From Nitrospinaceae bacterium (GTDB lineage: Bacteria > Nitrospinota > Nitrospinia > Nitrospinales > Nitrospinaceae): a stretch of DNA of 64,000 bases. Positions within the stretch are counted from its first letter, which is position 1; each line of letters begins with the position of its first letter. Location of the stretch: positions 864,001 through 928,000 of the forward strand of contig OZ245011.1 in the NCBI GenBank assembly GCA_965223665.1, in the 5' to 3' direction. Made by a program: the position numbers and the translations under genes. The notes beneath the pieces were generated by a model. That model was not told the origin of the DNA, ran no database searches, and was given only the letters and a program-made list of their open reading frames with translations. Shown here one piece after another: positions 1 through 64,000 of this stretch.

Positions 1-171
<171 letters not shown>

Positions 172-275
172 TTACATAAAATATGAAATTTACTCATCAA
201 ATTAATCTGAATAATTAAGATGGATTAAGAGGAAAAAAAGATTCAAAGGGACCCCTTCTAATTAATAAAAAATTT

Positions 276-1616
276 CTAAATTTTACTTTCCAGTTTATCC
301 ATAATAGTATTACGAACAACCTTGCTATCAGCTGGAAGGTCCACTGATTTAAACAAATATTCTGCATCAATATTTTTCAATTTATTTTCATGGTACTTTA
401 GAAGAAAATCTGTAAACTTAAGCCCGTTGGCTGTAGAAATCACTACTACACTATTTTGCTTTTTAATCACCCCCTGCTTAACCAATTTCTCCAAAACACC
501 TAACGCAACGCCTGTATGCGGACAACATAACAAGCCCGTTCTATTGGCCCGCGCCGCAGCATTGGCTAATTCATTTTCTGTAGCCTCCCCAACGATTCCG
601 TCAAATTCCTTTAGGGCCTTAATCGCTTTTTTTACACTTACCGGAGAACCAATTTGAATGGCACTTGCTAAAGTTTTTTTTGCTCGAATAGGTTTAAAAG
701 ATTTAAAATTCTTTTTATAGCTTCGATAAAGTGGGTTTGCTCTTTCTGCTTGCGCACATACCAACCTAGGAAGTGATTTTATTATTCCCAATTCATACAA
801 CATTCTAAAACCTTTACCAATGGCACTGACATTTCCCAGGTTTCCCCCAGGTACAATTACAAAATCAGGAACCTTTCCATCAAATTGTTGTATGATTTCA
901 AAACTAATCGTTTTCTGTCCTTCAATTCTCAGAGAATTCATCGAATTAGCCAGATAAATATCCTGATCTTGGCAAATTTCCTGAACCAAACGCATACAAC
1001 CATCGAAGTCCGTATCAATAGACAAAGTTAAAACCCCATTAGCAATTGGCTGTATTAATTGAGTAACAGATACTTTATTTTTTGGCAAAAAAACAATTGC
1101 AGGGATATCAGCAACCGCGCAATAGGCCGCCAAAGCAGCAGAAGTATCACCAGTAGATGCACAAGCCACTGCTCTAATCTTTTTACCCTCTTTTCTCATC
1201 TGATTGACCATAGAAACCAATACGGTCATTCCCAAATCTTTAAAAGATCCGGTATGAGCCATCCCGCACTGTTTAATCCAAAGATCATCCAATCCTAATT
1301 GAGTCCCTAAACGTTCCGCCCAAAATAAATTACTTCCACCTTCATAAGTAGAAACAATATTCTCATTTTCAACCTGGGGGCAGACCAATTCTTTTTTCCC
1401 CCAAACAGAACTTCCATAAGGCCATTCATGTTTCCGATAGCGGGCATCAAAAATCGTTTTCCATTCTTCGGAAGAACGTTTTTTTAATTCTTCCATATCA
1501 TGAACTACTTCTAACAAATCTCCACAGTCAGGACACCTATAGATAACTTCATTAAGTGGATGGCGCCCACTACAACCATTAATACACTGAAACCATGCCT
1601 TGAAATCTAAACTCAT
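276..1616 (-). CDS. thrC: Threonine synthase (plant-like type)
   Basis: [12 protein letters not shown]-lysine motif, [17 protein letters not shown]. Start moved to MSLDF (1616), giving an ATGA overlap with the hom stop. Confidence 0.95.
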
Positions 1617-2917
1617 TTTTCCACTCTGATTAAAACTGATTTTCCGCAAACATCTTTTAATTCATCAATTTCTCTTAAAGCTGCTTGAATATTTTTTTCT
1701 TGCGCTTGATGTGTCATCATTACTACAGGAACTCCATTTCCATTGTCGTCTCTTCCTCTTTGAATCATTGATTCAATACTTATATTATTATTCCCCAAAA
1801 TTCCCGATATCTTAGATAAAATCCCGGGTTTATCTAATACGGAAAATCTTAAAAAATATTCACTTTCTATTTCTTCAATATTTTTTATTGGAATATTTTT
1901 AATGCTTGCAGCTAGATAGGATTGAGGAGGGACTCTATTTTTGGCTCCACAAATAATGTTTCGGGCTATTTCAACAACATCACCCACAACAGCACTTCCA
2001 GTAGGCAAAGATCCAGCACCATGTCCCACCAGAATATTTTCTTCCATCAAGTCGTCACGAACCATTACAGCATTTAATACTCCATTCACATTTGCCAATG
2101 GCTTGCCTTCTGGGATCATTGCAGGATGAACACGGACATCAATGGCATTGCCATCAAATTTTGAAATAGCTAACAATTTAATTCGGAATCCAAATTCATG
2201 CGCACATTTGATATCTTCAGATGTAATATGAGTGATTCCTTGTATATATATTTCTTCTAAATCCACAGGCGCCCCATAAGCTAAACGTGTTAACACAGCA
2301 ATCTTATGAGCCGAATCAATTCCTTCAATATCAAACGTTGGGTCTACTTCTGCAAATCCTTTCTCTTGAGCTTCCTTTAAAACCTCTTCAAAAGCATGAT
2401 TACCATCTGACATTTTAGAAAGAATATAATTTGCAGTGCCATTAACAATTCCTTCAATGGCATATATATTATTTGCAGCAAATGCTTCGCGAATTGACCT
2501 TATTATGGGTATAGCACCACCCACAGAAGCCTCAAACCCAACACCTACTCCCTTGGCTTGCGCAGAATTAAAAATTTCATCTCCAAATTTGGCAAGCAAA
2601 GCTTTATTAGCAGTAACAATATGCTTTCCATTTTCTATTGCTTTCAAAACAAATGAACGGGCCGGCTCATATCCGCCAATTAATTCTACAACGATATCAA
2701 TGTCTGGACTTTCTAATACATCTTCTGCATTTGTAGTTAAAATTTCTTTTGGTACATCAACTCCTCTATCACTCGTAATATCTAAATCGGCTATTTTTTT
2801 AAGATAAAGATTCGCCCCCAAACGGTCTGATATTATTTTTTGGTTATCTTGAAAAATTTTGGCCATTCCAGAACCTATGGTTCCAAACCCTATCAATCCT
2901 ACATTTATCGATTTCAT
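1613..2917 (-). CDS. hom: Homoserine dehydrogenase with C-terminal ACT domain
   Basis: GFGTIG Rossmann motif, [27 protein letters not shown]-terminal DKPGIL ACT motif. Confidence 0.97.
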
Positions 2918-2938
2918 AAGTCGTTCAAAAATTTCAAA

Positions 2939-4105
2939 TTAAAAAATTTCTCGGATTCCTCTTACCGCCTGCCGTGTTCTGTGTTCATTTTCAACCAAAG
3001 AAAAACGGACAAAATGATCTCCACCTTCACCAAAACCAATTCCAGGAGAAACTGCAACTTTGGATTTATCTAGAAGGAGCTTACAAAATTCTAAGGAACC
3101 TATTGATTTATATTGATCAGGAATTTCAGCCCATACAAACATTGTGGCTTTCGGCTTTTCAACCCTCCAACCTATTCGATTTAATCCTTCGCAAAGAACA
3201 TCTCTTCGGTTTTTGTAAGTATCTCGGATTTCATCTACACAATCCCGTGGCCCGTTTAGTGCGATTATGGCTGCAATCTGAATGGGTTGGAACATTCCAT
3301 AATCTTGATAGCTTTTGATCCTTGCCAATGCATGAATAATATCATGATTTCCTACCATAAATCCTACCCGCCAACCCGGCATATTATAACTTTTAGATAA
3401 GGTAAAACATTCTACCCCCACCTCTTTAGCTCCAGGGACCTCCAAAAAACTTGGAGCTCTATACCCGTCAAAAACCAAATCGGCATAAGCAAAATCATGG
3501 ATGACTATGAGATCATGTTCTTTTGCAAAGGCTACCACCTTTTCAAAAAATTCAATTTCGACTACTTGAGTCGTCGGGTTGTGTGGAAAATTTAAAATTA
3601 GTGCTTTAGGTCTAGGCCAATTTTGCTTATAAGCACTTAAAAGGGCTTCAAAAAAATCAGTATCTTTATTCATTGGCACCCCAATGACATCTCCATTTGA
3701 CAAAATAAATGCATAAGTATGAATAGGATATGTAGGGGTGGGGACCATTACAGAATCGCCTGGACTTGTTATGGCCAATGCCAGGTGGGAAATTCCCTCT
3801 TTGGATCCTATGGTAGCAATAGCCTCTTTATCGGGGTCCAAATCTACATTAAAATTTCTTTTATACCAATTGGTAATAGCCAGTCTAAGTTTTGGTATCC
3901 CCATCGACTGCGAATATCGGTGGTTATGTTCTTTGAGGGCAGACTCACATAACTTTTCAACAATATGTTTAGGAGTGGGTTGGTCTGGGTTACCCATTCC
4001 AAAATCGATAATGTCCTCACCACGTCTTCGGGCTTGAAGTTTTAACTCAGTAACGATGTTAAATACGTATGGTGGAAGTCTATTGATCCTGGAAAACTCT
4101 TTCAT
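2939..4105 (-). CDS. alaC: Class I/II aminotransferase, AlaC/YfdZ-like
   Basis: [33 protein letters not shown]; lies upstream of hom. Confidence 0.85.
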
Positions 4106-4555
4106 AATAGTAAATAAATTTATCTAAAATTTTGATAAAGTTAAAAAAATCCCTTAATCTGCAGTTTAAAGGGTTTATCCGAGAAGAAAACAGTTTATCT
4201 TTAGGATTTGAAGAAAATTCGGCTGGGTCAAAATCAAAAATTTTAAAACCTGACGCCCTACAATTGAGTAAACATAGCATAAATGCTTTACCTCAGCAAT
4301 TGCTTAAATCGGTCCAGTATTTATTCCTTTCCAAGGGTTAATTTAATAGCTCATTCCATATTTGTTATTAATTGAATTGGGTATTTTGAATTGAAAATGG
4401 ATTTCTGTTAGGATTATAAAATGCAAGGAGATACTTTCCTTTTTTTATCCAATTTTTTAATTTTTACCTCGCATGGTTTTCCAGGATATTCCCTTTTCTT
4501 AAACCTTTAATATCCGTCTTCAGGGTGGAATTCTTTTTTTAGGATCAAAGGATTT

Positions 4556-5368
4556 ATGGATTTTTTACAAGCCATAATCTTAGGGCTGTTACAAGGCTTG
4601 ACTGAGTTTTTACCAGTATCCAGTTCTGGTCATTTAATATTAGCACCTCATGTGTTTGGTTTTAAAGACCAGGGCCTAGCTATGGATGCTATTCTTCATC
4701 TTGCAACTCTTTTGGCAATTTTCTTATATTTTAAAGATGATCTCCTCAAATTGTTCAAGGGAATTTTTTCGAGCGATAAAAATGATCCTTATCGAAAACT
4801 GGCATGGAGTATTGTCATCGCCACCCTTCCTGCGGGTGTGGTTGGGTTGGCTTTCGAGGACTGGATTGAAGAAAACCTGAGAAGTACCACATTTGTTGCT
4901 TGTAATTTAATTTTTTGGTCTATTGTATTTTTTGCAGCCGACCGGACTTTTCAAAAAAACCAGAACTCAAAAGAAAATATTGATCAATTAACATTAGGAA
5001 AAGTCTTTTTTATTGGTTGCGCTCAGGCCATAGCATTATTACCAGGAACTTCCCGTTCTGGAATTACTATTGCAGCGGGACTTTTTAAGGGATTAAATCA
5101 AGTGACTGCAGCAAGATTTTCCTTTTTATTGGGAACTCCAGTTATTTTAGCGGCAGGACTTCTAAAATCAGTTTCAGTTTTTACAAAATCATCAGAAGAA
5201 TTACATTTTTCATCATTACAGTTAGGAGTAGGCTTTTTCACAGCTTTTATTTCAGGCTATTTTGCCATTAAACTTCTAATGAATATTGTTTCCAGATACG
5301 GTTTGTTTCCGTTTATTATTTATCGTTTAATATTAGCGGCAGGAATATTAATTTATTTTTCCATTTAA
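4556..5368 (+). CDS. uppP: Undecaprenyl-diphosphatase
   Basis: QGLTEFLPVSSSGHL and PGTSRSG BacA motifs. Confidence 0.96.
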   Translation: MDFLQAIILGLLQGLTEFLPVSSSGHLILAPHVFGFKDQGLAMDAILHLATLLAIFLYFKDDLLKLFKGIFSSDKNDPYRKLAWSIVIATLPAGVVGLAFEDWIEENLRSTTFVACNLIFWSIVFFAADRTFQKNQNSKENIDQLTLGKVFFIGCAQAIALLPGTSRSGITIAAGLFKGLNQVTAARFSFLLGTPVILAAGLLKSVSVFTKSSEELHFSSLQLGVGFFTAFISGYFAIKLLMNIVSRYGLFPFIIYRLILAAGILIYFSI

Positions 5369-5374
5369 CCAATG

Positions 5375-5406
5375 AAAAAAGCCAGCCCAAAATGGACTGG
5401 CTTTTT
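5375..5406. terminator. Probable bidirectional intrinsic terminator
   Basis: A-run, GCCAGCCC / GGACTGGC stem, T-run, between two convergent genes. Confidence 0.7.
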
Positions 5407-5426
5407 CCTTTTATTCTGTTCGCGAA

Positions 5427-5837
5427 TTAACCGCAGGTTACATTAATATCGATCGTACCAGTATTAGTGATTCTTACTTCACCACTGATATCACCGATAG
5501 AATCTCCACGGCTGAATTCAGTTTGCTTGGTCAGGACAACCTTATTCCGACCCATGCTGTGCTTGTTTGGCATTCCAACTTTACGAGCACCTTCAAAACC
5601 TTGATGGTCCGTAGGTCCTAAGGTAATTGGAACTGTCGTTGCATTGGAAGATTTCCATACTACGGCATTTGCATTTCCACGATCACCCGCAGAAGAATTT
5701 CCAGAAGCTTCTAATGTAATCGATCCTGCGTCTGTGCAAGATGTTTTTCCACCAGGCTTAATGGTCGCTGCAAATGCGGGAGAAGCGAAATAGAGAGCCA
5801 AAATTGAAACGAAAGCGATGAGGGTGAGTTTTCTCAT
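5427..5837 (-). CDS. Secreted hypothetical protein
   Basis: Signal peptide MRKLTLIAF...SPAFA, GGGAGG RBS, two Cys. Confidence 0.8.
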   Translation of the reverse strand: MRKLTLIAFVSILALYFASPAFAATIKPGGKTSCTDAGSITLEASGNSSAGDRGNANAVVWKSSNATTVPITLGPTDHQGFEGARKVGMPNKHSMGRNKVVLTKQTEFSRGDSIGDISGEVRITNTGTIDINVTCG

Positions 5838-6261
5838 TGTTTTCCTCCCTTACCCAAAATTAATAATAAAGTAATTTCCCCTAATTTTCTTTAGGATTAA
5901 CATCTTTAATTAGACCCGGTAAAATAAGATCTAAATTAAAAAAGCTAAACCTATATTAAAACTCAGACTAAAACAAAAAGCCTAAGACCAACTTATTATT
6001 AAGTAAGAAAAGGTACTAAAAATACAGAACTTACGGTTATAAATTAACCCCATTCTGAATACGAGCCAGTATACTTAATGATCTATTGAAGTCAACAGTT
6101 TTTTAGGAATTTACGGCTCAATTTTGATTTTTTTCCTATAAACTTTAAGGTGTTTTTCCTACTCCAGAGTAAGGAAATGATTTAGCATACTTATAACAAC
6201 CAAACTAAATAAAATTTTTTAATTCAATAAGTTATATAAATAAATTCATTTTTTTTCTTTT

Positions 6262-6966
6262 ATGTCCAAATTATCTTTCTCGTCAATTAATTCATTAAAA
6301 TCAGAAGCAAACCCCAAGTCTCGATTCATTCGTTTTCTTACATTAATTTTTTTTGGATTTTTAATAGGTTTTTTTACTATTCGAAAAGGTTTTCATTTAA
6401 CCCCTGAAAACTTTAAACAACTTATACTAGATTTGGGAATTCTTGGTCCCATCTTATACGTTTTCATTTTTTCAATTAGACCTCTCTTTTTAATCCCTTC
6501 TATAGCTTTATTTATTGGAGGTGGCTTAGCTTATGGACCAATCTTGGGTCCTACTTATGCTTCCGTTGGAGTTGCAATAGGTGGAAGTTTAGGATTTTGG
6601 ATTGCGCGTAAAATGGGACATGAATATGTAATCAATAAACTCAAAGTTGGAAAAGAGGTGTTAGAAAATACACGGTTCACCTTTTCTGCGGTTTTTATTT
6701 TAAGTTTATTACCCATAATGCCTGTAACGGTAATTAACTATGGAGCAGGCTTATCACCGATGAAATACTCCCATTATATTTTATCTCATTTGTTAGGAAT
6801 GATTCCACGTGCATTTGCTTTTGGGTTTTTTGGAAATTCTTTACTAGACATTGGAGGACCAAAATTTAAACTAGCTTTGGGTATTTTGGTAATATTAAGC
6901 TTAATTACTCTTTGGTGGAAAGTCAGGTCCTCTAATAAACAAAAAAAAACCAAGACTAACTTTTAA
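6262..6966 (+). CDS. TVP38/TMEM64 (DedA/YdjX-like) membrane protein
   Basis: Multiple TM segments, P-x-GG-x-YG...G pattern, NYGAGLS. Confidence 0.85.
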   Translation: MSKLSFSSINSLKSEANPKSRFIRFLTLIFFGFLIGFFTIRKGFHLTPENFKQLILDLGILGPILYVFIFSIRPLFLIPSIALFIGGGLAYGPILGPTYASVGVAIGGSLGFWIARKMGHEYVINKLKVGKEVLENTRFTFSAVFILSLLPIMPVTVINYGAGLSPMKYSHYILSHLLGMIPRAFAFGFFGNSLLDIGGPKFKLALGILVILSLITLWWKVRSSNKQKKTKTNF

Positions 6967-6981
6967 AGAAAAGGGCTAATT

Positions 6982-7467
6982 TTAATTGGTGCAGTGACTA
7001 CTCACAAATCCGTCCCCATCCTTATCATCACCTAAGGTATCAGGATTGCAATCCTCATCGTGATTGTTACAGACTTCTGTATTTCCAGGATATCTGTTCC
7101 TGTCTTGATCATCACAATCAGCGCCTCCACAATTTACATCATTAACCCCGTCTCCATCCTTATCTGGAACTTCACAAGCTTCCCCATAGGCAGAAACACA
7201 GCGTTTCTCCTTTTCACTACAAACCCTTTCTCTACCGTAAATTAAACAGGGAGAAGCCCCTCGTACGCAATGACCCTCAATTACCTCTCTACGTTCGGAA
7301 TCAATTTTCACACCCTCACATCTTTCAACTCCATTACACCATAATCCATCATCACAGTGACTGTCCCTACGACATCCCGATTCCGCAAAAGAAACCAGAG
7401 ACAATGAAAATACATTTAATAAAATAAAAATTATTAGAATTGGCTTTATATTTTGATTAAAAGTCAT
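6982..7467 (-). CDS. Secreted Cys/Asp-rich protein with a MopE-like metal-binding repeat
   Basis: Signal peptide, CDDGLWCNGVERC, DKDGDG, DCDD...PGNTEVCNNHDEDC. Confidence 0.75.
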   Translation of the reverse strand: MTFNQNIKPILIIFILLNVFSLSLVSFAESGCRRDSHCDDGLWCNGVERCEGVKIDSERREVIEGHCVRGASPCLIYGRERVCSEKEKRCVSAYGEACEVPDKDGDGVNDVNCGGADCDDQDRNRYPGNTEVCNNHDEDCNPDTLGDDKDGDGFVSSHCTN

Positions 7468-7470
7468 GAA

Positions 7471-10008
7471 TTAATTTTCCAGGCTTCCGTTACAATTTTC
7501 ATCTACTTGGTTTCCAGAAATTTCTGGGGCATCCGGTCGAATATCAAAATTACTATCATCGCAATCCCCTTTTCGCGCCGAATAACCAATTGCTGCACAG
7601 TGATAGACCTTAGGCCTATTGCCGTCTCCCCATCCATCTTCATCAGCGTCTAAATACTGCTCAGGAGCTCCTTCATTTACCGTTCCATCGCAATTATTGT
7701 CGATCGTATCACAAGGTATTTCTGCAGCATTAGGATGAACCGCAGGGTTATTATCGTCACAGTCCAATCCATAGGTTCCATAGGAGGTGCTTGATGGAAC
7801 CATACGTTCTCGCCGCTCTCGTTCCCGTTTAGCCTTATCAATGTTCTCAAGGAGTTCATTATATTCACTAACATGCCTACGATAAATGGCAGAACCCCTT
7901 TCACGAAGCCCGGAGGTTCCTTTGGCTGTTGATGCCCCTGGAACGGTTCCACCAAAGTCTCTTCCAGGGCCGGAAGGAACAGGATTAGTAGTCCCCGAAG
8001 GTGCCGTTGTATTTGATGAAGACATATTTTGGCTGGATTCCGAATTTGAATTGTCATTTGTTCCAGGCAAAGTCGTTGGCAAATGAGGAGTGGATGGTTT
8101 TTTTTCAAATGGGATTTTTGATTGTTGGGTCGCATACGCTTTATCAGAGCTCAAGATATCTCCCTTTGAACCGATAACACCCTCCGGCACTCCTTTATTC
8201 GATTTAAAGGCTGCTGGATTTCCCAGGTTAATTAAATAACGAGCCACTTCTTCCACTTCTTCATCGGTTAACCAATCAATTCCACCTCTGTCCGGCATTC
8301 CCCGGGCTCCACCCAAAGCCGTATCCAGCATTCGTTCAAATCCTTTTTCGACCTCAATTATTACTAACTCATCAGGAGAAGGGGCAGACCCAGTATTATC
8401 CATTTTGTGGCATCCCATACAACGTTCAGCAATTTCTGGTACCGTAGGGTTCCATTCTTTAGCGGATGTTGCGGTATTGTTTGCGGGAGACTCAGGAACT
8501 GATTTGTCTTCATTTAATTTGGCGGTAAATAAATAAGATCCCCTCGCCCATTTCCAGGTTGAGGGCCAACTTTCAAGAGAAACCCGATGCTCTTGATCAA
8601 TCCTTAAAGGAGGGATCATTATGGGATTTCTTATTTCAGCTAATAGGTTGGATGGACACTCACCTCCATCGGTTTTTTGACAAGTCAACTGAAGAGGAGC
8701 TTCAACAATTGTATCGCTTTTACCTTTATTAGTTATGATAATTTCGGGTGCCATGGGTTGAGGCAAATCCACCACCAAGTCCGCTTGGGTAAGAATTTGA
8801 TCCATTATTTTTCTATCAGGAGTTTTTAATGCCTTGTCCTGGCCACCCAAATCAGCAGCTTTTCCACTTGCTGGGGGATGGGAAGCTACTCCGGGAACAT
8901 TCGAACTCGAGGTACAATCGAGATCAATGCCTCTATAAGGAACCACGTTAACTCTCGCAAATAATCGATTATTATTTTCATTATTTTCTAACACACTATT
9001 AGAACTATCAAACATTACAGATAAAATATGCTCGCCAATCCCCAGTTCTATGGATTTTGCAATGGTTTGACCGGACCAACCGGGATCATGTGACTGTGAA
9101 ATTGAAACGACTTCTCGCTGGTCCAGGGTCGCTCGAATTTGAAAATTCAAACGATCCGTATTTGAATTATTCGTGCTTTGGAATTGAAAAACAAAATAAA
9201 ATAATTTTCTAATAGTACATTCTCTAGTTTTTATAACACTGGCAGTCGCAAGAGGTGGTACTTTATCAGGCAATGTCATTAGGCCATTGGCGTGATCTCC
9301 TACTTTATAAGAAAGACTTTTTAACCAAATATCCGGGAGCACTTCTTTTGGGGGAGTTGTTAATCCTTTTTGAGAGATGGGCTTGGAGGAACCGCTTCCG
9401 GTAATTGCAGGCAAGGTTTGTGTTTCTACTTTCGGAGCATCTCCGGAATGAGGGGTTTTAGATTCAGAAGGAGATAATACGTGTCTTTTCCCGGTTAATT
9501 TATAGTCTCTATTTAATTTCAATTCTTTCTTTTTAGCTTCATGGCGTAAATACTCCGCTTTTTTAAGTTCCTCTCGCTCCTGTTGAATCTTTTGTTGTTC
9601 CGCTTTATACCATTGGTTCAATTCGGCAATTTTTCTCTTTTTTTCCTTTTCCAATTTTTTAATTTTCTTTTTTCTTTTTGCAATCGTTTTTTCTGAAGAA
9701 TAAATTTCACGAAATTTTTTGGTACTCTCGAATAATATATTTTTGTGTTTTTCAGATCTTTCTTTTGCTAAATCTGACAATTTTTTATTTGCTTCTGTTT
9801 GAAATTTTACTAAATTCTCAACATGTAACTTTCTAAATTTAACTACGTCTTGCATATATTCATTATTAACTTGTATCTTTTGCTTTGGGGTTAGCTTTTT
9901 TTGCAATACAACCTTACTGGCAGAATCAACTTTATTTTCAGCTAGGACGGACCAGGAATTGCCAAAAATCATTACTGTACAAACTAATAAAAAAAATAAT
10001 TTTTTCAT
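7471..10008 (-). CDS. Secreted multidomain protein: coiled coil, 2 CARDB-like domains, cytochrome c5-like domain, 2 MopE-like repeats
   Basis: Start moved to MKKLFF (10008). ENNENNN CARDB signature; CMGCH plus GMPDRGG..LTDEEV; DCDD..HP.A.E.CD.IDNNCDG repeats. Confidence 0.75.
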   Translation of the reverse strand: MKKLFFLLVCTVMIFGNSWSVLAENKVDSASKVVLQKKLTPKQKIQVNNEYMQDVVKFRKLHVENLVKFQTEANKKLSDLAKERSEKHKNILFESTKKFREIYSSEKTIAKRKKKIKKLEKEKKRKIAELNQWYKAEQQKIQQEREELKKAEYLRHEAKKKELKLNRDYKLTGKRHVLSPSESKTPHSGDAPKVETQTLPAITGSGSSKPISQKGLTTPPKEVLPDIWLKSLSYKVGDHANGLMTLPDKVPPLATASVIKTRECTIRKLFYFVFQFQSTNNSNTDRLNFQIRATLDQREVVSISQSHDPGWSGQTIAKSIELGIGEHILSVMFDSSNSVLENNENNNRLFARVNVVPYRGIDLDCTSSSNVPGVASHPPASGKAADLGGQDKALKTPDRKIMDQILTQADLVVDLPQPMAPEIIITNKGKSDTIVEAPLQLTCQKTDGGECPSNLLAEIRNPIMIPPLRIDQEHRVSLESWPSTWKWARGSYLFTAKLNEDKSVPESPANNTATSAKEWNPTVPEIAERCMGCHKMDNTGSAPSPDELVIIEVEKGFERMLDTALGGARGMPDRGGIDWLTDEEVEEVARYLINLGNPAAFKSNKGVPEGVIGSKGDILSSDKAYATQQSKIPFEKKPSTPHLPTTLPGTNDNSNSESSQNMSSSNTTAPSGTTNPVPSGPGRDFGGTVPGASTAKGTSGLRERGSAIYRRHVSEYNELLENIDKAKRERERRERMVPSSTSYGTYGLDCDDNNPAVHPNAAEIPCDTIDNNCDGTVNEGAPEQYLDADEDGWGDGNRPKVYHCAAIGYSARKGDCDDSNFDIRPDAPEISGNQVDENCNGSLEN

Positions 10009-10159
10009 ATTAAAGTTAATATTGTAAGAAAGAATTATGTTCAAAAAACGCGCTATTCAATTTTAAACAAAGAAAATTGTACACTTTAAAAATTATTTTT
10101 CCTACCGGAATTAAATTGGTTTGGAAAGGACAACAAATTAAAGCTAACATAAATAATGA

Positions 10160-11521
10160 CTATTTTTGAATAGTCTGATTATTTAAAATTGTCCCAGAAG
10201 GAAAGGAAATTGGTCCGTTTTTATTTTTTATGACCACTTGGCCTGAAAATGTGATTTCACCTTTAAAAGAAACATCTCCTTCTATTTCTAAGAAATCCAA
10301 ATTTAATAATTTGGGAACTTCAGGCACACGGGTTTTATAATCTTCAAATTGTGAAAATTGTTTTCCCCATTTAATAATGGGAAGGTTGGAAATTTTTCTT
10401 TTTGAATTACGAGTTAATTTCCCCTTATTTAAATTGAAAAGATCGGATTGTATCAACATCAAATCGCTTGTGTTTTTAACCGGTAAAAATCGATTCCTGT
10501 TTACAATCAATCCAATACTTTCTGAAAAATTATCAATTGCAGAACCTATGGCAGTCTCTAACTGAATGACTGGAAGATCTTCAACTCTTTTTTCATTAAT
10601 GATTAAATTTAAATCTAATGGACCTTTTTCAAGCCGCTCTTGTAAACATTCCAAATGAATCCAAACATTATTGGTATTAAAAACTTTAAATTTTTCGATT
10701 CCACAAAATTCAGATAAATATTCTTTAGGTACCTGGGCAACCTCTAAAAGATGTAAATTATTATTGGATTCATAAAGAGTTCCTCCCTTAACATCCAAAG
10801 GCGTTTTTGGAGTCATTTCCAATACAAATGGAATCTTGTTTTTTATTACTGTGTTTAATATTTTTAAATCAACCTCGGCCCCCAAATTATCTGCATTAGA
10901 AACAAAGAGAACTTTTATTCCCTTTTCCAGCATTTCATTCAACAAACCTTGATTTTGAAGGCAATGAAAAATATCTCCATGTCCTGGCGGATACCAAGCT
11001 TCAGGGCTATTTTTATTAAAAGCTAATGGCTCTCCTGACTCTTTATCGAGTCTTGGGAATTTACTTTGTAAAAAAGAAATAATTGAAACTGGCAAATCTT
11101 TATTTTTTAAGTAATCCTCAATCTCCGGATGCGTGTAAAAACTGTTCATTAAATACAAAGGAACATTCACTCCGAATTCCTTATTCAAGTGAGTCAACTG
11201 GTCAAAGATCAAATCCAGAAATGATTTATTGTCTCGAACCTTGATTAATGACTTTGGTCCAGAACAACCCATACTTGTCCCTAACCCACCGTTCAATTTA
11301 CAAACAGCCAATTGTTCTAAAATATTTTTACATTCAATGTCCTGAGGAATACTTAAGGACTCGTATTTAGGTAATTTTTCCAAGGTTGGGGAGTTAATGG
11401 ATTGCCATTCTTTTACTTTTGCGGAACCTTTTTTATATTTATTGAAAAAACCTAAAAAGTACTCTAGGGTATCTTCCGAAAGGCCAATATTATTCAATTT
11501 TCTTTTTACTTCAGATTCCAT
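10160..11521 (-). CDS. UTP--glucose-1-phosphate uridylyltransferase, eukaryote-type (UDPGP family)
   Basis: KLNGGLGTSMG, WYPPGHGD, SNADNLGA, FNTNN, RFLPVK. Confidence 0.92.
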   Translation of the reverse strand: MESEVKRKLNNIGLSEDTLEYFLGFFNKYKKGSAKVKEWQSINSPTLEKLPKYESLSIPQDIECKNILEQLAVCKLNGGLGTSMGCSGPKSLIKVRDNKSFLDLIFDQLTHLNKEFGVNVPLYLMNSFYTHPEIEDYLKNKDLPVSIISFLQSKFPRLDKESGEPLAFNKNSPEAWYPPGHGDIFHCLQNQGLLNEMLEKGIKVLFVSNADNLGAEVDLKILNTVIKNKIPFVLEMTPKTPLDVKGGTLYESNNNLHLLEVAQVPKEYLSEFCGIEKFKVFNTNNVWIHLECLQERLEKGPLDLNLIINEKRVEDLPVIQLETAIGSAIDNFSESIGLIVNRNRFLPVKNTSDLMLIQSDLFNLNKGKLTRNSKRKISNLPIIKWGKQFSQFEDYKTRVPEVPKLLNLDFLEIEGDVSFKGEITFSGQVVIKNKNGPISFPSGTILNNQTIQK

Positions 11522-11639
11522 TTTAAAAATCGAGTTTCCTCGGATAAACTATTAATAAATAAAACCTAATAAAGTTCTTATTATATTCGATTAATATTCG
11601 GACTCCAAGTAAACACAAAATTAAACTGGTGAAAAAATT

Positions 11640-14144
11640 ATGCTAGATTTACGCAAAAGCGAGTTATTTGACAGCCATTATCAAGGAACAAGCATTGAGG
11701 ATTTAAAGGAATCCATCAATTTCCATTTAAAATATTCTAATGCAAAAGATTGGGAAAAAGCCACCCTGCTTGATAAATATAATAGCATCGCCCTTACGGT
11801 CCGAGATCGTTTAGTTGAACGATGGATCAAAACTCAAGACGCCTATTATGAAAAAGATCCCAAAAGAATCTATTACCTATCAATGGAATTTTTGGTAGGT
11901 CGAGCTTTAAGTAACTATCTAGTAAACTTGGATTTTAAAGATGAATGCTGCAAAGCAATTAGAGAATTGGGGATTAGCTTAGAAGAAATTGAGCAGATTG
12001 ATATTGAAGCTGGTCTGGGAAACGGTGGTTTGGGGAGATTAGCAGCATGTTTTCTAGACTCAATGGCCACCCTGGGGTTAGCGGGTTATGGTTATGGTAT
12101 TAGATACGAATTTGGAATCTTCTATCAAAATATAAAAAATGGCTACCAGGTAGAAACTGCCGATGATTGGTTACGCCAAGGCTATCCCTGGGAAATTCCT
12201 CGCCCGGAACATATTTACCCTGTCCAATTCTATGGAAGAACCATCCATCACACCAATAAAGAAGGGGAAAGTGTTACGGAATGGGTTGATACGCATGACG
12301 ATGTCCTCGCAATGGCCTATGACATCCCTATCCCTGGTTTTCACAATGAAACCGTCAATAACCTTAGGTTGTGGGGCGCACGTTCTACTAGAGAATTTGA
12401 TTTAGGATCATTTAACGAAGGTGATTATATTCAGGCTGTGAGTCGAAAACATGAGTCAGAGACAATTTCAAAAGTTCTTTATCCCAATGATCAAAATATG
12501 AAGGGAAAAGAATTACGCCTAAAGCAGGAATATTTTTTTGTTTCGGCTTCATTACAAGATATTATCCGAAGGTATAAAACTACACACTCAACCTTCGATA
12601 AATTTTCTGAAAAGGTTGCCATTCAATTGAATGACACTCACCCTGCCATTGCCATCCCCGAACTCATGCGAATATTAATCGACATAGAAAAACGTCCATG
12701 GGATGAAGCATGGGAAATTACTGTAAAAACATTTGGATACACAAACCATACTGTATTACCCGAAGCCATGGAAAAATGGTCGGTTGAATTACTAAAACAT
12801 GTCTTGCCGAGACATTTAGAAATCATTTATCAAATCAACCACAAGTTTTTGGAAAAAGTGACCACTATGTATCCACAAAATCCCAGGGTAGTCCAAAGAT
12901 TATCAATTGTGGAAGAAGTCCCGCAAAAATCCATTCGAATGGCAAACCTCGCAATTGTGGGAAGTCATACTGTAAATGGTGTTTCTGAATTGCACTCACA
13001 AATTCTAAAAGATCATGTCCTTAAAGATTTCTATAACGTCTTTCCTAGACGTTTTCAGAATAAAACCAATGGAATAACTCAAAGGTTATGGTTGAAATCA
13101 TGTAATCCTGGTTTAGCTAAATTTATTTCAGAAACTATCGGAGATGAATGGATTACAAATTTATCTCAATTAAAAAAGTTGGAAAATCACTTGGAGGACC
13201 CAAACTTTATTCAAAGATGGAAAAGGATAAAAAGAGACAATAAAATAAGTTTGGCTCAGTTCATTTTAGACACCCAAGGTATCCGCCTGGATCCGGATTT
13301 TCTCTATGACGTTCAGATAAAGCGAATTCATGAATATAAGCGACAACTACTTTTCGCCCTTCATGCTGTGTACCTTTATAACCGCTTCAAATCAATGCCT
13401 CATGTGGATCACCTTCCTCGAGCATTTATTATTGCCGGAAAAGCAGCCCCTGGTTATGAAATGGCAAAGTTGATTATTAAATTAATTAACAGTATTGCTG
13501 AAAAAGTAAACAACGACCCTCAAACCAACTCAAAATTAAAGGTAATTTTTATTCCAAATTATAGTGTGTCCAAGGCCGAGATGATAATTCCAGGCGCAGA
13601 CCTTTCTGAACAAATCTCTACAGCAGGAATGGAAGCATCTGGAACTGGCAATATGAAACTGGCTCTTAATGGTGCTTTAACAATTGGAACTCTTGATGGG
13701 GCTAATATTGAAATAAAAGATCAAGTAGGAGATGACAACATTTTCATTTTCGGTTTAAAGGCCAAAGAAGTAGAAAAGCTTCGTGCGGATGGTTATAATC
13801 CAAAAGATTATTACAATAATAATCTTGAGTTAAAAATGGCTATAGATATGATCAAGGATGGTTATTTTTCACCTGATCACCCCCATTTATTTCATCCCAT
13901 CATCGAATCTTTACTTAACCATGGAGATCATTATATGGTTTTCGCAGATTTTCAAAACTATTGCGATACGCAAAAAAGTGTTGAAGACCTTTATAAACAT
14001 GAAACCCGTTGGACGCAAAAATCTATTTTAAATACCGCGAGAATGGGAAAATTCTCCAGTGATCGAACTATAAAGGAATACTGCAAAGAAATATGGAATG
14101 CGGAGCCTTATAATGATCGAAAGCGGTTCGATGCACTTAAATGA
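11640..14144 (+). CDS. glgP: Glycogen/starch phosphorylase
   Basis: GLGNGGLGRLAACF, QLNDTHP, KRIHEYKRQ, EASGTGNMK. Confidence 0.97.
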   Translation: MLDLRKSELFDSHYQGTSIEDLKESINFHLKYSNAKDWEKATLLDKYNSIALTVRDRLVERWIKTQDAYYEKDPKRIYYLSMEFLVGRALSNYLVNLDFKDECCKAIRELGISLEEIEQIDIEAGLGNGGLGRLAACFLDSMATLGLAGYGYGIRYEFGIFYQNIKNGYQVETADDWLRQGYPWEIPRPEHIYPVQFYGRTIHHTNKEGESVTEWVDTHDDVLAMAYDIPIPGFHNETVNNLRLWGARSTREFDLGSFNEGDYIQAVSRKHESETISKVLYPNDQNMKGKELRLKQEYFFVSASLQDIIRRYKTTHSTFDKFSEKVAIQLNDTHPAIAIPELMRILIDIEKRPWDEAWEITVKTFGYTNHTVLPEAMEKWSVELLKHVLPRHLEIIYQINHKFLEKVTTMYPQNPRVVQRLSIVEEVPQKSIRMANLAIVGSHTVNGVSELHSQILKDHVLKDFYNVFPRRFQNKTNGITQRLWLKSCNPGLAKFISETIGDEWITNLSQLKKLENHLEDPNFIQRWKRIKRDNKISLAQFILDTQGIRLDPDFLYDVQIKRIHEYKRQLLFALHAVYLYNRFKSMPHVDHLPRAFIIAGKAAPGYEMAKLIIKLINSIAEKVNNDPQTNSKLKVIFIPNYSVSKAEMIIPGADLSEQISTAGMEASGTGNMKLALNGALTIGTLDGANIEIKDQVGDDNIFIFGLKAKEVEKLRADGYNPKDYYNNNLELKMAIDMIKDGYFSPDHPHLFHPIIESLLNHGDHYMVFADFQNYCDTQKSVEDLYKHETRWTQKSILNTARMGKFSSDRTIKEYCKEIWNAEPYNDRKRFDALK

Positions 14145-14147
14145 TCC

Positions 14148-14813
14148 ATGTTGGTATTTAAAAAAAATATCTATTTTACCCCTTTAAAGAACTCAAATTT
14201 ATTTACCAAATCTTTTAATGAAAATGAAACCGAATACAGAATCAATGCTTTTAAACTGTTTAAACACATTCTTTCTTCAGAACAAAAGTTAATTGCCGAA
14301 CTTAAAAATATTTTGGCAAAAGATTCCTCTAATAAAATCAATATTGTTTATCCTCACGCCTCTCAATTTGGTACCTTAGACATCATTGAATCAATTTCCA
14401 AAAATCTTTGGAAAGGATTTTTGGATGATCGCACTTGGTATTCTATAAACTCCTATCACTTTTGCTATTTGTACGACTCTCTTTTGGGTTTTGTCGAAGA
14501 ATATAGTTATGAGGATACAGATGTAAGAAAAAAACTGCTTCCTGAGTTAGAGGGTAACCCTATTAATTTCAATCAGTTTTTGAATGAATATTTTTTCAAT
14601 ACTGCCTTTTTGATAGCCGCAGAACGGTATAATAAAATTACTCCTCAAGAAAAGCGATTACTGGGTAAGGTTGACCATGCTTTATTTGGGGCTGTACCTC
14701 CCAATGAACCTTTGTCCATTGAGTCAGATCCTTGCCTGGAAAAAGTTATCAATCGCAAACCTCCCATAGCCACCGAAATCACCCTAACTCCTTTGACAGG
14801 CTCACCATATTAA
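14148..14813 (+). CDS. Hypothetical protein, paralog of 14922..15533
   Basis: Shared motifs MLVFK.NIY, WY..N.YHFC.LYD, LPEL.G.PI.F. Confidence 0.75.
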   Translation: MLVFKKNIYFTPLKNSNLFTKSFNENETEYRINAFKLFKHILSSEQKLIAELKNILAKDSSNKINIVYPHASQFGTLDIIESISKNLWKGFLDDRTWYSINSYHFCYLYDSLLGFVEEYSYEDTDVRKKLLPELEGNPINFNQFLNEYFFNTAFLIAAERYNKITPQEKRLLGKVDHALFGAVPPNEPLSIESDPCLEKVINRKPPIATEITLTPLTGSPY

Positions 14814-14921
14814 TCATGGTTCACTAATTTACCTAAAATATACTTGTTAAGTTTTTTCTTTCCTTGATCGTCTGGTTATACAGTGATAATTTATAGAAAA
14901 AATTGAGGGGAAAAGAGACTT

Positions 14922-15533
14922 ATGCTTGTTTTTAAAAATAATATCTATGAACCCAAAGGATCCACGGCAAGGTTTTTTCCAACTGGAAAGGAAGCTTCAT
15001 TTTTTGACCCGTATCAATTTATTCACAATTCCCTTATTGAAGATCTTTCCCTCTTTACTTTCATAGAAAAACAACCTGAAATTTTTCGCAAAGATGACAT
15101 TATCAGTTTTTTTCCTTCCTCACACAAATGCATCAATTGGCCTATCCTCAACAAAATAATTCGAATATTGATCGAAGGCCTCAAATGCAAAAAACATTGG
15201 TACCATATGAATACTTATCACTTTTGCATTTTATATGATGTATTAAAGAGAAATGCTTTTAATTACAATCATGATTGTTTAGAAGAAAAAATTTTGTTTT
15301 TACCTGAACTGGGGGGCGAACCCATTCAGTTTGATGCATTTATGGAAGATTATTTTTTTAATCGGTTTTTTTTAATGGATCCGGATGAATTCAACTCTCT
15401 CTCCTCAGAAGACAAATTAAATAAAGGCTTTTCTTGCCCATGTCAATTTGGTGTCATAAATGGATTAATACCTAATAATGAGGAAATGACACTTAAACAA
15501 TCTAAAGACTATCCTTACACTATAGTGGTTTAA
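14922..15533 (+). CDS. Hypothetical protein, paralog of 14148..14813
   Basis: Same motif series as the upstream ORF. Confidence 0.75.
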   Translation: MLVFKNNIYEPKGSTARFFPTGKEASFFDPYQFIHNSLIEDLSLFTFIEKQPEIFRKDDIISFFPSSHKCINWPILNKIIRILIEGLKCKKHWYHMNTYHFCILYDVLKRNAFNYNHDCLEEKILFLPELGGEPIQFDAFMEDYFFNRFFLMDPDEFNSLSSEDKLNKGFSCPCQFGVINGLIPNNEEMTLKQSKDYPYTIVV

Positions 15534-15577
15534 TTAACCCATCGAACCATTATCTTGAACCTATTTAGGAAATTAAA

Positions 15578-17128
15578 TTGCAAAAAATTGTGACTGCAAA
15601 AGAGATGCAGGCTATCGACCACCACGCAATAAAAGAACTTGGGATTCCTGGAATTCTTCTAATGGAAAATGCTGGGAGAAGCATTGTTGAGCTTATGAAG
15701 AAAACTATTCCAGAATTAAATGAAAAAAAAGTTTTAGTTGTAGCAGGGAAAGGAAATAATGGAGGCGATGGTTTTGTCATAGCTAGACATCTTCATAACA
15801 TTGGGGTTTCAGTCTCCGTCTGGCTTATAGGTAAACGAAGTCAGTTAAAGGGGGACGCAAAAACCAATTCCATCATAGCATTTAACCAAAAAATACCGAT
15901 TTTTGAAATTAATGAAAAAAATTTTAACTCTAAAAATCATTCTTTAAGTCATTCAAATGTAGTAGTGGATGCTATTTTTGGAACGGGTTTGACAAAGCGT
16001 GTTTCCGGTTTTTATGAAAAAATTATTAAAAAAATAAATTCCTCAAAAAAGTTTGTCGTATCGGTGGATATTCCCTCTGGAATAGACTCCGACTCAGGAG
16101 AATTGATTGGACCCTGCATTAAATCTAACTTGACGGCGGCTTTAGCTTTTCCTAAAAGAAGTCATTTATTGTATCCAGCCGCAGAGCAGATGGGAAAAAT
16201 TGAAATACTGGATATATCTATCCCACAAAATATAGAAATCTCCAATTTTAAATCCGTTAACCTAATAGAGTCTTCAGACATTAAACCTCTTTTTCCTAGT
16301 AGAGCGCCAAATACTCATAAGGGAAGTTATGGCCATGTTTTAGTAGTTGGTGGCTCCAGGGGCAAAGGAGGAGCTGCAGGGATGACAGGTTTGGCCGCAC
16401 TTCGAATAGGAGCTGGATTAGTTACTCTTGCAATTCCAGAATCATGTTATTCCTCTTTGGAATTCAACCCACTAGAAACAATGTCCATATCACTTCCAGA
16501 AACTAAATCTGGAAGCATCTCATTAAAGGCAATGGATATTTTATTAAAAGAAATTCAGAATAAAGAGGCGTTAGCAATTGGACCGGGTCTTTCCACTCAT
16601 GAAGAAGTCATAAAATGTATCGACACATTTTTACCCCAGGTTCCTTGCCCAATTATTTTGGATGCAGATGGGCTTAACTCCTTGGCCAAAATCCCCAAAT
16701 TATTAGAAAGAATTAATGTTCCTACTATTCTCACACCTCATCTCAGAGAGTTTTCTCGAATAGTGGGAAAACCTCTAAAAAATATTATTAAAAATCGATT
16801 TAACGAGGCAACCGAATTTGCCCAACATAACGGGGTTATAATAATTTTAAAAGGAGCTAATAGTATTGTTGCTTTACCAAATGGAGAATTATTAATTAAC
16901 CCCACAGGAAATCCTGGATTAGCCAAGGCTGGTTCCGGTGATATTCTTACCGGTATGATTGCAGGATTAACGGCCCAAAAATTTTCCCCAAAAGACGCTT
17001 CCATGGCAGGAGTTTACCTTCATGGTTTGGCAGGAGATTTTTATAAGCAAAATTTTAACGAAAACACACTAATCGCAAGTGACCTATTGCAATTTCTTCC
17101 AAAAGTTATTAACAGTCTAAATGCATAA
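15578..17128 (+). CDS. nnr: Bifunctional NAD(P)H-hydrate epimerase/dehydratase
   Basis: LMENAG, GKGNNGGDG, HKGSYG, LTPH.REF, AGSGDILTG. Confidence 0.93.
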   Translation: MQKIVTAKEMQAIDHHAIKELGIPGILLMENAGRSIVELMKKTIPELNEKKVLVVAGKGNNGGDGFVIARHLHNIGVSVSVWLIGKRSQLKGDAKTNSIIAFNQKIPIFEINEKNFNSKNHSLSHSNVVVDAIFGTGLTKRVSGFYEKIIKKINSSKKFVVSVDIPSGIDSDSGELIGPCIKSNLTAALAFPKRSHLLYPAAEQMGKIEILDISIPQNIEISNFKSVNLIESSDIKPLFPSRAPNTHKGSYGHVLVVGGSRGKGGAAGMTGLAALRIGAGLVTLAIPESCYSSLEFNPLETMSISLPETKSGSISLKAMDILLKEIQNKEALAIGPGLSTHEEVIKCIDTFLPQVPCPIILDADGLNSLAKIPKLLERINVPTILTPHLREFSRIVGKPLKNIIKNRFNEATEFAQHNGVIIILKGANSIVALPNGELLINPTGNPGLAKAGSGDILTGMIAGLTAQKFSPKDASMAGVYLHGLAGDFYKQNFNENTLIASDLLQFLPKVINSLNA

Positions 17129-17130
17129 AA

Positions 17131-17613
17131 ATGATTTTCATAACCTCAGATCCCGAACAAACCATAAATTTGGGAGAAAAAATAGGAAAACATTTAATTT
17201 TTGGGGATGTTCTTCTTTTAATTGGAGATTTGGGTGCAGGAAAAACAACATTAGTTCAAGGAATTTGCAAAGGATTAGATGTCAAATCTAAGGAATATGT
17301 TAGAAGTCCCACTTTTACCTTAGTTAATGAATATCAAGGAAAATATCAGATATTTCATATCGATCTCTATCGTACCGAAACAACTGGAGACATAGAAAAC
17401 CTGGGTTTAGAGGAATTTCTAAATGGAAAAGGAGTATGTCTGGTTGAATGGGCAGAAAAGCTATTGTCAACTGAACCAAAAAGTTTAGAATCCATTACAA
17501 ATCATAGTTGGATAAAAATTCAACTAAGTTTTGAACCCGAGGATAAAAGAAAAATTACCATCTCCCCCAGCAATTTCCTTCCCAAATCCCACCCGATTTT
17601 CACTTTACATTAG
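17131..17613 (+). CDS. tsaE: tRNA threonylcarbamoyladenosine biosynthesis ATPase
   Basis: GDLGAGKTT, SPTFTLV, HIDLYR, VEW. Confidence 0.95.
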   Translation: MIFITSDPEQTINLGEKIGKHLIFGDVLLLIGDLGAGKTTLVQGICKGLDVKSKEYVRSPTFTLVNEYQGKYQIFHIDLYRTETTGDIENLGLEEFLNGKGVCLVEWAEKLLSTEPKSLESITNHSWIKIQLSFEPEDKRKITISPSNFLPKSHPIFTLH

Positions 17614-17640
17614 ATGTATATTATGGCATCATTTTAAATT

Positions 17641-17656
17641 TGGTATGGCCTTTGCA
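17641..17656 (+). promoter_or_regulatory. Putative sigma-54 (-24/-12) promoter
   Basis: TGGTATG-GCCT-TTGCA fits TGGYAYR-N4-TTGCW with exact spacing and ends 23 nt before the lptC ATG. Confidence 0.55.
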
Positions 17657-17679
17657 TATCCCAACCTCGTTTTTAAATT

Positions 17680-18105
17680 ATGCATATAAAAATCAGGTTA
17701 TTTATTTTGATTTTAATTGTAATCCTTTCGGGTTTTTTCTGGACAAGTTTCCAGAACGATACTTCTAAAGAAGAAATCCCCAAAATATCCACAAGTCAAA
17801 TTGAATCGAAAGCAGATATTGAAATAAAAAACTTTAATGTAAAGCATGAGGTTTTAGGTCAGAAAGATTGGGAAATAAAGGCTAATCATGCGGAAATTGA
17901 TAATGAAAATCATGAGATAAAACTAAAGGAAGTCGAAGTGACTCTTACTATGAATGAAAACCAAAAATCAGTTATCTCTGCATCTACTGGAACTATTAAT
18001 AATGCGACTCGAGACGTTGAATTGAATGGAAATGTTCACTTCGTTACGGATGCTGATAGCCTTTTTAGTCAATTGGCAAATAATAAAAATTCCAAGGTTC
18101 AATAA
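17680..18105 (+). CDS. lptC: LPS export protein LptC
   Basis: N-terminal TM helix, W.I.A..A and L.GNV beta-jellyroll motifs, position before lptA/lptB. Confidence 0.75.
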   Translation: MHIKIRLFILILIVILSGFFWTSFQNDTSKEEIPKISTSQIESKADIEIKNFNVKHEVLGQKDWEIKANHAEIDNENHEIKLKEVEVTLTMNENQKSVISASTGTINNATRDVELNGNVHFVTDADSLFSQLANNKNSKVQ

Positions 18106-18117
18106 ACAATTAAAGTA

Positions 18118-18720
18118 ATGATCTATCCCTATTTAAAAATTCTTAGATTAAAATATTTCATTTATCTTTGGTGTGTTATTTTCGTTCTATTTCCAAAGCT
18201 TGGATTTTCACAACCCTCCCTTAATTCCAAGGATAAACAAGACCCAATTGAAATCACTTCCGAACGCATGCGGTCTGAAAATAATGGACACAAAATAATA
18301 TTTTCGGGAAATGTTAAAAGCATTTGGGGCGATCTTGAAATGAATTCTGATGTCTTAGAAATATACTCACAGGGAACAGCGGACGAATCAAAACCCAAAA
18401 ATAAAAAGTTCACAGAGGGGCAGGAACTGGACGAAATCATTGCCATTGGTTCAGTAAAAATCACAAAAGGTGATAGGCGGGCGGAAGGAGATCGAGCTAT
18501 CTATTATGATAAGCAACAGAAAATAATTTTAACCGGCAAACCCTATGCTACTGCTTGGGAGGGAAAAAATATTATCAAGGGACGTGAGATGATTTTCTTT
18601 TTAGAAAAAGATCGCTTTGACGTCAATAAGCGCGTTCGCCTGACCCTTTTCCCCAAAAGTCAGAAAAACTCAAAAAAAAGTCGAGTTAGTTTAAAGGACC
18701 CGGCAAAAAATACGAACTGA
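18118..18720 (+). CDS. lptA: LPS export periplasmic protein LptA
   Basis: PIEITS, FSGNV, A.G.V.I, LTG.P OstA-family motifs; synteny. Confidence 0.85.
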   Translation: MIYPYLKILRLKYFIYLWCVIFVLFPKLGFSQPSLNSKDKQDPIEITSERMRSENNGHKIIFSGNVKSIWGDLEMNSDVLEIYSQGTADESKPKNKKFTEGQELDEIIAIGSVKITKGDRRAEGDRAIYYDKQQKIILTGKPYATAWEGKNIIKGREMIFFLEKDRFDVNKRVRLTLFPKSQKNSKKSRVSLKDPAKNTN

Positions 18721-19446
18721 ATGAAAAAACAATTAAATACAAAAGGGTTAGTTAAAGCCTATCGAAATCGTAGGGTGGTCAATCAAATTAGTTTAGAGGT
18801 AAACCAGGGAGAAGTGGTTGGATTATTAGGTCCTAATGGAGCTGGAAAAACAACTACTTTTTATATGGTGGTTGGCCTTACCCGTCCAGATCAAGGACAA
18901 GTTTTGTTGAATAAGGAAGATTTAACCTCTTATCCTATGTATATGAGAGCAAAAAAGGGGATTAGTTATCTTCCCCAGGAACCGTCGGTATTTCGAAAAC
19001 TGTCAGTTGAGGAAAATTTATTGGCTGTTTTAGAATCTCAAAATCTACCTTATCCTGAAAGAAAGAAACAAGCAAAAGCGTTGTTAAAAGAATTTAACAT
19101 TTTGCATATAAAAGACTCTAAGGGCTTTTCCCTTTCAGGAGGTGAACGTCGGCGAGTGGAAATCAGTAGAGCTTTAGCAACTTCACCAATTTTTATTTTA
19201 TTGGATGAGCCATTTGCCGGTATAGACCCTATCGCGGTCTCGGATATCCAGGATATTGTGAGACAATTGAAGCAAAAGGGAATTGGGGTTTTAATTACAG
19301 ATCATAATGTTCGGGAAACTTTAAGTATTACAGACCGCGCATATATAATTAGCGAAGGAAAAATTGTTTCTTCGGGATTACCTAAAGACGTGGCCAAAGA
19401 TGAGAAAGTTAAAGAAGTCTATTTAGGTGAACAGTTTACTTTTTAA
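18721..19446 (+). CDS. lptB: LPS export ABC ATPase
   Basis: [39 protein letters not shown]. Confidence 0.97.
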
Positions 19447-19465
19447 AATAAAGGAACGCTAAATT

Positions 19466-20917
19466 ATGGCAATGGAGATGAAACTAAATATAAAAATGGC
19501 CCAAAAGTTGGTCATGACTCCTATGCTACAGCAAGCCATCAAGCTTCTACCCTTAGCTCGGTTGGAGCTAGCGTCCCTGGTTAGGCAAGAAATGGTAGAA
19601 AATCCAGTATTGGAAGAAATATTAGAAGATGAACAGGAATTAAAGCAAGAAAACGAAAATGATGATTCCAATTCTGAAAAAAACGATACATTAGATAAAA
19701 GCTTGGATGAGCCCATCGCCGACAACTCAGAAAACCCAGTGGAACAAGAAACCGACTGGGATAATTATTTACAAGATAATATTGACCGAGGGGTTTCTGC
19801 AGATAGTTTAATTGAACGTCCCAGTATTGAAGCTACCTATAACAAAGAACCCTCCCTATCCGACCATCTTTTTTGGCAACTAAACCTTTCTTTGAATACC
19901 GACAAGGAAAAATATATTGGCTCTTTTATAATTGGCAATATCCAAAATGACGGCTATTTTACGGGAGATGTGTCTGAAATTTCACAGGCTTGCCAAACAA
20001 CAGAAGAAGAAGTTTTAAAAGTTTTAAAAACTATCCAATCCTTTGAACCTATTGGAGTTGGTGCCAGAAGTTTAAAAGAATGCCTCCTAGCTCAGGCCAA
20101 GGCATTCCCTGAACCGGATTCTCTGGTGGAAACATTAATTGAAAACCATTTGGAAAAACTAGAGGACCGATATATACCCAAAATTTCTTCACAATTAAAA
20201 TTGCCACTGGAAGATATAGTAAATGCTGTAAAGAAAATAAAAGGATTAAATCCTAAACCGGGGCTTTTATTTAACTCCGAGAGTTTTGATTATGTCATTC
20301 CCGATTTAGTAGTTATTCGAACAGAAGAAGGGTACGATGTCCTTCTGAATGATGAGGGAATTCCTAAGCTTCGTATTAGCTCTTATTACCATGATTTGTT
20401 AAAAAGTACTTGCGAAAATCAAACAAAAGAATATTTAGAATCTAAGTACCGGTCAGCCCTTTGGTTAATAAAAAGTATCGATCAGCGTAGACAGACAATT
20501 TATAAAGTAGGAAAAAGTATTGTAAAACTTCAAAATGAGTTTTTGGAAAAAGGGCTTTCTTATTTAAAACCTATGGTATTAAAAGATGTTGCGCAAGATA
20601 TTGAAATGCATGAGTCAACTGTTAGCAGAATTACCACAAATAAATACATAGACACCCCCCAGGGTATATTTGAACTAAAATTCTTTTTTCACAGCGGAGT
20701 AAAGTCTTTTGTAGGAAATAATAATTTATCGTCCATAAGGGTAAAAAGTATGATAAAGGAAATTGTTTCCGAAGAAGATCCTCAAAAACCTTTAACTGAT
20801 GATGAAATGGTTGAAGTTTTAATGAAAAGAAATGCCAAAATTGCTCGTAGGACTGTTACAAAGTATAGAAAAGAATTAAACATACCACCCACAAATAAAA
20901 GAAAAAAATTTTATTGA
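19466..20917 (+). CDS. rpoN: RNA polymerase sigma-54 factor
   Basis: MTP.LQQAIKLL, HESTVSR, RpoN box ARRTVTKYR. Confidence 0.97.
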   Translation: MAMEMKLNIKMAQKLVMTPMLQQAIKLLPLARLELASLVRQEMVENPVLEEILEDEQELKQENENDDSNSEKNDTLDKSLDEPIADNSENPVEQETDWDNYLQDNIDRGVSADSLIERPSIEATYNKEPSLSDHLFWQLNLSLNTDKEKYIGSFIIGNIQNDGYFTGDVSEISQACQTTEEEVLKVLKTIQSFEPIGVGARSLKECLLAQAKAFPEPDSLVETLIENHLEKLEDRYIPKISSQLKLPLEDIVNAVKKIKGLNPKPGLLFNSESFDYVIPDLVVIRTEEGYDVLLNDEGIPKLRISSYYHDLLKSTCENQTKEYLESKYRSALWLIKSIDQRRQTIYKVGKSIVKLQNEFLEKGLSYLKPMVLKDVAQDIEMHESTVSRITTNKYIDTPQGIFELKFFFHSGVKSFVGNNNLSSIRVKSMIKEIVSEEDPQKPLTDDEMVEVLMKRNAKIARRTVTKYRKELNIPPTNKRKKFY

Positions 20918-20996
20918 TAGAACTTCGCGTTCTTAGTATCGTTAACTCTAAAAGCATTGATCCAAGGAACAATCCAGGTTGTGAGGAGAATCAATC

Positions 20997-21332
20997 ATGA
21001 AATTAACTGTCACAGGTAGAAAAGTAAAAATCACGCAAGGAATCGAAGATCATCTCAATAAAAAGCTAGAGAAAGCGTTGGCAAATATTAATGATGCCGC
21101 AGATGTCCACATTGCTTTGGCTGTGGAAAAACATCGACATTTTGCTGAAATTACTATCAAAACCAAAGGGTTTTCTGTTCATAGTGAATCCGAAACCGAA
21201 GATCTATATACAGCCATGGATCAAGCAGTAGATAAAATTGAGAAGCAATTACGAAAGCATAAAGACCGAGCGAAAAGTAAACAAATCAAGCAGAGTGTTG
21301 CGGAAAAAGAAAAACAAGTTGGCCTAAGCTAA
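20997..21332 (+). CDS. hpf: Ribosome hibernation promoting factor (short form)
   Basis: DLY.A.D.AVDK.EKQL.K.K motif; follows rpoN. Confidence 0.92.
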   Translation: MKLTVTGRKVKITQGIEDHLNKKLEKALANINDAADVHIALAVEKHRHFAEITIKTKGFSVHSESETEDLYTAMDQAVDKIEKQLRKHKDRAKSKQIKQSVAEKEKQVGLS

Positions 21333-21369
21333 AATTATTTATAGTGATTTTTGAAGTGATTTTATTTCC

Positions 21370-21834
21370 ATGAAATTAAGTGAAATTCTAAAGGAGGATT
21401 TTATTATCCCCAATTTAACTGCTAAAACCAAATCAGAAACTATTTCTGAACTTTGCCAGTTTTTAGAAAAAAAAGGAGTTATCAACGACAGCGAAAAATT
21501 TAAAAATGCCCTTCTAGAAAGAGAAAAACTGGGCAGTACAGGAATTGGAGATAACGTTGCCATCCCTCATGCAAAAATCAGCGAAATAAACGCTATCAAT
21601 ATTTTATTTGCTCGCTCCATTGAGGGCATTTCCTATGAAGCTCTAGATAAAAAACCCGTTCATTTTGTTTTCCTATTATTGGCTCCATCTGACAGCACGA
21701 ATTTACATTTAAAAGCATTAGCACGAATTGCCCGTGTTCTTCAAAATGAAGAATTAAGAAATCAAATTCTTGTCGCCAATGACGGGCCAGTTATTTATTC
21801 AAAACTTTTAGAGGAAGATTCTAAAATTGATTAG
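21370..21834 (+). CDS. ptsN: PTS EIIA (Ntr-type)
   Basis: REKLGSTGIG..VAIPH phospho-His motif, HLKALARIAR. Confidence 0.9.
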   Translation: MKLSEILKEDFIIPNLTAKTKSETISELCQFLEKKGVINDSEKFKNALLEREKLGSTGIGDNVAIPHAKISEINAINILFARSIEGISYEALDKKPVHFVFLLLAPSDSTNLHLKALARIARVLQNEELRNQILVANDGPVIYSKLLEEDSKID

Positions 21835-21854
21835 CCCATTCCAAACACTCGTAG

Positions 21855-23636
21855 ATGAGTTTTAAAAATATGTTTAATGGTATCCCAGTCTCTAGCGGAA
21901 TAGCAATTGGGAAAGCTTATTTGTTAGACCGCTCCAAAGTATGTGTGATCAAACGGCAAATTCCCGACGATGAAATCGAAAGGGAAATTGAGCGGCTCCG
22001 CGATGCAATTCAATTATCTAAAAATCAACTGCAGGACATTAAGACCAGGGCTAGTAGTATTGCCGATAAATATTCCATCATATTAGATACATATACTCTT
22101 CTTTTAGAAGACGAGCTTTTGGTAAATGAAACCATTGATAAAATAAAAAGTGAAAAAATCAATCCAGAGTGGGCTCTCACAAAAACTTTAGAAAAGTTCA
22201 CAAGACTATTTGACAATATCAATGATGAATATTTGAAAGGGAAAAGAGACGATTTAGATCTTGTGGTTCATGGTGTAATTAAAAACTTAATAGGTCACCA
22301 GCAAGAAAGTTTATCCGATATTGATGAACCCGTTATAATTATCACTCACGCGTTAAGCCCCTCAGATACTTTGATGATGTCGAAAAGCTTTATTCTGGGA
22401 ATGGCTACTGAAGTGGGAGGAAAAACTTCTCATGTTGCAATTTTTGCTTCAGCCTTAGGAATTCCTGCGGTAGTCGGGGTCAATAGTCTTACTCAAAACA
22501 TAAATTCCGGAGATCAAGTAATTATTGATGGTCTAAAAGGAGAAATCATTGTCTCTCCTGACGAGAAACTGTTAGAGAAATATTATAAAAAACAAGAGAC
22601 TTATTTAAAATATGAAAAAAATCTTCTTAAGGAAATTAATCTTGTTTCGAAAACATTAGATGGGCATGAGGTAAAACTTTTTGCCAATATTGAATCATTG
22701 CATGAAGTGAAGTCTGTAAGAAAATATGGCGGAGAAGGAATTGGACTATATAGAACGGAATTTATGTATCTCACCGCAAATCCCTTTCCAACAGAGAATG
22801 ATCTGTTTCTAAATTTCAAGAAGGTCGTTTCGGGAATGAACCCTCACCCGGTTATCATCCGAACACTAGATATTGGATCAGACAAACAAATTTATAATGA
22901 TAATGAAGTGGTTGAAGCGAATCCTGCCTTAGGACTAAGGGGAATTCGTTTGTCATTAATTAATCCTGAGTTATTCAAATGCCAAATGAAGGGTATCTTA
23001 AGAGCCAGCCTTTACGGTAAAGCGAAAATCCTTTACCCTATGATCTCAGGGGTTGAGGAGGTAATCCAAGCCAATAAGTATCTAGAACAGGCCAAAGAAG
23101 AATTAAAAAAAGCACAAATTCCATATGATGAGGAAATCGAAATAGGTGCCATGATAGAAACTCCTGCGGCTGCGTTAAGTTTGCAGTCCATTTTAAAAGA
23201 AGTGGATTTTATTAGTATTGGAACCAATGATCTCATCCAATATATTCTTGCAGTGGATAGGATTAATGAAAACGTAGCTCATTTGTACCAACCCTTTCAC
23301 CCATCTATTCTCAGGGTTTTAAAGGAGATTTTTTCGATTTCAGAATCTATGGGAAAATCGGTATCCATATGTGGAGAGTTAGGCGGAGATCCTCTTGCAA
23401 CATTCTTATTACTAGGATTGGGTAAAGTCCATGAATTAAGCATGGAACCTCATTCAATTCCAAAAGTAAAAAAAATTTTAAGGAAAGTAACACTAAAAGA
23501 CGCAGAAGGATTTGCCAATACGATTTTATCACTATCAACCGTTGAAGAGATTAATCGTTTTATTATCCAGGAAATGTCTACCCGTTTCCCTATGGAGTTT
23601 GACAGGGAATTAAATTACGGTGAAAAAACTTCTTAA
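21855..23636 (+). CDS. ptsI: PEP-protein phosphotransferase (PTS enzyme I, no GAF domain)
   Basis: GGKTSH, GIGLYRTEF, NPALGLRGIR, SIGTNDL.QY, CGE. Confidence 0.93.
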   Translation: MSFKNMFNGIPVSSGIAIGKAYLLDRSKVCVIKRQIPDDEIEREIERLRDAIQLSKNQLQDIKTRASSIADKYSIILDTYTLLLEDELLVNETIDKIKSEKINPEWALTKTLEKFTRLFDNINDEYLKGKRDDLDLVVHGVIKNLIGHQQESLSDIDEPVIIITHALSPSDTLMMSKSFILGMATEVGGKTSHVAIFASALGIPAVVGVNSLTQNINSGDQVIIDGLKGEIIVSPDEKLLEKYYKKQETYLKYEKNLLKEINLVSKTLDGHEVKLFANIESLHEVKSVRKYGGEGIGLYRTEFMYLTANPFPTENDLFLNFKKVVSGMNPHPVIIRTLDIGSDKQIYNDNEVVEANPALGLRGIRLSLINPELFKCQMKGILRASLYGKAKILYPMISGVEEVIQANKYLEQAKEELKKAQIPYDEEIEIGAMIETPAAALSLQSILKEVDFISIGTNDLIQYILAVDRINENVAHLYQPFHPSILRVLKEIFSISESMGKSVSICGELGGDPLATFLLLGLGKVHELSMEPHSIPKVKKILRKVTLKDAEGFANTILSLSTVEEINRFIIQEMSTRFPMEFDRELNYGEKTS

Positions 23637-23724
23637 TAAATAAAAATCCACAAAATATTATTAACCTCATCTACCAAGGTGTGGACCATCATTCACAATT
23701 TTTCTGAAAGTTAAGGAATGTTTA

Positions 23725-24885
23725 ATGAACAAAAATAATTACTTATTTACTTCTGAGTCAGTATCCGAAGGTCACCCCGATAAAATTGCTGACCAAATTT
23801 CGGATGGCGTTTTAGATGCTATTTTAGAACAAGATGGCAAATCACGAGTTGCATGTGAAACAATGGTTACTACAGGACTCGTTATAGTTTCTGGAGAAGT
23901 TACCACAAAAGCCAGAATTGATATTCCAAAAATCGCTCGAAATACAATTAAGGAGATTGGTTACTCTAGCTCTGACATGGGTTTTGATTATGAAACCTGT
24001 GGAGTAATGGTCACCTTGGATAAACAGTCCCCGGATATTGCAATGGGGGTGGATTCCCATGATAAAGAGCAGGGTGCAGGAGACCAGGGAATGATGTTTG
24101 GATATGCTAGTAATGAAACCAAAGAATTAATGCCAACTCCAATTTTATATGCACATAAATTGGTAAAACGTTTAGCGGATGTTCGAAAAAGTGGTGACCT
24201 CCCCTTTTTACGCCCAGACAGTAAATCTCAAGTATCAGTAAGATATGAAAATGGAAAACCTACCAAAATAGAAACGGTGGTAATTTCTACCCAACATTCG
24301 CCGGAAGTCAAAACAAAAACTCTTCAAAATGAAGTCAAAAAACACGTGATAAATCATGTTATCCCAGAGGAATTTCGTCATAAAAAAATGAAGATTCACA
24401 TTAATCCTACCGGCCGCTTTGTAATAGGAGGTCCTCAAGGAGATTGTGGATTAACCGGAAGAAAAATAATTGTAGATACCTATGGAGGATTTTCCCGTCA
24501 CGGTGGTGGAGCCTTTTCTGGTAAAGACTCCTCTAAAGTAGACCGTTCTGCAGCCTATATGGCAAGATATATCGCAAAAAACCTGGTTGCTGCAAAAGTT
24601 GCGGACCGTTGTGAAGTCCAGTTGGCTTACGCAATTGGAGTGGCAGACCCTGTTTCCATATTCGTAGAAACATTCGATACACACCGAATTGATCCTAAGC
24701 TTTTTGAGGGATTGATACGCAACCATTTTGATCTTAAACCCGCTGGTATTATGAAAACTTTGGACCTAAGAAAACCTCGATTCCAAGCTACAGCGGCTTA
24801 TGGCCATTTCGGAAGAAGGGAGAAAGAATTTACATGGGAGAAAACCGATAAAGCCAAAGCTATAAAAAAAGCTGCAGGTTTATAA
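23725..24885 (+). CDS. metK: S-adenosylmethionine synthetase
   Basis: [27 protein letters not shown]. Confidence 0.98.
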
Positions 24886-24945
24886 AACTTTGCCCTTGTT
24901 GTCGTATAAGTTCTCTTTATAATAGATAGTAAGGGTTAAACAAAT

Positions 24946-25998
24946 ATGACAACAGAAAAAATTAGAATTGGAATTATCGGGGCCGGGGAAAATGCTTGCA
25001 AAGTGCACATTCCCAATTTTTTGGCCATTCCTGGAGTAGAAATTCTCGAAGTTGCCAACCGATCAACTTCATCTGCTCAAAGGGTAGCTGAGCAATTTAA
25101 TATCCCCACTATTAGAAAATCCTGGCAGGACTTAGTTAAATCCACTGAATTGGATGCTGTTCTAATCGGCACTTGGCCTTACCTGCATTATGAAGCAACA
25201 TGTAGCGCCTTGGAAGAGGGAAAACATGTTCTTTGTGAAGCTAGAATGTCAATGGACGAAGCCGAAGCCAGGCAAATGCTCCGGATGTCTTATAAACACC
25301 CGGAATGTGTCGCTCAATTAGTTCCTTCCCCTTTTACTTTAAAGGTCGATCAGACCATCTTGAGATATTTGGATGAGTATCGGATTGGGCGTCCCTTATT
25401 CTTTGAGTTTCATTACCACCAAACTTCCAATTGTCATCAAAGCGGAGTCTTACATTGGAGGAGAAATAAAAAATACACCGGTAAAAACATTATGGTGCTC
25501 GGGATCATTTATGAATCCCTTTTAAGATGGTTCGGTCCTGCCAAATGGGTTAGTTCCCAGGCAGAGACATTTTTAAATAAAGCCAGGGACCCAGATACTG
25601 GAGAAATTGTAAATGTTTCAGTTCCCGATTATCTAACAGTTCAGATGCAAATGAATAATGGGATCATGGGATCTTTATTTATTTCAGAAGCAGGATTTCA
25701 TAATAAACCTCCCTACATAAAAGTTTTCGGGGATAAAGGAACCCTACTTTATGAATTCAAAGTAGATGGAAACCTCTGGTATGGTCAACCAAACGAATCT
25801 GAAATGCATTTAGTTCAAATTTCTAAAGAAGAAGAAGGAAAATGGCGTGTTGAAGAGGAATTCGTAAACTCCATTCGAGGAGAAGAAGAAGTTCTTTACA
25901 CCACCTTCACAACCGGCGTAGAATACATGAAATTTACTGAAGCCGTGAACCAAAGTTTTAATAATAACGGAGATCGGATTCCCATTACTACTGGTTAA
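24946..25998 (+). CDS. Gfo/Idh/MocA family oxidoreductase
   Basis: IGIIGAG Rossmann start, GKHVLCE. Confidence 0.85.
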   Translation: MTTEKIRIGIIGAGENACKVHIPNFLAIPGVEILEVANRSTSSAQRVAEQFNIPTIRKSWQDLVKSTELDAVLIGTWPYLHYEATCSALEEGKHVLCEARMSMDEAEARQMLRMSYKHPECVAQLVPSPFTLKVDQTILRYLDEYRIGRPLFFEFHYHQTSNCHQSGVLHWRRNKKYTGKNIMVLGIIYESLLRWFGPAKWVSSQAETFLNKARDPDTGEIVNVSVPDYLTVQMQMNNGIMGSLFISEAGFHNKPPYIKVFGDKGTLLYEFKVDGNLWYGQPNESEMHLVQISKEEEGKWRVEEEFVNSIRGEEEVLYTTFTTGVEYMKFTEAVNQSFNNNGDRIPITTG

Positions 25999-26010
25999 AG
26001 CCCAGGAAAA

Positions 26011-26697
26011 ATGAAAACTATTGACCTCCATTCATGGAGGCTTTCCCCCTCCCAAGCAAAACAAATCCAAATTGAATTTGCGCCAAAAGTTAAATCAACT
26101 AACCTTTTTAAAATCCCCAAAATAATTGCAGGAACAGATATAAGTTATAATAAAAAAGATCCTATTGGTTATGCTGGGGTGGTTCTATTGAAGGCCGATT
26201 CCTTGGATATTATCGAAGAATTTACATTGAAAGGTGAACTCACTTTCCCTTATGTCCCTGGATTATTATCCTTCCGCGAAGGTCCTCTTTTAATTAAATT
26301 ACTTCAAAAAGTCCACCCTATCCCTGATTTAATTTTTTTTGATGGACATGGAATAGCTCATCCGCGAAGATTTGGTTTGGCAGTTCATTTAGGATTATTT
26401 TTAAATTCTCCAACCATTGGCTGCGCCAAGAGTCGACTAGTGGGTTCATACAAAGAACCTGACAATAAAAAAGGATCTGTGTCCAACTTAATTGATGAAA
26501 ACGGATTTACTCTCGGCTCAGTTATTAGGTCAAAGGAAAATTGCAAACCTATATTTATTTCTCAAGGACATAAAATAAATTTAAAAGATTCCATTGAATG
26601 GACTCTTAAATGCACAGATCGGTATCGGATTCCAGAACCCACACGGTTGGCTCACTTATTAGTCAATCGATTTCGCAAGGAATGTTCAAAAACTTAA
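26011..26697 (+). CDS. nfi: Endonuclease V
   Basis: FPYVPGLLSFRE, DG.G.AHPRR.G, RIPEPTRLAH. Confidence 0.96.
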   Translation: MKTIDLHSWRLSPSQAKQIQIEFAPKVKSTNLFKIPKIIAGTDISYNKKDPIGYAGVVLLKADSLDIIEEFTLKGELTFPYVPGLLSFREGPLLIKLLQKVHPIPDLIFFDGHGIAHPRRFGLAVHLGLFLNSPTIGCAKSRLVGSYKEPDNKKGSVSNLIDENGFTLGSVIRSKENCKPIFISQGHKINLKDSIEWTLKCTDRYRIPEPTRLAHLLVNRFRKECSKT

Positions 26698-27431
26698 TTT
26701 TTTTTACAAACCAACATATACGCTCCCCCTCCGTAGACAATACTCTTTTTCTCAATTTCAAACCCCGCATCCTCCAAATCCTGGCAAAATTCCTCTAAAG
26801 AACTAGCATGCCAAACTCCAGACTTCAATTGTTTTTCAATATACCTCAGTCCTAAAGCAAGCGTCAGGGGATATAAAATAAATTGACGAATCATCAAAAC
26901 TAAATTCCCTACCTTTAATTTAGAACTTTCTAAACTCTCTTTAATGATATTTTTTGCTTTGTATTCTTTTGAGGGATTTGTCACAAAAAATTTTCCTTTT
27001 GGTTTTAGAATTTTAAAAATTTGGCGGTAAACACTTTTCCTAGTCTCCGGTTCGCTTAAGGTATAAATAGAAAAATGTGCCACTACAGTATCTATCGATT
27101 GGGAGGCCACCGGGATCCCATTTTCTAAATCAAAAGCCATAACTCGTGTCCGATTTTTTAGTCCTAATTTCATTGATTTATTTTTTACCTCTGTTAATCC
27201 AGAAACTAAACGATCACAGCCAATATATTCTCCACTTTTAAAAAAATTTCTGTCTAAAGTATTAAGTAGCAAACCGGATCCACAGCCAACGTCTAGCACC
27301 CTACCCAAATTATTCCCATTTACTTCATTAGCAATCTGGGTTAAAGAATCCAGGTAAGCTTGAGGTGTAAGAAAATCATATAATTTAGTCGCAAACCCTA
27401 CCTTCCAGTAATTTTTATAAAGAGAGATCAA
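26694..27431 (-). CDS. Class I SAM-dependent methyltransferase
   Basis: VLDVGCGSG, LKP.G. Confidence 0.85.
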   Translation of the reverse strand: MISLYKNYWKVGFATKLYDFLTPQAYLDSLTQIANEVNGNNLGRVLDVGCGSGLLLNTLDRNFFKSGEYIGCDRLVSGLTEVKNKSMKLGLKNRTRVMAFDLENGIPVASQSIDTVVAHFSIYTLSEPETRKSVYRQIFKILKPKGKFFVTNPSKEYKAKNIIKESLESSKLKVGNLVLMIRQFILYPLTLALGLRYIEKQLKSGVWHASSLEEFCQDLEDAGFEIEKKSIVYGGGAYMLVCKKN

Positions 27432-27512
27432 ATTTTAAAGTCTCCTGTCTTGTTCTAAAAATCAAAAGACAATATAATATCTCAGCAATTTGTTCTTAGG
27501 AGAATATTTTTC

Positions 27513-27947
27513 ATGGCAAAAAAACCATTTATAAATAAATATGGGTTCGTGGAATATCCCTTCCTTCATGATCAGCGAAAGGGTAAAAACTGGTGGTTTT
27601 TTAATTTATTGGAAGATCACCTTAAACGCCGAGCTCGGCAAAAACATGGTTCAGACTACACTCGGGATCATATGGATGAAGATATGATGAGTTTCCTGGC
27701 GCAAACCAAACTCAAATTCTACGCATTAGTGCCTGTGGGTATGGGAATGGAGTTTAAACTTATTGGTAAATATGACACAAAAGATTTAATTGAAATTGAA
27801 GATCCCGTTCCTTTCATCGAAGAAAAGTATGGGGGCGGTAAATTTAAGGTTAATATCTACCATGAAGGAACTTTTGCCGGTACAGAAAATTATAAAACCC
27901 ACGGTGACCCGGACTGGATCGAGATTCCAGACGATGACTTAGGATAA
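27513..27947 (+). CDS. Hypothetical protein
   Basis: 144-aa ORF with AGGAG RBS; no recognised motif. Confidence 0.7.
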   Translation: MAKKPFINKYGFVEYPFLHDQRKGKNWWFFNLLEDHLKRRARQKHGSDYTRDHMDEDMMSFLAQTKLKFYALVPVGMGMEFKLIGKYDTKDLIEIEDPVPFIEEKYGGGKFKVNIYHEGTFAGTENYKTHGDPDWIEIPDDDLG

Positions 27948-27952
27948 AAATC

Positions 27953-28384
27953 CTATAGCGTTTCGTCCGGATTAATTGGTTTTTGGATGGTGGGAACGTT
28001 AAATTTAATTGAATCAGGAAGTTTTCTCGTGATTTTGCCCACAGCAGGTAGCTTGCCTTGTACACCCTTTTCAGGAACTTCAATTCCTACTCGAATTTTT
28101 CCTTCGTGTAATTTCACAGGATAAACTTTAGTCTTTAGCCCAGGATTCTGTGGACAATCCCCCGTTTTTAAATCATAGCGCCATTCATGGTTTGGACAAA
28201 TTACAACCCCCTCTTCGATACGCCCTTCCCCAAGTGGAGAACCTTTATGTAAGCATTGATTGGCCATTGCATAATATTCTCCCTTGTAATTAAAGAGAGC
28301 TATTTCCTCTTTTCCAGCAGTTATTATTGCCGCTTTCCCTGGAGGAAGTTCCTCCTCTTCCATGACTTTAACGTATTTCAACAT
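27953..28384 (-). CDS. Rieske [2Fe-2S] ferredoxin (NirD-like)
   Basis: CLH...CPNH Rieske ligands. Confidence 0.88.
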   Translation of the reverse strand: MLKYVKVMEEEELPPGKAAIITAGKEEIALFNYKGEYYAMANQCLHKGSPLGEGRIEEGVVICPNHEWRYDLKTGDCPQNPGLKTKVYPVKLHEGKIRVGIEVPEKGVQGKLPAVGKITRKLPDSIKFNVPTIQKPINPDETL

Positions 28385-28409
28385 AACTCTTTTCTATCCA
28401 AATTGAAAA

Positions 28410-29792
28410 TCACTTTTTTTCTTGTTGTTTTTGAGCGGCCGCTTTTGCCTCTTCTTCACTTATAAAATCAAACTCACAATGCGAATATATAAAATTTAAA
28501 GCTTTTTGACCCAACAGACGGCTTGTGGTTTGGTTCATGTGGTCTGGGTTATTAAACAATGCTTTTTTTACCTCTTCAGTTTTTTTACCGGTTTCTTGTC
28601 CTAAACGTTCGTATTCCACTTCTAAATCAGATTGCGAAACATTGATCTTTTCATTTTTAGCGATTGCCTCAAGGATCATATATCCTTTGGAATTAAATTC
28701 AGCCCTTTCACGCCATTCTTCTTCAGCCTGATCCGGGTCAAATCCTGAATCCTCCAGTTTCATTCCGGACTGTTGAATCTGAAATTTCATTCCATCAACC
28801 AAAAATTTAATTTCCTGCTTTACCAGGGATTCAGGAGGCTTTACGTCATATTCTTTAACTAATTGATTGAATATATCCTGTTTGATATGCATTTCTTCCA
28901 TATGTTCTTTATATGCCTGAAGATCAGCTTTAACCTTTCTTCGAAAAGCCTCTACAGATTCTTCCCCTTGCTGTTGAACCAATTCATCCGTCAATTCAGG
29001 TAAAATAAGTTTCTTTATTTCTTTAATCTTAACCTGAAAGTTTGCCAAATCATCAGGTGTTTCCTGGTTTTCAGCACCCGGAATTGGCATACTCACCCGA
29101 CGTAATTTTTTGTTCCAATCAATAGGCAAAGCCACATTGACCTCAAATTCTTCATTTTTTTGGTGACCTATTAACTGGTCTTCAAATCCAGGTATCATCC
29201 TTTTTTCACCCACACGAACCGGGTAATCCCTTGCCTGTCCTCCTTCAACGGGTTCTCCATCCAAATAGCCATCAAAATCCATCACCAAGGTATCTCCAAT
29301 TTCCACCTTATGATCTTCTGGGCAAATTTGAAATGTTCCTATAGACTCAAGGTATCTTCGAATGGCTTCTTCAACCTCTGCATCGGGTACTTTAAACAAA
29401 GTTTTTTTGAATTTAAGGCCCTTATATTCTTTAAAAGTAAATTGAGGTTTTATATCCAGGGTCACTGAAAACGAAAAGGGCTTATCTCTTTTGATTTCCT
29501 TAATTTCTGAATGATCAATTTCAGGTGGTCCAGCAGGAACAATCCCCGTTTCCAAAAGGGCTTTATCATAATACTCTTGCATCAAATCCTGCCATAATTG
29601 AGTCATAGCTTCCAAAGGGACTTGCTTCTCTAAAACTTTCTGAGGAATTTTGCCAGAGCGAAAACCAGGCATCTTGATTTGCTGGTTCAATTGACGATAG
29701 GCATTTTTTACTTTTTGTGAAACCACTTCTTCTGGAACTTGTATCTTAAGTTTCCGCCTATCTGCTTCTAATTCTTCTATTTGAAATTCCAT
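28410..29792 (-). CDS. tig: Trigger factor
   Basis: PGFRSGKIP ribosome-binding motif, MIPGFEDQLIG FKBP motif. Confidence 0.92.
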   Translation of the reverse strand: MEFQIEELEADRRKLKIQVPEEVVSQKVKNAYRQLNQQIKMPGFRSGKIPQKVLEKQVPLEAMTQLWQDLMQEYYDKALLETGIVPAGPPEIDHSEIKEIKRDKPFSFSVTLDIKPQFTFKEYKGLKFKKTLFKVPDAEVEEAIRRYLESIGTFQICPEDHKVEIGDTLVMDFDGYLDGEPVEGGQARDYPVRVGEKRMIPGFEDQLIGHQKNEEFEVNVALPIDWNKKLRRVSMPIPGAENQETPDDLANFQVKIKEIKKLILPELTDELVQQQGEESVEAFRRKVKADLQAYKEHMEEMHIKQDIFNQLVKEYDVKPPESLVKQEIKFLVDGMKFQIQQSGMKLEDSGFDPDQAEEEWRERAEFNSKGYMILEAIAKNEKINVSQSDLEVEYERLGQETGKKTEEVKKALFNNPDHMNQTTSRLLGQKALNFIYSHCEFDFISEEEAKAAAQKQQEKK

Positions 29793-29818
29793 AATTCCTT
29801 AACCTATCAACTCCTAAT

Positions 29819-30982
29819 TTATGAAACGGGCGTTTGGGCCGCCCCAAATTTTTCTTCAATTAAACGGTCTAATTCTTCCCTCAATTTGCTAAGAATTTGA
29901 TCATAACTGTACGCTCCAATAGACTCGGGGCCTTTTTTCAAATTGACATGAGCTGGCCCACACCATAATCCCAGATCTGCATCATCGGTTTCACCCGGAC
30001 CATTTACCCGGCAACCCATAACAGCAATCGTAATCTTATATTTCTCAGCATATTCGGTCATTTTACGCACTTCTTGAGCTAAGTCCACAAATTTTGAGTT
30101 TTCTACTCTGGAACAGCTGGGACAGGCAATAATATTAAGCCCTTCCAAAAAGTTTTCAGGAACGGATCGAAATCGCCCTTCTTTAATGTCGTTTAAAATA
30201 TCTCGGCCAACCGTAATTTCCTCCCCTTTATCATCATCCGGAACCGTTAGCGATACTCGGATCGTATCCCCTATTCCATGCGGGATTAATTGCTCAAACG
30301 CAATACGAGTTTTAATTATTCCCTCTGGGGGCATCCCCGCTTCAGTAACTCCTAAATGCAGAGGAACATCCGGACGCCTTTCTGCAAAGCGTTTATTCCC
30401 ATCAATAACTTTTTGTGAATCAGAATCTTTCAAAGACACACAGTAATTTTCAAATCCCATATCATCCAGAAATTGACAATGATCAACCGCGCATTGAACC
30501 ATTCCCTCCAAGGGATCTTCTGAAAAACGAGCCTTATAATCGGGATCAATGGATCCACAATTTACCCCTATCCGAATCGCGCAATTGTTTTCTTTAGCCG
30601 CATCAACAATAAACTTAACTTTTTCAGGAATAGGCTTTTCTTTGTCCAAATGATAAAGATGTCCTGGGTTATAACGAATTTTATTTACCAGTGGAGCCAC
30701 CAGAGTAGCCAACCTGTAATTTTCCTGTAAATCTACAGAAAAAATTGCGGAAGACCCCTTCCTTAAACTTTTTAACGCTTCAACATCCTTTAAACTATCT
30801 ACAGCAATTCGGATCACATCTGCCCCCGCTTTTTCCAATATTTTTATTTGACGCGCGGTAGCATCTAAATCAATGGTTCGAGTAGCTGTCATACTTTGAA
30901 CAGCAATCGGAGAATCCCCACCAATAGTTAAGGAACCGATTTTAATTTTTCTGGTTTTCTTATCTTTAATATTAGAATTCAC
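29819..30982 (-). CDS. ispG: 4-hydroxy-3-methylbut-2-en-1-yl diphosphate synthase
   Basis: [47 protein letters not shown]. Confidence 0.96.
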
Positions 30983-31226
30983 TTATTGGCTTTTCCTTTT
31001 TATAATTAGAGCCTAAACACAAATTTTATCAAAAGATTAACAGAATTATAGAGGGTTCTCAAATCTAACCTATTTCCAGTTTTCCTTGTCTTTCTTATCC
31101 AATCTAAAATATTTTTTTTACAATTTCAGTAAAGTTATATTATAGGATTAAAAAGAGTCTGGAAGGTTCCAACTTATTAACAAATTCCAATATACATCTT
31201 ATTCACTTTCCCAGGTCCCCATTATT

Positions 31227-33104
31227 ATGAAAATATTTTTGACCCTAGTTACTCTGGCTTTCATGTTTGTAAACGGCTTTGTTCATACTGCATTTTCTGA
31301 GCCCCCCTCCCATGGTTTGTCGCTCTACGGACCCGAAAACCTAAAATATAAACCAAACCAACCCTACGAGTTTTCAAACCCTAATGCTCCTAAAGGCGGG
31401 CAATTAGTTTTAAGTAGTTATGGAGCTTTTACCAAACTCAATCCATATTCCCTAAAGGGAGTGACTGCCCCAGGGTTAGGATTTGTATTTCAAACTCCAA
31501 TGGATACATCGGTGGATGATGACGAACCTTTTTCCCTATATGGAAATTTAATAGAAAAAGTAGAACTGGCCGATGATCGTATGAGTATGATTTATCACAT
31601 TTACAAAAATGCAAAATTTTCTGATGGCCATCCTGTCACAGCCGATGATTTTGTCTTTTCCTTTAATATCATTCAAGATCCCGAATATCATCCATTATAC
31701 AAACAATATTTTAAAGATATTAAGTCCGTAGAAAAACTGGATAAGCATCGCGTTAAATATACCTATGCTATTTATAATCAGGAATTACCACTAATTACAG
31801 GGCAAATGGTTATTCTTCCCGAACATATTTATGGAAAGACTGGTAAAAAATTTGGTTCTGATTTTGATGATATTGCCATAGGAAGTGGACCCTATATTGT
31901 CGAAAAATTCGAATTCGGCAAATATATTACTTTAAAAAGAAATCCAAATTGGTGGGGAAAGGACCTTTCAAAAAACCAGGGGCGCTTTAACTTTGACCGT
32001 ATTACCTGGAGGGTTTTTTTAGACCTTGTAGCGCAAAGGGAGGCCTTTAAAGGAGGAGAGTTCGATGCCCATATGATCGCCAGTTCCAGGGATTGGGCAT
32101 TGGACTATAAAGGGAAATTTGTTGAAAAGGGTTATTATCTTAGGGAAGAAATTCCTCATAAGCGCGTTGCTGGTATGCAGGGTTTTATTATGAATATGCG
32201 CAATGACATTTTCAAATCCAGAAAAGTACGTGCGGCTTTGGCAATGGTATTTGATTTTAAATGGAGTAATAAAAATCTTTTTTATAACCAATACACTCGC
32301 AATGAATGTTACTTCGACAATAATCCCGAAATGAAGCCAATTGGACTCCCCAAAGGTGAAGTAAAAAAACTATTACTAAACTTAAGAGAAAAGCATGGGA
32401 AAAGTTTTGTTCCTAAAACTGTTTTCACCAAACCAGTGGGAGCTCCCGGCCAGGGAATACCCCATGAAAAAAATATAGCCATCGCTAACAAACTTCTTGA
32501 TTCCGCTGGCTGGAAAATGGATAAAGACGGCATCCGAAAAAGAAACAATAAAAAACTCTCTTTTACTTTACTTTTACCCGATGCAGGTTTTCAAAGAATA
32601 GCCGAGCCATACAAAAATAGTTTAAAAAAAATCGGCGCAGATATGACAATCAAGGTTGTTCAAGTTGCTCAATATGAAGAGAAAACGAGGGAATTTAAAT
32701 TTGACATGATTGTAGTTAACTATGGGCAAAGCCGCTCACCTGGTAATGAACAGCGTTATTTATGGGGCAGTGAAGCGGCAAAACAACCTGGTTCTAGGAA
32801 TTTTGCAGGAATAGAAAATCCTGCCATTGATGAATTAATCGATATTATTGTAAAGGCAAAAACCCGGAAAGAGTTGGTTAATGCTATTCAAGCCATGGAC
32901 CGCATTTTAACTCATCAATTCTATTTAGTTCCTCATTGGTATATCAGTTATGATCGCTTGGTATATTGGAATAAGTTTTCCAGGCCTTCCTTAAATCCCT
33001 CGCAAGAACAGATGCTAAATAATGTTGTCCAATGGTGGTGGTGGGATAAAAATAAAGCCAAAACATTGAAAGAGGCAAGGAAATCAGGAAAATCAATTAA
33101 TTAG
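31227..33104 (+). CDS. yejA: Peptide ABC transporter substrate-binding protein, YejA-like
   Basis: NP.APKGG, FSDG.PVTA.D, GSGPY, SPGNEQR..WGS..A..PGSRN. Confidence 0.85.
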   Translation: MKIFLTLVTLAFMFVNGFVHTAFSEPPSHGLSLYGPENLKYKPNQPYEFSNPNAPKGGQLVLSSYGAFTKLNPYSLKGVTAPGLGFVFQTPMDTSVDDDEPFSLYGNLIEKVELADDRMSMIYHIYKNAKFSDGHPVTADDFVFSFNIIQDPEYHPLYKQYFKDIKSVEKLDKHRVKYTYAIYNQELPLITGQMVILPEHIYGKTGKKFGSDFDDIAIGSGPYIVEKFEFGKYITLKRNPNWWGKDLSKNQGRFNFDRITWRVFLDLVAQREAFKGGEFDAHMIASSRDWALDYKGKFVEKGYYLREEIPHKRVAGMQGFIMNMRNDIFKSRKVRAALAMVFDFKWSNKNLFYNQYTRNECYFDNNPEMKPIGLPKGEVKKLLLNLREKHGKSFVPKTVFTKPVGAPGQGIPHEKNIAIANKLLDSAGWKMDKDGIRKRNNKKLSFTLLLPDAGFQRIAEPYKNSLKKIGADMTIKVVQVAQYEEKTREFKFDMIVVNYGQSRSPGNEQRYLWGSEAAKQPGSRNFAGIENPAIDELIDIIVKAKTRKELVNAIQAMDRILTHQFYLVPHWYISYDRLVYWNKFSRPSLNPSQEQMLNNVVQWWWWDKNKAKTLKEARKSGKSIN

Positions 33105-33222
33105 TTGTATCTCTTTACCCATATTTTAAACGTAAGGCTTTAATTTGTTCATATTGGTTGAACTGCAATAAGTTTTTAATTACAATGTGCCTGTAAATAT
33201 AACTACTTTTTTTGGATTGATT

Positions 33223-33588
33223 ATGGCAAAGATTTTAATTGTTGAAGACCACGAAGCCACTAGAAGAACTTTGATTAAACGGTTGTCCAAAGCCGGCCAT
33301 GAAGTTGAAGGCGCAGATTCAGGTATTTTTGGTTTAGAGTTATTAAAAGTAACTGACTTCGACCTGGTGGTTCTGGATTTTATGATGAAAAAAATGAATG
33401 GAATGCAAACGTTCGAGCAAATGAAAGTTTTAAAACCCTCCATTCCCTATGTCATGCTAACTGCTTATGCTCATGAAGGCATGATCAAACAATTTATGAA
33501 TGAAGGCGGGGCAGACTTTATTGTTAAACCGTTTAAAGAAGATTTAGAAACACGAATTGAAAAAGCTTTAGGCGCTTCTGAAAATTAA
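33223..33588 (+). CDS. Single-domain response regulator
   Basis: ILIVED, LD..M, LTA, KPF; start moved to MAKIL (33223). Confidence 0.88.
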   Translation: MAKILIVEDHEATRRTLIKRLSKAGHEVEGADSGIFGLELLKVTDFDLVVLDFMMKKMNGMQTFEQMKVLKPSIPYVMLTAYAHEGMIKQFMNEGGADFIVKPFKEDLETRIEKALGASEN

Positions 33589-33777
33589 ACTCTTAAGTAA
33601 AAATTTTATTTGTTAAATTCTGACTTTAATTGTCACATTCATCCAATTAAATCTTTTCTCTTCTAATTTCCCCACCCCATGAATAGTTGATATAATAATC
33701 ATTAGAACTGCCAGGTGTTTATCAAAACTCCTCGCCCACTTTCTAAATACTTAATATAGCTACAATTAAAAATCTCT

Positions 33778-34917
33778 ATGATTGCTTATATCATCCGTAG
33801 ATTTCTATTTATGATTCCTACCCTGGTAGGAATTGTAACAATCACCTTTATTGTCATTCAGTTTGTTCCCGGGGGCCCAATAGATCAAATTAAATCCCTT
33901 TTGCGGGGGCATTCTGGAGTAATGAATGAAGCGGGTGGGATGGCCCTTGATAGCCAAATGGATAAGGCTCAAGAGCTCGACCCTAAGCACATGGAGGCAT
34001 TGAAAAAAGTTTACCATTTAGATCGACCTCTTTGGGAAAGATATCTTCGAACATTTTTATGGTATTCACCTAAAAACAATCAGGGATCATTTGGTGATAG
34101 ATTCTTCAATAGAGAAAACTGGGAAGGATTTTTGGTATTTAAATTCGGAAATTCTTTTTATAGAAATAAATCGGTCCTGGAATTAATAAAAGAAAAACTT
34201 CCTGTTTCTGCCTCATTAGGTGTTACCAGTTTTTTTCTCACTTATATCATTTGTATTATTCTAGGAATTGCTAAAGCTGTTCGTAGTGGAAGCAAGTTTG
34301 ATACTGCTTCCAGTATTCTTGTGTTGATTGGTTATAGTACTCCTGGCTTTGTTCTCGGAATTTTCTTTATTGTTTTTTTTGGTCCCGGAGACAAAGCCAT
34401 TGCACACCTGATTCCTCTAACAGGCCTCACTTCAGAAGGTGTCCTCGGTTATGAGACCTGGACTTTTTGGGAAAAGTTCATTGATTATTTACATCATTTA
34501 ATTGCACCATTAATTTGCTTTACCCTGGGAAGTTTTGCCACCTTAACCATGCTCACAAAAAATGCGGTAATTGAGGAAATGCGCAAACAATACGTTATTA
34601 CTGCACGCGCCAAAGGGTTATCTGAGAAAACCGTGCTTTATAAACATATTTTAAAAAATGCCATGATTCCCCTGGTCACAGGTTTTCCAATTGGATTTCT
34701 CGCCATGTTTTTCACAGGATCTTTATTGATCGAACAAATTTTCACGTTAGATGGTTTGGGGTTACTGTCCTATCAGGCAGTCATTCAAAGGGATTATCCC
34801 ATCGTATTAGGAACCTTGTTTATGTTTTCTTTGCTTGCACTTGTCGGCCAACTGTTAACGGATATTTCTTACGTAATCATTGATCGCAGAATATCATTCG
34901 AGGAGTCTCAAGCTTAG
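33778..34917 (+). CDS. yejB: Peptide ABC permease, YejB-like
   Basis: YI.RR...IPTL.GI, PGGP, YVITARAKG, FTGSLLIE.IF.LDGLG. Confidence 0.88.
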   Translation: MIAYIIRRFLFMIPTLVGIVTITFIVIQFVPGGPIDQIKSLLRGHSGVMNEAGGMALDSQMDKAQELDPKHMEALKKVYHLDRPLWERYLRTFLWYSPKNNQGSFGDRFFNRENWEGFLVFKFGNSFYRNKSVLELIKEKLPVSASLGVTSFFLTYIICIILGIAKAVRSGSKFDTASSILVLIGYSTPGFVLGIFFIVFFGPGDKAIAHLIPLTGLTSEGVLGYETWTFWEKFIDYLHHLIAPLICFTLGSFATLTMLTKNAVIEEMRKQYVITARAKGLSEKTVLYKHILKNAMIPLVTGFPIGFLAMFFTGSLLIEQIFTLDGLGLLSYQAVIQRDYPIVLGTLFMFSLLALVGQLLTDISYVIIDRRISFEESQA

Positions 34918-36302
34918 TGGCAAAAGAAAACAACCAAGAATTCAGAATCAAATTTGAAAAATTCAAAAGGGATAAGAGAGCCTACTATAGCTTCCTCATC
35001 CTGGCCCTTGCCTTTTTTATTACCTTACCCGCCGAGCTTCTTTGCAATGTGAAACCCATTTTACTTATATTGGACGGAAAACCTTATTTTCCAATTTTTT
35101 TTAAATATAGCGAAAAAGATTTTGGGGGAACCCAACTGACAGAACCAGACTACAAATCAGCCCAGTTTGAAGGATTATTAAAAGGCGTTGATCCTAAAGC
35201 ATTAGACTTAAAAATGGACACCAGGACAAATAATGAAGGGTTTGATATTTCAATGGACGATTTTGATGACACCGAAGAAACTGGATTAAATTTAGGGTTA
35301 GATGACTTTGAGGATGAAGAAGATCAACCCATAATACAACAAGATATAAAAGTCACAACAAAGGAAAATTCTTTCGAAATTGGATTAGATGATTTTGAAG
35401 AAGAAGGTATATCTATTGATGAATCTGTTTCACCGGAAATACCAAAATCATCTCCTAACCCATCTAATTCGAATATTAAAGAAAACAGAGAGTTTTGGAT
35501 GTTATGGCCTCCTGTCCGTTATGATTATAAATACATTCCCACAGATAGTGTTACAGGGCAAGTTGCCCTTGCAGCTCCTTATAAAACTAAAACCCCAGAC
35601 GGTAAAGTTACCATATCCTCTTCATGGCTGGACGGACATTACTTGGGAACGGATGATAGAGGACGCGATGTATTGGCAAGATTAATATATGGATTTCGAA
35701 TATCACTAATCTTTGGAGTTTCTCTGGCTATAACAGGGACGATGATTGGATGTTTATTGGGAGGAATCCAGGGATTTTTTGGAGGTTGGATAGATTTAAT
35801 TGGTCAAAGATTAACAGAGATATGGGGCTCCATCCCTCGTCTTTATATTTTAATAATTTTGAGCGCGTTCTTGGTCCCTTCCACTCTCCTTCTATTCGCC
35901 ATTTTAAATTTAACCGCCTGGATGGGAATAGCCGCTTATATCAGAGCGGAGTTTTTAAAATCTCGAAACCTGGAATACGTTAAAGCCGCAAGAGCTCTTG
36001 GGGTTTCAAACTTTTCAATTATGCGCAAACATATTTTGCCAAATTCGTTGACTCCTGTAATCACTTTCTTCCCTTTTGAGGTTACCGCAGGAATTTTAGC
36101 CCTAGTGAGTTTGGATTATCTCAATTTGGGAGTGCCCAGTCCCTCTCCTAGTATTGGAGAATTATTGGCGCAAGGAAAAAATAATTTACAGGCAGACTGG
36201 ATTCTCCTTCCAACATTCTTTTTGCTTACGATTACCATTACTTTATTAACGTTTGTAGGGGATGGAATTCGTAATGCATTTGATCCACGTAAATCAGACT
36301 AA
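34917..36302 (+). CDS. yejE: Peptide ABC permease, YejE-like, with a long acidic insertion
   Basis: LGTDDRGRDVLARLIYGFR.S, YVKAARALG, GELLAQGK.NL. Confidence 0.85.
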   Translation: MAKENNQEFRIKFEKFKRDKRAYYSFLILALAFFITLPAELLCNVKPILLILDGKPYFPIFFKYSEKDFGGTQLTEPDYKSAQFEGLLKGVDPKALDLKMDTRTNNEGFDISMDDFDDTEETGLNLGLDDFEDEEDQPIIQQDIKVTTKENSFEIGLDDFEEEGISIDESVSPEIPKSSPNPSNSNIKENREFWMLWPPVRYDYKYIPTDSVTGQVALAAPYKTKTPDGKVTISSSWLDGHYLGTDDRGRDVLARLIYGFRISLIFGVSLAITGTMIGCLLGGIQGFFGGWIDLIGQRLTEIWGSIPRLYILIILSAFLVPSTLLLFAILNLTAWMGIAAYIRAEFLKSRNLEYVKAARALGVSNFSIMRKHILPNSLTPVITFFPFEVTAGILALVSLDYLNLGVPSPSPSIGELLAQGKNNLQADWILLPTFFLLTITITLLTFVGDGIRNAFDPRKSD

Positions 36303-36329
36303 AATCTTTCGGGCAAATGAAATAAATTT

Positions 36330-38339
36330 ATGCTTTTAAGTGTACAAAATTTAAAAACTCATTTTAGAGTTGGCCATAAAAATATTGCAAAAGCAGTTGA
36401 TGGGGTGTCTTTTCAAATTCAGGAAGGCAAAACTTTAGCTTTGGTGGGTGAATCCGGATGTGGCAAATCCCAAACTGCTTTTTCAATAATTAGACTAATT
36501 GCAGAAAATGGGTTTCATCCCTCTGGAAAGATAATTTTTGATAAGAAAGACCTATCTTCCTTTTCGGAATTAGAGATGCAAGAAGTGCGTGGAGATGATA
36601 TCGCAATGATTTTCCAAGAACCTATGACATCTCTTAATCCACTTTATCGAATTGGAAATCAATTACAAGAACCTTTGCGTCTTCACAGAAAAATGCAAAA
36701 AGGTCCCGCCCGTAAAAAAGCAATTGAATTATTGGACAGGGTAGGAATTCCTGACCCAGATAAAAGAATAGATGATTTTCCCCATCAACTTTCGGGAGGA
36801 ATGAAACAACGCGTAATGATTGCCATGGCTTTAGCATGTGAACCCAAATTATTAATTGCGGATGAACCTACAACAGCACTGGATGTAACCATTCAAGCCC
36901 AGGTATTGCGCCTTATTTCAGATCTTCAACAACAAACGGGAATGGCCATTTTACTAATTACTCATGATATGGGAATAGTTAACCAAATGGCAGATGATCT
37001 AGCCATAATGTACGCGGGGAAAATAGTAGAACAAGGTTCTCGGGATCAAATTTTTTCGAAAATGCTTCATCCTTATACTCATAGACTATTCGATTCAATC
37101 CCTAAACCGGAAGACACAGGGTATTTATTAAAAACAATTCCTGGTCTCGTACCTCCAGCCACAGATTACGGCAGTGGTTGTCTATTTGCGGATAGATGCG
37201 AGTTTTCAATGGATCATTGTCACAATCAAGATAGTCCTGTCTATTCAAGAGATAAAGGACACGATGTACGTTGTCACTTGTACAAGGATTCTGAATTCCC
37301 GGATTTGGAACAAAATAACAACAAACTTTCAGCACCCCAAAAAACCATTAGTTCCGAAAACCTTTTGACAGTAAAAGAATTAAAAACCTGGTTTCCGGTT
37401 CACAAAGGCGTTTTCAGAAGAGTTGTGGGTCATGTAAAAGCCGTAGACGGAATTGATATGGAAGTAAAAACAGGGAGCACCATAGCTCTAGTTGGAGAAT
37501 CTGGATGTGGAAAAACCACCTTGGGAGAATCCCTCCTTCGCTTGAATAAAGAAACTAAGGGAATTGTTACCTTTAAAAATCAAAATCTTTTAGATTTGCC
37601 TTCGGATGAAATCAAGAAAATAAGAAAACACTTGCAAATAGTTTTTCAAGACCCATTTGGTTCTTTATCGCCAAGGATGAGAGTTCAAGAGATTATTGGT
37701 GAAGGTTTGGAGGTCCATATTCCAAAAATTTCAGATCAGGAAAAATCTCAAAAAGTAAGTTTAGTACTTCAAGAAGTTGGCCTTGACCCTTCAGTAGCAA
37801 ATCGCTACCCCCATGAGTTCTCTGGGGGTCAAAGACAACGGATCAGCATTGCCCGCGCTCTAATTTTAGAACCTGAATTTTTAGTACTAGATGAGCCAAC
37901 AAGTGCTTTAGATGTTTCAGTTCAGGCTCAGGTTTTAAATCTACTTCAACAAATACAATCAAAAAGAAAACTAACTTATATGTTTATTACCCATAACTTA
38001 AGTGTTGTGAGGTATCTAGCCGATAAAGTTGCGATCATGTATTTAGGACGGGTAGTTGAATATGCAGAGGCCAAGGATTTATTTAGTAAACCTCTTCACC
38101 CCTATACCCAATCGTTGATTGAAGCCATTCCCTCATTAGGAGATCGAACACCTTTTAAGTCTATTACTGGAGATGTCCCCTCCCCCTTGAACCCACCTCA
38201 AGGCTGTCATTTCCATCCTAGATGTCCTATTTTCCAAAATGAATCAAAGGGTTCCAATTTACAAAAAAAATGCTTAAATGAATATCCAGGGAAGACTTAT
38301 AAAGGGGAAGGATTTGTTGCTTGCCACGCGGAACAATAA
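36330..38339 (+). CDS. Fused double ABC ATPase of the peptide transporter (YejF/OppD-OppF-like)
   Basis: Two GESGCGK Walker A motifs, LSGG/FSGG signatures, two HPYT + Cys C-terminal extensions. Confidence 0.9.
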
Positions 38340-38668
38340 AATCTATTAAGTAGACAGATTTTAAAGTTTTAACTTCGATTAATGAGCTTTACTTTCAGAT
38401 ATAAAGTAAAAAATAACTCCGATTATTGCAACTCCGCCAAGTCCATACAAAAGTAAGCATGTTAAATTAATATCCATAATTGAACTCTAGTAAGGGTTTA
38501 AATTGGGAGGAAATATAGCACTTCTTTACCCTATTAATCAATATATATTCCCCAAATTCGATTGTTTAATTAGAATCTACATCTATCTAAAAATAATCTA
38601 AATAAATAAAAGAATATTTTTCTTTCAAAAATATCGAATAAACCAAACCTTAGATAATTGAGTCCTTT

Positions 38669-39535
38669 ATGAAAATTCTTTATCCATTCGCAAAAAGATT
38701 TATTGCCGGTGATAACCTAACCAAAGCCCTACCTAATATAAAGTCACTGCACCAAAGTGGTTATTTTTCCACCGTTGATGTATTGGGAGAAAATGTCCAT
38801 ACAAAAGATCAAATTCAAGTGGCTAAACAAGAATATTTAGATTTAATTGTTGCGATGGAAAGTTTAAAGGTTCCCTTTGACCTTTCTATTAAACTTACGC
38901 AAATGGGATTAAATATTGATTATCAATTATGCAAAAGTAATGTCGAAGAAATCCTTAAAAAGGCAGGGGAAAATACCATCCGCTTCGATATGGAAGGATC
39001 AGATTGCACAGAAAGAACGATTCAAATGGGGTTAGATCTTCAACCATCCTACTCTAATTTAGGTCTTGTGTTACAGGCTTATCTTTTAAGAACTCAAAAA
39101 GATATTGAATCGGTAATTGATAATAAAATTTCGACTCGACTTTGCAAAGGAGCTTATAAAGAGCCATCTGATATTGCGTTTCAACAAATGGATAAAATTC
39201 AAAATAATTTTTTGAACCTAGCTTATAAATTGTTAAAAGAGGGTAATCTACCCGCAATCGCCACCCATGACGAACTTATAATTAAAAAAATCATAAAATT
39301 TATTCAGAAAGAAAAAATAAACTCTGATTCATTTTATTTTGAACTACTTTATGGTGTAAGAAGAGATTTACAAAAGGCTCTTTTAGAAAAGAATTACCAG
39401 GTTCGAATTTATGTACCTTATGGAAAGTCTTGGCTGCCTTACACTTTAAGGCGTTTAGCGGAAAGAAAAGAAAATATATTTTTTGTGATTAAAAACTTAA
39501 TAAAAGAAACCCTTGGATTAGGAAAAGTAAATTAA
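38669..39535 (+). CDS. Monofunctional proline dehydrogenase
   Basis: RFIAG, SIKLTQ.GL, DME, RLCKGAY.E, ATHD, Y..RRLAER. Confidence 0.92.
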   Translation: MKILYPFAKRFIAGDNLTKALPNIKSLHQSGYFSTVDVLGENVHTKDQIQVAKQEYLDLIVAMESLKVPFDLSIKLTQMGLNIDYQLCKSNVEEILKKAGENTIRFDMEGSDCTERTIQMGLDLQPSYSNLGLVLQAYLLRTQKDIESVIDNKISTRLCKGAYKEPSDIAFQQMDKIQNNFLNLAYKLLKEGNLPAIATHDELIIKKIIKFIQKEKINSDSFYFELLYGVRRDLQKALLEKNYQVRIYVPYGKSWLPYTLRRLAERKENIFFVIKNLIKETLGLGKVN

Positions 39536-39555
39536 GGTAAAAATAATTTCAACAA

Positions 39556-40431
39556 TCAAATCCCCGCTAATTGAGCCTGTCTATCGGCTAGGTAAGAACT
39601 ACGAATTAAAGGACCAGATTCTACATGTAAGAATCCCATAGAAACACCAATTTCTTTATATTCCTGAAAAACATCCGGATGAATATAATTGACCACCTTG
39701 GCATGACTAAGGGAAGGTTGCAAATATTGACCAAGAGTTAATATTTGACATCCTGTATCTAATAGGTCTTTCATAGTCTGAATAACCTCGTCTTTCTTTT
39801 CACCATGTCCCAACATCAAACCACTTTTTGTAGGCAAATGAAACTTTTTTGAAGCCAAAGATAATGTTTTTAACGACCACTGATAATCACATTGTGGCCG
39901 AATTGATTTTTGAAGCGAAAAAACCGTCTCAATATTATGAGATAAAATATCTGGTTTAGCCGTACATACATTAGCAATTAATTTCTCTTCTCCCTTAAAG
40001 TCAGGAATTAGCGCCTCAATTTTTAATTCAGGTTTTTTTTGACGGATTTTTGTTATTGTTTGTGCCCATATACTCGATCCTCCGTCTTCAAGATCGTCTC
40101 TATCCACAGAAGTAATTACTACATATTTTAAATTCAAATACCCCAACATATCGGCCACATTATAGGGTTCATCCCAATCAATAGGCTTCAATGAACCTGT
40201 AGGAACATCACAAAATCGACAAGCCCGTGAGCAAGTGTCCCCTAAAATCATTATTGTAAGCGTTCCAGAATCCCAACATTTCCCAATATTCGGACAGGAA
40301 GCAGATTCGCAAACTGTATTCAAACCATATTTATGTAGAAGCGAGCGGAGTCTGAAAAACTCCGCCTCCTTGGGTAAAGTTGTTTTTAACCAAGGTGGTT
40401 TATTTCCATCTTTTATCGAAAATCCAGACAA
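39556..40431 (-). CDS. lipA: Lipoyl synthase
   Basis: KPPWL, CESASCPNIGKC, CSRACRFC, RSSY. Confidence 0.96.
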   Translation of the reverse strand: MSGFSIKDGNKPPWLKTTLPKEAEFFRLRSLLHKYGLNTVCESASCPNIGKCWDSGTLTIMILGDTCSRACRFCDVPTGSLKPIDWDEPYNVADMLGYLNLKYVVITSVDRDDLEDGGSSIWAQTITKIRQKKPELKIEALIPDFKGEEKLIANVCTAKPDILSHNIETVFSLQKSIRPQCDYQWSLKTLSLASKKFHLPTKSGLMLGHGEKKDEVIQTMKDLLDTGCQILTLGQYLQPSLSHAKVVNYIHPDVFQEYKEIGVSMGFLHVESGPLIRSSYLADRQAQLAGI

Positions 40432-40549
40432 CAGGTTTTTCCTTTTTTACTAAATTAATTCAAGTATAATTATTAAATAATGCATTTCTGTCCTCTAAAA
40501 CTACCATTCCTTAAAACCAAATTATCTAAAAACAATATTAGCAATATTA

Positions 40550-41731
40550 ATGAAAATCATCCACAAATACATTTTTAAAGAGCTTCTCAAAATTTTTATT
40601 TTAAGCTCCATGTTTCTAACCCTCATATTGTTTGTGGATAAAATCTTATTTTTAACGGAAATGGTAATCAATCGAGGAGTTACCTTTTGGGAAGTCGTTC
40701 AGATGATGTTTTTTATTTCTCCAGTTTTTATGGGAATCACTATTCCCATCAGCGTTTTATTATCTGTTGTTGTAGTGTTTAATCAACTATCTGCAGATAA
40801 TGAATTTGTTGTTATGAAAGCCAGTGGCTGGAGTTTTATGTATATGATGAGACCTGTATTATTATTTTCATTGGTTGCTTATATTTTGACTAATGTCGTG
40901 GTGTTTTATTTACTTCCTTGGGGAAATCAATCCTTCAAGGAATTGGTATATAAAATTATTGAAACTCGAGCTAATGTAGACATAAAACCTCAGGTTTTTA
41001 ATAGAGACTTTAAGGACCTGGTTATTTTTATCAAAGACAAAACCAGCAGCAATCATTTAAAGGGAGTTTTTATTGCTCAAACAGAATCTAATTCTCAGTC
41101 TAAAATAATTCTTTCTAACGAAGGTATTATAATCAGCGAACCAGATTCATTAAAAATTCGTCTTCAATTAAAATCCGGAACCATACATGAGACCAGCATA
41201 GAAAGTCCAGATTATCAAACTTTAAGTTTTGACAGTTATGATTTAAATCTGGATCTCCCTAGCGCAGAAGAATTGAAAAAAAAAGGATTTATTAAACCTA
41301 GAGAAATGTCTCCCACCGCTCTCCTCAAAAGAATTAATGAAAAAAAAGCGAAGGGCAGAACTGCATTTGTTGAAGAGGTGGAACTTAGTAAAAAATTTTC
41401 TATTCCTATTACTTGCCTTTTATTTGGACTGGTTGGAGCTCCCTTTGGAATAAAATCAAGTCGGTCAGGAAAATCCGGAGGTTTTGTAATTGCCGTAGCA
41501 ATAGTTTTAGTATATTACGTTCTATTAGTATCTATGGAAAATTTGGGAGCTACTGGGCAAATCCCAGCACTATTTTCAGTTTGGGTACCCAATATCTTAT
41601 TAATTTTTTTAACCATTTATGTAAGCTTAAAAACCCAAAAAGAAATTCCTTTTTCATTAATTGAAAAATTAAACAATGGTCTTAATTCTTTAAAAATGAT
41701 TTTTTTAAATCGAAAAAAAAATCGCTTATAA
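40550..41731 (+). CDS. lptF: LPS export permease LptF
   Basis: YI.KE, L..D.E..VMKASG, KKFS.P motifs; TM-periplasmic-TM layout. Confidence 0.82.
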   Translation: MKIIHKYIFKELLKIFILSSMFLTLILFVDKILFLTEMVINRGVTFWEVVQMMFFISPVFMGITIPISVLLSVVVVFNQLSADNEFVVMKASGWSFMYMMRPVLLFSLVAYILTNVVVFYLLPWGNQSFKELVYKIIETRANVDIKPQVFNRDFKDLVIFIKDKTSSNHLKGVFIAQTESNSQSKIILSNEGIIISEPDSLKIRLQLKSGTIHETSIESPDYQTLSFDSYDLNLDLPSAEELKKKGFIKPREMSPTALLKRINEKKAKGRTAFVEEVELSKKFSIPITCLLFGLVGAPFGIKSSRSGKSGGFVIAVAIVLVYYVLLVSMENLGATGQIPALFSVWVPNILLIFLTIYVSLKTQKEIPFSLIEKLNNGLNSLKMIFLNRKKNRL

Positions 41732-41788
41732 TGCCCTAATTTCAATCAAAATTTAATCAAACAAGTTATTATCCCAATATAACCTTTT

Positions 41789-42766
41789 ATGACTACAGCA
41801 ATTTCTAAAGAATTGAATCAGTGTAATTTATGTGGTTCAAAAGAATATAAACTCCTGTCCCAATTAAGCCGGGATAGTAAAAATTTAAAAACGGTTATCT
41901 GCTGTCAATGTGGCTTGGTCTATAGCAATCCGTTTCCTATTGATCCGTTTATTTACTACCAAAAAGAATATCGTATTAGTTACAAAGGAGTGTATCAACC
42001 CAGATTGAAACATATTTACAGGGCAGCCCAAATTGCCGCCCAACGAATAAATTCCATTAAAAAATATTTGACCCCCAATAATAAAATTTTGGATATTGGT
42101 TCGGGTGGCGGAGAGTTTATTTTTTTATTAAAAAATTTAGGATTTGATGTTACAGGAATCGAACCACATGAAGGGTATGCAAACTTTTCCAAAAATGAAT
42201 ATTCATTAAATATAAGGAATTGTTTTCTTCAAAATGCCGAGTTTTCTAACAGCACTTTTAATTTGATAACAATGTGGCATGTATTCGAACATACTGATGA
42301 TCCTATAAATGTCCTAAAAAAAATAAATTCATGGATTTGCGCGGACGGTTATCTGGCAATCGAAGTTCCCAACGTTGAAGCAATTTGCCAAACCCCCAAA
42401 AATACTTTTCATACAGCCCATTTATTTAATTTTAATAAAACCTCATTAAACAAAATGGCTGAATTGGCAGGTTATGAAAAAGTTCATGAGTTTTTTTCAG
42501 AAGACAAAGGAAACATTACTCAGATTTTCAAAAAAACCAATGCTCCAATAAAAAATAAAACAGCGGGATTGGAAGAAAATTACCAGCGAATTAATAGAAT
42601 CGTAACCAATCACACACGTTTAAAGTACATTTTTTCTATTTACCCCTATTCAAGATTAATAAATAAATTCATCCGTTCGGTAAAAGAAAAATATATTTCA
42701 AATAAATATTCGAATGGGAAAGAAATACTCAATGATGTATTATCTTCTATAAAACAACATTACTAA
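41789..42766 (+). CDS. Class I SAM-dependent methyltransferase with N-terminal Cys/Zn motif
   Basis: CNLCG...CCQCG, ILDIGSG.G, WHVFEH. Confidence 0.85.
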   Translation: MTTAISKELNQCNLCGSKEYKLLSQLSRDSKNLKTVICCQCGLVYSNPFPIDPFIYYQKEYRISYKGVYQPRLKHIYRAAQIAAQRINSIKKYLTPNNKILDIGSGGGEFIFLLKNLGFDVTGIEPHEGYANFSKNEYSLNIRNCFLQNAEFSNSTFNLITMWHVFEHTDDPINVLKKINSWICADGYLAIEVPNVEAICQTPKNTFHTAHLFNFNKTSLNKMAELAGYEKVHEFFSEDKGNITQIFKKTNAPIKNKTAGLEENYQRINRIVTNHTRLKYIFSIYPYSRLINKFIRSVKEKYISNKYSNGKEILNDVLSSIKQHY

Positions 42767-42814
42767 AACTTTAAAAATGCAAGTTAACCTTTCAACTTAT
42801 AACCCAATCGAAAA

Positions 42815-43267
42815 ATGCTATTAGCCAAAGATGTAATGTCCACAGATGTAATAACGGTTAAAAAAGATTTATCGCTTCGTGATCTTTCCAACAAATTTAT
42901 AGAACACCAAGTAAATGGATTTCCAGTTGTAAATGATGAAGGAAAATTAATAGGTATGGTTACTGAAAATGACTTAATCGAGCAAAATAAGAATCTTCAT
43001 ATTCCTACGGTCATTGCACTTTTCGATGGAGTTTTTTATTTGGAAAGTGAAAAAAAATTTGAAAAGGAAGTTCAGAAACTTTCAGCAACTACTGTAAATG
43101 ATATATTTAATTCAAAAGTAATCACAACAACTTCAGACGCTTCTCTTTCCCAAGTAGCTACACTTATGGCGGAAAATAATGTCCACACAATCCCTGTAGT
43201 AGAATCAGATAACTTACTCGGGGTCATTGGGAAAGTTGATATAATCCGAGGAATGGCGCAAGAATAA
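42815..43267 (+). CDS. CBS-domain pair protein
   Basis: DVM...VITV, PVV...G.L.G.VT..D repeated twice. Confidence 0.9.
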   Translation: MLLAKDVMSTDVITVKKDLSLRDLSNKFIEHQVNGFPVVNDEGKLIGMVTENDLIEQNKNLHIPTVIALFDGVFYLESEKKFEKEVQKLSATTVNDIFNSKVITTTSDASLSQVATLMAENNVHTIPVVESDNLLGVIGKVDIIRGMAQE

Positions 43268-43357
43268 AATTTTCTACTTTCTTTTCGATCCTAATCCATC
43301 ATAAAATTAGAGGAATTTGGTTGATCAACTACAAATTGAAGACCGGGAGGTGTCACC

Positions 43358-46907
<3,550 letters not shown>

Positions 46908-47199
46908 GAGGGAATCTCTCAGATCTTTTAATCAATAAAAACAGCGAATTAAAATTTATCCTTTGGGAAAAATTTGATTTCGATAACTGTCTGGGTAGCA
47001 TTTTAAATGTTTGTAGAATCAATATTGGTGATCTAAGGTTGGCCAACTTTTCCAATATTAATCTCCTAGCCAACTTAAGTCAAGGTGTACTCACAAGGAT
47101 GAAACCATTAAATTTTTTTAAATTTGAGTGTATTAATTTTTTGGTGTTTTATAAAAGTCTTAAAAGATTGACTTTAATGCATTGTGTTAGAATCCTAAC

Positions 47200-49428
47200 A
47201 TGAAAACTCGTTGGTTAAATGCTTTCACAGTATCTATTGCGATTTCCCTCAGCTTAATTTTTGTATATTCCCTCGATCTTACATTTATTAAACTTCTAGA
47301 ACTTAAAGCATACGATTTTAAAATGTCCTTGAGAGGAAAACGACCTGTATCCGACAAAATAGTAATTGTCGCAATTGATGAGCATAGCTTACAACAAGAG
47401 GGACGGTGGCCCTGGCCGCGTACCCGTCTTGCAAATCTAGTTAACAAATTAACTAAATTTGATGCGACAGTAATCGGGTTAGATATCCTATTTCCAGAAA
47501 AAGACATTTACATTCCACTAGACGAAGTGATACGCGAGATAAAAAAAAAAGATCTCACAAAAATTAGTCGTAGCGAAGCTGTAAGTTGGTTAAAGCAAAT
47601 AAGTAATTCGGATGGCAAATTTGCTGAAGCAATTCTTCAGTCGAACCGTTTGGTAATGGGTTATTTTATTTATTCAACAGCCCAACAGGCAAAAAAATCA
47701 GCTAGAATGATGGGACCAAGAGAATTGGAGCTACTAGATTCTTCACAATATTCCATAGTCAATTTCAACAATAATTCTCAGGTTTTTGATTTTCTTCATC
47801 CTATTTTTGCTGTAGGTCTCAACATTCCATCTTTGATGAAAGTTGCCAAAAGAGCTGGTAGTCTTCACTTTATGCCAGATCGAGACGGAATTCTAAGGTT
47901 TATTCCCATGGTCCAGGCATACAAAAATGTTTTATTTCCCCCGTTCAGTTTACAAATTTTAAAAGAAGCTACTAATTGGAATACCACCATCGATATTTTT
48001 TCTGACCACGTTGCAGAAATCCAATTGGGAGATATACCCATTCCAGTTACAGAGAAGGGAGATTTTCTCATCAATTATTACGGACCGAGTCAAACCTTTA
48101 CTTACATATCCGCCTCCGACGTAATAAATGAAAGGGTGGATCCAACAACATTAAAGAATAAAATAGTACTCGTTGGCGCCACCGCAACTGCTCTCCCGGA
48201 CCTTCACAGCACTCCTTTCGACCCCTTGTATCCTGGGGTTGAGGTGCATGCAACCGTTATGGAAAATATTCTAAACCAAGATTTTTTGCAACGTCCACCT
48301 TGGATTCGTCTCTTGACCTTAATAATGGTTTTAATTACCGGGGTGCTTCTAGGTTGGGCTTCTCTTCATTTTAAAGCTTTTGGCACATCCATAATTTTAC
48401 TTTTTGGAATTGGGGGATATTTAGTTACAGACTACGTGCTTTTTACTCAGAAGGGGCTGTGGGTTTATACCGTGTATCCTGTGTTCTCTCAATTTCTTAT
48501 ATTTTCAGGAGTTACCCTATATCGATTCATTTTTGAAGAACGTGAAAAGCGTTTTATTAAAGGTGCATTCAGCCATTATTTAGCACCAACGGTGGTCAAC
48601 CAACTGGTGGAAAACCCAAAACTCCTTAAATTAGGCGGAGAACGTAAAGTGCTCACAGCTTTTTTTTCTGATGTGGCTGGGTTTTCTTCAATTTCAGAAA
48701 AAATGGAAGCAGAAGAATTGGTAGATTTGCTAAATGTTTATTTAACGGACATGACAGAAATAATTTTGAAATATGAAGGTACGGTAGACAAGTATGAAGG
48801 TGATGCAATCATTGCTTTTTTTGGAGCTCCTATTGCTTTTGAAGATCATGCCACCCGAACCTGTTTAGCAGCCATGGATATGCAAAAAAGACTGGCTGAG
48901 TTGCGGGATATTTGGAAAAAAGAAGGTCTTCCCGAAATGTTTATGCGTATCGGTATCAATACAGGGCCAATGGTGGTGGGTAATATGGGATCAATTAACC
49001 GTATGGATTACACTATGATGGGAGATTCAGTAAATTTAGCGGCACGGTTGGAAGGCGTCAACAAACAATATAAAACATATACAATGATCAGCGAGTATAC
49101 TTACGAGTTAGCAAAAAACAATATAGAAACCCGTGAATTGGATTCCATTCGAGTTGTAGGAAGACAGGAACCACTAAAAATCTATGAAGTATTGGGTAAA
49201 AAAGGTGAAATAAATGATTTTATACATCCCATTTTGCCTTACTTTAAAGAAGGCTTGAATCATTATAAAAATTTAAGGTGGGAAAGAGCTATCGAATCTT
49301 TCCAAACAGCATTAAACCTTTATGAAAACGATGGACCTTCAATGACTTATTACGAAAGGTGCATTACCTTCCAAAAACATCCCCCACCCTCTGACTGGGA
49401 TGGAGTATTTGATATGCCATCCAAATAA
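47200..49428 (+). CDS. CHASE2-domain class III adenylate/guanylate cyclase
   Basis: IVAIDE.S...G.WPWPR, D.DG..R, PGVE.HA CHASE2 motifs; 3 TM; FSDV.GF, DKY.GD, GD.VNLAARLE catalytic motifs. Confidence 0.93.
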   Translation: MKTRWLNAFTVSIAISLSLIFVYSLDLTFIKLLELKAYDFKMSLRGKRPVSDKIVIVAIDEHSLQQEGRWPWPRTRLANLVNKLTKFDATVIGLDILFPEKDIYIPLDEVIREIKKKDLTKISRSEAVSWLKQISNSDGKFAEAILQSNRLVMGYFIYSTAQQAKKSARMMGPRELELLDSSQYSIVNFNNNSQVFDFLHPIFAVGLNIPSLMKVAKRAGSLHFMPDRDGILRFIPMVQAYKNVLFPPFSLQILKEATNWNTTIDIFSDHVAEIQLGDIPIPVTEKGDFLINYYGPSQTFTYISASDVINERVDPTTLKNKIVLVGATATALPDLHSTPFDPLYPGVEVHATVMENILNQDFLQRPPWIRLLTLIMVLITGVLLGWASLHFKAFGTSIILLFGIGGYLVTDYVLFTQKGLWVYTVYPVFSQFLIFSGVTLYRFIFEEREKRFIKGAFSHYLAPTVVNQLVENPKLLKLGGERKVLTAFFSDVAGFSSISEKMEAEELVDLLNVYLTDMTEIILKYEGTVDKYEGDAIIAFFGAPIAFEDHATRTCLAAMDMQKRLAELRDIWKKEGLPEMFMRIGINTGPMVVGNMGSINRMDYTMMGDSVNLAARLEGVNKQYKTYTMISEYTYELAKNNIETRELDSIRVVGRQEPLKIYEVLGKKGEINDFIHPILPYFKEGLNHYKNLRWERAIESFQTALNLYENDGPSMTYYERCITFQKHPPPSDWDGVFDMPSK

Positions 49429-49501
49429 TTGAGAAGATTATTAGTAAATAGAAATTTTACGAAATAAAAACAAATTGAAAAAAGAAAGAATCAGGACAAT
49501 T

Positions 49502-50152
49502 CTAGCTCAAAATTCCTTGCTTATATGCATAACGAATTAATTGTGCGTTACTACTCAAGTTCATTTTTTTAAGTATCCGGGTTCTATAAGTACTAATGGT
49601 GGAAGCACTGAGTGAAAGTTCAACAGAAATATCATTTACAGATTTACCCAGAGCAATAAGACGAAATACCTCAAATTCCCTGGAAGAAAGGTTTTTATGA
49701 GGCGGTTTTCCATTGAATACTATTTCATTAATTGCAATCACATTGGCAAGATTAGGACTGATATATTTTTCTCCTTGAACCACTTGCCGTATGGCTTCAA
49801 CAATTAATTCCATAGAGCTTACTTTCTCCAAATAACCTGATGCACCTTCCTGAAAACACAATTTCGCACTGTCTTCTTCAGGAGAAGCACTAAATACGAT
49901 AATTGGAAGGTTCGGATATTCAATTTTTAACTGACGCATAACGTCCCAACCATTTTTTTCTGGCATATCTAAATCCAGGAGAACTATATCCAATTCCAAC
50001 ATTCGAGTTTGTTCTAATAACTCTATTCCATTTTTCACTTTCTTTACCACGGTCATATCCGAAATTTGGGACAGTATTTGCGCCAATCCTTCCCTAACGA
50101 CTTCATGGTCGTCAGCAATAATTATTCGGATTTTTTCCTTTTGGGCTACCAT
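49502..50152 (-). CDS. NarL/FixJ family response regulator (REC + LuxR HTH)
   Basis: IADDH, LD..MP, LS.RE.EV, STYR.RI..K. Confidence 0.92.
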   Translation of the reverse strand: MVAQKEKIRIIIADDHEVVREGLAQILSQISDMTVVKKVKNGIELLEQTRMLELDIVLLDLDMPEKNGWDVMRQLKIEYPNLPIIVFSASPEEDSAKLCFQEGASGYLEKVSSMELIVEAIRQVVQGEKYISPNLANVIAINEIVFNGKPPHKNLSSREFEVFRLIALGKSVNDISVELSLSASTISTYRTRILKKMNLSSNAQLIRYAYKQGILS

Positions 50153-50709
50153 AAAAACTTCAAAAAAAACGAAAGATTTTCTTTTTTCTTATCGTTAAAT
50201 GTTTAAGAATGTGTTCCGATCAAATTCTCCATAATCCCGTTATTATAGAAAAAGGTACCATAATTCGCATGACTTGCAACGAAATAACGCCTTATTTGAC
50301 TTATTTTAGACGGTTAATAAATAATTGAAATTAACATCTCAATCCCAAAATATTCACCACTATAAAACTATTTCAAAGAAGCCTGAATTCTATAAATCAC
50401 AACCATAATCCCAAAAATTATTTAAAATTTTTTAATTCCTTTCTGAGCAAATACAACAGTAGTTAATTCCATGTCGCTATTTCAACGACAAAATTTTCAC
50501 AACTCCTGTGACAAGACAAAACATTTTTTATTGATTATATTTAGACCTAGAATCTTCAATAAATTTTTTAATTGAAGAAAAAGATTAGTAGGTAGTTTGA
50601 GTTTTAGGACGGGTTATCCAAACCTGGCAAATCAAACAAGCCTTGGTTTGAACGAAATTAAATTCCTTAAGACAAACTACCGTCAGCTTTGACATAGGAG
50701 GGATTAAAA

Positions 50710-52496
50710 ATGTTATTAGAAACTATAAATCTAGCAAACCATCGCAGGGATCAAAAGTTTTCTATAGCACTCCTTTTGAAAACGCAAAGGAAGAATTTAA
50801 TAAACCTTTGGACACTATAAATGCAATGGAACTATTACAAGAATCAAAAGTATCCTATCAGACACTTCTTGATAATTCTTTCGATGCCATTATTTCAATT
50901 GATGCTGAAGGGCTAATCAAGGTATGGAATCATCGTGCAGAATCAATGTTTGGTTGGAAAGCAGAAGAAGTTATTGGTAAAGCTCTCACCCAAACGATCA
51001 TTCCACCTTCTTTTCATGAAGCGCATACTAAAGGCTTAAAAAACTTTTTAGCAAAAAATGAAAGTCGAGTTCTAAATCAAAAGTTGGAATTAACAGCAAT
51101 TCACCGAAAAGGAAATGAGTTTCCAATCGAAATATTCATTTGGGCAACTTACATAAGAAACAAAGTTTCTTTTACGGCCCTTATAAAAGACATAACTGAA
51201 AATAAAAACTTTCAGAAGGAAATGCGTCTTAAAAATGCAGAATATAAAGTACTGCACCAGGTGGCTCAAGTTCTTCAAAATTCAAAATCAATGGAAGAAA
51301 TGTTACACCATGCAATGGAAGTAATCAGCCAAAGCAAGGAACTACATGTAGAAAACAAAGCCGGAGTTTTTCTTGTGGATGAGGAAAAAAATGTACTGCG
51401 ACTCGCTTCTACCTTAGGAAATTTTCCAAAGGGTTTTCTGGAAAACCAGGCCGAGATTCCTTTTTACAATGTTCCCTATGGACGTTGCTATAGTACTGGA
51501 GAGATCCAAATCAAAGATTATTGCCAATTTAAACCTCATCGATTAGGTCCATTTGGAAATTTAGCCAATTATGGTACTTACATTATCCCCCTTAAAAGCA
51601 AAGCTAAAGTTGTGGGTATATTGTTTCTTTATACTCCAGAAACACCACCTTGTTATGAAGGTAGTACTGAAATTTTGATGTCAATCGGTTCCCTTATGGG
51701 CAATGCGATTCAACAAAGGAAATATGAAAAGAAAATTCATGAACAAAATAAAAAATTAAACAAACTCAATGAATTAAAAAACAAATTTCTTGGAATTGCT
51801 TAACACGATCTTCGAAGTCCCCTATTCGTAATTTTATCTTATAGCCGTATTCTTGCCGATGGATCCAAAGGCCAAATTAATGACCAGCAACTTTCTTTAA
51901 TTCAAAAAATAATAAATTCTGGTGAATATATGTGTGATTTATTGGGAAACTTATTGGACGTTTCAAAAATTGAAAGTGGCCAATATTTTTTAAATAAATC
52001 CGCACACAATATAAATGCTCTTGCATTTGAGGAAGTTGAAAAATTTCAACATGTCGCAAAAGAAAAAAATATTGAACTTCATTTTGAGAAAATGGATTCA
52101 CCCAACTTGATGGTGGACGTATGCTCCATAATCCAGGTAATGGATAATTTCATTGGAAATGCCATTAAATTTTCTCCTAAAAATACAAAAGTCTTCATCA
52201 AAACAGAAAATTTGAAAAGCTGGTTTCGATTCTCTGTGAAAGATCAGGGACCTGGAATTTCAGAAGAAAATAAAAAATTAGCTTTTAAAGAATTCCAAAC
52301 TTTAGGAAATAAACCCACTGGTGGGGAGAAATCGACCGGCCTGGGATTGGCTATTTCCAGGAAAATAATTCAACTGCATGAAGGCCAAGTTGGAATTATT
52401 TCCGAGATTGGAAAAGGGAGTACTTTTTACTTTGACCTACCAATCCTTAGAAAGGTCAACACGGAAGACGGTCAAACATTGATTAAAAATGACTAG
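50710..52496 (+). pseudogene. PAS-GAF-HisKA-HATPase sensor kinase interrupted by an in-frame TAA (51801-51803) and an apparent frameshift at the start
   Basis: Reads FLGIA*HDLRSPL and continues in frame into ORF 51930..52496 (NAIKF, DQGPGI, GLGL). The RBS-preceded ATG at 50710 is out of frame with the kinase frame. Confidence 0.8.
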
Positions 52497-52636
52497 TTTT
52501 TATTTAATTGTAGAAAGGTATCAACCTTTCAAAAATAGAATTTTTAAACTCTCAAAATAGAGAGAAGTCGATTTGAAAGATAGTATTACAATCTTACAAA
52601 AAGGCTAATTCACAACCCAAATGAAGGAGAATAAAA

Positions 52637-53059
52637 ATGTCAATTTTAGAAAACATTTCAGGAACCCATGGAAAAATTTTAATTGTAGATGATGACACAG
52701 AAATTAGAGATATCGTCAAATCGCAACTAATTGAAGGAGGTTATCAGGTACTGGAAGCCAAAGATGGAGAAGAGGCGATTAACCTTATGAAACAGGGATC
52801 AAATTTGCTCCGAGTGGGTTTGATTATCTGTGACATTCGTATGCCAAAAGTAAATGGTATCGAGGCTATTGATTATATAAAAGAAAATGCACCGTCTATT
52901 CCTATCATGGTGCTTACCGGATATCCAGATACTTATTTGGCATTATCCTTATTGAAAAAAGGAATTAAAGAATATGAGATTAAACCGGTTGAAAAAGATC
53001 GATTACTTGAAAAGGTACGAACTCTACTTGCTGCTAAACAAGATTTTAATTATGTCTAG
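52637..53059 (+). CDS. Single-domain response regulator
   Basis: ILIVDDD, CDIRMP, LTG, KP; AAGGAG RBS. Confidence 0.9.
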   Translation: MSILENISGTHGKILIVDDDTEIRDIVKSQLIEGGYQVLEAKDGEEAINLMKQGSNLLRVGLIICDIRMPKVNGIEAIDYIKENAPSIPIMVLTGYPDTYLALSLLKKGIKEYEIKPVEKDRLLEKVRTLLAAKQDFNYV

Positions 53060-53068
53060 TTTAAAAAT

Positions 53069-53110
53069 TCTCCCCCTTTTCTATAAGTTTCAACATAAAA
53101 AAGGGGGAGA
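53069..53110. terminator. 12-bp perfect inverted repeat after the response regulator (terminator-like)
   Basis: TCTCCCCCTTTT ... AAAAGGGGGAGA; no U-tract on the + strand. Confidence 0.5.
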
Positions 53111-53296
53111 CCAGAAAAAAATAATTTTGTAATTAAATAAATTATCTTTCTTAAAAATTTTTACTACATAATTCTGTATCGCAAAGAGAATTGCAATAAA
53201 TATTTCTTATGATCTAGCTCAAGTGACCGAGGAACATATCGAAAGAAGGATAATAAAATAATTTTTTATAAATGGTTTTATAAACACAGCGGACCA

Positions 53297-53519
53297 GAGC
53301 AAATGTTTACTAGTTTTTTACAAGCATGGTTAAAGAGAACTTCCAAAATACCCCAATTAGGCGTTGGAAAATTTTTCACCTTTGCCGAAAAAAATATGCT
53401 ATTGTTGGCAAAGATTTTCCAGTGGAAGCAAAATATGCGCCGCAAGAATGTTTTGCTCCAAAGTTTAATTGTTTTACCAGGAAACTACTATGCAGTAAAA
53501 AAACTCGAGGCGTTTGCTC
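53297..53519 (+). ncRNA. Putative structured RNA or 5' leader (long stem with a three-way junction)
   Basis: Nested complementary segments found by hand, with several G-U pairs that work on the + strand only; not matched to a known family. Confidence 0.45.
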
Positions 53520-53559
53520 ACTGATTTTGCAAAAACCGCCTTATCTGGGAGGGTGGGTG

Positions 53560-56500
53560 ATGAGAAACTACAGCGGACACCTAATTCATTTTCAAATATT
53601 CTTATACCTGACAATCTTTGGATTTTATCCTCATGTTTCATTTGCTGCGAAATGCGAAAAGCCTATTGCCAAAATTGTATCGGCACAAGGAAGCGTAGAG
53701 GTACAACACGTTGGAAATGCAGATTGGAAACCAGTTGTATTAAATGAAACTTTTTGCCCGGGAGATAAGCTTCGTACAGATCCAAAAAGTCGTGCTGAAA
53801 TTGCGCTGGATAAATCTATTCTTCGCCTGAACGCCAATACCCTCCTTACCCTTAAAAATGTAAAGGAAAATAATACTGCCCTGATCGATTTACTTAAAGG
53901 AATCGCTTATTTTTTCAGTCTTGCCCCCAAAAGCCTCGAAGTCACAACTCCCTTTGCCATAGCTGCAGTCCGAGGCACAGAATTTCTGATAACTGTTACC
54001 CTCCAAAAAACTTTAATCACGATTTATGCCGGTAAAGTGTTTGCTTCCAATTCTAATGGATCCCTCATTTTGAAAAATGGGCAATCTGCTATCGCTGAAA
54101 GTGGTCAAGCTCCTGTTTTGCAGGTAAGACTGCGTCCACAAGACGCCGTTGCCTGGACTTTGTATTATCCACCAGTTATTAATATTCAAACTGAAGGTTA
54201 TCCGGAAGCAATCCGGCAATCGATTCAATATTATCAAAAGGGAAATATTAAAGGAGCATTTGACAGTATTGAAAACGCACCTGAGTTTCAGGATCCCAAG
54301 CTTTTAAACTATTTGGCGTCTCTAGAACTATCTGTCGGCCAGGTAGAAGCCGCCAACAAATACATTCAGAAAACCTTAAGCATTGACCCTAAAAATAGCG
54401 AAGGGTTGGCACTGCAATCAATCATTGCTTTGACTCAAAATAATAAAGAAGAAGCTTTAAGCAAAGCCAAACAGGCTGTTCAAGCCAACTCCCAATCTGC
54501 AACGGCGCAGATCGCTTTATCATATGCCCATCAGGCCAGGTTTGATATGAATAGCGCTCTGGCCAGTGGTCTAAAAGCCGTTGAACTGGAACCGCAAAAT
54601 GCACTGGCCTGGGCACGCCTTGCAGAACTCTGGTCGGCCAAGGGCTATCAAAAGAAAGCTCTGGAAGCAGCCCAAAAAGCGGTTTCGCTAAACCCAAACC
54701 TGGCAAGAACGCAAACGGTTCTTGGATTTGCTCATCTTACAAATGAAGATACCTCCAGTGCTCGCACCGCTTTCCAAAAAGCCATCGAACTGGATCAGGC
54801 AGACCCTCTTCCCAAATTGGGTCAAGGCATGGCTAAAATTCGAGACGGTGAACTGGAGGAAGGACGAAAAAATATTGAAGAAGCGGTCAACCTGGATCCA
54901 AACAATTCCCTGATGCGCAGCTATCTGGGAAAAGCATACTACGATGAAAAACGCAGTGTCAAAGCATTAGAGCAGTTCAGTATTGCTAAAAAGCAGGATC
55001 CCAAAGACCCAACTCCCCTTTTCTACAGCGCTATTGAAAAGCAAACCACCAACCGACCGGTGGAAGCATTGCACGATTTGCAAAAAGCAATCGATTTGAA
55101 CAATAATCGAGCACCGTTCCGGTCCCAGTTGTTAATGGACAAGGATCTCGCTTCTCGTAGTTCTGCCGTAGGGCGCATTTATACCGATCTAAATTTCCAG
55201 AATCGGGCCTTATTAGAGGGTTGGTTATCACTCGCTACAGACCCTACTAATTTTTCTGCCCATCGTCTTTTAGCAGACTCATACTCTATTTTACCGCGAC
55301 ATGAAATTGCCCGAGTCAGCGAACTGCTTCAGTCACAACTTTTGCAACTTGTTAACATGACCCCCATACAACCGCGCCTGGGGGAAAGTAATTTATTACT
55401 CATCAGTTCTGGTGGTCCGGGGGCCTTGTCCTTTAACGAGCTCAATCCCCTGTTCCAAAGCAATGGTATCACTTTCCAGGGAAATGGGATTGCCGGGGAA
55501 AACGATACCTACTCTGGCGAAGGCATCATTTCGGGAATTTTTGGAAAAGCTTCCTTCAGTGTAGGATACAGCAAATTTGATACCAACGGTTGGCGCCCAA
55601 ATGCAGACCAGGAAGATGACATTGTCAACGTTTTTACACAATTTCAGATTTCTCACCTTACAAGCGTACAATTTGAATACAGGTTCCGCGAGACTGTACA
55701 AGGAGATATTGTACAAAGGTTTTTTTCCTCAGACTTTCAGGCAACCTTAAGGAATAAAGATACAACAAATACAGCTCGCTTGGGTTTTCATCATGTATTC
55801 ATGCCTGGATTGGATGTTATTGGTAATTTTTCTTATCAAAATATGGATCGAGAATTGAAAGATCCATTTTTTTCAGTTGAACTCATGGGCAAAGATAAAT
55901 CTCTCGGTGGTGAGCTCCAAATGCTATTCAGGTCGAAATATATTAATATGGTGACCGGTGGAGGGTTCTTCTACATAAATATCAAAGAAACTTTTACCTT
56001 TACCCCCTTTCCACCCGAAATTTCGGATTTTACTCAGAAACATTCCAATTTTTATTTATATTCCTATATTAAAATATTAAAGAATTTAACCCTCACTATT
56101 GGAGGTAGCGGTGATTTCTTTAACACGGACAATCCCATGGCAAAGGATAAAAACCAATTTAATCCTAAGATTGGGGTCGTTTGGGAACCGCTCAAAGGAA
56201 CTACTATTCGTGGCGCCTGGTTTAGAGTCCTAAAGAGAACTTTGGTAGCTCAACAAACCATTGAACCGACTCAGATCGCCGGATTCAACCAGTTTTTTGA
56301 TGAACTTAATGGAACTGACTATTGGGTACGCGGAGTTGGTATTGATCAAAAATTCACTAAAAGTTTTTACGGTGGAATACAATTCACTGAGAAAGATTTG
56401 GATGTTCCTATTCTGTTTAGTTTCCCTCCAGCCCTGCCACAGCTAAATATTTTCTCCTGGGAAGAAAAACAAGCTCGCGCTTATTTATTTTGGACGCCGC

Positions 56501-56904
56501 ATCAATGGGTATCTCTATCTGCAGAATGGATTTGGGAACGCCTGGACAGGGAATCACTACTCAATTTAAATGTCCGAGCTTTAGAAACCCATTATTTTCC
56601 AATGAAGGTTAATTTTTTCCACCCTTGCGGGTTAAGCCTTTCCATCAAAGAAACCTATGTGAATCAAAAAGGCACTTTTAATCGATTGACTGCACTACCG
56701 GGAGTCCTTACCCCTGGAAAAGATAGTTTTTGGTTAACTGATATCGCCATCAAATATCGTTTTCCAAAGCGATATGGATTTCTGACCGCGGGGGCCACTA
56801 ATTTGTTTGACGAAAGCTTTCAGCACTTTGACCCGGATTTAAATAACACACGTATACAACCAGTCCGGGCTTTTTTTATTTCAGTGACACTAACAATTCC
56901 ATAA
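53560..56904 (+). CDS. FecR-like + TPR + C-terminal beta-barrel outer-membrane protein (NsrA-like / TonB-receptor-like)
   Basis: Start moved to MRNYS (53560, after GGGAGG). GD.LRT...SRA and V.TP.A.A.VRGTEF FecR motifs, many A..L.P TPR units, barrel-type C-terminus (NLFD..., alternating FFISVTLTI). Confidence 0.85.
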   Translation: MRNYSGHLIHFQIFLYLTIFGFYPHVSFAAKCEKPIAKIVSAQGSVEVQHVGNADWKPVVLNETFCPGDKLRTDPKSRAEIALDKSILRLNANTLLTLKNVKENNTALIDLLKGIAYFFSLAPKSLEVTTPFAIAAVRGTEFLITVTLQKTLITIYAGKVFASNSNGSLILKNGQSAIAESGQAPVLQVRLRPQDAVAWTLYYPPVINIQTEGYPEAIRQSIQYYQKGNIKGAFDSIENAPEFQDPKLLNYLASLELSVGQVEAANKYIQKTLSIDPKNSEGLALQSIIALTQNNKEEALSKAKQAVQANSQSATAQIALSYAHQARFDMNSALASGLKAVELEPQNALAWARLAELWSAKGYQKKALEAAQKAVSLNPNLARTQTVLGFAHLTNEDTSSARTAFQKAIELDQADPLPKLGQGMAKIRDGELEEGRKNIEEAVNLDPNNSLMRSYLGKAYYDEKRSVKALEQFSIAKKQDPKDPTPLFYSAIEKQTTNRPVEALHDLQKAIDLNNNRAPFRSQLLMDKDLASRSSAVGRIYTDLNFQNRALLEGWLSLATDPTNFSAHRLLADSYSILPRHEIARVSELLQSQLLQLVNMTPIQPRLGESNLLLISSGGPGALSFNELNPLFQSNGITFQGNGIAGENDTYSGEGIISGIFGKASFSVGYSKFDTNGWRPNADQEDDIVNVFTQFQISHLTSVQFEYRFRETVQGDIVQRFFSSDFQATLRNKDTTNTARLGFHHVFMPGLDVIGNFSYQNMDRELKDPFFSVELMGKDKSLGGELQMLFRSKYINMVTGGGFFYINIKETFTFTPFPPEISDFTQKHSNFYLYSYIKILKNLTLTIGGSGDFFNTDNPMAKDKNQFNPKIGVVWEPLKGTTIRGAWFRVLKRTLVAQQTIEPTQIAGFNQFFDELNGTDYWVRGVGIDQKFTKSFYGGIQFTEKDLDVPILFSFPPALPQLNIFSWEEKQARAYLFWTPHQWVSLSAEWIWERLDRESLLNLNVRALETHYFPMKVNFFHPCGLSLSIKETYVNQKGTFNRLTALPGVLTPGKDSFWLTDIAIKYRFPKRYGFLTAGATNLFDESFQHFDPDLNNTRIQPVRAFFISVTLTIP

Positions 56905-56965
56905 AAACTTGAATTGTTAGAATCTGGAAAGATTATAATCGAAACCATTCTGAGGAGGGCTAAAT

Positions 56966-57601
56966 ATGCTTAACAAATCAAAGGAAAAAGTACCTAAGTT
57001 AATAATTAAGTTAATTTTAATGATTTATTTTACCATTTCATTTTCCGCTTGCACAAAGACAATACCAAACTATGAGCATCCTATTCCTGATACCACTCGA
57101 ATACCCACTCGAATAAATAAAACTATTGAATTCAAAGGAAAAGGAGAAAAAGAAAGTAAAGTAATATGCACCCAAGTAGATCCAAAAACTCAATGTGAGA
57201 TACAAGTCCCCTGCCAAACAGGAGAAAAAGTAGAAACGAAAACTCTCGCAGAAGTTTTAGGCGTGGACAAAGCAATAGTTGATATTGAAAATCATGCTTG
57301 TGCAACATTTAGCCTGGATCTAGGTCACCAAAAAAATCCTTATTATTGTTCCGGAGGTTTTTGTAGGTGGTCACCATCTGACAGAAGATTAAAGAACAAT
57401 ATCCATAAAATTGGGCAATTGAAAAATGGTCTCAATATCTATAAATTTAAATATATTTGGGATGATGCCTGGAGGGTGGGAGTAATGGCAGATGAGGTAC
57501 GTAAAGTTTTACCCGAAGCCGTGATTACCATCAATGGATACGATCTCGTGGATTATTCAAAAATCAAAATTGACTATTCTGCAATTACAGATGATCAATA
57601 A
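56966..57601 (+). CDS. Cys-rich putative lipoprotein with a C-terminal Peptidase_S74-like (intramolecular chaperone) domain
   Basis: FSAC lipobox-like site at C29, 6 further Cys, then SDRRLK.NI..IG...G..IY.F.Y...G.MA.EV....PEAV....GY..VDY. Confidence 0.8.
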   Translation: MLNKSKEKVPKLIIKLILMIYFTISFSACTKTIPNYEHPIPDTTRIPTRINKTIEFKGKGEKESKVICTQVDPKTQCEIQVPCQTGEKVETKTLAEVLGVDKAIVDIENHACATFSLDLGHQKNPYYCSGGFCRWSPSDRRLKNNIHKIGQLKNGLNIYKFKYIWDDAWRVGVMADEVRKVLPEAVITINGYDLVDYSKIKIDYSAITDDQ

Positions 57602-57626
57602 AATGCAAATTTCATAATTCTGTATT

Positions 57627-57654
57627 AAGGCAGGGTCTTTTTGGACCCTGCCTT
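57627..57654 (+). terminator. Intrinsic terminator hairpin (near-identical to 60440..60467)
   Basis: AAGGCAGGGTC-TTTTTG-GACCCTGCCTT. Confidence 0.75.
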
Positions 57655-57956
57655 CTTCATTTATGAACATTTGGATAAATAATTTACCTGTATTTTTTTT
57701 AGAATATGGAATGAACCTTCATCATCAACTTCCTAGAAATATTTACCAATCCATTTGCCTCTTTTAATAATTTTCTTAAATTTTTTTCTGCATTTAAATC
57801 AGCAATGATGTTTTAATAACTTGTCTCCTTGTTCAGGATCTAGGAAAAAGTGAATTTAGCAAATCAGGATTAAAATAGTGTAACTATTGATAATGTATTG
57901 AGATGTTTTTGAACAAGAAATTTTTATCGAATCAAACCAAATGAGGAGGGATAAAT

Positions 57957-58451
57957 ATGCTTTACAAATCTAGAGCACCCATCACCATCATAATGATTAA
58001 AACTTTTGCACTTGTTTATTTTATTATTTACTTTTCTGGAATTGCAAATTCCAATGAGATTCAGCAGGGTCTGGACACCACCCGAATACCTACCAAAATT
58101 AAAAAAACAATAAAATTTTTTGATAACAAAGAAAAAGCAAGAACAATGGAAAGTTTTGGAAATGAAAGAATAGCTAGCACATCAGAAAATTCTGACGCCA
58201 CCCCGGATACCAGCAAAACAGTGTGCACGGAAGTGGATCCAAAGACTCAATGTGAAATTGCAATACCTTGTGGATCGGAAGAAGAATTAGAAAAATTTTC
58301 GCTGGCGGAAATCTTGGGAATGGGAAAGGCTAATATCATCATTCCTGGTCAAACTTGTGCAACCTTTATTCTTGATATTGATCACCCCAAAACTCCCTGG
58401 TATTGTTCAGGAGGAATTTGCACTTTGTATGGTTCAGGCAATTCTGGATGA
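57957..58451 (+). CDS. Secreted Cys-rich protein, paralog of 56966..57601 without the S74 domain
   Basis: DTTRIPT.I.KTI.F, CT.VDPKTQCEI..PC, LAE.LG, CATF.LD, YCSGG.C all shared. Confidence 0.85.
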   Translation: MLYKSRAPITIIMIKTFALVYFIIYFSGIANSNEIQQGLDTTRIPTKIKKTIKFFDNKEKARTMESFGNERIASTSENSDATPDTSKTVCTEVDPKTQCEIAIPCGSEEELEKFSLAEILGMGKANIIIPGQTCATFILDIDHPKTPWYCSGGICTLYGSGNSG

Positions 58452-58503
58452 AGAACTTGATATCTCTAAAATTGGAAAGTATTAAGATTTTGAATAAAAT
58501 ATA

Positions 58504-58536
58504 AAGAAGGCCGGGTAATTTTTTCTCGGCCGTCTT
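58504..58536 (+). terminator. Terminator-like hairpin related to 57627 and 60440
   Basis: AAGAAGGCCGGG ... CTCGGCCGTCTT. Confidence 0.55.
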
Positions 58537-59143
58537 GGCTTTGAGAAATATATTAGAGGATTATACCGTTTTTCATGCCTCTTTAATTCTTACCAAATGT
58601 GACATTCCAATTTTTCCTAAGGAAAAAAAATTCTCTACATTCTCATTTTCAGAGTTTCTTGCCAAAGATTTTCTTGTCCCAAATTTTATTCTCCCTTCTA
58701 AACTCCACCCTTCCCCAAAATTCATTCTTTATTTTCTGACCAAAGGACAACTGACAATTGCTTACCTTTGTCGTAGAACCCCTAAAACACAAAAAACTAC
58801 ATTTTTTGGTTGTATTTTACCAGGTTTATAGTATATTCCGTTTAACTAAATTTTTGGTTTATTAAACTTCTAACCTTTGGTGTTTTATACATGAAAACTA
58901 ATTAAAGCCTTAAGTTTAACCAAAACGAGAAGAGCCCGCCAGAATCAATTGGCTCCTTATTATTACTAAACCAAATAATTTTGGATTATAAAAATTTTGT
59001 CTTCAACGATTTTACCCGTTTTCTTGAAAAACCTCCAAGGGCAAAACCATACGCTCTTAACCAACTAAATCTATTTTTTTATAGGCCTAGTTGAATATAT
59101 ATAAAAAAGCGTTTTATTCAAAACCATTATAGGAGGGCTTAAT

Positions 59144-59638
59144 ATGCTTATCAGGCAAAAAACATATTTCTTAATTGGCTTATGGTTTTTGATGTTGTTT
59201 GTACTTTACGCTACACCCCAAATAGTATTAGCAAAAGAAAAAGGTCAAAAGGAAGAATCTACAAAAAATTTAACTGGCCCATCAGCCAACCGTACTTGCT
59301 TAAACTTGGGAAGAGCCTCTATTTTGGTTTCATTTACAGATGGTTGTCCGAGAGATCCCAAAAAAGTTAAATTTTTCACAGAAACCCAATGCCAAGGAAA
59401 AAGAAAAAATCCGGATATTTTATCAAAGGCTGTGACCGTGTACAGCTCAGGAATCGACACAGGAGGGGTTCTCGAATGTAGGTGGAATGCAAAAGTTTGG
59501 AAAGTCAATCCATACTGGTATGTCTATTCTGCGGGAGGTAATGTAGCTTGCACCTGTTACGATTTCACCAATCCGCTTCCATATACATGCGACCCGGAGG
59601 ATTTAAATAATCCTCCTGCTAATTGTTCAGGAAATTAA
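59144..59638 (+). CDS. Secreted Cys-rich protein (8 Cys)
   Basis: Signal peptide ending VLA, AGGAGG RBS, C-terminal NPYWYVYSAGGNVACTCYDFT...YTC.PE.L.NPP..CS. Confidence 0.82.
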   Translation: MLIRQKTYFLIGLWFLMLFVLYATPQIVLAKEKGQKEESTKNLTGPSANRTCLNLGRASILVSFTDGCPRDPKKVKFFTETQCQGKRKNPDILSKAVTVYSSGIDTGGVLECRWNAKVWKVNPYWYVYSAGGNVACTCYDFTNPLPYTCDPEDLNNPPANCSGN

Positions 59639-59797
59639 TTAAGTCATGTTTAATTAACATTTAAATATGCAATAGTGATCGAGCCAACAGGTTAGACACA
59701 GTTGCTTCTGGTTCTTCCAGAGTAAAAAGATAATTAATAAACAAGATCTCTTTAAATCTTGCTTGAACAAATTTCCAATGAAGAAAAGGAACGTAAA

Positions 59798-60286
59798 ATG
59801 AATAACAAATATATAAAACCAGCTAAACCATTATTTGTCCAATTAGGCATTATAATCCTCTCAGCCTTGGTATTCCTTGGATCTGATAATGGATCTAATT
59901 TGATTGTTTCCAATACCTGCATTAATTTGGATAGCAATGCATCTGTTTGTATTACTAGAAACGATGATGGAACCCCATCAACTGTAGACTGGTTTCCAAG
60001 AACGGGATGCCCACGTTCACTGGCATGTCCTTCTCTTGATTCTTCTACTGAAAAGAGCAATCTTGCCTTGGGAGATTCCTCGGATATTTTTACTTCCAAA
60101 GAGGAGGGCGAAATTTGCACCGATGGGCACTCTAATGAGTGTCTTGATAAAGAGATATTTAACCCCACCTGGTATCAATATACTGCTGGGGGTAATGCAT
60201 ATTGCAAATGTTATGACTTTACTGCTGCTCCTCCCTATACATGCACACCGGAGCAATTAGCAAATCCTCCCTCTTGGTGTTCATAA
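59798..60286 (+). CDS. Secreted Cys-rich protein (10 Cys), paralog of 59144..59638
   Basis: Start moved to MNNKY (59798, after AAGGA). TC.NL, GCPR and the C-terminal ~40 aa are shared with 59144. Confidence 0.8.
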   Translation: MNNKYIKPAKPLFVQLGIIILSALVFLGSDNGSNLIVSNTCINLDSNASVCITRNDDGTPSTVDWFPRTGCPRSLACPSLDSSTEKSNLALGDSSDIFTSKEEGEICTDGHSNECLDKEIFNPTWYQYTAGGNAYCKCYDFTAAPPYTCTPEQLANPPSWCS

Positions 60287-60291
60287 TAATT

Positions 60292-60393
60292 ATAGGGGTT
60301 ATGGCAGATGAGGTTAAGAAAGTTAAACCGGAAGCCGTAATTACCATCAATGGATATGATCTCGTGGATTATTCGAAAATCCCATTGAACTAA
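60292..60393 (+). pseudogene. Detached C-terminal fragment of an S74-like domain
   Basis: IGVMADEVKKVKPEAVITINGYDLVDYSKIPLN*; 60301-60381 matches 57485-57565 at 71/81 nt and 25/27 aa by hand count. Confidence 0.85.
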
Positions 60394-60439
60394 TCTACTG
60401 GTAAAAATAATCCATTGTTTTTTACTTTTTCTAGTTATA

Positions 60440-60470
60440 AAGGCAGGGTCTTTTTCGGCCCTGCCTTTTT
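60440..60470. terminator. Intrinsic terminator hairpin between convergent genes
   Basis: AAGGCAGGGTC-TTTTTC-GGCCCTGCCTT followed by a T-run. Confidence 0.8.
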
Positions 60471-60489
60471 CAAAATTTTTTTGATGAAA

Positions 60490-62880
60490 TTAATTACTTC
60501 GTGGAATGGTAAAGAAAAAGGTGCTCCCCTTCCCTATTTCTGACTTGAACCCGATTTTCCCTTTGTGTCCTTCCTCAATAATTTCCTTGCAGGACATCAG
60601 GCCAAATCCATCACCGTCAGGTTGAGAGGTAAAGTTTTCATTAAACAAAAGTCTTTTGATTTCTTCCGGAATTCCCGTTCCTTTATCCTCAATACGGACC
60701 TCAATAAATTCCTCTAAACCTTCAACAGAAACACAAATTTCAGAATTCTTTTGGGAGGCATAACCTGCGTTGAGTATCATGTTCTGTAGAACTCTTTTAA
60801 TGTCCAATGTGTTTACCGGTCCAATAGAATTAGAATCATTTTCAAGAAGTGTTACTTTTTTATTTTTAATGTCATCATGAAAGCCAATTTCTTCTTTTAC
60901 TTCCTTAACTAAATCAAAAATATCTATTTCTTTTTTTGGATATTCTCGAGTTCCCTTTTGGACACAAGCCAGGCTTTGGTCAATCATTGAAACCATGTTA
61001 TTTTTTACGGAAATCATAACCTCAAGACCTTTTTTGAGTTTATCAAGGCCCTTACGCATATTATGCTGCTCATTGGAACCGGTTAGTTTTTCCAGAGTAT
61101 TTTGAAAATGCATCTTGGAAAACTCCAGAGGCACTAAACAGTTTTTCATGTCGTGAGTAAAGTGACTCAGTTGTTGAACATCATTGGACATTGTATCCAG
61201 GTCATTTCTTAAACGGCGTGAACATACTTTCATCATTTCCAGCAGGGCTTTGGAATTGGACACAATGTATTTGGCAAATAAATCTTTATCGATTTCAATT
61301 ATTAGACCATCGGTTAATGCCACTGCAGAAGCTGACCGAGGCAAATTGTCAATCAAGGAAATTTCTCCAAAATATTCTCCCGGGTTTAGATCCGTAATAA
61401 CTTTTTGGTAGTTTGGCCCCTTACTAATTCTGACTTTTCCACGAAGAAGAATATGAAGATATTGTTCATCCCTGGCCCCTTCCTTTATCAAAACATCCCG
61501 CGCCTTAAGAACCACATCCCTGCTTTCTTTTGCAAGATTTACTTTTGCCTCCAGTGGGAGACAGTCAAAAAGATCAATCTGCTTTAAAAGTTCTAACTTC
61601 CTCGTTATAGCATTATCGTCTGTAATATTGGTTTGTGATAATTGACCGGACTCTTTTTTAGGTTCGGTTCTTATAGATTTGGGCAGGGTGAAACAAAACT
61701 TTGTACCCTTCCCCCAATGAGATTCAAATCCAATTTTTCCATTATGGTATTTTTCAATAATCTCCTTACAGGATATTAAACCTATTCCGTTTCCATCCGG
61801 CTTAGAGGAAAAACTTTCCTTTAAAATAAAGGGTTTAATATCATCCGGAATACCAGAGCCGTTGTCCTCAATACTGATTTCAATTGCATGGTTCATATTT
61901 TTTACAATACAGACTATTTGATCTTTTTTCTGGGTTGCATAACCTGCATTGATGATCAGGTTTTGCAAAACTCTTTTAATATCCAAATAGTTGATTTTCC
62001 CAATGACTTTGGATTCCGGAGATTCCACCCTGAGTGTTTTGTGTTCAAGTTGCTTATGACAGGAAATTTCTTTTACCGTTTCTTTGGCTAAGGCCAATAT
62101 GTCAAAACTATCTTTGACGTATTCTCCCTGCTGTTTTTTAACGCAGGCCAGACTCTGATCGATTAATGTGGTCACATAATCCCGAACTTCTATAATTGTA
62201 TCCACTCCCATTTTCAACTTTTTAAAACCATCCCGCCTTATATGACCTTCTTCAGTCCCATTCATTATTTGCAAAACTTTTTGAAGATAGCTTTCTGAGT
62301 TTTTTAAGGGTAAAAGAACGTTGCGCATGTCATGTGTAAAACAACTCATTTTACGCATGTCTGATTCCATACGGGCTAAGTCATTTCGAATTCTTTGAGC
62401 AAAAACTTTCATCATCGCCACCAAGGCCTTTGAGTTGGAGGCAATATACTTTTGAAAAATTGTCTCATTGATTTCCAGCAATAAGGTATTTTTCATAGAC
62501 TTTACTGAAGCCGAACGGGAATTCGAATCTACTAAAGGCAATTCGCCTACATAATCGCCAGTACTTAAATAGGAAATAATTTTTTTTGATTTAAAAACCA
62601 CCACACGGCCAGTGAGGATAATATACATGGATTTCTGCTGCTCACCTTCCCATTCGAAGAGGATTTCCTCCTCACCCAGGCGCCAAAGGGGACTTTCCTC
62701 TATAATCCTCAGCAAGGTCTCTTTGTTAAAACAATTGAAAAGCTCAATTTTCATCAATTCTTCCAATTCCATTTCTTGAAGTTTCTTTTGCAGTCCCATT
62801 TGTCCAGGATTTGGCGAAACTTTTTTATAAGAATGGATATCAGATACCTGAGTCTTTTTTTCTGGAGAAAAGTTTTTCAT
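60490..62880 (-). CDS. Tandem (cNMP-binding + histidine kinase)x2 soluble protein
   Basis: Two GE.....RSAS cNMP motifs, two H-boxes (THDMRN, THDMKN), two N/G1/G2 box sets (NL/MI.NA, ED.G.GIP, G.GL). Confidence 0.88.
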   Translation of the reverse strand: MKNFSPEKKTQVSDIHSYKKVSPNPGQMGLQKKLQEMELEELMKIELFNCFNKETLLRIIEESPLWRLGEEEILFEWEGEQQKSMYIILTGRVVVFKSKKIISYLSTGDYVGELPLVDSNSRSASVKSMKNTLLLEINETIFQKYIASNSKALVAMMKVFAQRIRNDLARMESDMRKMSCFTHDMRNVLLPLKNSESYLQKVLQIMNGTEEGHIRRDGFKKLKMGVDTIIEVRDYVTTLIDQSLACVKKQQGEYVKDSFDILALAKETVKEISCHKQLEHKTLRVESPESKVIGKINYLDIKRVLQNLIINAGYATQKKDQIVCIVKNMNHAIEISIEDNGSGIPDDIKPFILKESFSSKPDGNGIGLISCKEIIEKYHNGKIGFESHWGKGTKFCFTLPKSIRTEPKKESGQLSQTNITDDNAITRKLELLKQIDLFDCLPLEAKVNLAKESRDVVLKARDVLIKEGARDEQYLHILLRGKVRISKGPNYQKVITDLNPGEYFGEISLIDNLPRSASAVALTDGLIIEIDKDLFAKYIVSNSKALLEMMKVCSRRLRNDLDTMSNDVQQLSHFTHDMKNCLVPLEFSKMHFQNTLEKLTGSNEQHNMRKGLDKLKKGLEVMISVKNNMVSMIDQSLACVQKGTREYPKKEIDIFDLVKEVKEEIGFHDDIKNKKVTLLENDSNSIGPVNTLDIKRVLQNMILNAGYASQKNSEICVSVEGLEEFIEVRIEDKGTGIPEEIKRLLFNENFTSQPDGDGFGLMSCKEIIEEGHKGKIGFKSEIGKGSTFFFTIPRSN

Positions 62881-63387
62881 TTTCTTATTTGAAATGTATT
62901 CAAAGTTCTAAATCAATCCAATTAGATTCCATATTTCAGATTTGTCAAGATATATCTGGCACAGCATAAAATTATGGCCCGTCTTGACTGGATTCCCCCT
63001 CAGCCAGTTATTCAGTCCCAAAGTAAATGAAAAGCAATTTTAGGCGCTATAATAATGGCTCTTAATGGAATTCCAATATGAAACATTAATTTATAAAGGG
63101 TCCATTCCCAGCCCTAAAAGAAAAATAACTACAAAAGGCTAATTAATCCAATCTTTTAGAGGGATCAATAGAAAAATCGGGAAAAATAATATACTTAATA
63201 TATAAATAAACAAATAGGGTGTGGTTGGGGGATGTCAAACCAATTGAAATAAAAGGGTCCCAAATCCGTAAGTGGGGAGAATAAATTTTCCCGGGGGCAT
63301 CAAAAATAAGCTTTTAAAAAGTTTATAAAACAAATCATTAACCTGTATTTACTCTTATCACATATTCTTAAAAAAATTGTCTTCCAT

Positions 63388-63777
63388 TTAATATTTGCAG
63401 AATATGTCAGGATAAAATACATATACATAATACTCCCCTCTCAATACAGACCCGGACACGTAGGTACGATAACCTTGATGAAGATAATATTTAGATACTT
63501 GGTATGCACGATTTTGCGTTACAAAAGGCCCAAAAACTCTTTTGCATACACCCTGAACTGAAAGAAATGAGGAAGAGGTATCGTAAAAATATCTTTCTCC
63601 TTCATCGCTTCTCACTCTTTCAGTTAATGTATGAGACCTCTTCCCTGAAAGTTTTTGAATGGCATGTTGCTCTTCACCATATACCAGTGGATTCCAAAGG
63701 AATATCAAACTCCCAAAAACCAGCGTATACAATAAAACTAATAAAATATAAATGGATAAATTTGTTTTGGTATTCAT
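63388..63777 (-). CDS. Hypothetical exported/membrane-anchored protein
   Basis: GGAGGG RBS, N-terminal hydrophobic helix, two Cys. Confidence 0.65.
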   Translation of the reverse strand: MNTKTNLSIYILLVLLYTLVFGSLIFLWNPLVYGEEQHAIQKLSGKRSHTLTERVRSDEGERYFYDTSSSFLSVQGVCKRVFGPFVTQNRAYQVSKYYLHQGYRTYVSGSVLRGEYYVYVFYPDIFCKY

Positions 63778-64000
63778 GACGCCCCTCCGATTGAAAAACT
63801 ATAAATTTTGGCAGTTCTTGATCTCATCTTATTCACTCAATTTTCAAATCATCTTTAATAATCGATCTCAATGATTAATATGGTTCATTTGAGAGAATCC
63901 AGATATCGTTGAAAATATCCTTTTTTTATAGAATTCAAATGGAGACGATGTCATACATTAAATGACTGTTTTGCTTACATCCAAATGATGAGAAACGAGG

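Follow-up and report, generated by a model that had tools for sequence, protein, structure and literature searches.

How could an outer-membrane receptor coupled to an adenylate cyclase act on gene expression in a cell that apparently has no Crp, the protein by which bacteria usually read cAMP? The question is raised by a locus of a Nitrospinaceae bacterium, lying in the 64,000-nucleotide stretch of contig OZ245011.1 analysed here (the window), and it is this apparent lack that makes the candidate signalling chain matter. The initial annotation had named a CHASE2 cyclase, a FecR-TPR-barrel protein, Cys-rich secreted proteins, a double cyclic nucleotide (cNMP)-binding/histidine kinase and two response regulators, all of which were confirmed in place. 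The reading favoured here, tentatively, is that they belong to a mobile trans-envelope signalling unit of the NsrA/CyaK type with a non-Crp output.

The island and its copies

Every part of the candidate system is contained in a 17-kb genomic island (46909..64000, without strand, running 84 bases past the end of the window) inserted between kdsB and a sugar-transferase gene. Its junction sequences form an imperfect 18-base direct repeat (15/18 matching), its GC content is 36.3% (flanks: 35.9 and 36.8%), and no integrase or phosphodiesterase was seen on it. The site is empty in a genome of the same genus (G001), where the two flanking genes are adjacent. The whole gene set recurs in two of the 119 other genomes of the phylum (G009 and G015), at 54-78% identity to the copy in the host genome (G000), and the three cassettes occupy three different genome sites; they represent one ancestral unit and not independent cases. 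Compared with the copies in G009 and G015, the block from cyclase to receiver lies in the opposite orientation; there the cyclase and barrel genes are adjacent and divergent, here they are 4.1 kb apart. A 129-aa ORF with an N-terminal hydrophobic stretch (63388..63777, minus strand) was not found in the G009 and G015 copies and is a probable passenger. At the level of sequence, the presence of the parts, the integrity of their active-site motifs and their joint travel are established.

NsrA-like barrel, cyclase and candidate secreted partners

The barrel protein (1114 aa; 53560..56904, plus strand) comprises a signal, a FecR domain (32-200), a TPR region (215-520), a helical segment (520-632) and a barrel (636-1113). 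Profile comparison with Sinorhizobium meliloti NsrA aligned 968 columns (probability 99.8%, E 8.5e-30) at about 24-25% identity, by which it is a full-length NsrA homologue. The structural model shows the FecR domain, a TPR solenoid and a 22-strand barrel preceded by helices and not by a mixed-sheet plug, with pLDDT below 50 at 572-634, where the shape is unsure. The helical segment is, with a loop at 881-920 (conservation 0.82), among the most conserved parts of the protein (0.88-0.89 at 521-600), and may close the barrel lumen. A TonB-dependent transporter or FecIRA-like surface signalling system would fit the 22-strand barrel, but neither the TonB plug family nor the ECF sigma family was found among the 14 proteins scanned.

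The cyclase (742 aa; 47200..49428, plus strand) joins a CHASE2 domain, three membrane helices and a class III catalytic domain, and is 29-31% identical to CyaK, so that the kinship to NsrA/CyaK proposed in the initial annotation holds for both proteins. Its catalytic residues are intact, including the metal-binding Asp491/Asp535, Asn612/Arg616 and the adenine-selecting pair Lys531/Asp603; that canonical pair is present in only 1 of 80 barrel-linked cyclases. In a quick tree the enzyme nests among host-lineage cyclases (99-100% SH-aLRT), apart from those linked to barrels in other phyla. On these sequence grounds it is a canonical adenylate cyclase of host-lineage origin.

The barrel family has at least 3498 members. 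Of the barrel loci, drawn from many phyla, 52 have 4 kb or more of flanking sequence on each side; CHASE2 occurs in 44 of these and CHASE2 together with a cyclase in 41. At 86 of 106 loci the barrel gene is followed by one for a small secreted protein, Cys-rich or Cys-tailed, compared with 43 of 456 control genes, the criteria for a partner gene having been fixed after inspection of the sequences and the 160 loci including near-duplicates. Since most sampled barrel loci carry a small secreted partner gene, the usual input may be home-made. The co-occurrence of components expected from the initial annotation was therefore borne out for barrel, cyclase and small Cys-rich gene, but not for the cNMP kinase: a cNMP domain accompanied by a HATPase domain was found in 1 of the 52 loci.

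Behind the island barrel lie four secreted-looking proteins with signal-like N-termini and 6-10 Cys each, all on the plus strand: c1 (56966..57601), c2 (57957..58451), c3 (59144..59638) and c4 (59798..60286). They had been described as four paralogues; relationship is found within two pairs (c1/c2, 42%; c3/c4, 30%) but not between them, where profile comparisons gave 0.2% and 0.4% probability and aligned the terminal hairpin alone. Both families, c3/c4 representing the second barrel-linked one, are specific to the same slot behind the barrel and intermixed on the barrel tree, and neither had a match outside the three barrel loci among 120 genomes of the phylum. c1 is a beta protein whose core model ends in a two-strand hairpin, closed by a disulfide, after which comes a short Peptidase_S74 autocleavage domain (E 1.9e-10) that is missing from c2 and that, like the PAS-GAF kinase gene discussed below, had been omitted from the initial annotation. 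The domain begins with a Ser138/Lys143 dyad (Ser-x4-Lys) and ends 74 residues past the Ser, relatives ending sooner; homologues of c1 with and without S74 both exist. The S74/ICA chaperones of phage tailspikes and MYRF open with a Ser and a Lys at the same spacing as in c1, five residues (S587/K592 in MYRF), and the cut is expected before the Ser (PMC8326128). In MYRF a long C-terminal coiled coil drives trimer formation and cleavage (PMC8326128), whereas the c1 form is short, apparently without such a long coiled coil, and sits on a 100-residue secreted domain; its cleavage is putative. If it does cleave, the tail would free a C-terminus resembling the natural ends of the family. A terminator-like hairpin 3' of c1 (57627..57654, plus strand) is duplicated at 60440-60467, within a remnant behind c4 that holds the 3' half of the S74 coding region and the terminator (60295..60472, plus strand; 75% over 183 nt).

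Two other functions were considered for these proteins. They might be diffusible, strain-specific ligands sensed by the barrel from outside, for autocrine signalling or kin or self recognition as the initial annotation had suggested, with the cAMP-kinase chain downstream unchanged. In agreement with this, the N-termini are signal-like and the Cys counts of a disulfide type, NsrA senses a foreign protein signal (PMC7529298), and release by S74 might serve maturation. The partner slot is moreover hypervariable among the cassette copies, while neighbouring genes keep 63-78% identity. However, the four proteins behind a single barrel belong to two families, some partners (c1, at Cys29, and the second partner in G009) are possible lipoproteins by their lipobox, and some short ones in other phyla are without a signal-like N-terminus. 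The broad class of partner agrees with the barrel tree, changing 6 times on it where 500 shuffles gave at least 29 changes (kin share labels). Subtypes, unlike a lock-and-key pair, are distributed at random on that tree, with 11 changes (shuffled mean 11.8; 183 of 500 shuffles gave 11 or fewer) in a coarse test by sequence cluster of 26 barrels with K1-K3 partners; barrels 63-65% identical carry partners of different families. Diversified recognition ligands are thus weakly supported, and this explanation is unlikely.

It is likewise improbable that the barrel is mainly a Slam- or TpsB-like exporter and the small proteins its cargo (adhesins or effectors), with FecR/CHASE2 monitoring export or surface contact. 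The missing plug would suit an exporter, and the terminal hairpin common to the small proteins might direct their export. Elsewhere in the host genome a second CHASE2 cyclase belongs to a TpsB-FecR-TpsA-cyclase operon, where the same FecR/CHASE2 module is joined to a two-partner secretion pair. S74 domains, too, usually chaperone exported trimeric fibres (PMC8326128). Against it, the fold is nearest to 22-strand TonB-type receptors rather than to the pores of Omp85 or Slam, the lumen may be blocked by the conserved helical segment, and NsrA is a receptor without a cargo gene: no small gene lies behind nsrA at the nsrA-cyaK locus of S. meliloti, where NsrA still works. Cell-bound partners or barrel cargo are as likely a role for the small proteins as diffusible signals.

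Candidate cAMP readers in a cell apparently without Crp

The initial annotation had remarked that the window holds no Crp-type gene, and this extends to the whole host genome (98.6% complete), in which the Crp HTH profiles PF13545 and PF00325 had 0 matches (controls matched 14/14 and 9/14); none was found in G009 and none over the cut-off in G015. In the lineage, CHASE2 proteins occur in 19 of 20 genomes and a Crp-type HTH over the cut-off in at most 1 of 21. No candidate for a Crp-family, Clr-like output was thus found in the host genome. Elsewhere, a cNMP protein is encoded in 25 of the 52 barrel loci, so that a slot for a co-encoded reader is usual; the 45 barrel-linked cNMP proteins show at least 9 architectures, Crp being found in 10.

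On the island, the slot would be filled by a soluble double kinase (796 aa; 60490..62880, minus strand) with two modules 45% identical to each other. Phosphate-binding cassettes, H-boxes and ATP-binding boxes are intact in both, the cassettes matching the consensus Gly-Glu ... Arg-Ser-Ala. It is present in all three island copies, marking the same cassette end, and fused nowhere else in 120 genomes. An unfused tandem gene pair occurs in G014, G038, G070 and G071, and by sequence the double kinase is a fusion of that pair. In the last three genomes the pair adjoins TpsB-FecR-TpsA operons, with no cyclase seen on the same contig. Of the 7 genomes with a double or tandem form, 6 thus have it beside a FecR module, such modules being of two different kinds, and the seventh has it on a 3.3-kb contig. 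Unfused relatives have a FecR/TpsB operon or CHASE2 cyclase nearby at 4 of 41 places, and no cyclase or FecR within about 6 kb at the other 37; a cyclase was near 0 of 40 places in one survey, and in G106 a single-module kinase lies directly behind a CHASE2 cyclase. In G019 a single-module kinase is followed by a single-domain receiver. The earlier proposal that cAMP is read by a histidine kinase is hence favoured by the constancy of the double kinase, but not by most single-module relatives, and the coupling of cAMP to a kinase appears from these surveys to be lineage-specific. We infer that a barrel and partner pair spread horizontally and was joined to two native elements of the phylum, a cyclase and a pair of tandem kinases, which elsewhere serve FecR/two-partner-secretion operons.

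Three further regulators are encoded nearby. The single-domain response regulator (140 aa; 52637..53059, plus strand) is the likeliest candidate for first phospho-acceptor, and a NarL/LuxR-type regulator (216 aa; 49502..50152, minus strand; 75% identical in G009, 54% in G015) is a possible transcriptional output. In a PAS-GAF histidine kinase gene (about 50710-52496, plus strand) the reading frame is broken shortly ahead of the H-box by a stop codon at 51801-51803 that is polymorphic in the sample (absent from one run's contig, carried by those of two runs); the gene may start at 50710 or at 50808, since three runs have an additional T near 50729. The gene is an intact single ORF in G009 and G015.

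The decay of this kinase in part of the population, and the recurrence of PAS-GAF kinase and receiver pairs elsewhere in the host genome, could mean that the core of barrel, partner and cyclase is real and that both kinases and the two regulators are passengers. Cyclic AMP would then be read by some of the 7 other cNMP proteins of the genome, or the double kinase would answer to another ligand; single-module kinases also occur in 43 genomes that have no barrel, and most of them are not linked to cyclases. This is rather improbable in view of the intact cassettes in both modules, the FecR association and the fixed cassette end at three genome sites.

A proposed pathway and its known relatives

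In the favoured reading of a mobile NsrA/CyaK-type unit, the Cys-rich proteins would be exported and probably attach to the plug-less barrel, or lodge inside it, by means of the aromatic hairpin that a disulfide closes at their end. They would act as interchangeable heads or plugs that stay with the cell, and their variable bodies would determine the specificity of sensing. Small (lipo)proteins lodged in a barrel lumen are known from RcsF in OMP barrels and LptE in LptD, and RcsF is disulfide-rich and signals inwards; no sequence or fold match to the Cys-rich proteins was found, the likeness being one of analogy only. By analogy with NsrA/CyaK, a change in the barrel would likely pass through the periplasmic TPR and FecR domains to CHASE2 and switch cAMP synthesis. 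In this Crp-less cell, cAMP would then probably be bound by the double kinase at both of its cNMP domains and alter the balance between kinase and phosphatase activity that the enzyme shows towards the single-domain receiver, and possibly towards the NarL regulator as well. Taken whole, a self-contained route from protein to cAMP to phosphorelay without Crp, in which self-made disulfide proteins (one of them S74-matured) bind an NsrA-type barrel by the terminal hairpin, switch the cyclase via FecR and are reported by a twin kinase reading cAMP directly, is a doubtful proposition.

In the sole worked NsrA-type example the input is a foreign protein and the output Crp; here receptor, partners, canonical adenylate cyclase and candidate cAMP-reading kinase share one portable piece. 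If the pathway is true, it would supply NsrA-type barrels with a partner made by the cell itself, CHASE2 with a defined input and bacteria with a two-component system gated by cAMP; the last would explain how cAMP reaches gene regulation in a lineage rich in CHASE2 and nearly Crp-free. The combination had been thought undescribed. Its barrel-cyclase pair is known from NsrA/CyaK, and a cluster of CHASE2 cyclase, FecR and TPR from Campylobacterota, but a small partner protein or kinase output of NsrA-type systems, and a cAMP-gated histidine kinase, were not found in the portions of the literature covered.

The closest relative is the NsrA-CyaK system of S. meliloti, which includes CyaD1/D2 and Clr (PMC7529298, PMC13001267, PMC5498481) and likewise encodes a FecR-TPR-barrel, homologous over its length, with a CHASE2 adenylate cyclase. 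The island differs in its co-encoded Cys-rich partners and in its double kinase and regulators, and its host in being free-living, with no known plant signal and no Crp/Clr. The Campylobacterota cluster also keeps a CHASE2 cyclase with FecR and TPR components and has moved horizontally, but is described with split genes and a phosphodiesterase in place of the fused barrel, Cys-rich array and kinase (bioRxiv 2022.03.11.484041). In Burkholderia, an operon of LysM-FecR and a CHASE2 histidine kinase similarly leads from a periplasmic FecR-CHASE2 relay to a phosphorelay, the CHASE2 protein itself being the kinase, whereas on the island a cAMP step would lie between (PMC5192318). Finally, ShkA and CckA, controlled by c-di-GMP, resemble the proposed double kinase in that a nucleotide messenger governs the activity of a soluble or cytoplasmic kinase; the island kinase would use another nucleotide and another binding fold, a CRP/PKA-type cNMP domain placed N-terminal to each module (PMC11139211).

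Structure and copies of the island

Every gene listed in the initial annotation was confirmed in the window by sequence and domain search. The island comprises a CHASE2 class III cyclase (47200-49428), a NarL-type regulator and a single-domain receiver, an NsrA-like FecR-TPR-barrel protein (the barrel; 53560-56904, forward strand), four small proteins with hydrophobic N-termini, c1 to c4 (starting at 56966, 57957, 59144 and 59798, forward strand; 7, 6, 8 and 10 Cys, respectively), and, convergent to these, a 796-aa twin cNMP-binding/histidine-kinase protein (60490-62880, reverse strand). A PAS-GAF histidine kinase gene absent from that annotation lies between the two regulators (about 50710-52496, forward strand) and bears an in-frame stop immediately ahead of the H-box. 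Among contigs from four sequencing runs of one sample, this site is a sense codon in X1 and a stop in X2 and X3, and therefore both alleles exist. Differences between the run contigs and the window lie at 50729, 50864, 51802, 51980, 62469 and 62579, four of these positions falling within or just ahead of the PAS-GAF kinase gene; some may be assembly errors and others strain variants. An assembly artefact was ruled out as the source of the gene order, since a single X1 contig, from one sample that is possibly the source of the assembly itself, covers the whole stretch with three other letters and one gap.

In a genome of the same genus (G001) kdsB directly adjoins the gene that comes after the window, and therefore the source genome (G000; 4.35 Mb, 98.6% complete; window at C1:864001-928000) carries about 17.2 kb extra, from 46909 to 84 bases beyond the window end. 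An imperfect 18-base repeat flanks the island. The barrel is present in three of the 120 genomes of the phylum, namely G000, G009 and G015 (with an identical outcome among 61). In G009 and G015 the set is complete, the genomic surroundings are different, and cyclase and barrel lie side by side in divergent orientation; the cyclase-to-receiver block of the window is inverted relative to both. Identities among the copies are 73-75% for the cyclase, 63-65% for the barrel, 66-67% for the double kinase, 65-66% for the receiver and 54-75% for the NarL regulator, the three copies representing one inherited unit and not three independent observations. The copies differ only in the slot behind the barrel, where G015 has one small gene, G009 two and G000 four. 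Scans for promoters (54 vs 54.5) and terminators (15 vs 14.4) stayed at shuffle level. Outside the island, a protein with two Tll0287-like haem-binding domains is encoded upstream of pyrG (43358-44464).

The barrel and its small partner proteins

The AlphaFold2 model of the barrel (mean pLDDT 70.6, pTM 0.47) places a FecR beta domain first, then a TPR solenoid and a helical segment of poor resolution, ahead of 22 barrel strands. By Foldseek it is closest to TonB-dependent receptors (9-16% identity); a classical TonB transporter is ruled out by the model, in which helices would occupy the plug position. The kinship with NsrA/CyaK of Sinorhizobium meliloti proposed initially is borne out: the barrel family profile and NsrA aligned across 968 columns (99.8%, E 8.5e-30), barrel residues 2-514 matched nsrA at 24% (tblastn against plasmids), and the window cyclase is 29-31% identical to CyaK. 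At the S. meliloti locus cyaK comes next after nsrA, and inspection found no small gene between or behind them.

The barrel family counts at least 3498 proteins at E 1e-10 (8000 scored). Loci were sampled as the best 80 from each of two scans (at least 581 and at least 519 confirmed loci). Within these best 160, 52 loci extended 4 kb or more to either side; 44 of them had a CHASE2 protein and 25 a cNMP protein. Downstream sequence of 1.5 kb or more was available at 106 loci. In 86 of them a small co-directional gene, secreted-looking and Cys-rich or ending in a Cys/aromatic tail, follows the barrel, as compared with 43 of 456 control genes from the same loci; the P value of this enrichment is not to be taken literally because the criteria were drawn up after reading the sequences and some loci are near-duplicates. 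Of these 86 partners, 62 are secreted-looking and Cys-rich and 61 end in a Cys/aromatic tail. The co-occurrence expected at the outset was thus recovered for the barrel with the CHASE2 cyclase (41/52) and with the small gene, but not with a cNMP kinase, which was met at one of the 52 loci (L048, with the gene set of G009 and counted once). In a rival reading that we consider improbable, the barrel would be the exporter of the small partner proteins. In seven loci (L054, L058, L113, L137, L145, L150, L188) the CHASE2 protein behind the barrel lacks a cyclase domain by profile, and in four of them a small HATPase-type gene follows, which suggests another output type.

The four small proteins had been taken as paralogues. 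Two pairs were recovered, c1/c2 (42% identical) and c3/c4 (30%), but the pairs were not linked to each other by blastp or by profiles (probabilities 0.2% and 0.4%). Each pair joins a cluster of behind-barrel genes from other phyla (11 and 17 members, blastp), and the two family profiles gave no matches in the 120 genomes of the phylum beyond the profile rows. Both families share a C-terminal aromatic hairpin, closed by Cys and with a Gly turn. The c1 core was modelled as mostly beta with the hairpin at its end (pLDDT 77, pTM 0.60); no fold match to this model was found (best Z 2.6; no Foldseek match at E 0.001), the ESM Atlas gave no usable match for c3 or c2, and Pfam and NCBIfam gave no named family in c1-c4 apart from S74. 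A profile search of 1.84 billion proteins recovered only a few core homologues and was dominated by S74 because three profile rows carried this domain. In a second broad partner class (27 members, blastp clustering) the hairpin lies at the mature N-terminus. In a basal barrel group (L088, L095, L097, L105, L169, L179, L187 and others) the partner ORF measures 60-120 aa, frequently lacks a signal-like N-terminus and ends in the same C-terminal Cys/aromatic hairpin.

The short S74 domain of c1 is the sole one above threshold in the G000 genome. Because a decayed S74 copy with the same terminator lies behind c4, the array is taken to have grown by duplication of partner-S74-terminator units. In three database homologues the S74 tails are near-identical and the cores 39-45% (one 27%) like c1, and the start of the tail is a few residues at most from the point at which homologues lacking S74 stop. 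In MYRF, according to the available text of PMC8326128, the cut falls before a Ser with a Lys five residues on, and cleavage depends on trimer formation, which a C-terminal coiled coil drives. The same Ser/Lys dyad spacing is present in c1, whose C-terminal part is short; self-cleavage is plausible. An identical junction would also arise if a mobile domain had simply fused to the end of the gene.

When mapped onto a FastTree of 80 barrels, the broad partner class changes 6 times (29 or more in shuffles), whereas three C-terminal-hairpin subtypes on 26 barrels change 11 times, as by chance (mean 11.8); these counts rest on sequence-cluster labels and constitute a coarse test. Barrel and partner thus appear to be inherited together, with partner bodies exchanged freely. 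Kin or self recognition had been suggested initially; an allele-specific form of it would account for this pattern less well than a shared docking element with variable heads. Diffusible kin ligands are a doubtful explanation of the small proteins.

Cyclic nucleotide synthesis and output

The window cyclase has the canonical adenine-selecting Lys/Asp, a pair present in just one of 80 barrel-linked cyclases compared by alignment. The other 79 (loci L049-L207) lack it, the commonest residues at the three compared positions being Asp/Glu/Arg (17) and Asn/Glu/Arg (13), and their product may be other than cAMP. In a quick tree of 55 rows, which took genome-collection loci only at 690 aa or more, the window cyclase groups with the phylum's own cyclases, beside a second CHASE2 cyclase of G000. 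This second adenylate cyclase (57% to the island's) is the last gene of an operon with a TpsB-like barrel, a FecR protein and a filamentous-haemagglutinin-type TpsA (L035:5398-12736; G000:C1 about 3885400-3892700). The FecR protein and TpsA of L035 both carry a Cys close to the C-terminus, a feature shared by their relatives in G038, G070 and G071.

The lack of a Crp-type gene noticed in the window extends to the whole 98.6%-complete genome: searches found no Crp-type HTH in G000 or G009, and in G015 nothing passed the cut-off. Such an HTH occurs in 28 of 120 genomes of the phylum and, as a borderline match, in one of 21 of the family, and CHASE2 occurs in 19 of the 20 other family genomes. 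G000 encodes eight cNMP proteins, none with an HTH by profile searches. A 799-aa protein (G000:C1:272772-275171) that combines a metallo-beta-lactamase-like motif with two cNMP domains is a candidate cNMP-regulated hydrolase, and another stand-alone cNMP protein lies inside a pilus-type gene cluster at C1:2899934.

Both modules of the double kinase keep the phosphate-binding cassette and the H-box. The module occurs in 46 of 120 genomes, the fused double form only in the three cassettes. A 6-kb-flank survey, covering kinase-bearing genomes other than G014, G026, G075, G080 and G102, gave 41 other kinase places. One (G106) is directly behind a CHASE2 cyclase, three (G038, G070, G071; 46-53% to the window's modules) are tandem pairs that immediately precede TpsB-FecR-TpsA operons, and 37 have neither. 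These counts tie the twin form repeatedly to FecR modules, whereas the single form mostly is not. A further rival reading, also improbable, takes the kinase block as a passenger of the island. The contigs of the tandem pairs showed no cyclase, and the cyclases checked in G070 and G071 stood in another context. Joining the G038 kinase/TpsB contig to a CHASE2-cyclase contig was dropped because a large ORF is only weakly TpsA-like at its C-terminus (score 74; best of 500 shuffles 72). A single-module kinase of about 370 aa (L218-L250) recurs across many genomes of the order in what looks like a conserved neighbourhood; stops break several of the copies.

Near barrels of the best 160 loci, 45 other cNMP proteins spread over Crp-type (10), glutaminase (9), sigma-54 ATPase-like (6), BTAD, MscS and GAF (2 each), SulP, SpoIIE and protein kinase (1 each), with no family assigned to 11; the cNMP-reader slot is therefore real, but freely filled. 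The glutaminase fusions adjoin the barrel module at L050, L081, L086, L093, L094, L144, L156, L175 and L197, and five of the six sigma-54 ATPase-like proteins have a 4Fe-4S family match.

Proposed pathway and known systems

The reading put forward here, tentatively and as somewhat short of probable, is that exchangeable, cell-bound small proteins would dock on the barrel, FecR would pass the signal to CHASE2, and the resulting cAMP would gate the twin kinase. To our knowledge, cNMP-kinase architectures are common in domain databases and mostly unstudied. A cAMP-binding histidine kinase was not found in the literature by title or abstract, and among 58 sequences of solved structures none gave a best match over both cNMP and ATPase parts. 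In the available text of a review, the messenger-gated kinases named are all gated by c-di-GMP, and cAMP is said to be read mainly by CRP (PMC11139211). Related arrangements, as far as the accessible text of the sources goes, are a CHASE2 cyclase/FecR/TPR cluster in Campylobacterota (bioRxiv 2022.03.11.484041) and a LysM-FecR/CHASE2-kinase operon in Burkholderia (PMC5192318). The initial view that the combination is undescribed holds in part: a partner protein or kinase output of a CHASE2/FecR/NsrA module was not found in the literature searched, most subscription papers lying outside its coverage, but the barrel-cyclase pair is known from NsrA/CyaK. No paper was found on CHASE2 with two-partner secretion, and nothing relevant on CHASE2 with cysteine-rich proteins. 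The barrel-partner-cyclase core is widespread, but a single portable island on which cAMP is read by a kinase in place of Crp would be unusual, and this is directly testable.

In the portions available of the S. meliloti papers, NsrA and CyaK are required for sensing a protein signal (PMC7529298, PMC13001267), with Clr as the output (PMC7529298, PMC13001267, PMC5498481). The island shares that system's type of barrel and cyclase; it differs in that no counterpart of the Crp output was found here, and in the co-encoded partners added here.

What the first reader, a model, noticed from the sequence alone, without database searches (positions are those of the whole stretch)
57377..57601. Phage tailspike-type autocleaving chaperone (S74-like) fused to a small cellular lipoprotein
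Seen: SDRRLK begins at 57377, immediately after the CSGGFCRWSP segment, followed by GVMADEV...PEAV...GY..VDY. Known: Peptidase_S74/ICA domains (K1F endosialidase, MYRF) autocleave at the Ser of S-D-x-R-x-K using a Ser-Lys dyad, linked to trimer folding. Ser and Lys are present with the right spacing, but the long C-terminal coiled coil appears absent and no phage genes are nearby. Inference: self-cleavage would leave the disulfide-closed YYCSGGFCRW hairpin at a new free C-terminus, which is where the S74-less paralog ends, so the domain may act as a self-removing cap on a signal.
Basis: partly seen in the sequence, partly recalled or inferred. Interest (0 to 1): 0.72.

Follow-up and report, generated by a model that had tools for sequence, protein, structure and literature searches.

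The report
Phage self-cleaving cap on secreted protein
A small exported cysteine-rich bacterial protein, encoded next to an outer-membrane sensor and cAMP-signalling genes, ends in a real but unusually short copy of the self-cleaving folding domain that phages use on tail fibres, and cutting it off would leave the same end that relatives without the domain have.

Summary
ORF 56966-57601 (211 aa) has SDRRLK at 57377 and matches Pfam Peptidase_S74 (aa 138-186, E 1.9e-10, 41.3 bits against a cut-off of 22). The domain is a 74-aa "mini" S74. It is closest to the C-terminal end of podophage internal-virion or ejection proteins (phrog_6121, E 7.9e-21). It lacks the C-terminal coiled coil of the studied members.

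The N-terminal part is a rare six-Cys exported domain with no Pfam family. 12 of 13 relatives without S74 stop 2-5 aa after its last Cys, and in 5 of 5 relatives with S74 the catalytic Ser sits 3-4 aa after it. S74 is better conserved than the cargo in 10 of 10 pairs.

The gene heads a tandem array of four cysteine-rich paralogs. One of them carries a decayed S74 3' half (60295-60393). The array lies directly downstream of an NsrA-like FecR-TPR-barrel protein, in a CHASE2-cyclase and cNMP-kinase cluster that is syntenic in two related genomes.

Cleavage, trimerisation and any ligand role are untested. The scan has seen NsrA-type modules and S74-capped bacterial fibres on other DNA, but no look-alike of this protein.

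The parts
56966..57601 (+). ORF A, 211 aa: signal peptide, six-Cys domain and mini-S74 domain
   Evidence: identical protein P0001 in the protein collection
56966..57052 (+). Signal peptide ending in a lipobox-like SFSAC (Cys29)
   Evidence: A regex of a recalled PROSITE-type lipobox rule matches. It does not match in the S74-bearing relatives.
57053..57376 (+). Exported six-Cys beta-rich domain (aa 30-137) ending ...YYCSGGFCRWSP. No Pfam or NCBIfam family.
57377..57598 (+). Mini Peptidase_S74 (intramolecular chaperone / autocleavage) domain, aa 138-211. The predicted scissile bond is Pro137|Ser138.
   Evidence: Pfam E 1.9e-10; phrog_6121 E 7.9e-21; S1, D2, R4 and K6 invariant in 6 of 6 aligned domains; cleavage not tested
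57377..57394 (+). SDRRLK motif: Ser138 and Lys143 of the putative catalytic dyad
   Evidence: Sequence. It aligns with SDRRIKK of PDB 6f45 in the profile search. The roles of S587 and K592 in MyRF are from passages of PMC8326128.
57627..57654 (+). Terminator-like hairpin after ORF A (12-bp stem)
57957..58451 (+). Paralog B, 164 aa, 48% identical to A, no S74, ends ...YCSGGICTLYGSGNSG
   Evidence: P0009
59144..59638 (+). Paralog C, 164 aa, secreted and Cys-rich, 23% identical to A in the three-way alignment
59798..60286 (+). Paralog D, 162 aa, 30% identical to C (E 5e-19), ends ...PPSWCS followed by TAATAA
60295..60393 (+). Out-of-frame relic of the 3' half of an S74 domain (GVMADEVKKVKPEAVITINGYDLVDYSKIPLN). 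The Ser-Lys half is deleted. A hairpin like the one after A follows at about 60440-60467.
   Evidence: profile positions 33-64 of 65, E 1.7e-13; 138 of 176 nt identical, including the hairpin
53560..56904 (+). NsrA-like outer-membrane protein (FecR domain, TPR repeats, C-terminal beta-barrel), 61 nt upstream of ORF A. The longest ORF starts at 53326; the likely start is 53560.
47200..49428 (+). CHASE2 adenylate/guanylate cyclase
   Evidence: 73% identical ortholog in G015
49502..50152 (-). LuxR/GerE-type response regulator
60490..62880 (-). Tandem sensor kinase with two cNMP-binding domains, converging on the paralog array

Best explanation
ORF A is made as a pro-protein. A Sec (possibly lipoprotein) signal peptide exports it. 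Its roughly 109-aa six-Cys domain folds and forms disulfides outside the cytoplasm. The C-terminal 74-aa mini-S74 domain then removes itself by Ser138/Lys143-dependent autoproteolysis of the Pro137-Ser138 bond, as S74 domains do in phage fibres, Bdellovibrio MAT fibres and MyRF. The mature product ends ...CSGGFCRWSP, which is the kind of C-terminus that S74-less family members are born with. S74 is therefore an optional, self-removing folding, oligomerisation or masking module grafted onto a non-fibre cargo. It came from a podophage internal-virion or ejection protein lineage. Shown: domain identity, motif, architecture, the pattern of C-termini, conservation and synteny. Inferred: export, disulfides, transient trimerisation, cleavage, and that the mature domain works together with the adjacent NsrA-like receptor and CHASE2 cyclase.
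For: (1) Pfam PF13884 matches above its gathering score, and phrog_6121 matches at E 7.9e-21. The tblastn search found 65 phage records. One of them is Brucella phage F1 ORF18, where the match is the last 65 aa of a 326-aa structural protein. (2) S, D, R and K of SDxRxK are invariant in 6 of 6 aligned domains. The residue before Ser is Pro, as at the MyRF cut P586|S587 (PMC8326128 passages). (3) In 5 of 5 S74-bearing members (A, P0002-4, the L011 ORF) the Ser lies 3-4 aa after SGGxC. 12 of 13 S74-less members stop 2-5 aa after it, and the 13th, paralog B, stops after 9 aa. P0010 (no S74) and P0002 (with S74) are otherwise close relatives. (4) S74 is more conserved than the adjacent 75-aa cargo core in 10 of 10 pairs: 77-98% against 30-88%. 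Its GC content (0.342) equals that of the cargo (0.345). It is therefore not a fresh or decaying insert. (5) A second paralog (D) kept its ORF after losing the catalytic half of its S74, so the module is dispensable for the cargo. (6) Solved ICA domains rank 1, 2 and 5 of 48,161 chains against the AF2 model, although Z is only 3.4, 2.8 and 2.5. (7) Secreted cellular S74 proteins that self-cleave are documented: Bd3182 and its S782A mutant (PMC10769870 passages).
Against: No cleavage data exist for this or any roughly 65-74-aa mini-S74 that I could find. In MyRF the C-terminal alpha4 coiled coil is the main driver of trimerisation, and mutating it blocks cleavage (PMC8326128 passages). That helix is absent here. 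The cargo is a small globular domain, not a triple beta-helix or fibre, and nothing shows that it trimerises. Matches to solved S74 structures are weak: profile E 0.045 and 0.16, Foldseek E 0.73, Z no higher than 3.4 and tied with kinase N-lobes. High S74 conservation could also reflect recent cassette exchange and not selection. Known S74 domains act in the cytoplasm or on fibres. Action on a disulfide-rich Sec substrate has no precedent that I know of.
Confidence: 0.6

Rival explanations
1. The mini-S74 is not cleaved. Having lost the coiled coil, it stays attached as a permanent oligomerisation or interaction module, or as a plain C-terminal extension, on the exported Cys-rich domain.
For: The coiled coil needed for trimerisation-dependent cleavage in MyRF is absent. 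No fibre lies upstream to nucleate a trimer.
Against: The Ser and Lys of the dyad and the neighbouring D and R are invariant in 6 of 6 domains. There would be no reason for that if catalysis were lost. The same mini form ends phage virion proteins. The Ser sits exactly where S74-less relatives end.
Confidence: 0.2
2. S74-capped pro-ligand. The four paralogs are self-made protein signals or periplasmic partners for the adjacent NsrA-like outer-membrane receptor and the CHASE2 cyclase. S74 keeps the C-terminal CSGGxC tail masked until the protein is exported and assembled. The rapid divergence of the slot sets signal specificity.
For: ORF A starts 61 nt after the NsrA-like gene, with no terminator-like hairpin reported in the scanned 3' end of that gene or the gap (from 56700). 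In the two relatives that have the NsrA-like gene (G015, G009), the slot between it and the cNMP kinase also holds exported Cys-rich proteins. G015's is a detectable homolog (E 3.4e-8). G009's 379-aa protein shares an N-domain with long-form family members (E 8e-14). Between G000 and G015 the flanking proteins are 67-73% identical but the slot protein only 24%. In S. meliloti, NsrA and CyaK perceive a signal of protein nature (abstract and passages of PMC7529298; passages of PMC13001267). Earlier scan notes report Cys-rich partners beside such modules elsewhere (unchecked leads).
Against: Adjacency is the only link. S. meliloti nsrA-cyaK has no such neighbour. No context could be recovered for the metagenomic family members, whose contigs are 1-5 kb. 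Fast evolution also fits surface antigens or bacteriocin-like proteins.
Confidence: 0.12
3. Non-functional relic. A phage-derived 3' fragment was fused by chance to a cellular gene and is on its way to decay, as downstream of paralog D.
For: One S74 copy in the array is visibly decayed. No other S74 was found in this genome, and none in the 20 other genomes of its family (0 of 20).
Against: The reading frame is intact and all motif residues are present. The same fusion occurs in 4 further proteins from other assemblies, with S74 77-98% conserved. Base composition equals that of the host gene.
Confidence: 0.06

Closest known systems
C-terminal intramolecular chaperone / autocleavage domains of phage fibres and spikes (Peptidase_S74, PF13884: K1F endosialidase 3GW6, GA-1 appendage 3GUD, T5 pb1, S16 gp37 6F45)
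   Same: The Pfam family matches. The SDxxxK Ser-Lys motif sits at the domain start and the domain lies at the extreme C-terminus of the protein it would mature. SDRRIKK of 6f45 aligns with SDRRLK.
   Different: It is only 74 aa (65 aa in relatives), whereas the aligned solved chains are 120-256 residues long. It has no long C-terminal helix. The cargo is a 109-aa disulfide-rich globular domain and not a trimeric beta-helix or fibre. The protein carries a signal peptide.
phrog_6121 podophage 'virion structural / internal virion / ejection' proteins (e.g. Brucella phage F1 ORF18; P0005-P0008)
   Same: This is the closest sequence relative of the S74 part: E 7.9e-21, 49-68% identity. It has the same mini format, ending 63-71 aa after the Ser.
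   Different: Those are 326-392-aa cytoplasmic, Q-rich virion proteins in phage genomes. Here the domain sits on a cellular exported protein in a conserved chromosomal signalling locus.
Bdellovibrio bacteriovorus MAT fibres, S74 subgroup (Bd3182)
   Same: It is a cellular, signal-peptide-bearing protein ending in an S74 domain. Bd3182 self-cleaves at S782, and the S782A mutant blocks this (PMC10769870 passages).
   Different: MATs are fibres of about 1,000 aa with a conserved roughly 130-aa N-domain and a beta-helix tip. ORF A is 211 aa with no fibre.
MyRF ICA domain (7DC3)
   Same: It shares the Ser-Lys dyad and a Pro-Ser scissile bond. It is the best structural and profile match among solved structures, though weak. 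It is also a precedent for S74 releasing a non-fibre functional domain.
   Different: MyRF has a beta-helical stalk and an alpha4 coiled coil that is essential for trimerisation and cleavage. Both are missing here.
NsrA-CyaK signal-perception pair of Sinorhizobium meliloti (the neighbourhood, not the finding itself)
   Same: The upstream protein has the same FecR-TPR-barrel architecture and length. It is 24% identical to NsrA over about 500 aa (E 2e-23), and the barrel end also aligns (E 1e-5). It is clustered with a CHASE2 cyclase.
   Different: There is no Cys-rich gene beside nsrA-cyaK in S. meliloti. Here the cyclase is about 4 kb away, with two-component genes inserted between, and the presumed cAMP reader is a cNMP-binding kinase and not Clr.

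Membership tests
Peptidase_S74 / ICA domain (PF13884) | Match to the family profile above the curated gathering score | tested here: met
   41.3 bits against 22, E 1.9e-10, profile positions 1-57 of 58. It is also the only such hit in the genome.
Peptidase_S74 / ICA domain (PF13884) | Ser and Lys of the catalytic dyad in an S-D-x-x-x-K motif at the domain start | tested here: met
   S138 and K143. S, D, R and K are invariant in 6 of 6 aligned domains. The role of the dyad is taken from passages of PMC8326128 and PMC10769870.
Peptidase_S74 / ICA domain (PF13884) | [quoted passage not shown] | tested here: not met
   Only 25 aa follow the Pfam match. The AF2 DSSP trace shows short strands and 3-residue helical turns. 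The nearest phage relatives lack it too.
Peptidase_S74 / ICA domain (PF13884) | Upstream trimeric beta-helix or fibre that the domain chaperones | tested here: not met
   The upstream part is a 109-aa six-Cys domain modelled as a compact beta-rich fold (pLDDT 78.7). It has no fibre repeats and no Pfam hit.
Peptidase_S74 / ICA domain (PF13884) | Fold like solved ICA domains | tested here: inconclusive
   7dc3 Z 3.4 (rmsd 5.6, 60 aa), 3gud Z 2.8 (rmsd 3.5, 55 aa) and 3gw6 Z 2.5 (rmsd 5.9, 59 aa) take ranks 1, 2 and 5 of 48,161 chains. They are tied with unrelated chains. Foldseek gave E 0.73.
Peptidase_S74 / ICA domain (PF13884) | Ser/Lys-dependent autoproteolysis and trimer formation | not testable with these tools
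   This needs expression, mutants, mass spectrometry and SEC-MALS.
Bacterial lipoprotein | Lipobox with Cys at position 15-35 after a basic, hydrophobic leader | tested here: met
   MIYFTISFSAC with Cys29 fits a recalled PROSITE-type rule. It is not conserved. None of the other 4 S74-bearing members fits it, and none of paralogs B, C or D does. Two syntenic-slot proteins of relatives do fit it. No dedicated predictor was available.
Bdellovibrio MAT fibre family | Trimeric fibre of about 1,000 aa with a conserved roughly 130-aa beta-rich domain after the signal peptide | tested here: not met
   The protein is 211 aa in total with no fibre region. The features of MATs are from passages of PMC10769870. 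No sequence comparison with a MAT protein was run.
NsrA-CyaK type envelope signalling module (neighbouring genes) | A protein of about 1,200 aa with a FecR domain, TPR repeats and a C-terminal barrel, homologous to NsrA and clustered with a CHASE2 cyclase | tested here: met
   Pfam FecR, TPR and TonB-receptor-like barrel hits. The tblastn search hits the annotated nsrA gene, which is followed by cyaK. NsrA has the same Pfam architecture. BLASTP gives E 2e-23 and 1e-5, collinear. A CHASE2 cyclase lies at 47200-49428.

The most novel reading that the evidence does not exclude
The array encodes self-made, fast-diverging protein ligands or co-receptors for an NsrA-like outer-membrane receptor and CHASE2 cyclase cascade. 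The phage-derived mini-S74 acts as a self-removing pro-domain that unmasks the conserved CSGGxC C-terminal tail only after export and assembly. That would make S74 a maturation switch for a bacterial protein signal. It would also supply a cognate, genetically encoded ligand for the CHASE2 sensor class, whose natural inputs are largely unknown.
Probability: 0.12. Interest if true: 0.85.

Novelty: new variant of a known kind. Interest (0 to 1): 0.55.

Why it matters
S74 domains are known as quality-control caps for trimeric fibres of phages, predatory bacteria and one animal transcription factor. Here a minimal 65-74-aa version sits on a small disulfide-rich exported domain with no fibre. Nature supplies matched versions with the domain, without it, and after losing it.

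That gives a compact system for asking two questions. What is the minimal self-cleaving S74 unit? Can it work without the coiled coil and outside the cytoplasm?

The location is a second reason for interest. The genes fill a hypervariable slot of an NsrA-like receptor, CHASE2 cyclase and cNMP-kinase cluster. That makes the cargo a concrete candidate partner or ligand for a sensor class with few known inputs.

Tried and rejected
1. Complex prediction with three copies of aa 29-211 returned no answer (score 0.00, controls not run). It is not evidence either way.

2. A single-sequence PDB search with the S74 part found nothing relevant.

3. The fold of the N-domain remains unplaced. VIA wide gave a best Z of 2.8, with 4 chains at Z 2 or more of 48,161. 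Foldseek found none at E <= 0.001. The ESM Atlas scored no higher than 0.80, which is chance level.

4. Scans of genome contigs gave nothing with the protein as query. With alignment A5 they gave only 9-15-residue matches that I regard as spurious (L007-L010).

5. The metagenome-contig scan gave one real locus, L011 (1,145 bp, another S74-bearing member). The other three were short matches. No gene context for distant family members could be obtained this way.

6. Alignment A3 was too diverse for the search for related loci (error).

7. The search for homologous proteins with paralog D found only D itself.

8. No RNA holder was listed among the sequencing runs.

9. The NsrA paper of Garnerone et al. 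2018 is not held. Its content is cited only through other papers.

10. I considered and dropped a Slam-like lipoprotein translocon reading for the upstream barrel. The only support was a TPR_Slam hit at E 0.37, and the NsrA homology explains the protein better.

11. I considered and dropped a decoy that poisons phage ejection-protein trimers. Nothing supports it.

12. P0015 and P0017 are giant multidomain proteins that match only short stretches. They were left out of all alignments and counts.

13. Literature searches for PF13884, for Peptidase_S74 or 'intramolecular chaperone', for CHASE2 plus FecR, and for MAT fibres listed no paper whose title, abstract start or the passages I read describe an S74 domain on a small non-fibre exported protein. 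Most of the 632 papers were never listed or opened.
Full report
**1. The observation**

ORF 56966..57601 on the + strand encodes 211 aa.

Pfam-A places Peptidase_S74 (PF13884) on aa 138-186. It covers profile positions 1-57 of 58, with E 1.9e-10 and 41.3 bits against a gathering score of 22. NCBIfam has no model for the protein. A whole-genome six-frame scan finds this as the only PF13884 match in the 4.35-Mb assembly. The call is solid and not a chance motif.

**2. What kind of S74**

Against PHROGs, the best family is phrog_6121 ('virion structural protein'). It matches aa 132-200 to profile positions 319-387 of 392, E 7.9e-21. Ordinary tail-fibre PHROGs follow at E 1e-7 and weaker.

A tblastn search of 50,697 phage records gives 65 records, all below 60% identity. 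Of these, 47 cover at least 80% of the query. The features under the matches are annotated 'internal virion protein D', 'putative ejection protein' or 'structural protein'. In Brucella phage F1 the match is the last 65 codons of the 326-aa ORF18, two genes before a peptidoglycan hydrolase.

The four S74-only hits from the protein collection (P0005-P0008, 337-364 aa, Q-rich) also end 63-71 aa after the Ser. The domain is therefore a 'mini' S74, the Pfam core plus about 10-25 residues. The AF2 model (aa 29-211; mean pLDDT 79.3, about 90 in the S74 part) shows short strands and one 7-residue helix, and nothing resembling a coiled coil.

S, D, R and K of SDxRxK are invariant in 6 of 6 aligned domains.

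Comparison with solved structures is only weakly positive.
- A profile of the six domains finds MyRF ICA (7dc3) at E 0.045.
- The same profile finds the phage S16 long-tail-fibre tip (6f45) at E 0.16, with SDRRIKK aligned to SDRRLK.
- Foldseek puts 7dc3_B at rank 11 (E 0.73, 33% identity over 46 columns).
- VIA-align against 48,161 chains puts 7dc3, 3gud and 3gw6 at ranks 1, 2 and 5. Z is only 3.4, 2.8 and 2.5, which is tied with kinase N-lobes.

**3. The cargo**

Residues 1-29 fit a lipobox rule that I recalled from PROSITE (MIYFTISFSAC). Residues 30-137 have six Cys and no Pfam or NCBIfam match.

HMMER with aa 29-137 against 1.84 billion representative proteins finds 16 proteins at E <= 1e-3. 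They include the protein itself and paralog B. Two giant multidomain proteins (P0015, P0017) match only short stretches and were left out of what follows.

The remaining family has a conserved core...C-T-x-V-D-P-x-T-Q-C-E-x-G-V-x-C ... P-G-Q-x-C-x-T-F ... C-S-G-G-R-C-Y-x-x. It occurs in short forms of about 90-165 aa and in long forms of 215-288 aa with an extra N-domain. None carries a Pfam domain.

The family pattern that bears on the finding is this. In 12 of 13 S74-less members the protein stops 2-5 aa after SGGxC; paralog B stops after 9 aa. In all 5 S74-bearing members (A, P0002, P0003, P0004 and the 197-aa ORF of metagenome locus L011) the Ser of SDRRLK lies 3-4 aa after it. P0010 (136 aa, ends CYWR) and P0002 (197 aa, CYWV-SDRRLK...) are otherwise close relatives. 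A cut at the Ser would therefore recreate the native C-terminus of the family. This is the strongest comparative argument that S74 is a removable extension.

None of the other four S74-bearing proteins has a lipobox by the same rule. 'Lipoprotein' is thus a property of this one member at most.

The N-domain modelled alone (pLDDT 78.7) is a small beta-rich fold. It has no convincing structural neighbour (best Z 2.8; Foldseek none at E <= 0.001) and no Atlas lead.

**4. Conservation**

Across the five S74-bearing proteins, S74 is more conserved than the 75 aa before it in 10 of 10 pairs. S74 identity is 77-98%; cargo identity is 30-59%, or 88% for the near-identical pair P0002 and L011. The GC content of the S74 codons (0.342) equals that of the cargo codons (0.345) and is close to the window mean (0.361). 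The domain is neither a fresh insert nor decaying. The pattern fits purifying selection, but it could also arise from exchange of an S74 cassette among cargo genes.

**5. A tandem array and a dead S74**

ORF A is followed by three further exported Cys-rich ORFs.
- B (57957..58451) is 48% identical to A.
- C (59144..59638) is 23% identical to A.
- D (59798..60286) is 30% identical to C, E 5e-19.

Directly after D's TAATAA stop, and out of frame, lies GVMADEVKKVKPEAVITINGYDLVDYSKIPLN (60295-60393). It matches positions 33-64 of the 65-position S74 profile at E 1.7e-13. It is 80% identical to aa 171-205 of A. It is followed by a hairpin nearly identical to the terminator after A. Over the S74 half plus hairpin, 138 of 176 nt are identical. 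No frame upstream of it encodes the SDRRLK half. A second, differently built cargo therefore once carried the module, or received its 3' end by recombination, and survives without the catalytic half. No S74 trace was found after B or C at E <= 0.001.

**6. Neighbourhood**

61 nt upstream of A ends a 1,114-aa protein (likely start 53560). It has a FecR domain, TPR repeats and a C-terminal TonB-receptor-like barrel. A tblastn search against plasmids hits Sinorhizobium pSymB at the gene annotated nsrA, which is immediately followed by cyaK. NsrA has the same Pfam architecture, and CyaK is a CHASE2 cyclase. BLASTP is collinear: 24% identity over about 500 aa (E 2e-23), and the barrel end also aligns (E 1e-5).

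The window also holds the following genes:
- a CHASE2 cyclase (47200-49428);
- a LuxR-type response regulator;
- PAS-GAF, HATPase and REC ORFs;
- converging on the array, a kinase with two cNMP-binding domains (60490-62880).

According to the passages I read, NsrA with CyaK (and CyaD1/D2) perceives a signal of protein nature (PMC7529298, abstract and passages; PMC13001267, passages). [quoted passage not shown] FecR-CHASE2 pairing is also described in Burkholderia (PMC5192318, passages). The original NsrA paper is not held.

**7. Synteny**

Among 41 related genomes, the NsrA-like protein was found at E <= 1e-20 in 3: G000, G015 and G009. It was not found in G001, which is the same genus and 98% complete, with this query.

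In G015 the order is LuxR regulator, CHASE2 cyclase, NsrA-like gene, one 143-aa Cys-rich lipobox protein, cNMP kinase. In G009 the same frame holds two exported Cys-rich proteins of 379 and 223 aa.

The G015 protein matches the N-domain profile (E 3.4e-8; BLASTP 24% identity, E 1e-6). The G009 379-aa protein shares its N-part with long-form family member P0012 (33% identity, E 8e-14). The G009 223-aa protein is not detectably related to D (E 0.34).

Between G000 and G015 the cyclase is 73% identical, the NsrA-like protein 67% and the kinase 67%, but the slot protein only 24%. The slot is thus a conserved position with fast-evolving, modular, exported Cys-rich content. Neither relative has S74 there: 0 of 20 other genomes of the family match the S74 profile.

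In the phylum sample, 7 of 120 genomes including G000 have an S74-profile match. One of them (G073, locus L025) is a 194-aa exported protein with a Gly/Gln-rich linker and an S74 domain, on a small GC-rich contig.

**8. Mechanism**

Most likely (0.6): export, oxidative folding of the six-Cys domain, transient S74-driven assembly, then Ser138/Lys143 autoproteolysis at Pro137|Ser138. This releases a mature, possibly lipid-anchored, domain with the family's native tail.

The Pro-Ser bond and the dyad mirror MyRF, which is cut at P586|S587 and whose S587A and K592A mutants are uncleaved (PMC8326128 passages). Secreted cellular S74 proteins that self-cleave are documented in Bdellovibrio, with Bd3182 and its S782A mutant (PMC10769870 passages).

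The main weakness lies in the same MyRF paper. It attributes trimerisation, which is a precondition for cleavage, mainly to the alpha4 coiled coil, and that helix is absent here. The cargo is also not a fibre. A three-copy complex prediction returned no answer and is not counted either way.

The rivals are an uncleaved oligomerisation module (0.2), a relic (0.06), and the bolder reading that S74 unmasks a self-made ligand or partner of the NsrA-like/CHASE2 cascade (0.12). The last does not exclude the best explanation.

**9. Novelty**

The domain belongs to a known family, and cellular S74 proteins are known. The new features are these:
- the minimal format on a non-fibre, disulfide-rich exported cargo;
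- the natural series of versions with S74, without it, and after losing it;
- the location in an NsrA-type signalling cluster.

My literature searches listed no paper whose title, abstract start or the passages I read describe such an architecture. Most of the papers found were never listed or opened, so this is not proof of absence.

Earlier notes of this scan report many NsrA-type modules, some with a Cys-rich partner, and S74-capped bacterial fibres on other DNA. They hold no look-alike of this protein. I reached the NsrA homology independently, before that look-up.

Verdict: observation confirmed, interpretation partly supported, a new variant of a known kind, interest 0.55.

Noticed in passing
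window 47200-53059 and 60490-62880: The locus reads as a complete cascade: a CHASE2 cyclase, a kinase built of two tandem modules that each have a cNMP-binding domain (the two halves align with each other's orthologs at 44% identity), and a LuxR-type response regulator. cAMP may therefore feed a two-component system and not a Crp-type regulator.
   Followed up: partly
window 50808-53059: A PAS-GAF ORF (50808..51803), a separate HATPase_c ORF (51930..52496) and a stand-alone receiver (52637..53059) lie between the regulator and the NsrA-like gene. In G015 and G009 the cyclase and the NsrA-like gene are direct divergent neighbours, so this looks like an insertion. It may be a kinase split in two, or one that lacks HisKA.
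   Followed up: no
window 53326-53559: The longest ORF of the NsrA-like gene has a 78-aa N-terminal extension with no counterpart in the G009 ortholog or in NsrA. The signal-peptide-like start at 53560 is the more likely start.
   Followed up: partly
L025 146-730 (G073 contig C268): A 194-aa exported protein with a Cys pair, a Gly/Gln-rich low-complexity linker and an S74 domain (E 2.7e-16) that has a longer C-terminal tail. It is another short secreted S74 protein, on a 2.1-kb GC-rich contig that may not belong to that genome bin.
   Followed up: partly
G065 contigs C175 (18037-18739) and C137 (27875-28000): Three S74-profile matches in one genome of the same class. One lies in a 392-aa open frame, the length of phrog_6121 proteins. 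One contains a TGA stop. This may be a prophage carrying the donor type of mini-S74.
   Followed up: no
L022 11809-13703 (G009): The syntenic slot holds a 379-aa protein whose N-part is the long-form N-domain of metagenomic family members (E 8e-14 to P0012) but whose Cys-rich C-terminus is different. It also holds a 223-aa protein with a canonical LLAGC lipobox. The slot proteins look modular.
   Followed up: partly
window 57602-57956 and 58452-59143: Long AT-rich spacers of 355 and 692 nt without ORFs of 100 aa or more separate the paralogs. No convincing promoter excess was seen (17 promoter-like sites against 13.4 +/- 3.9 in shuffles).
   Followed up: no
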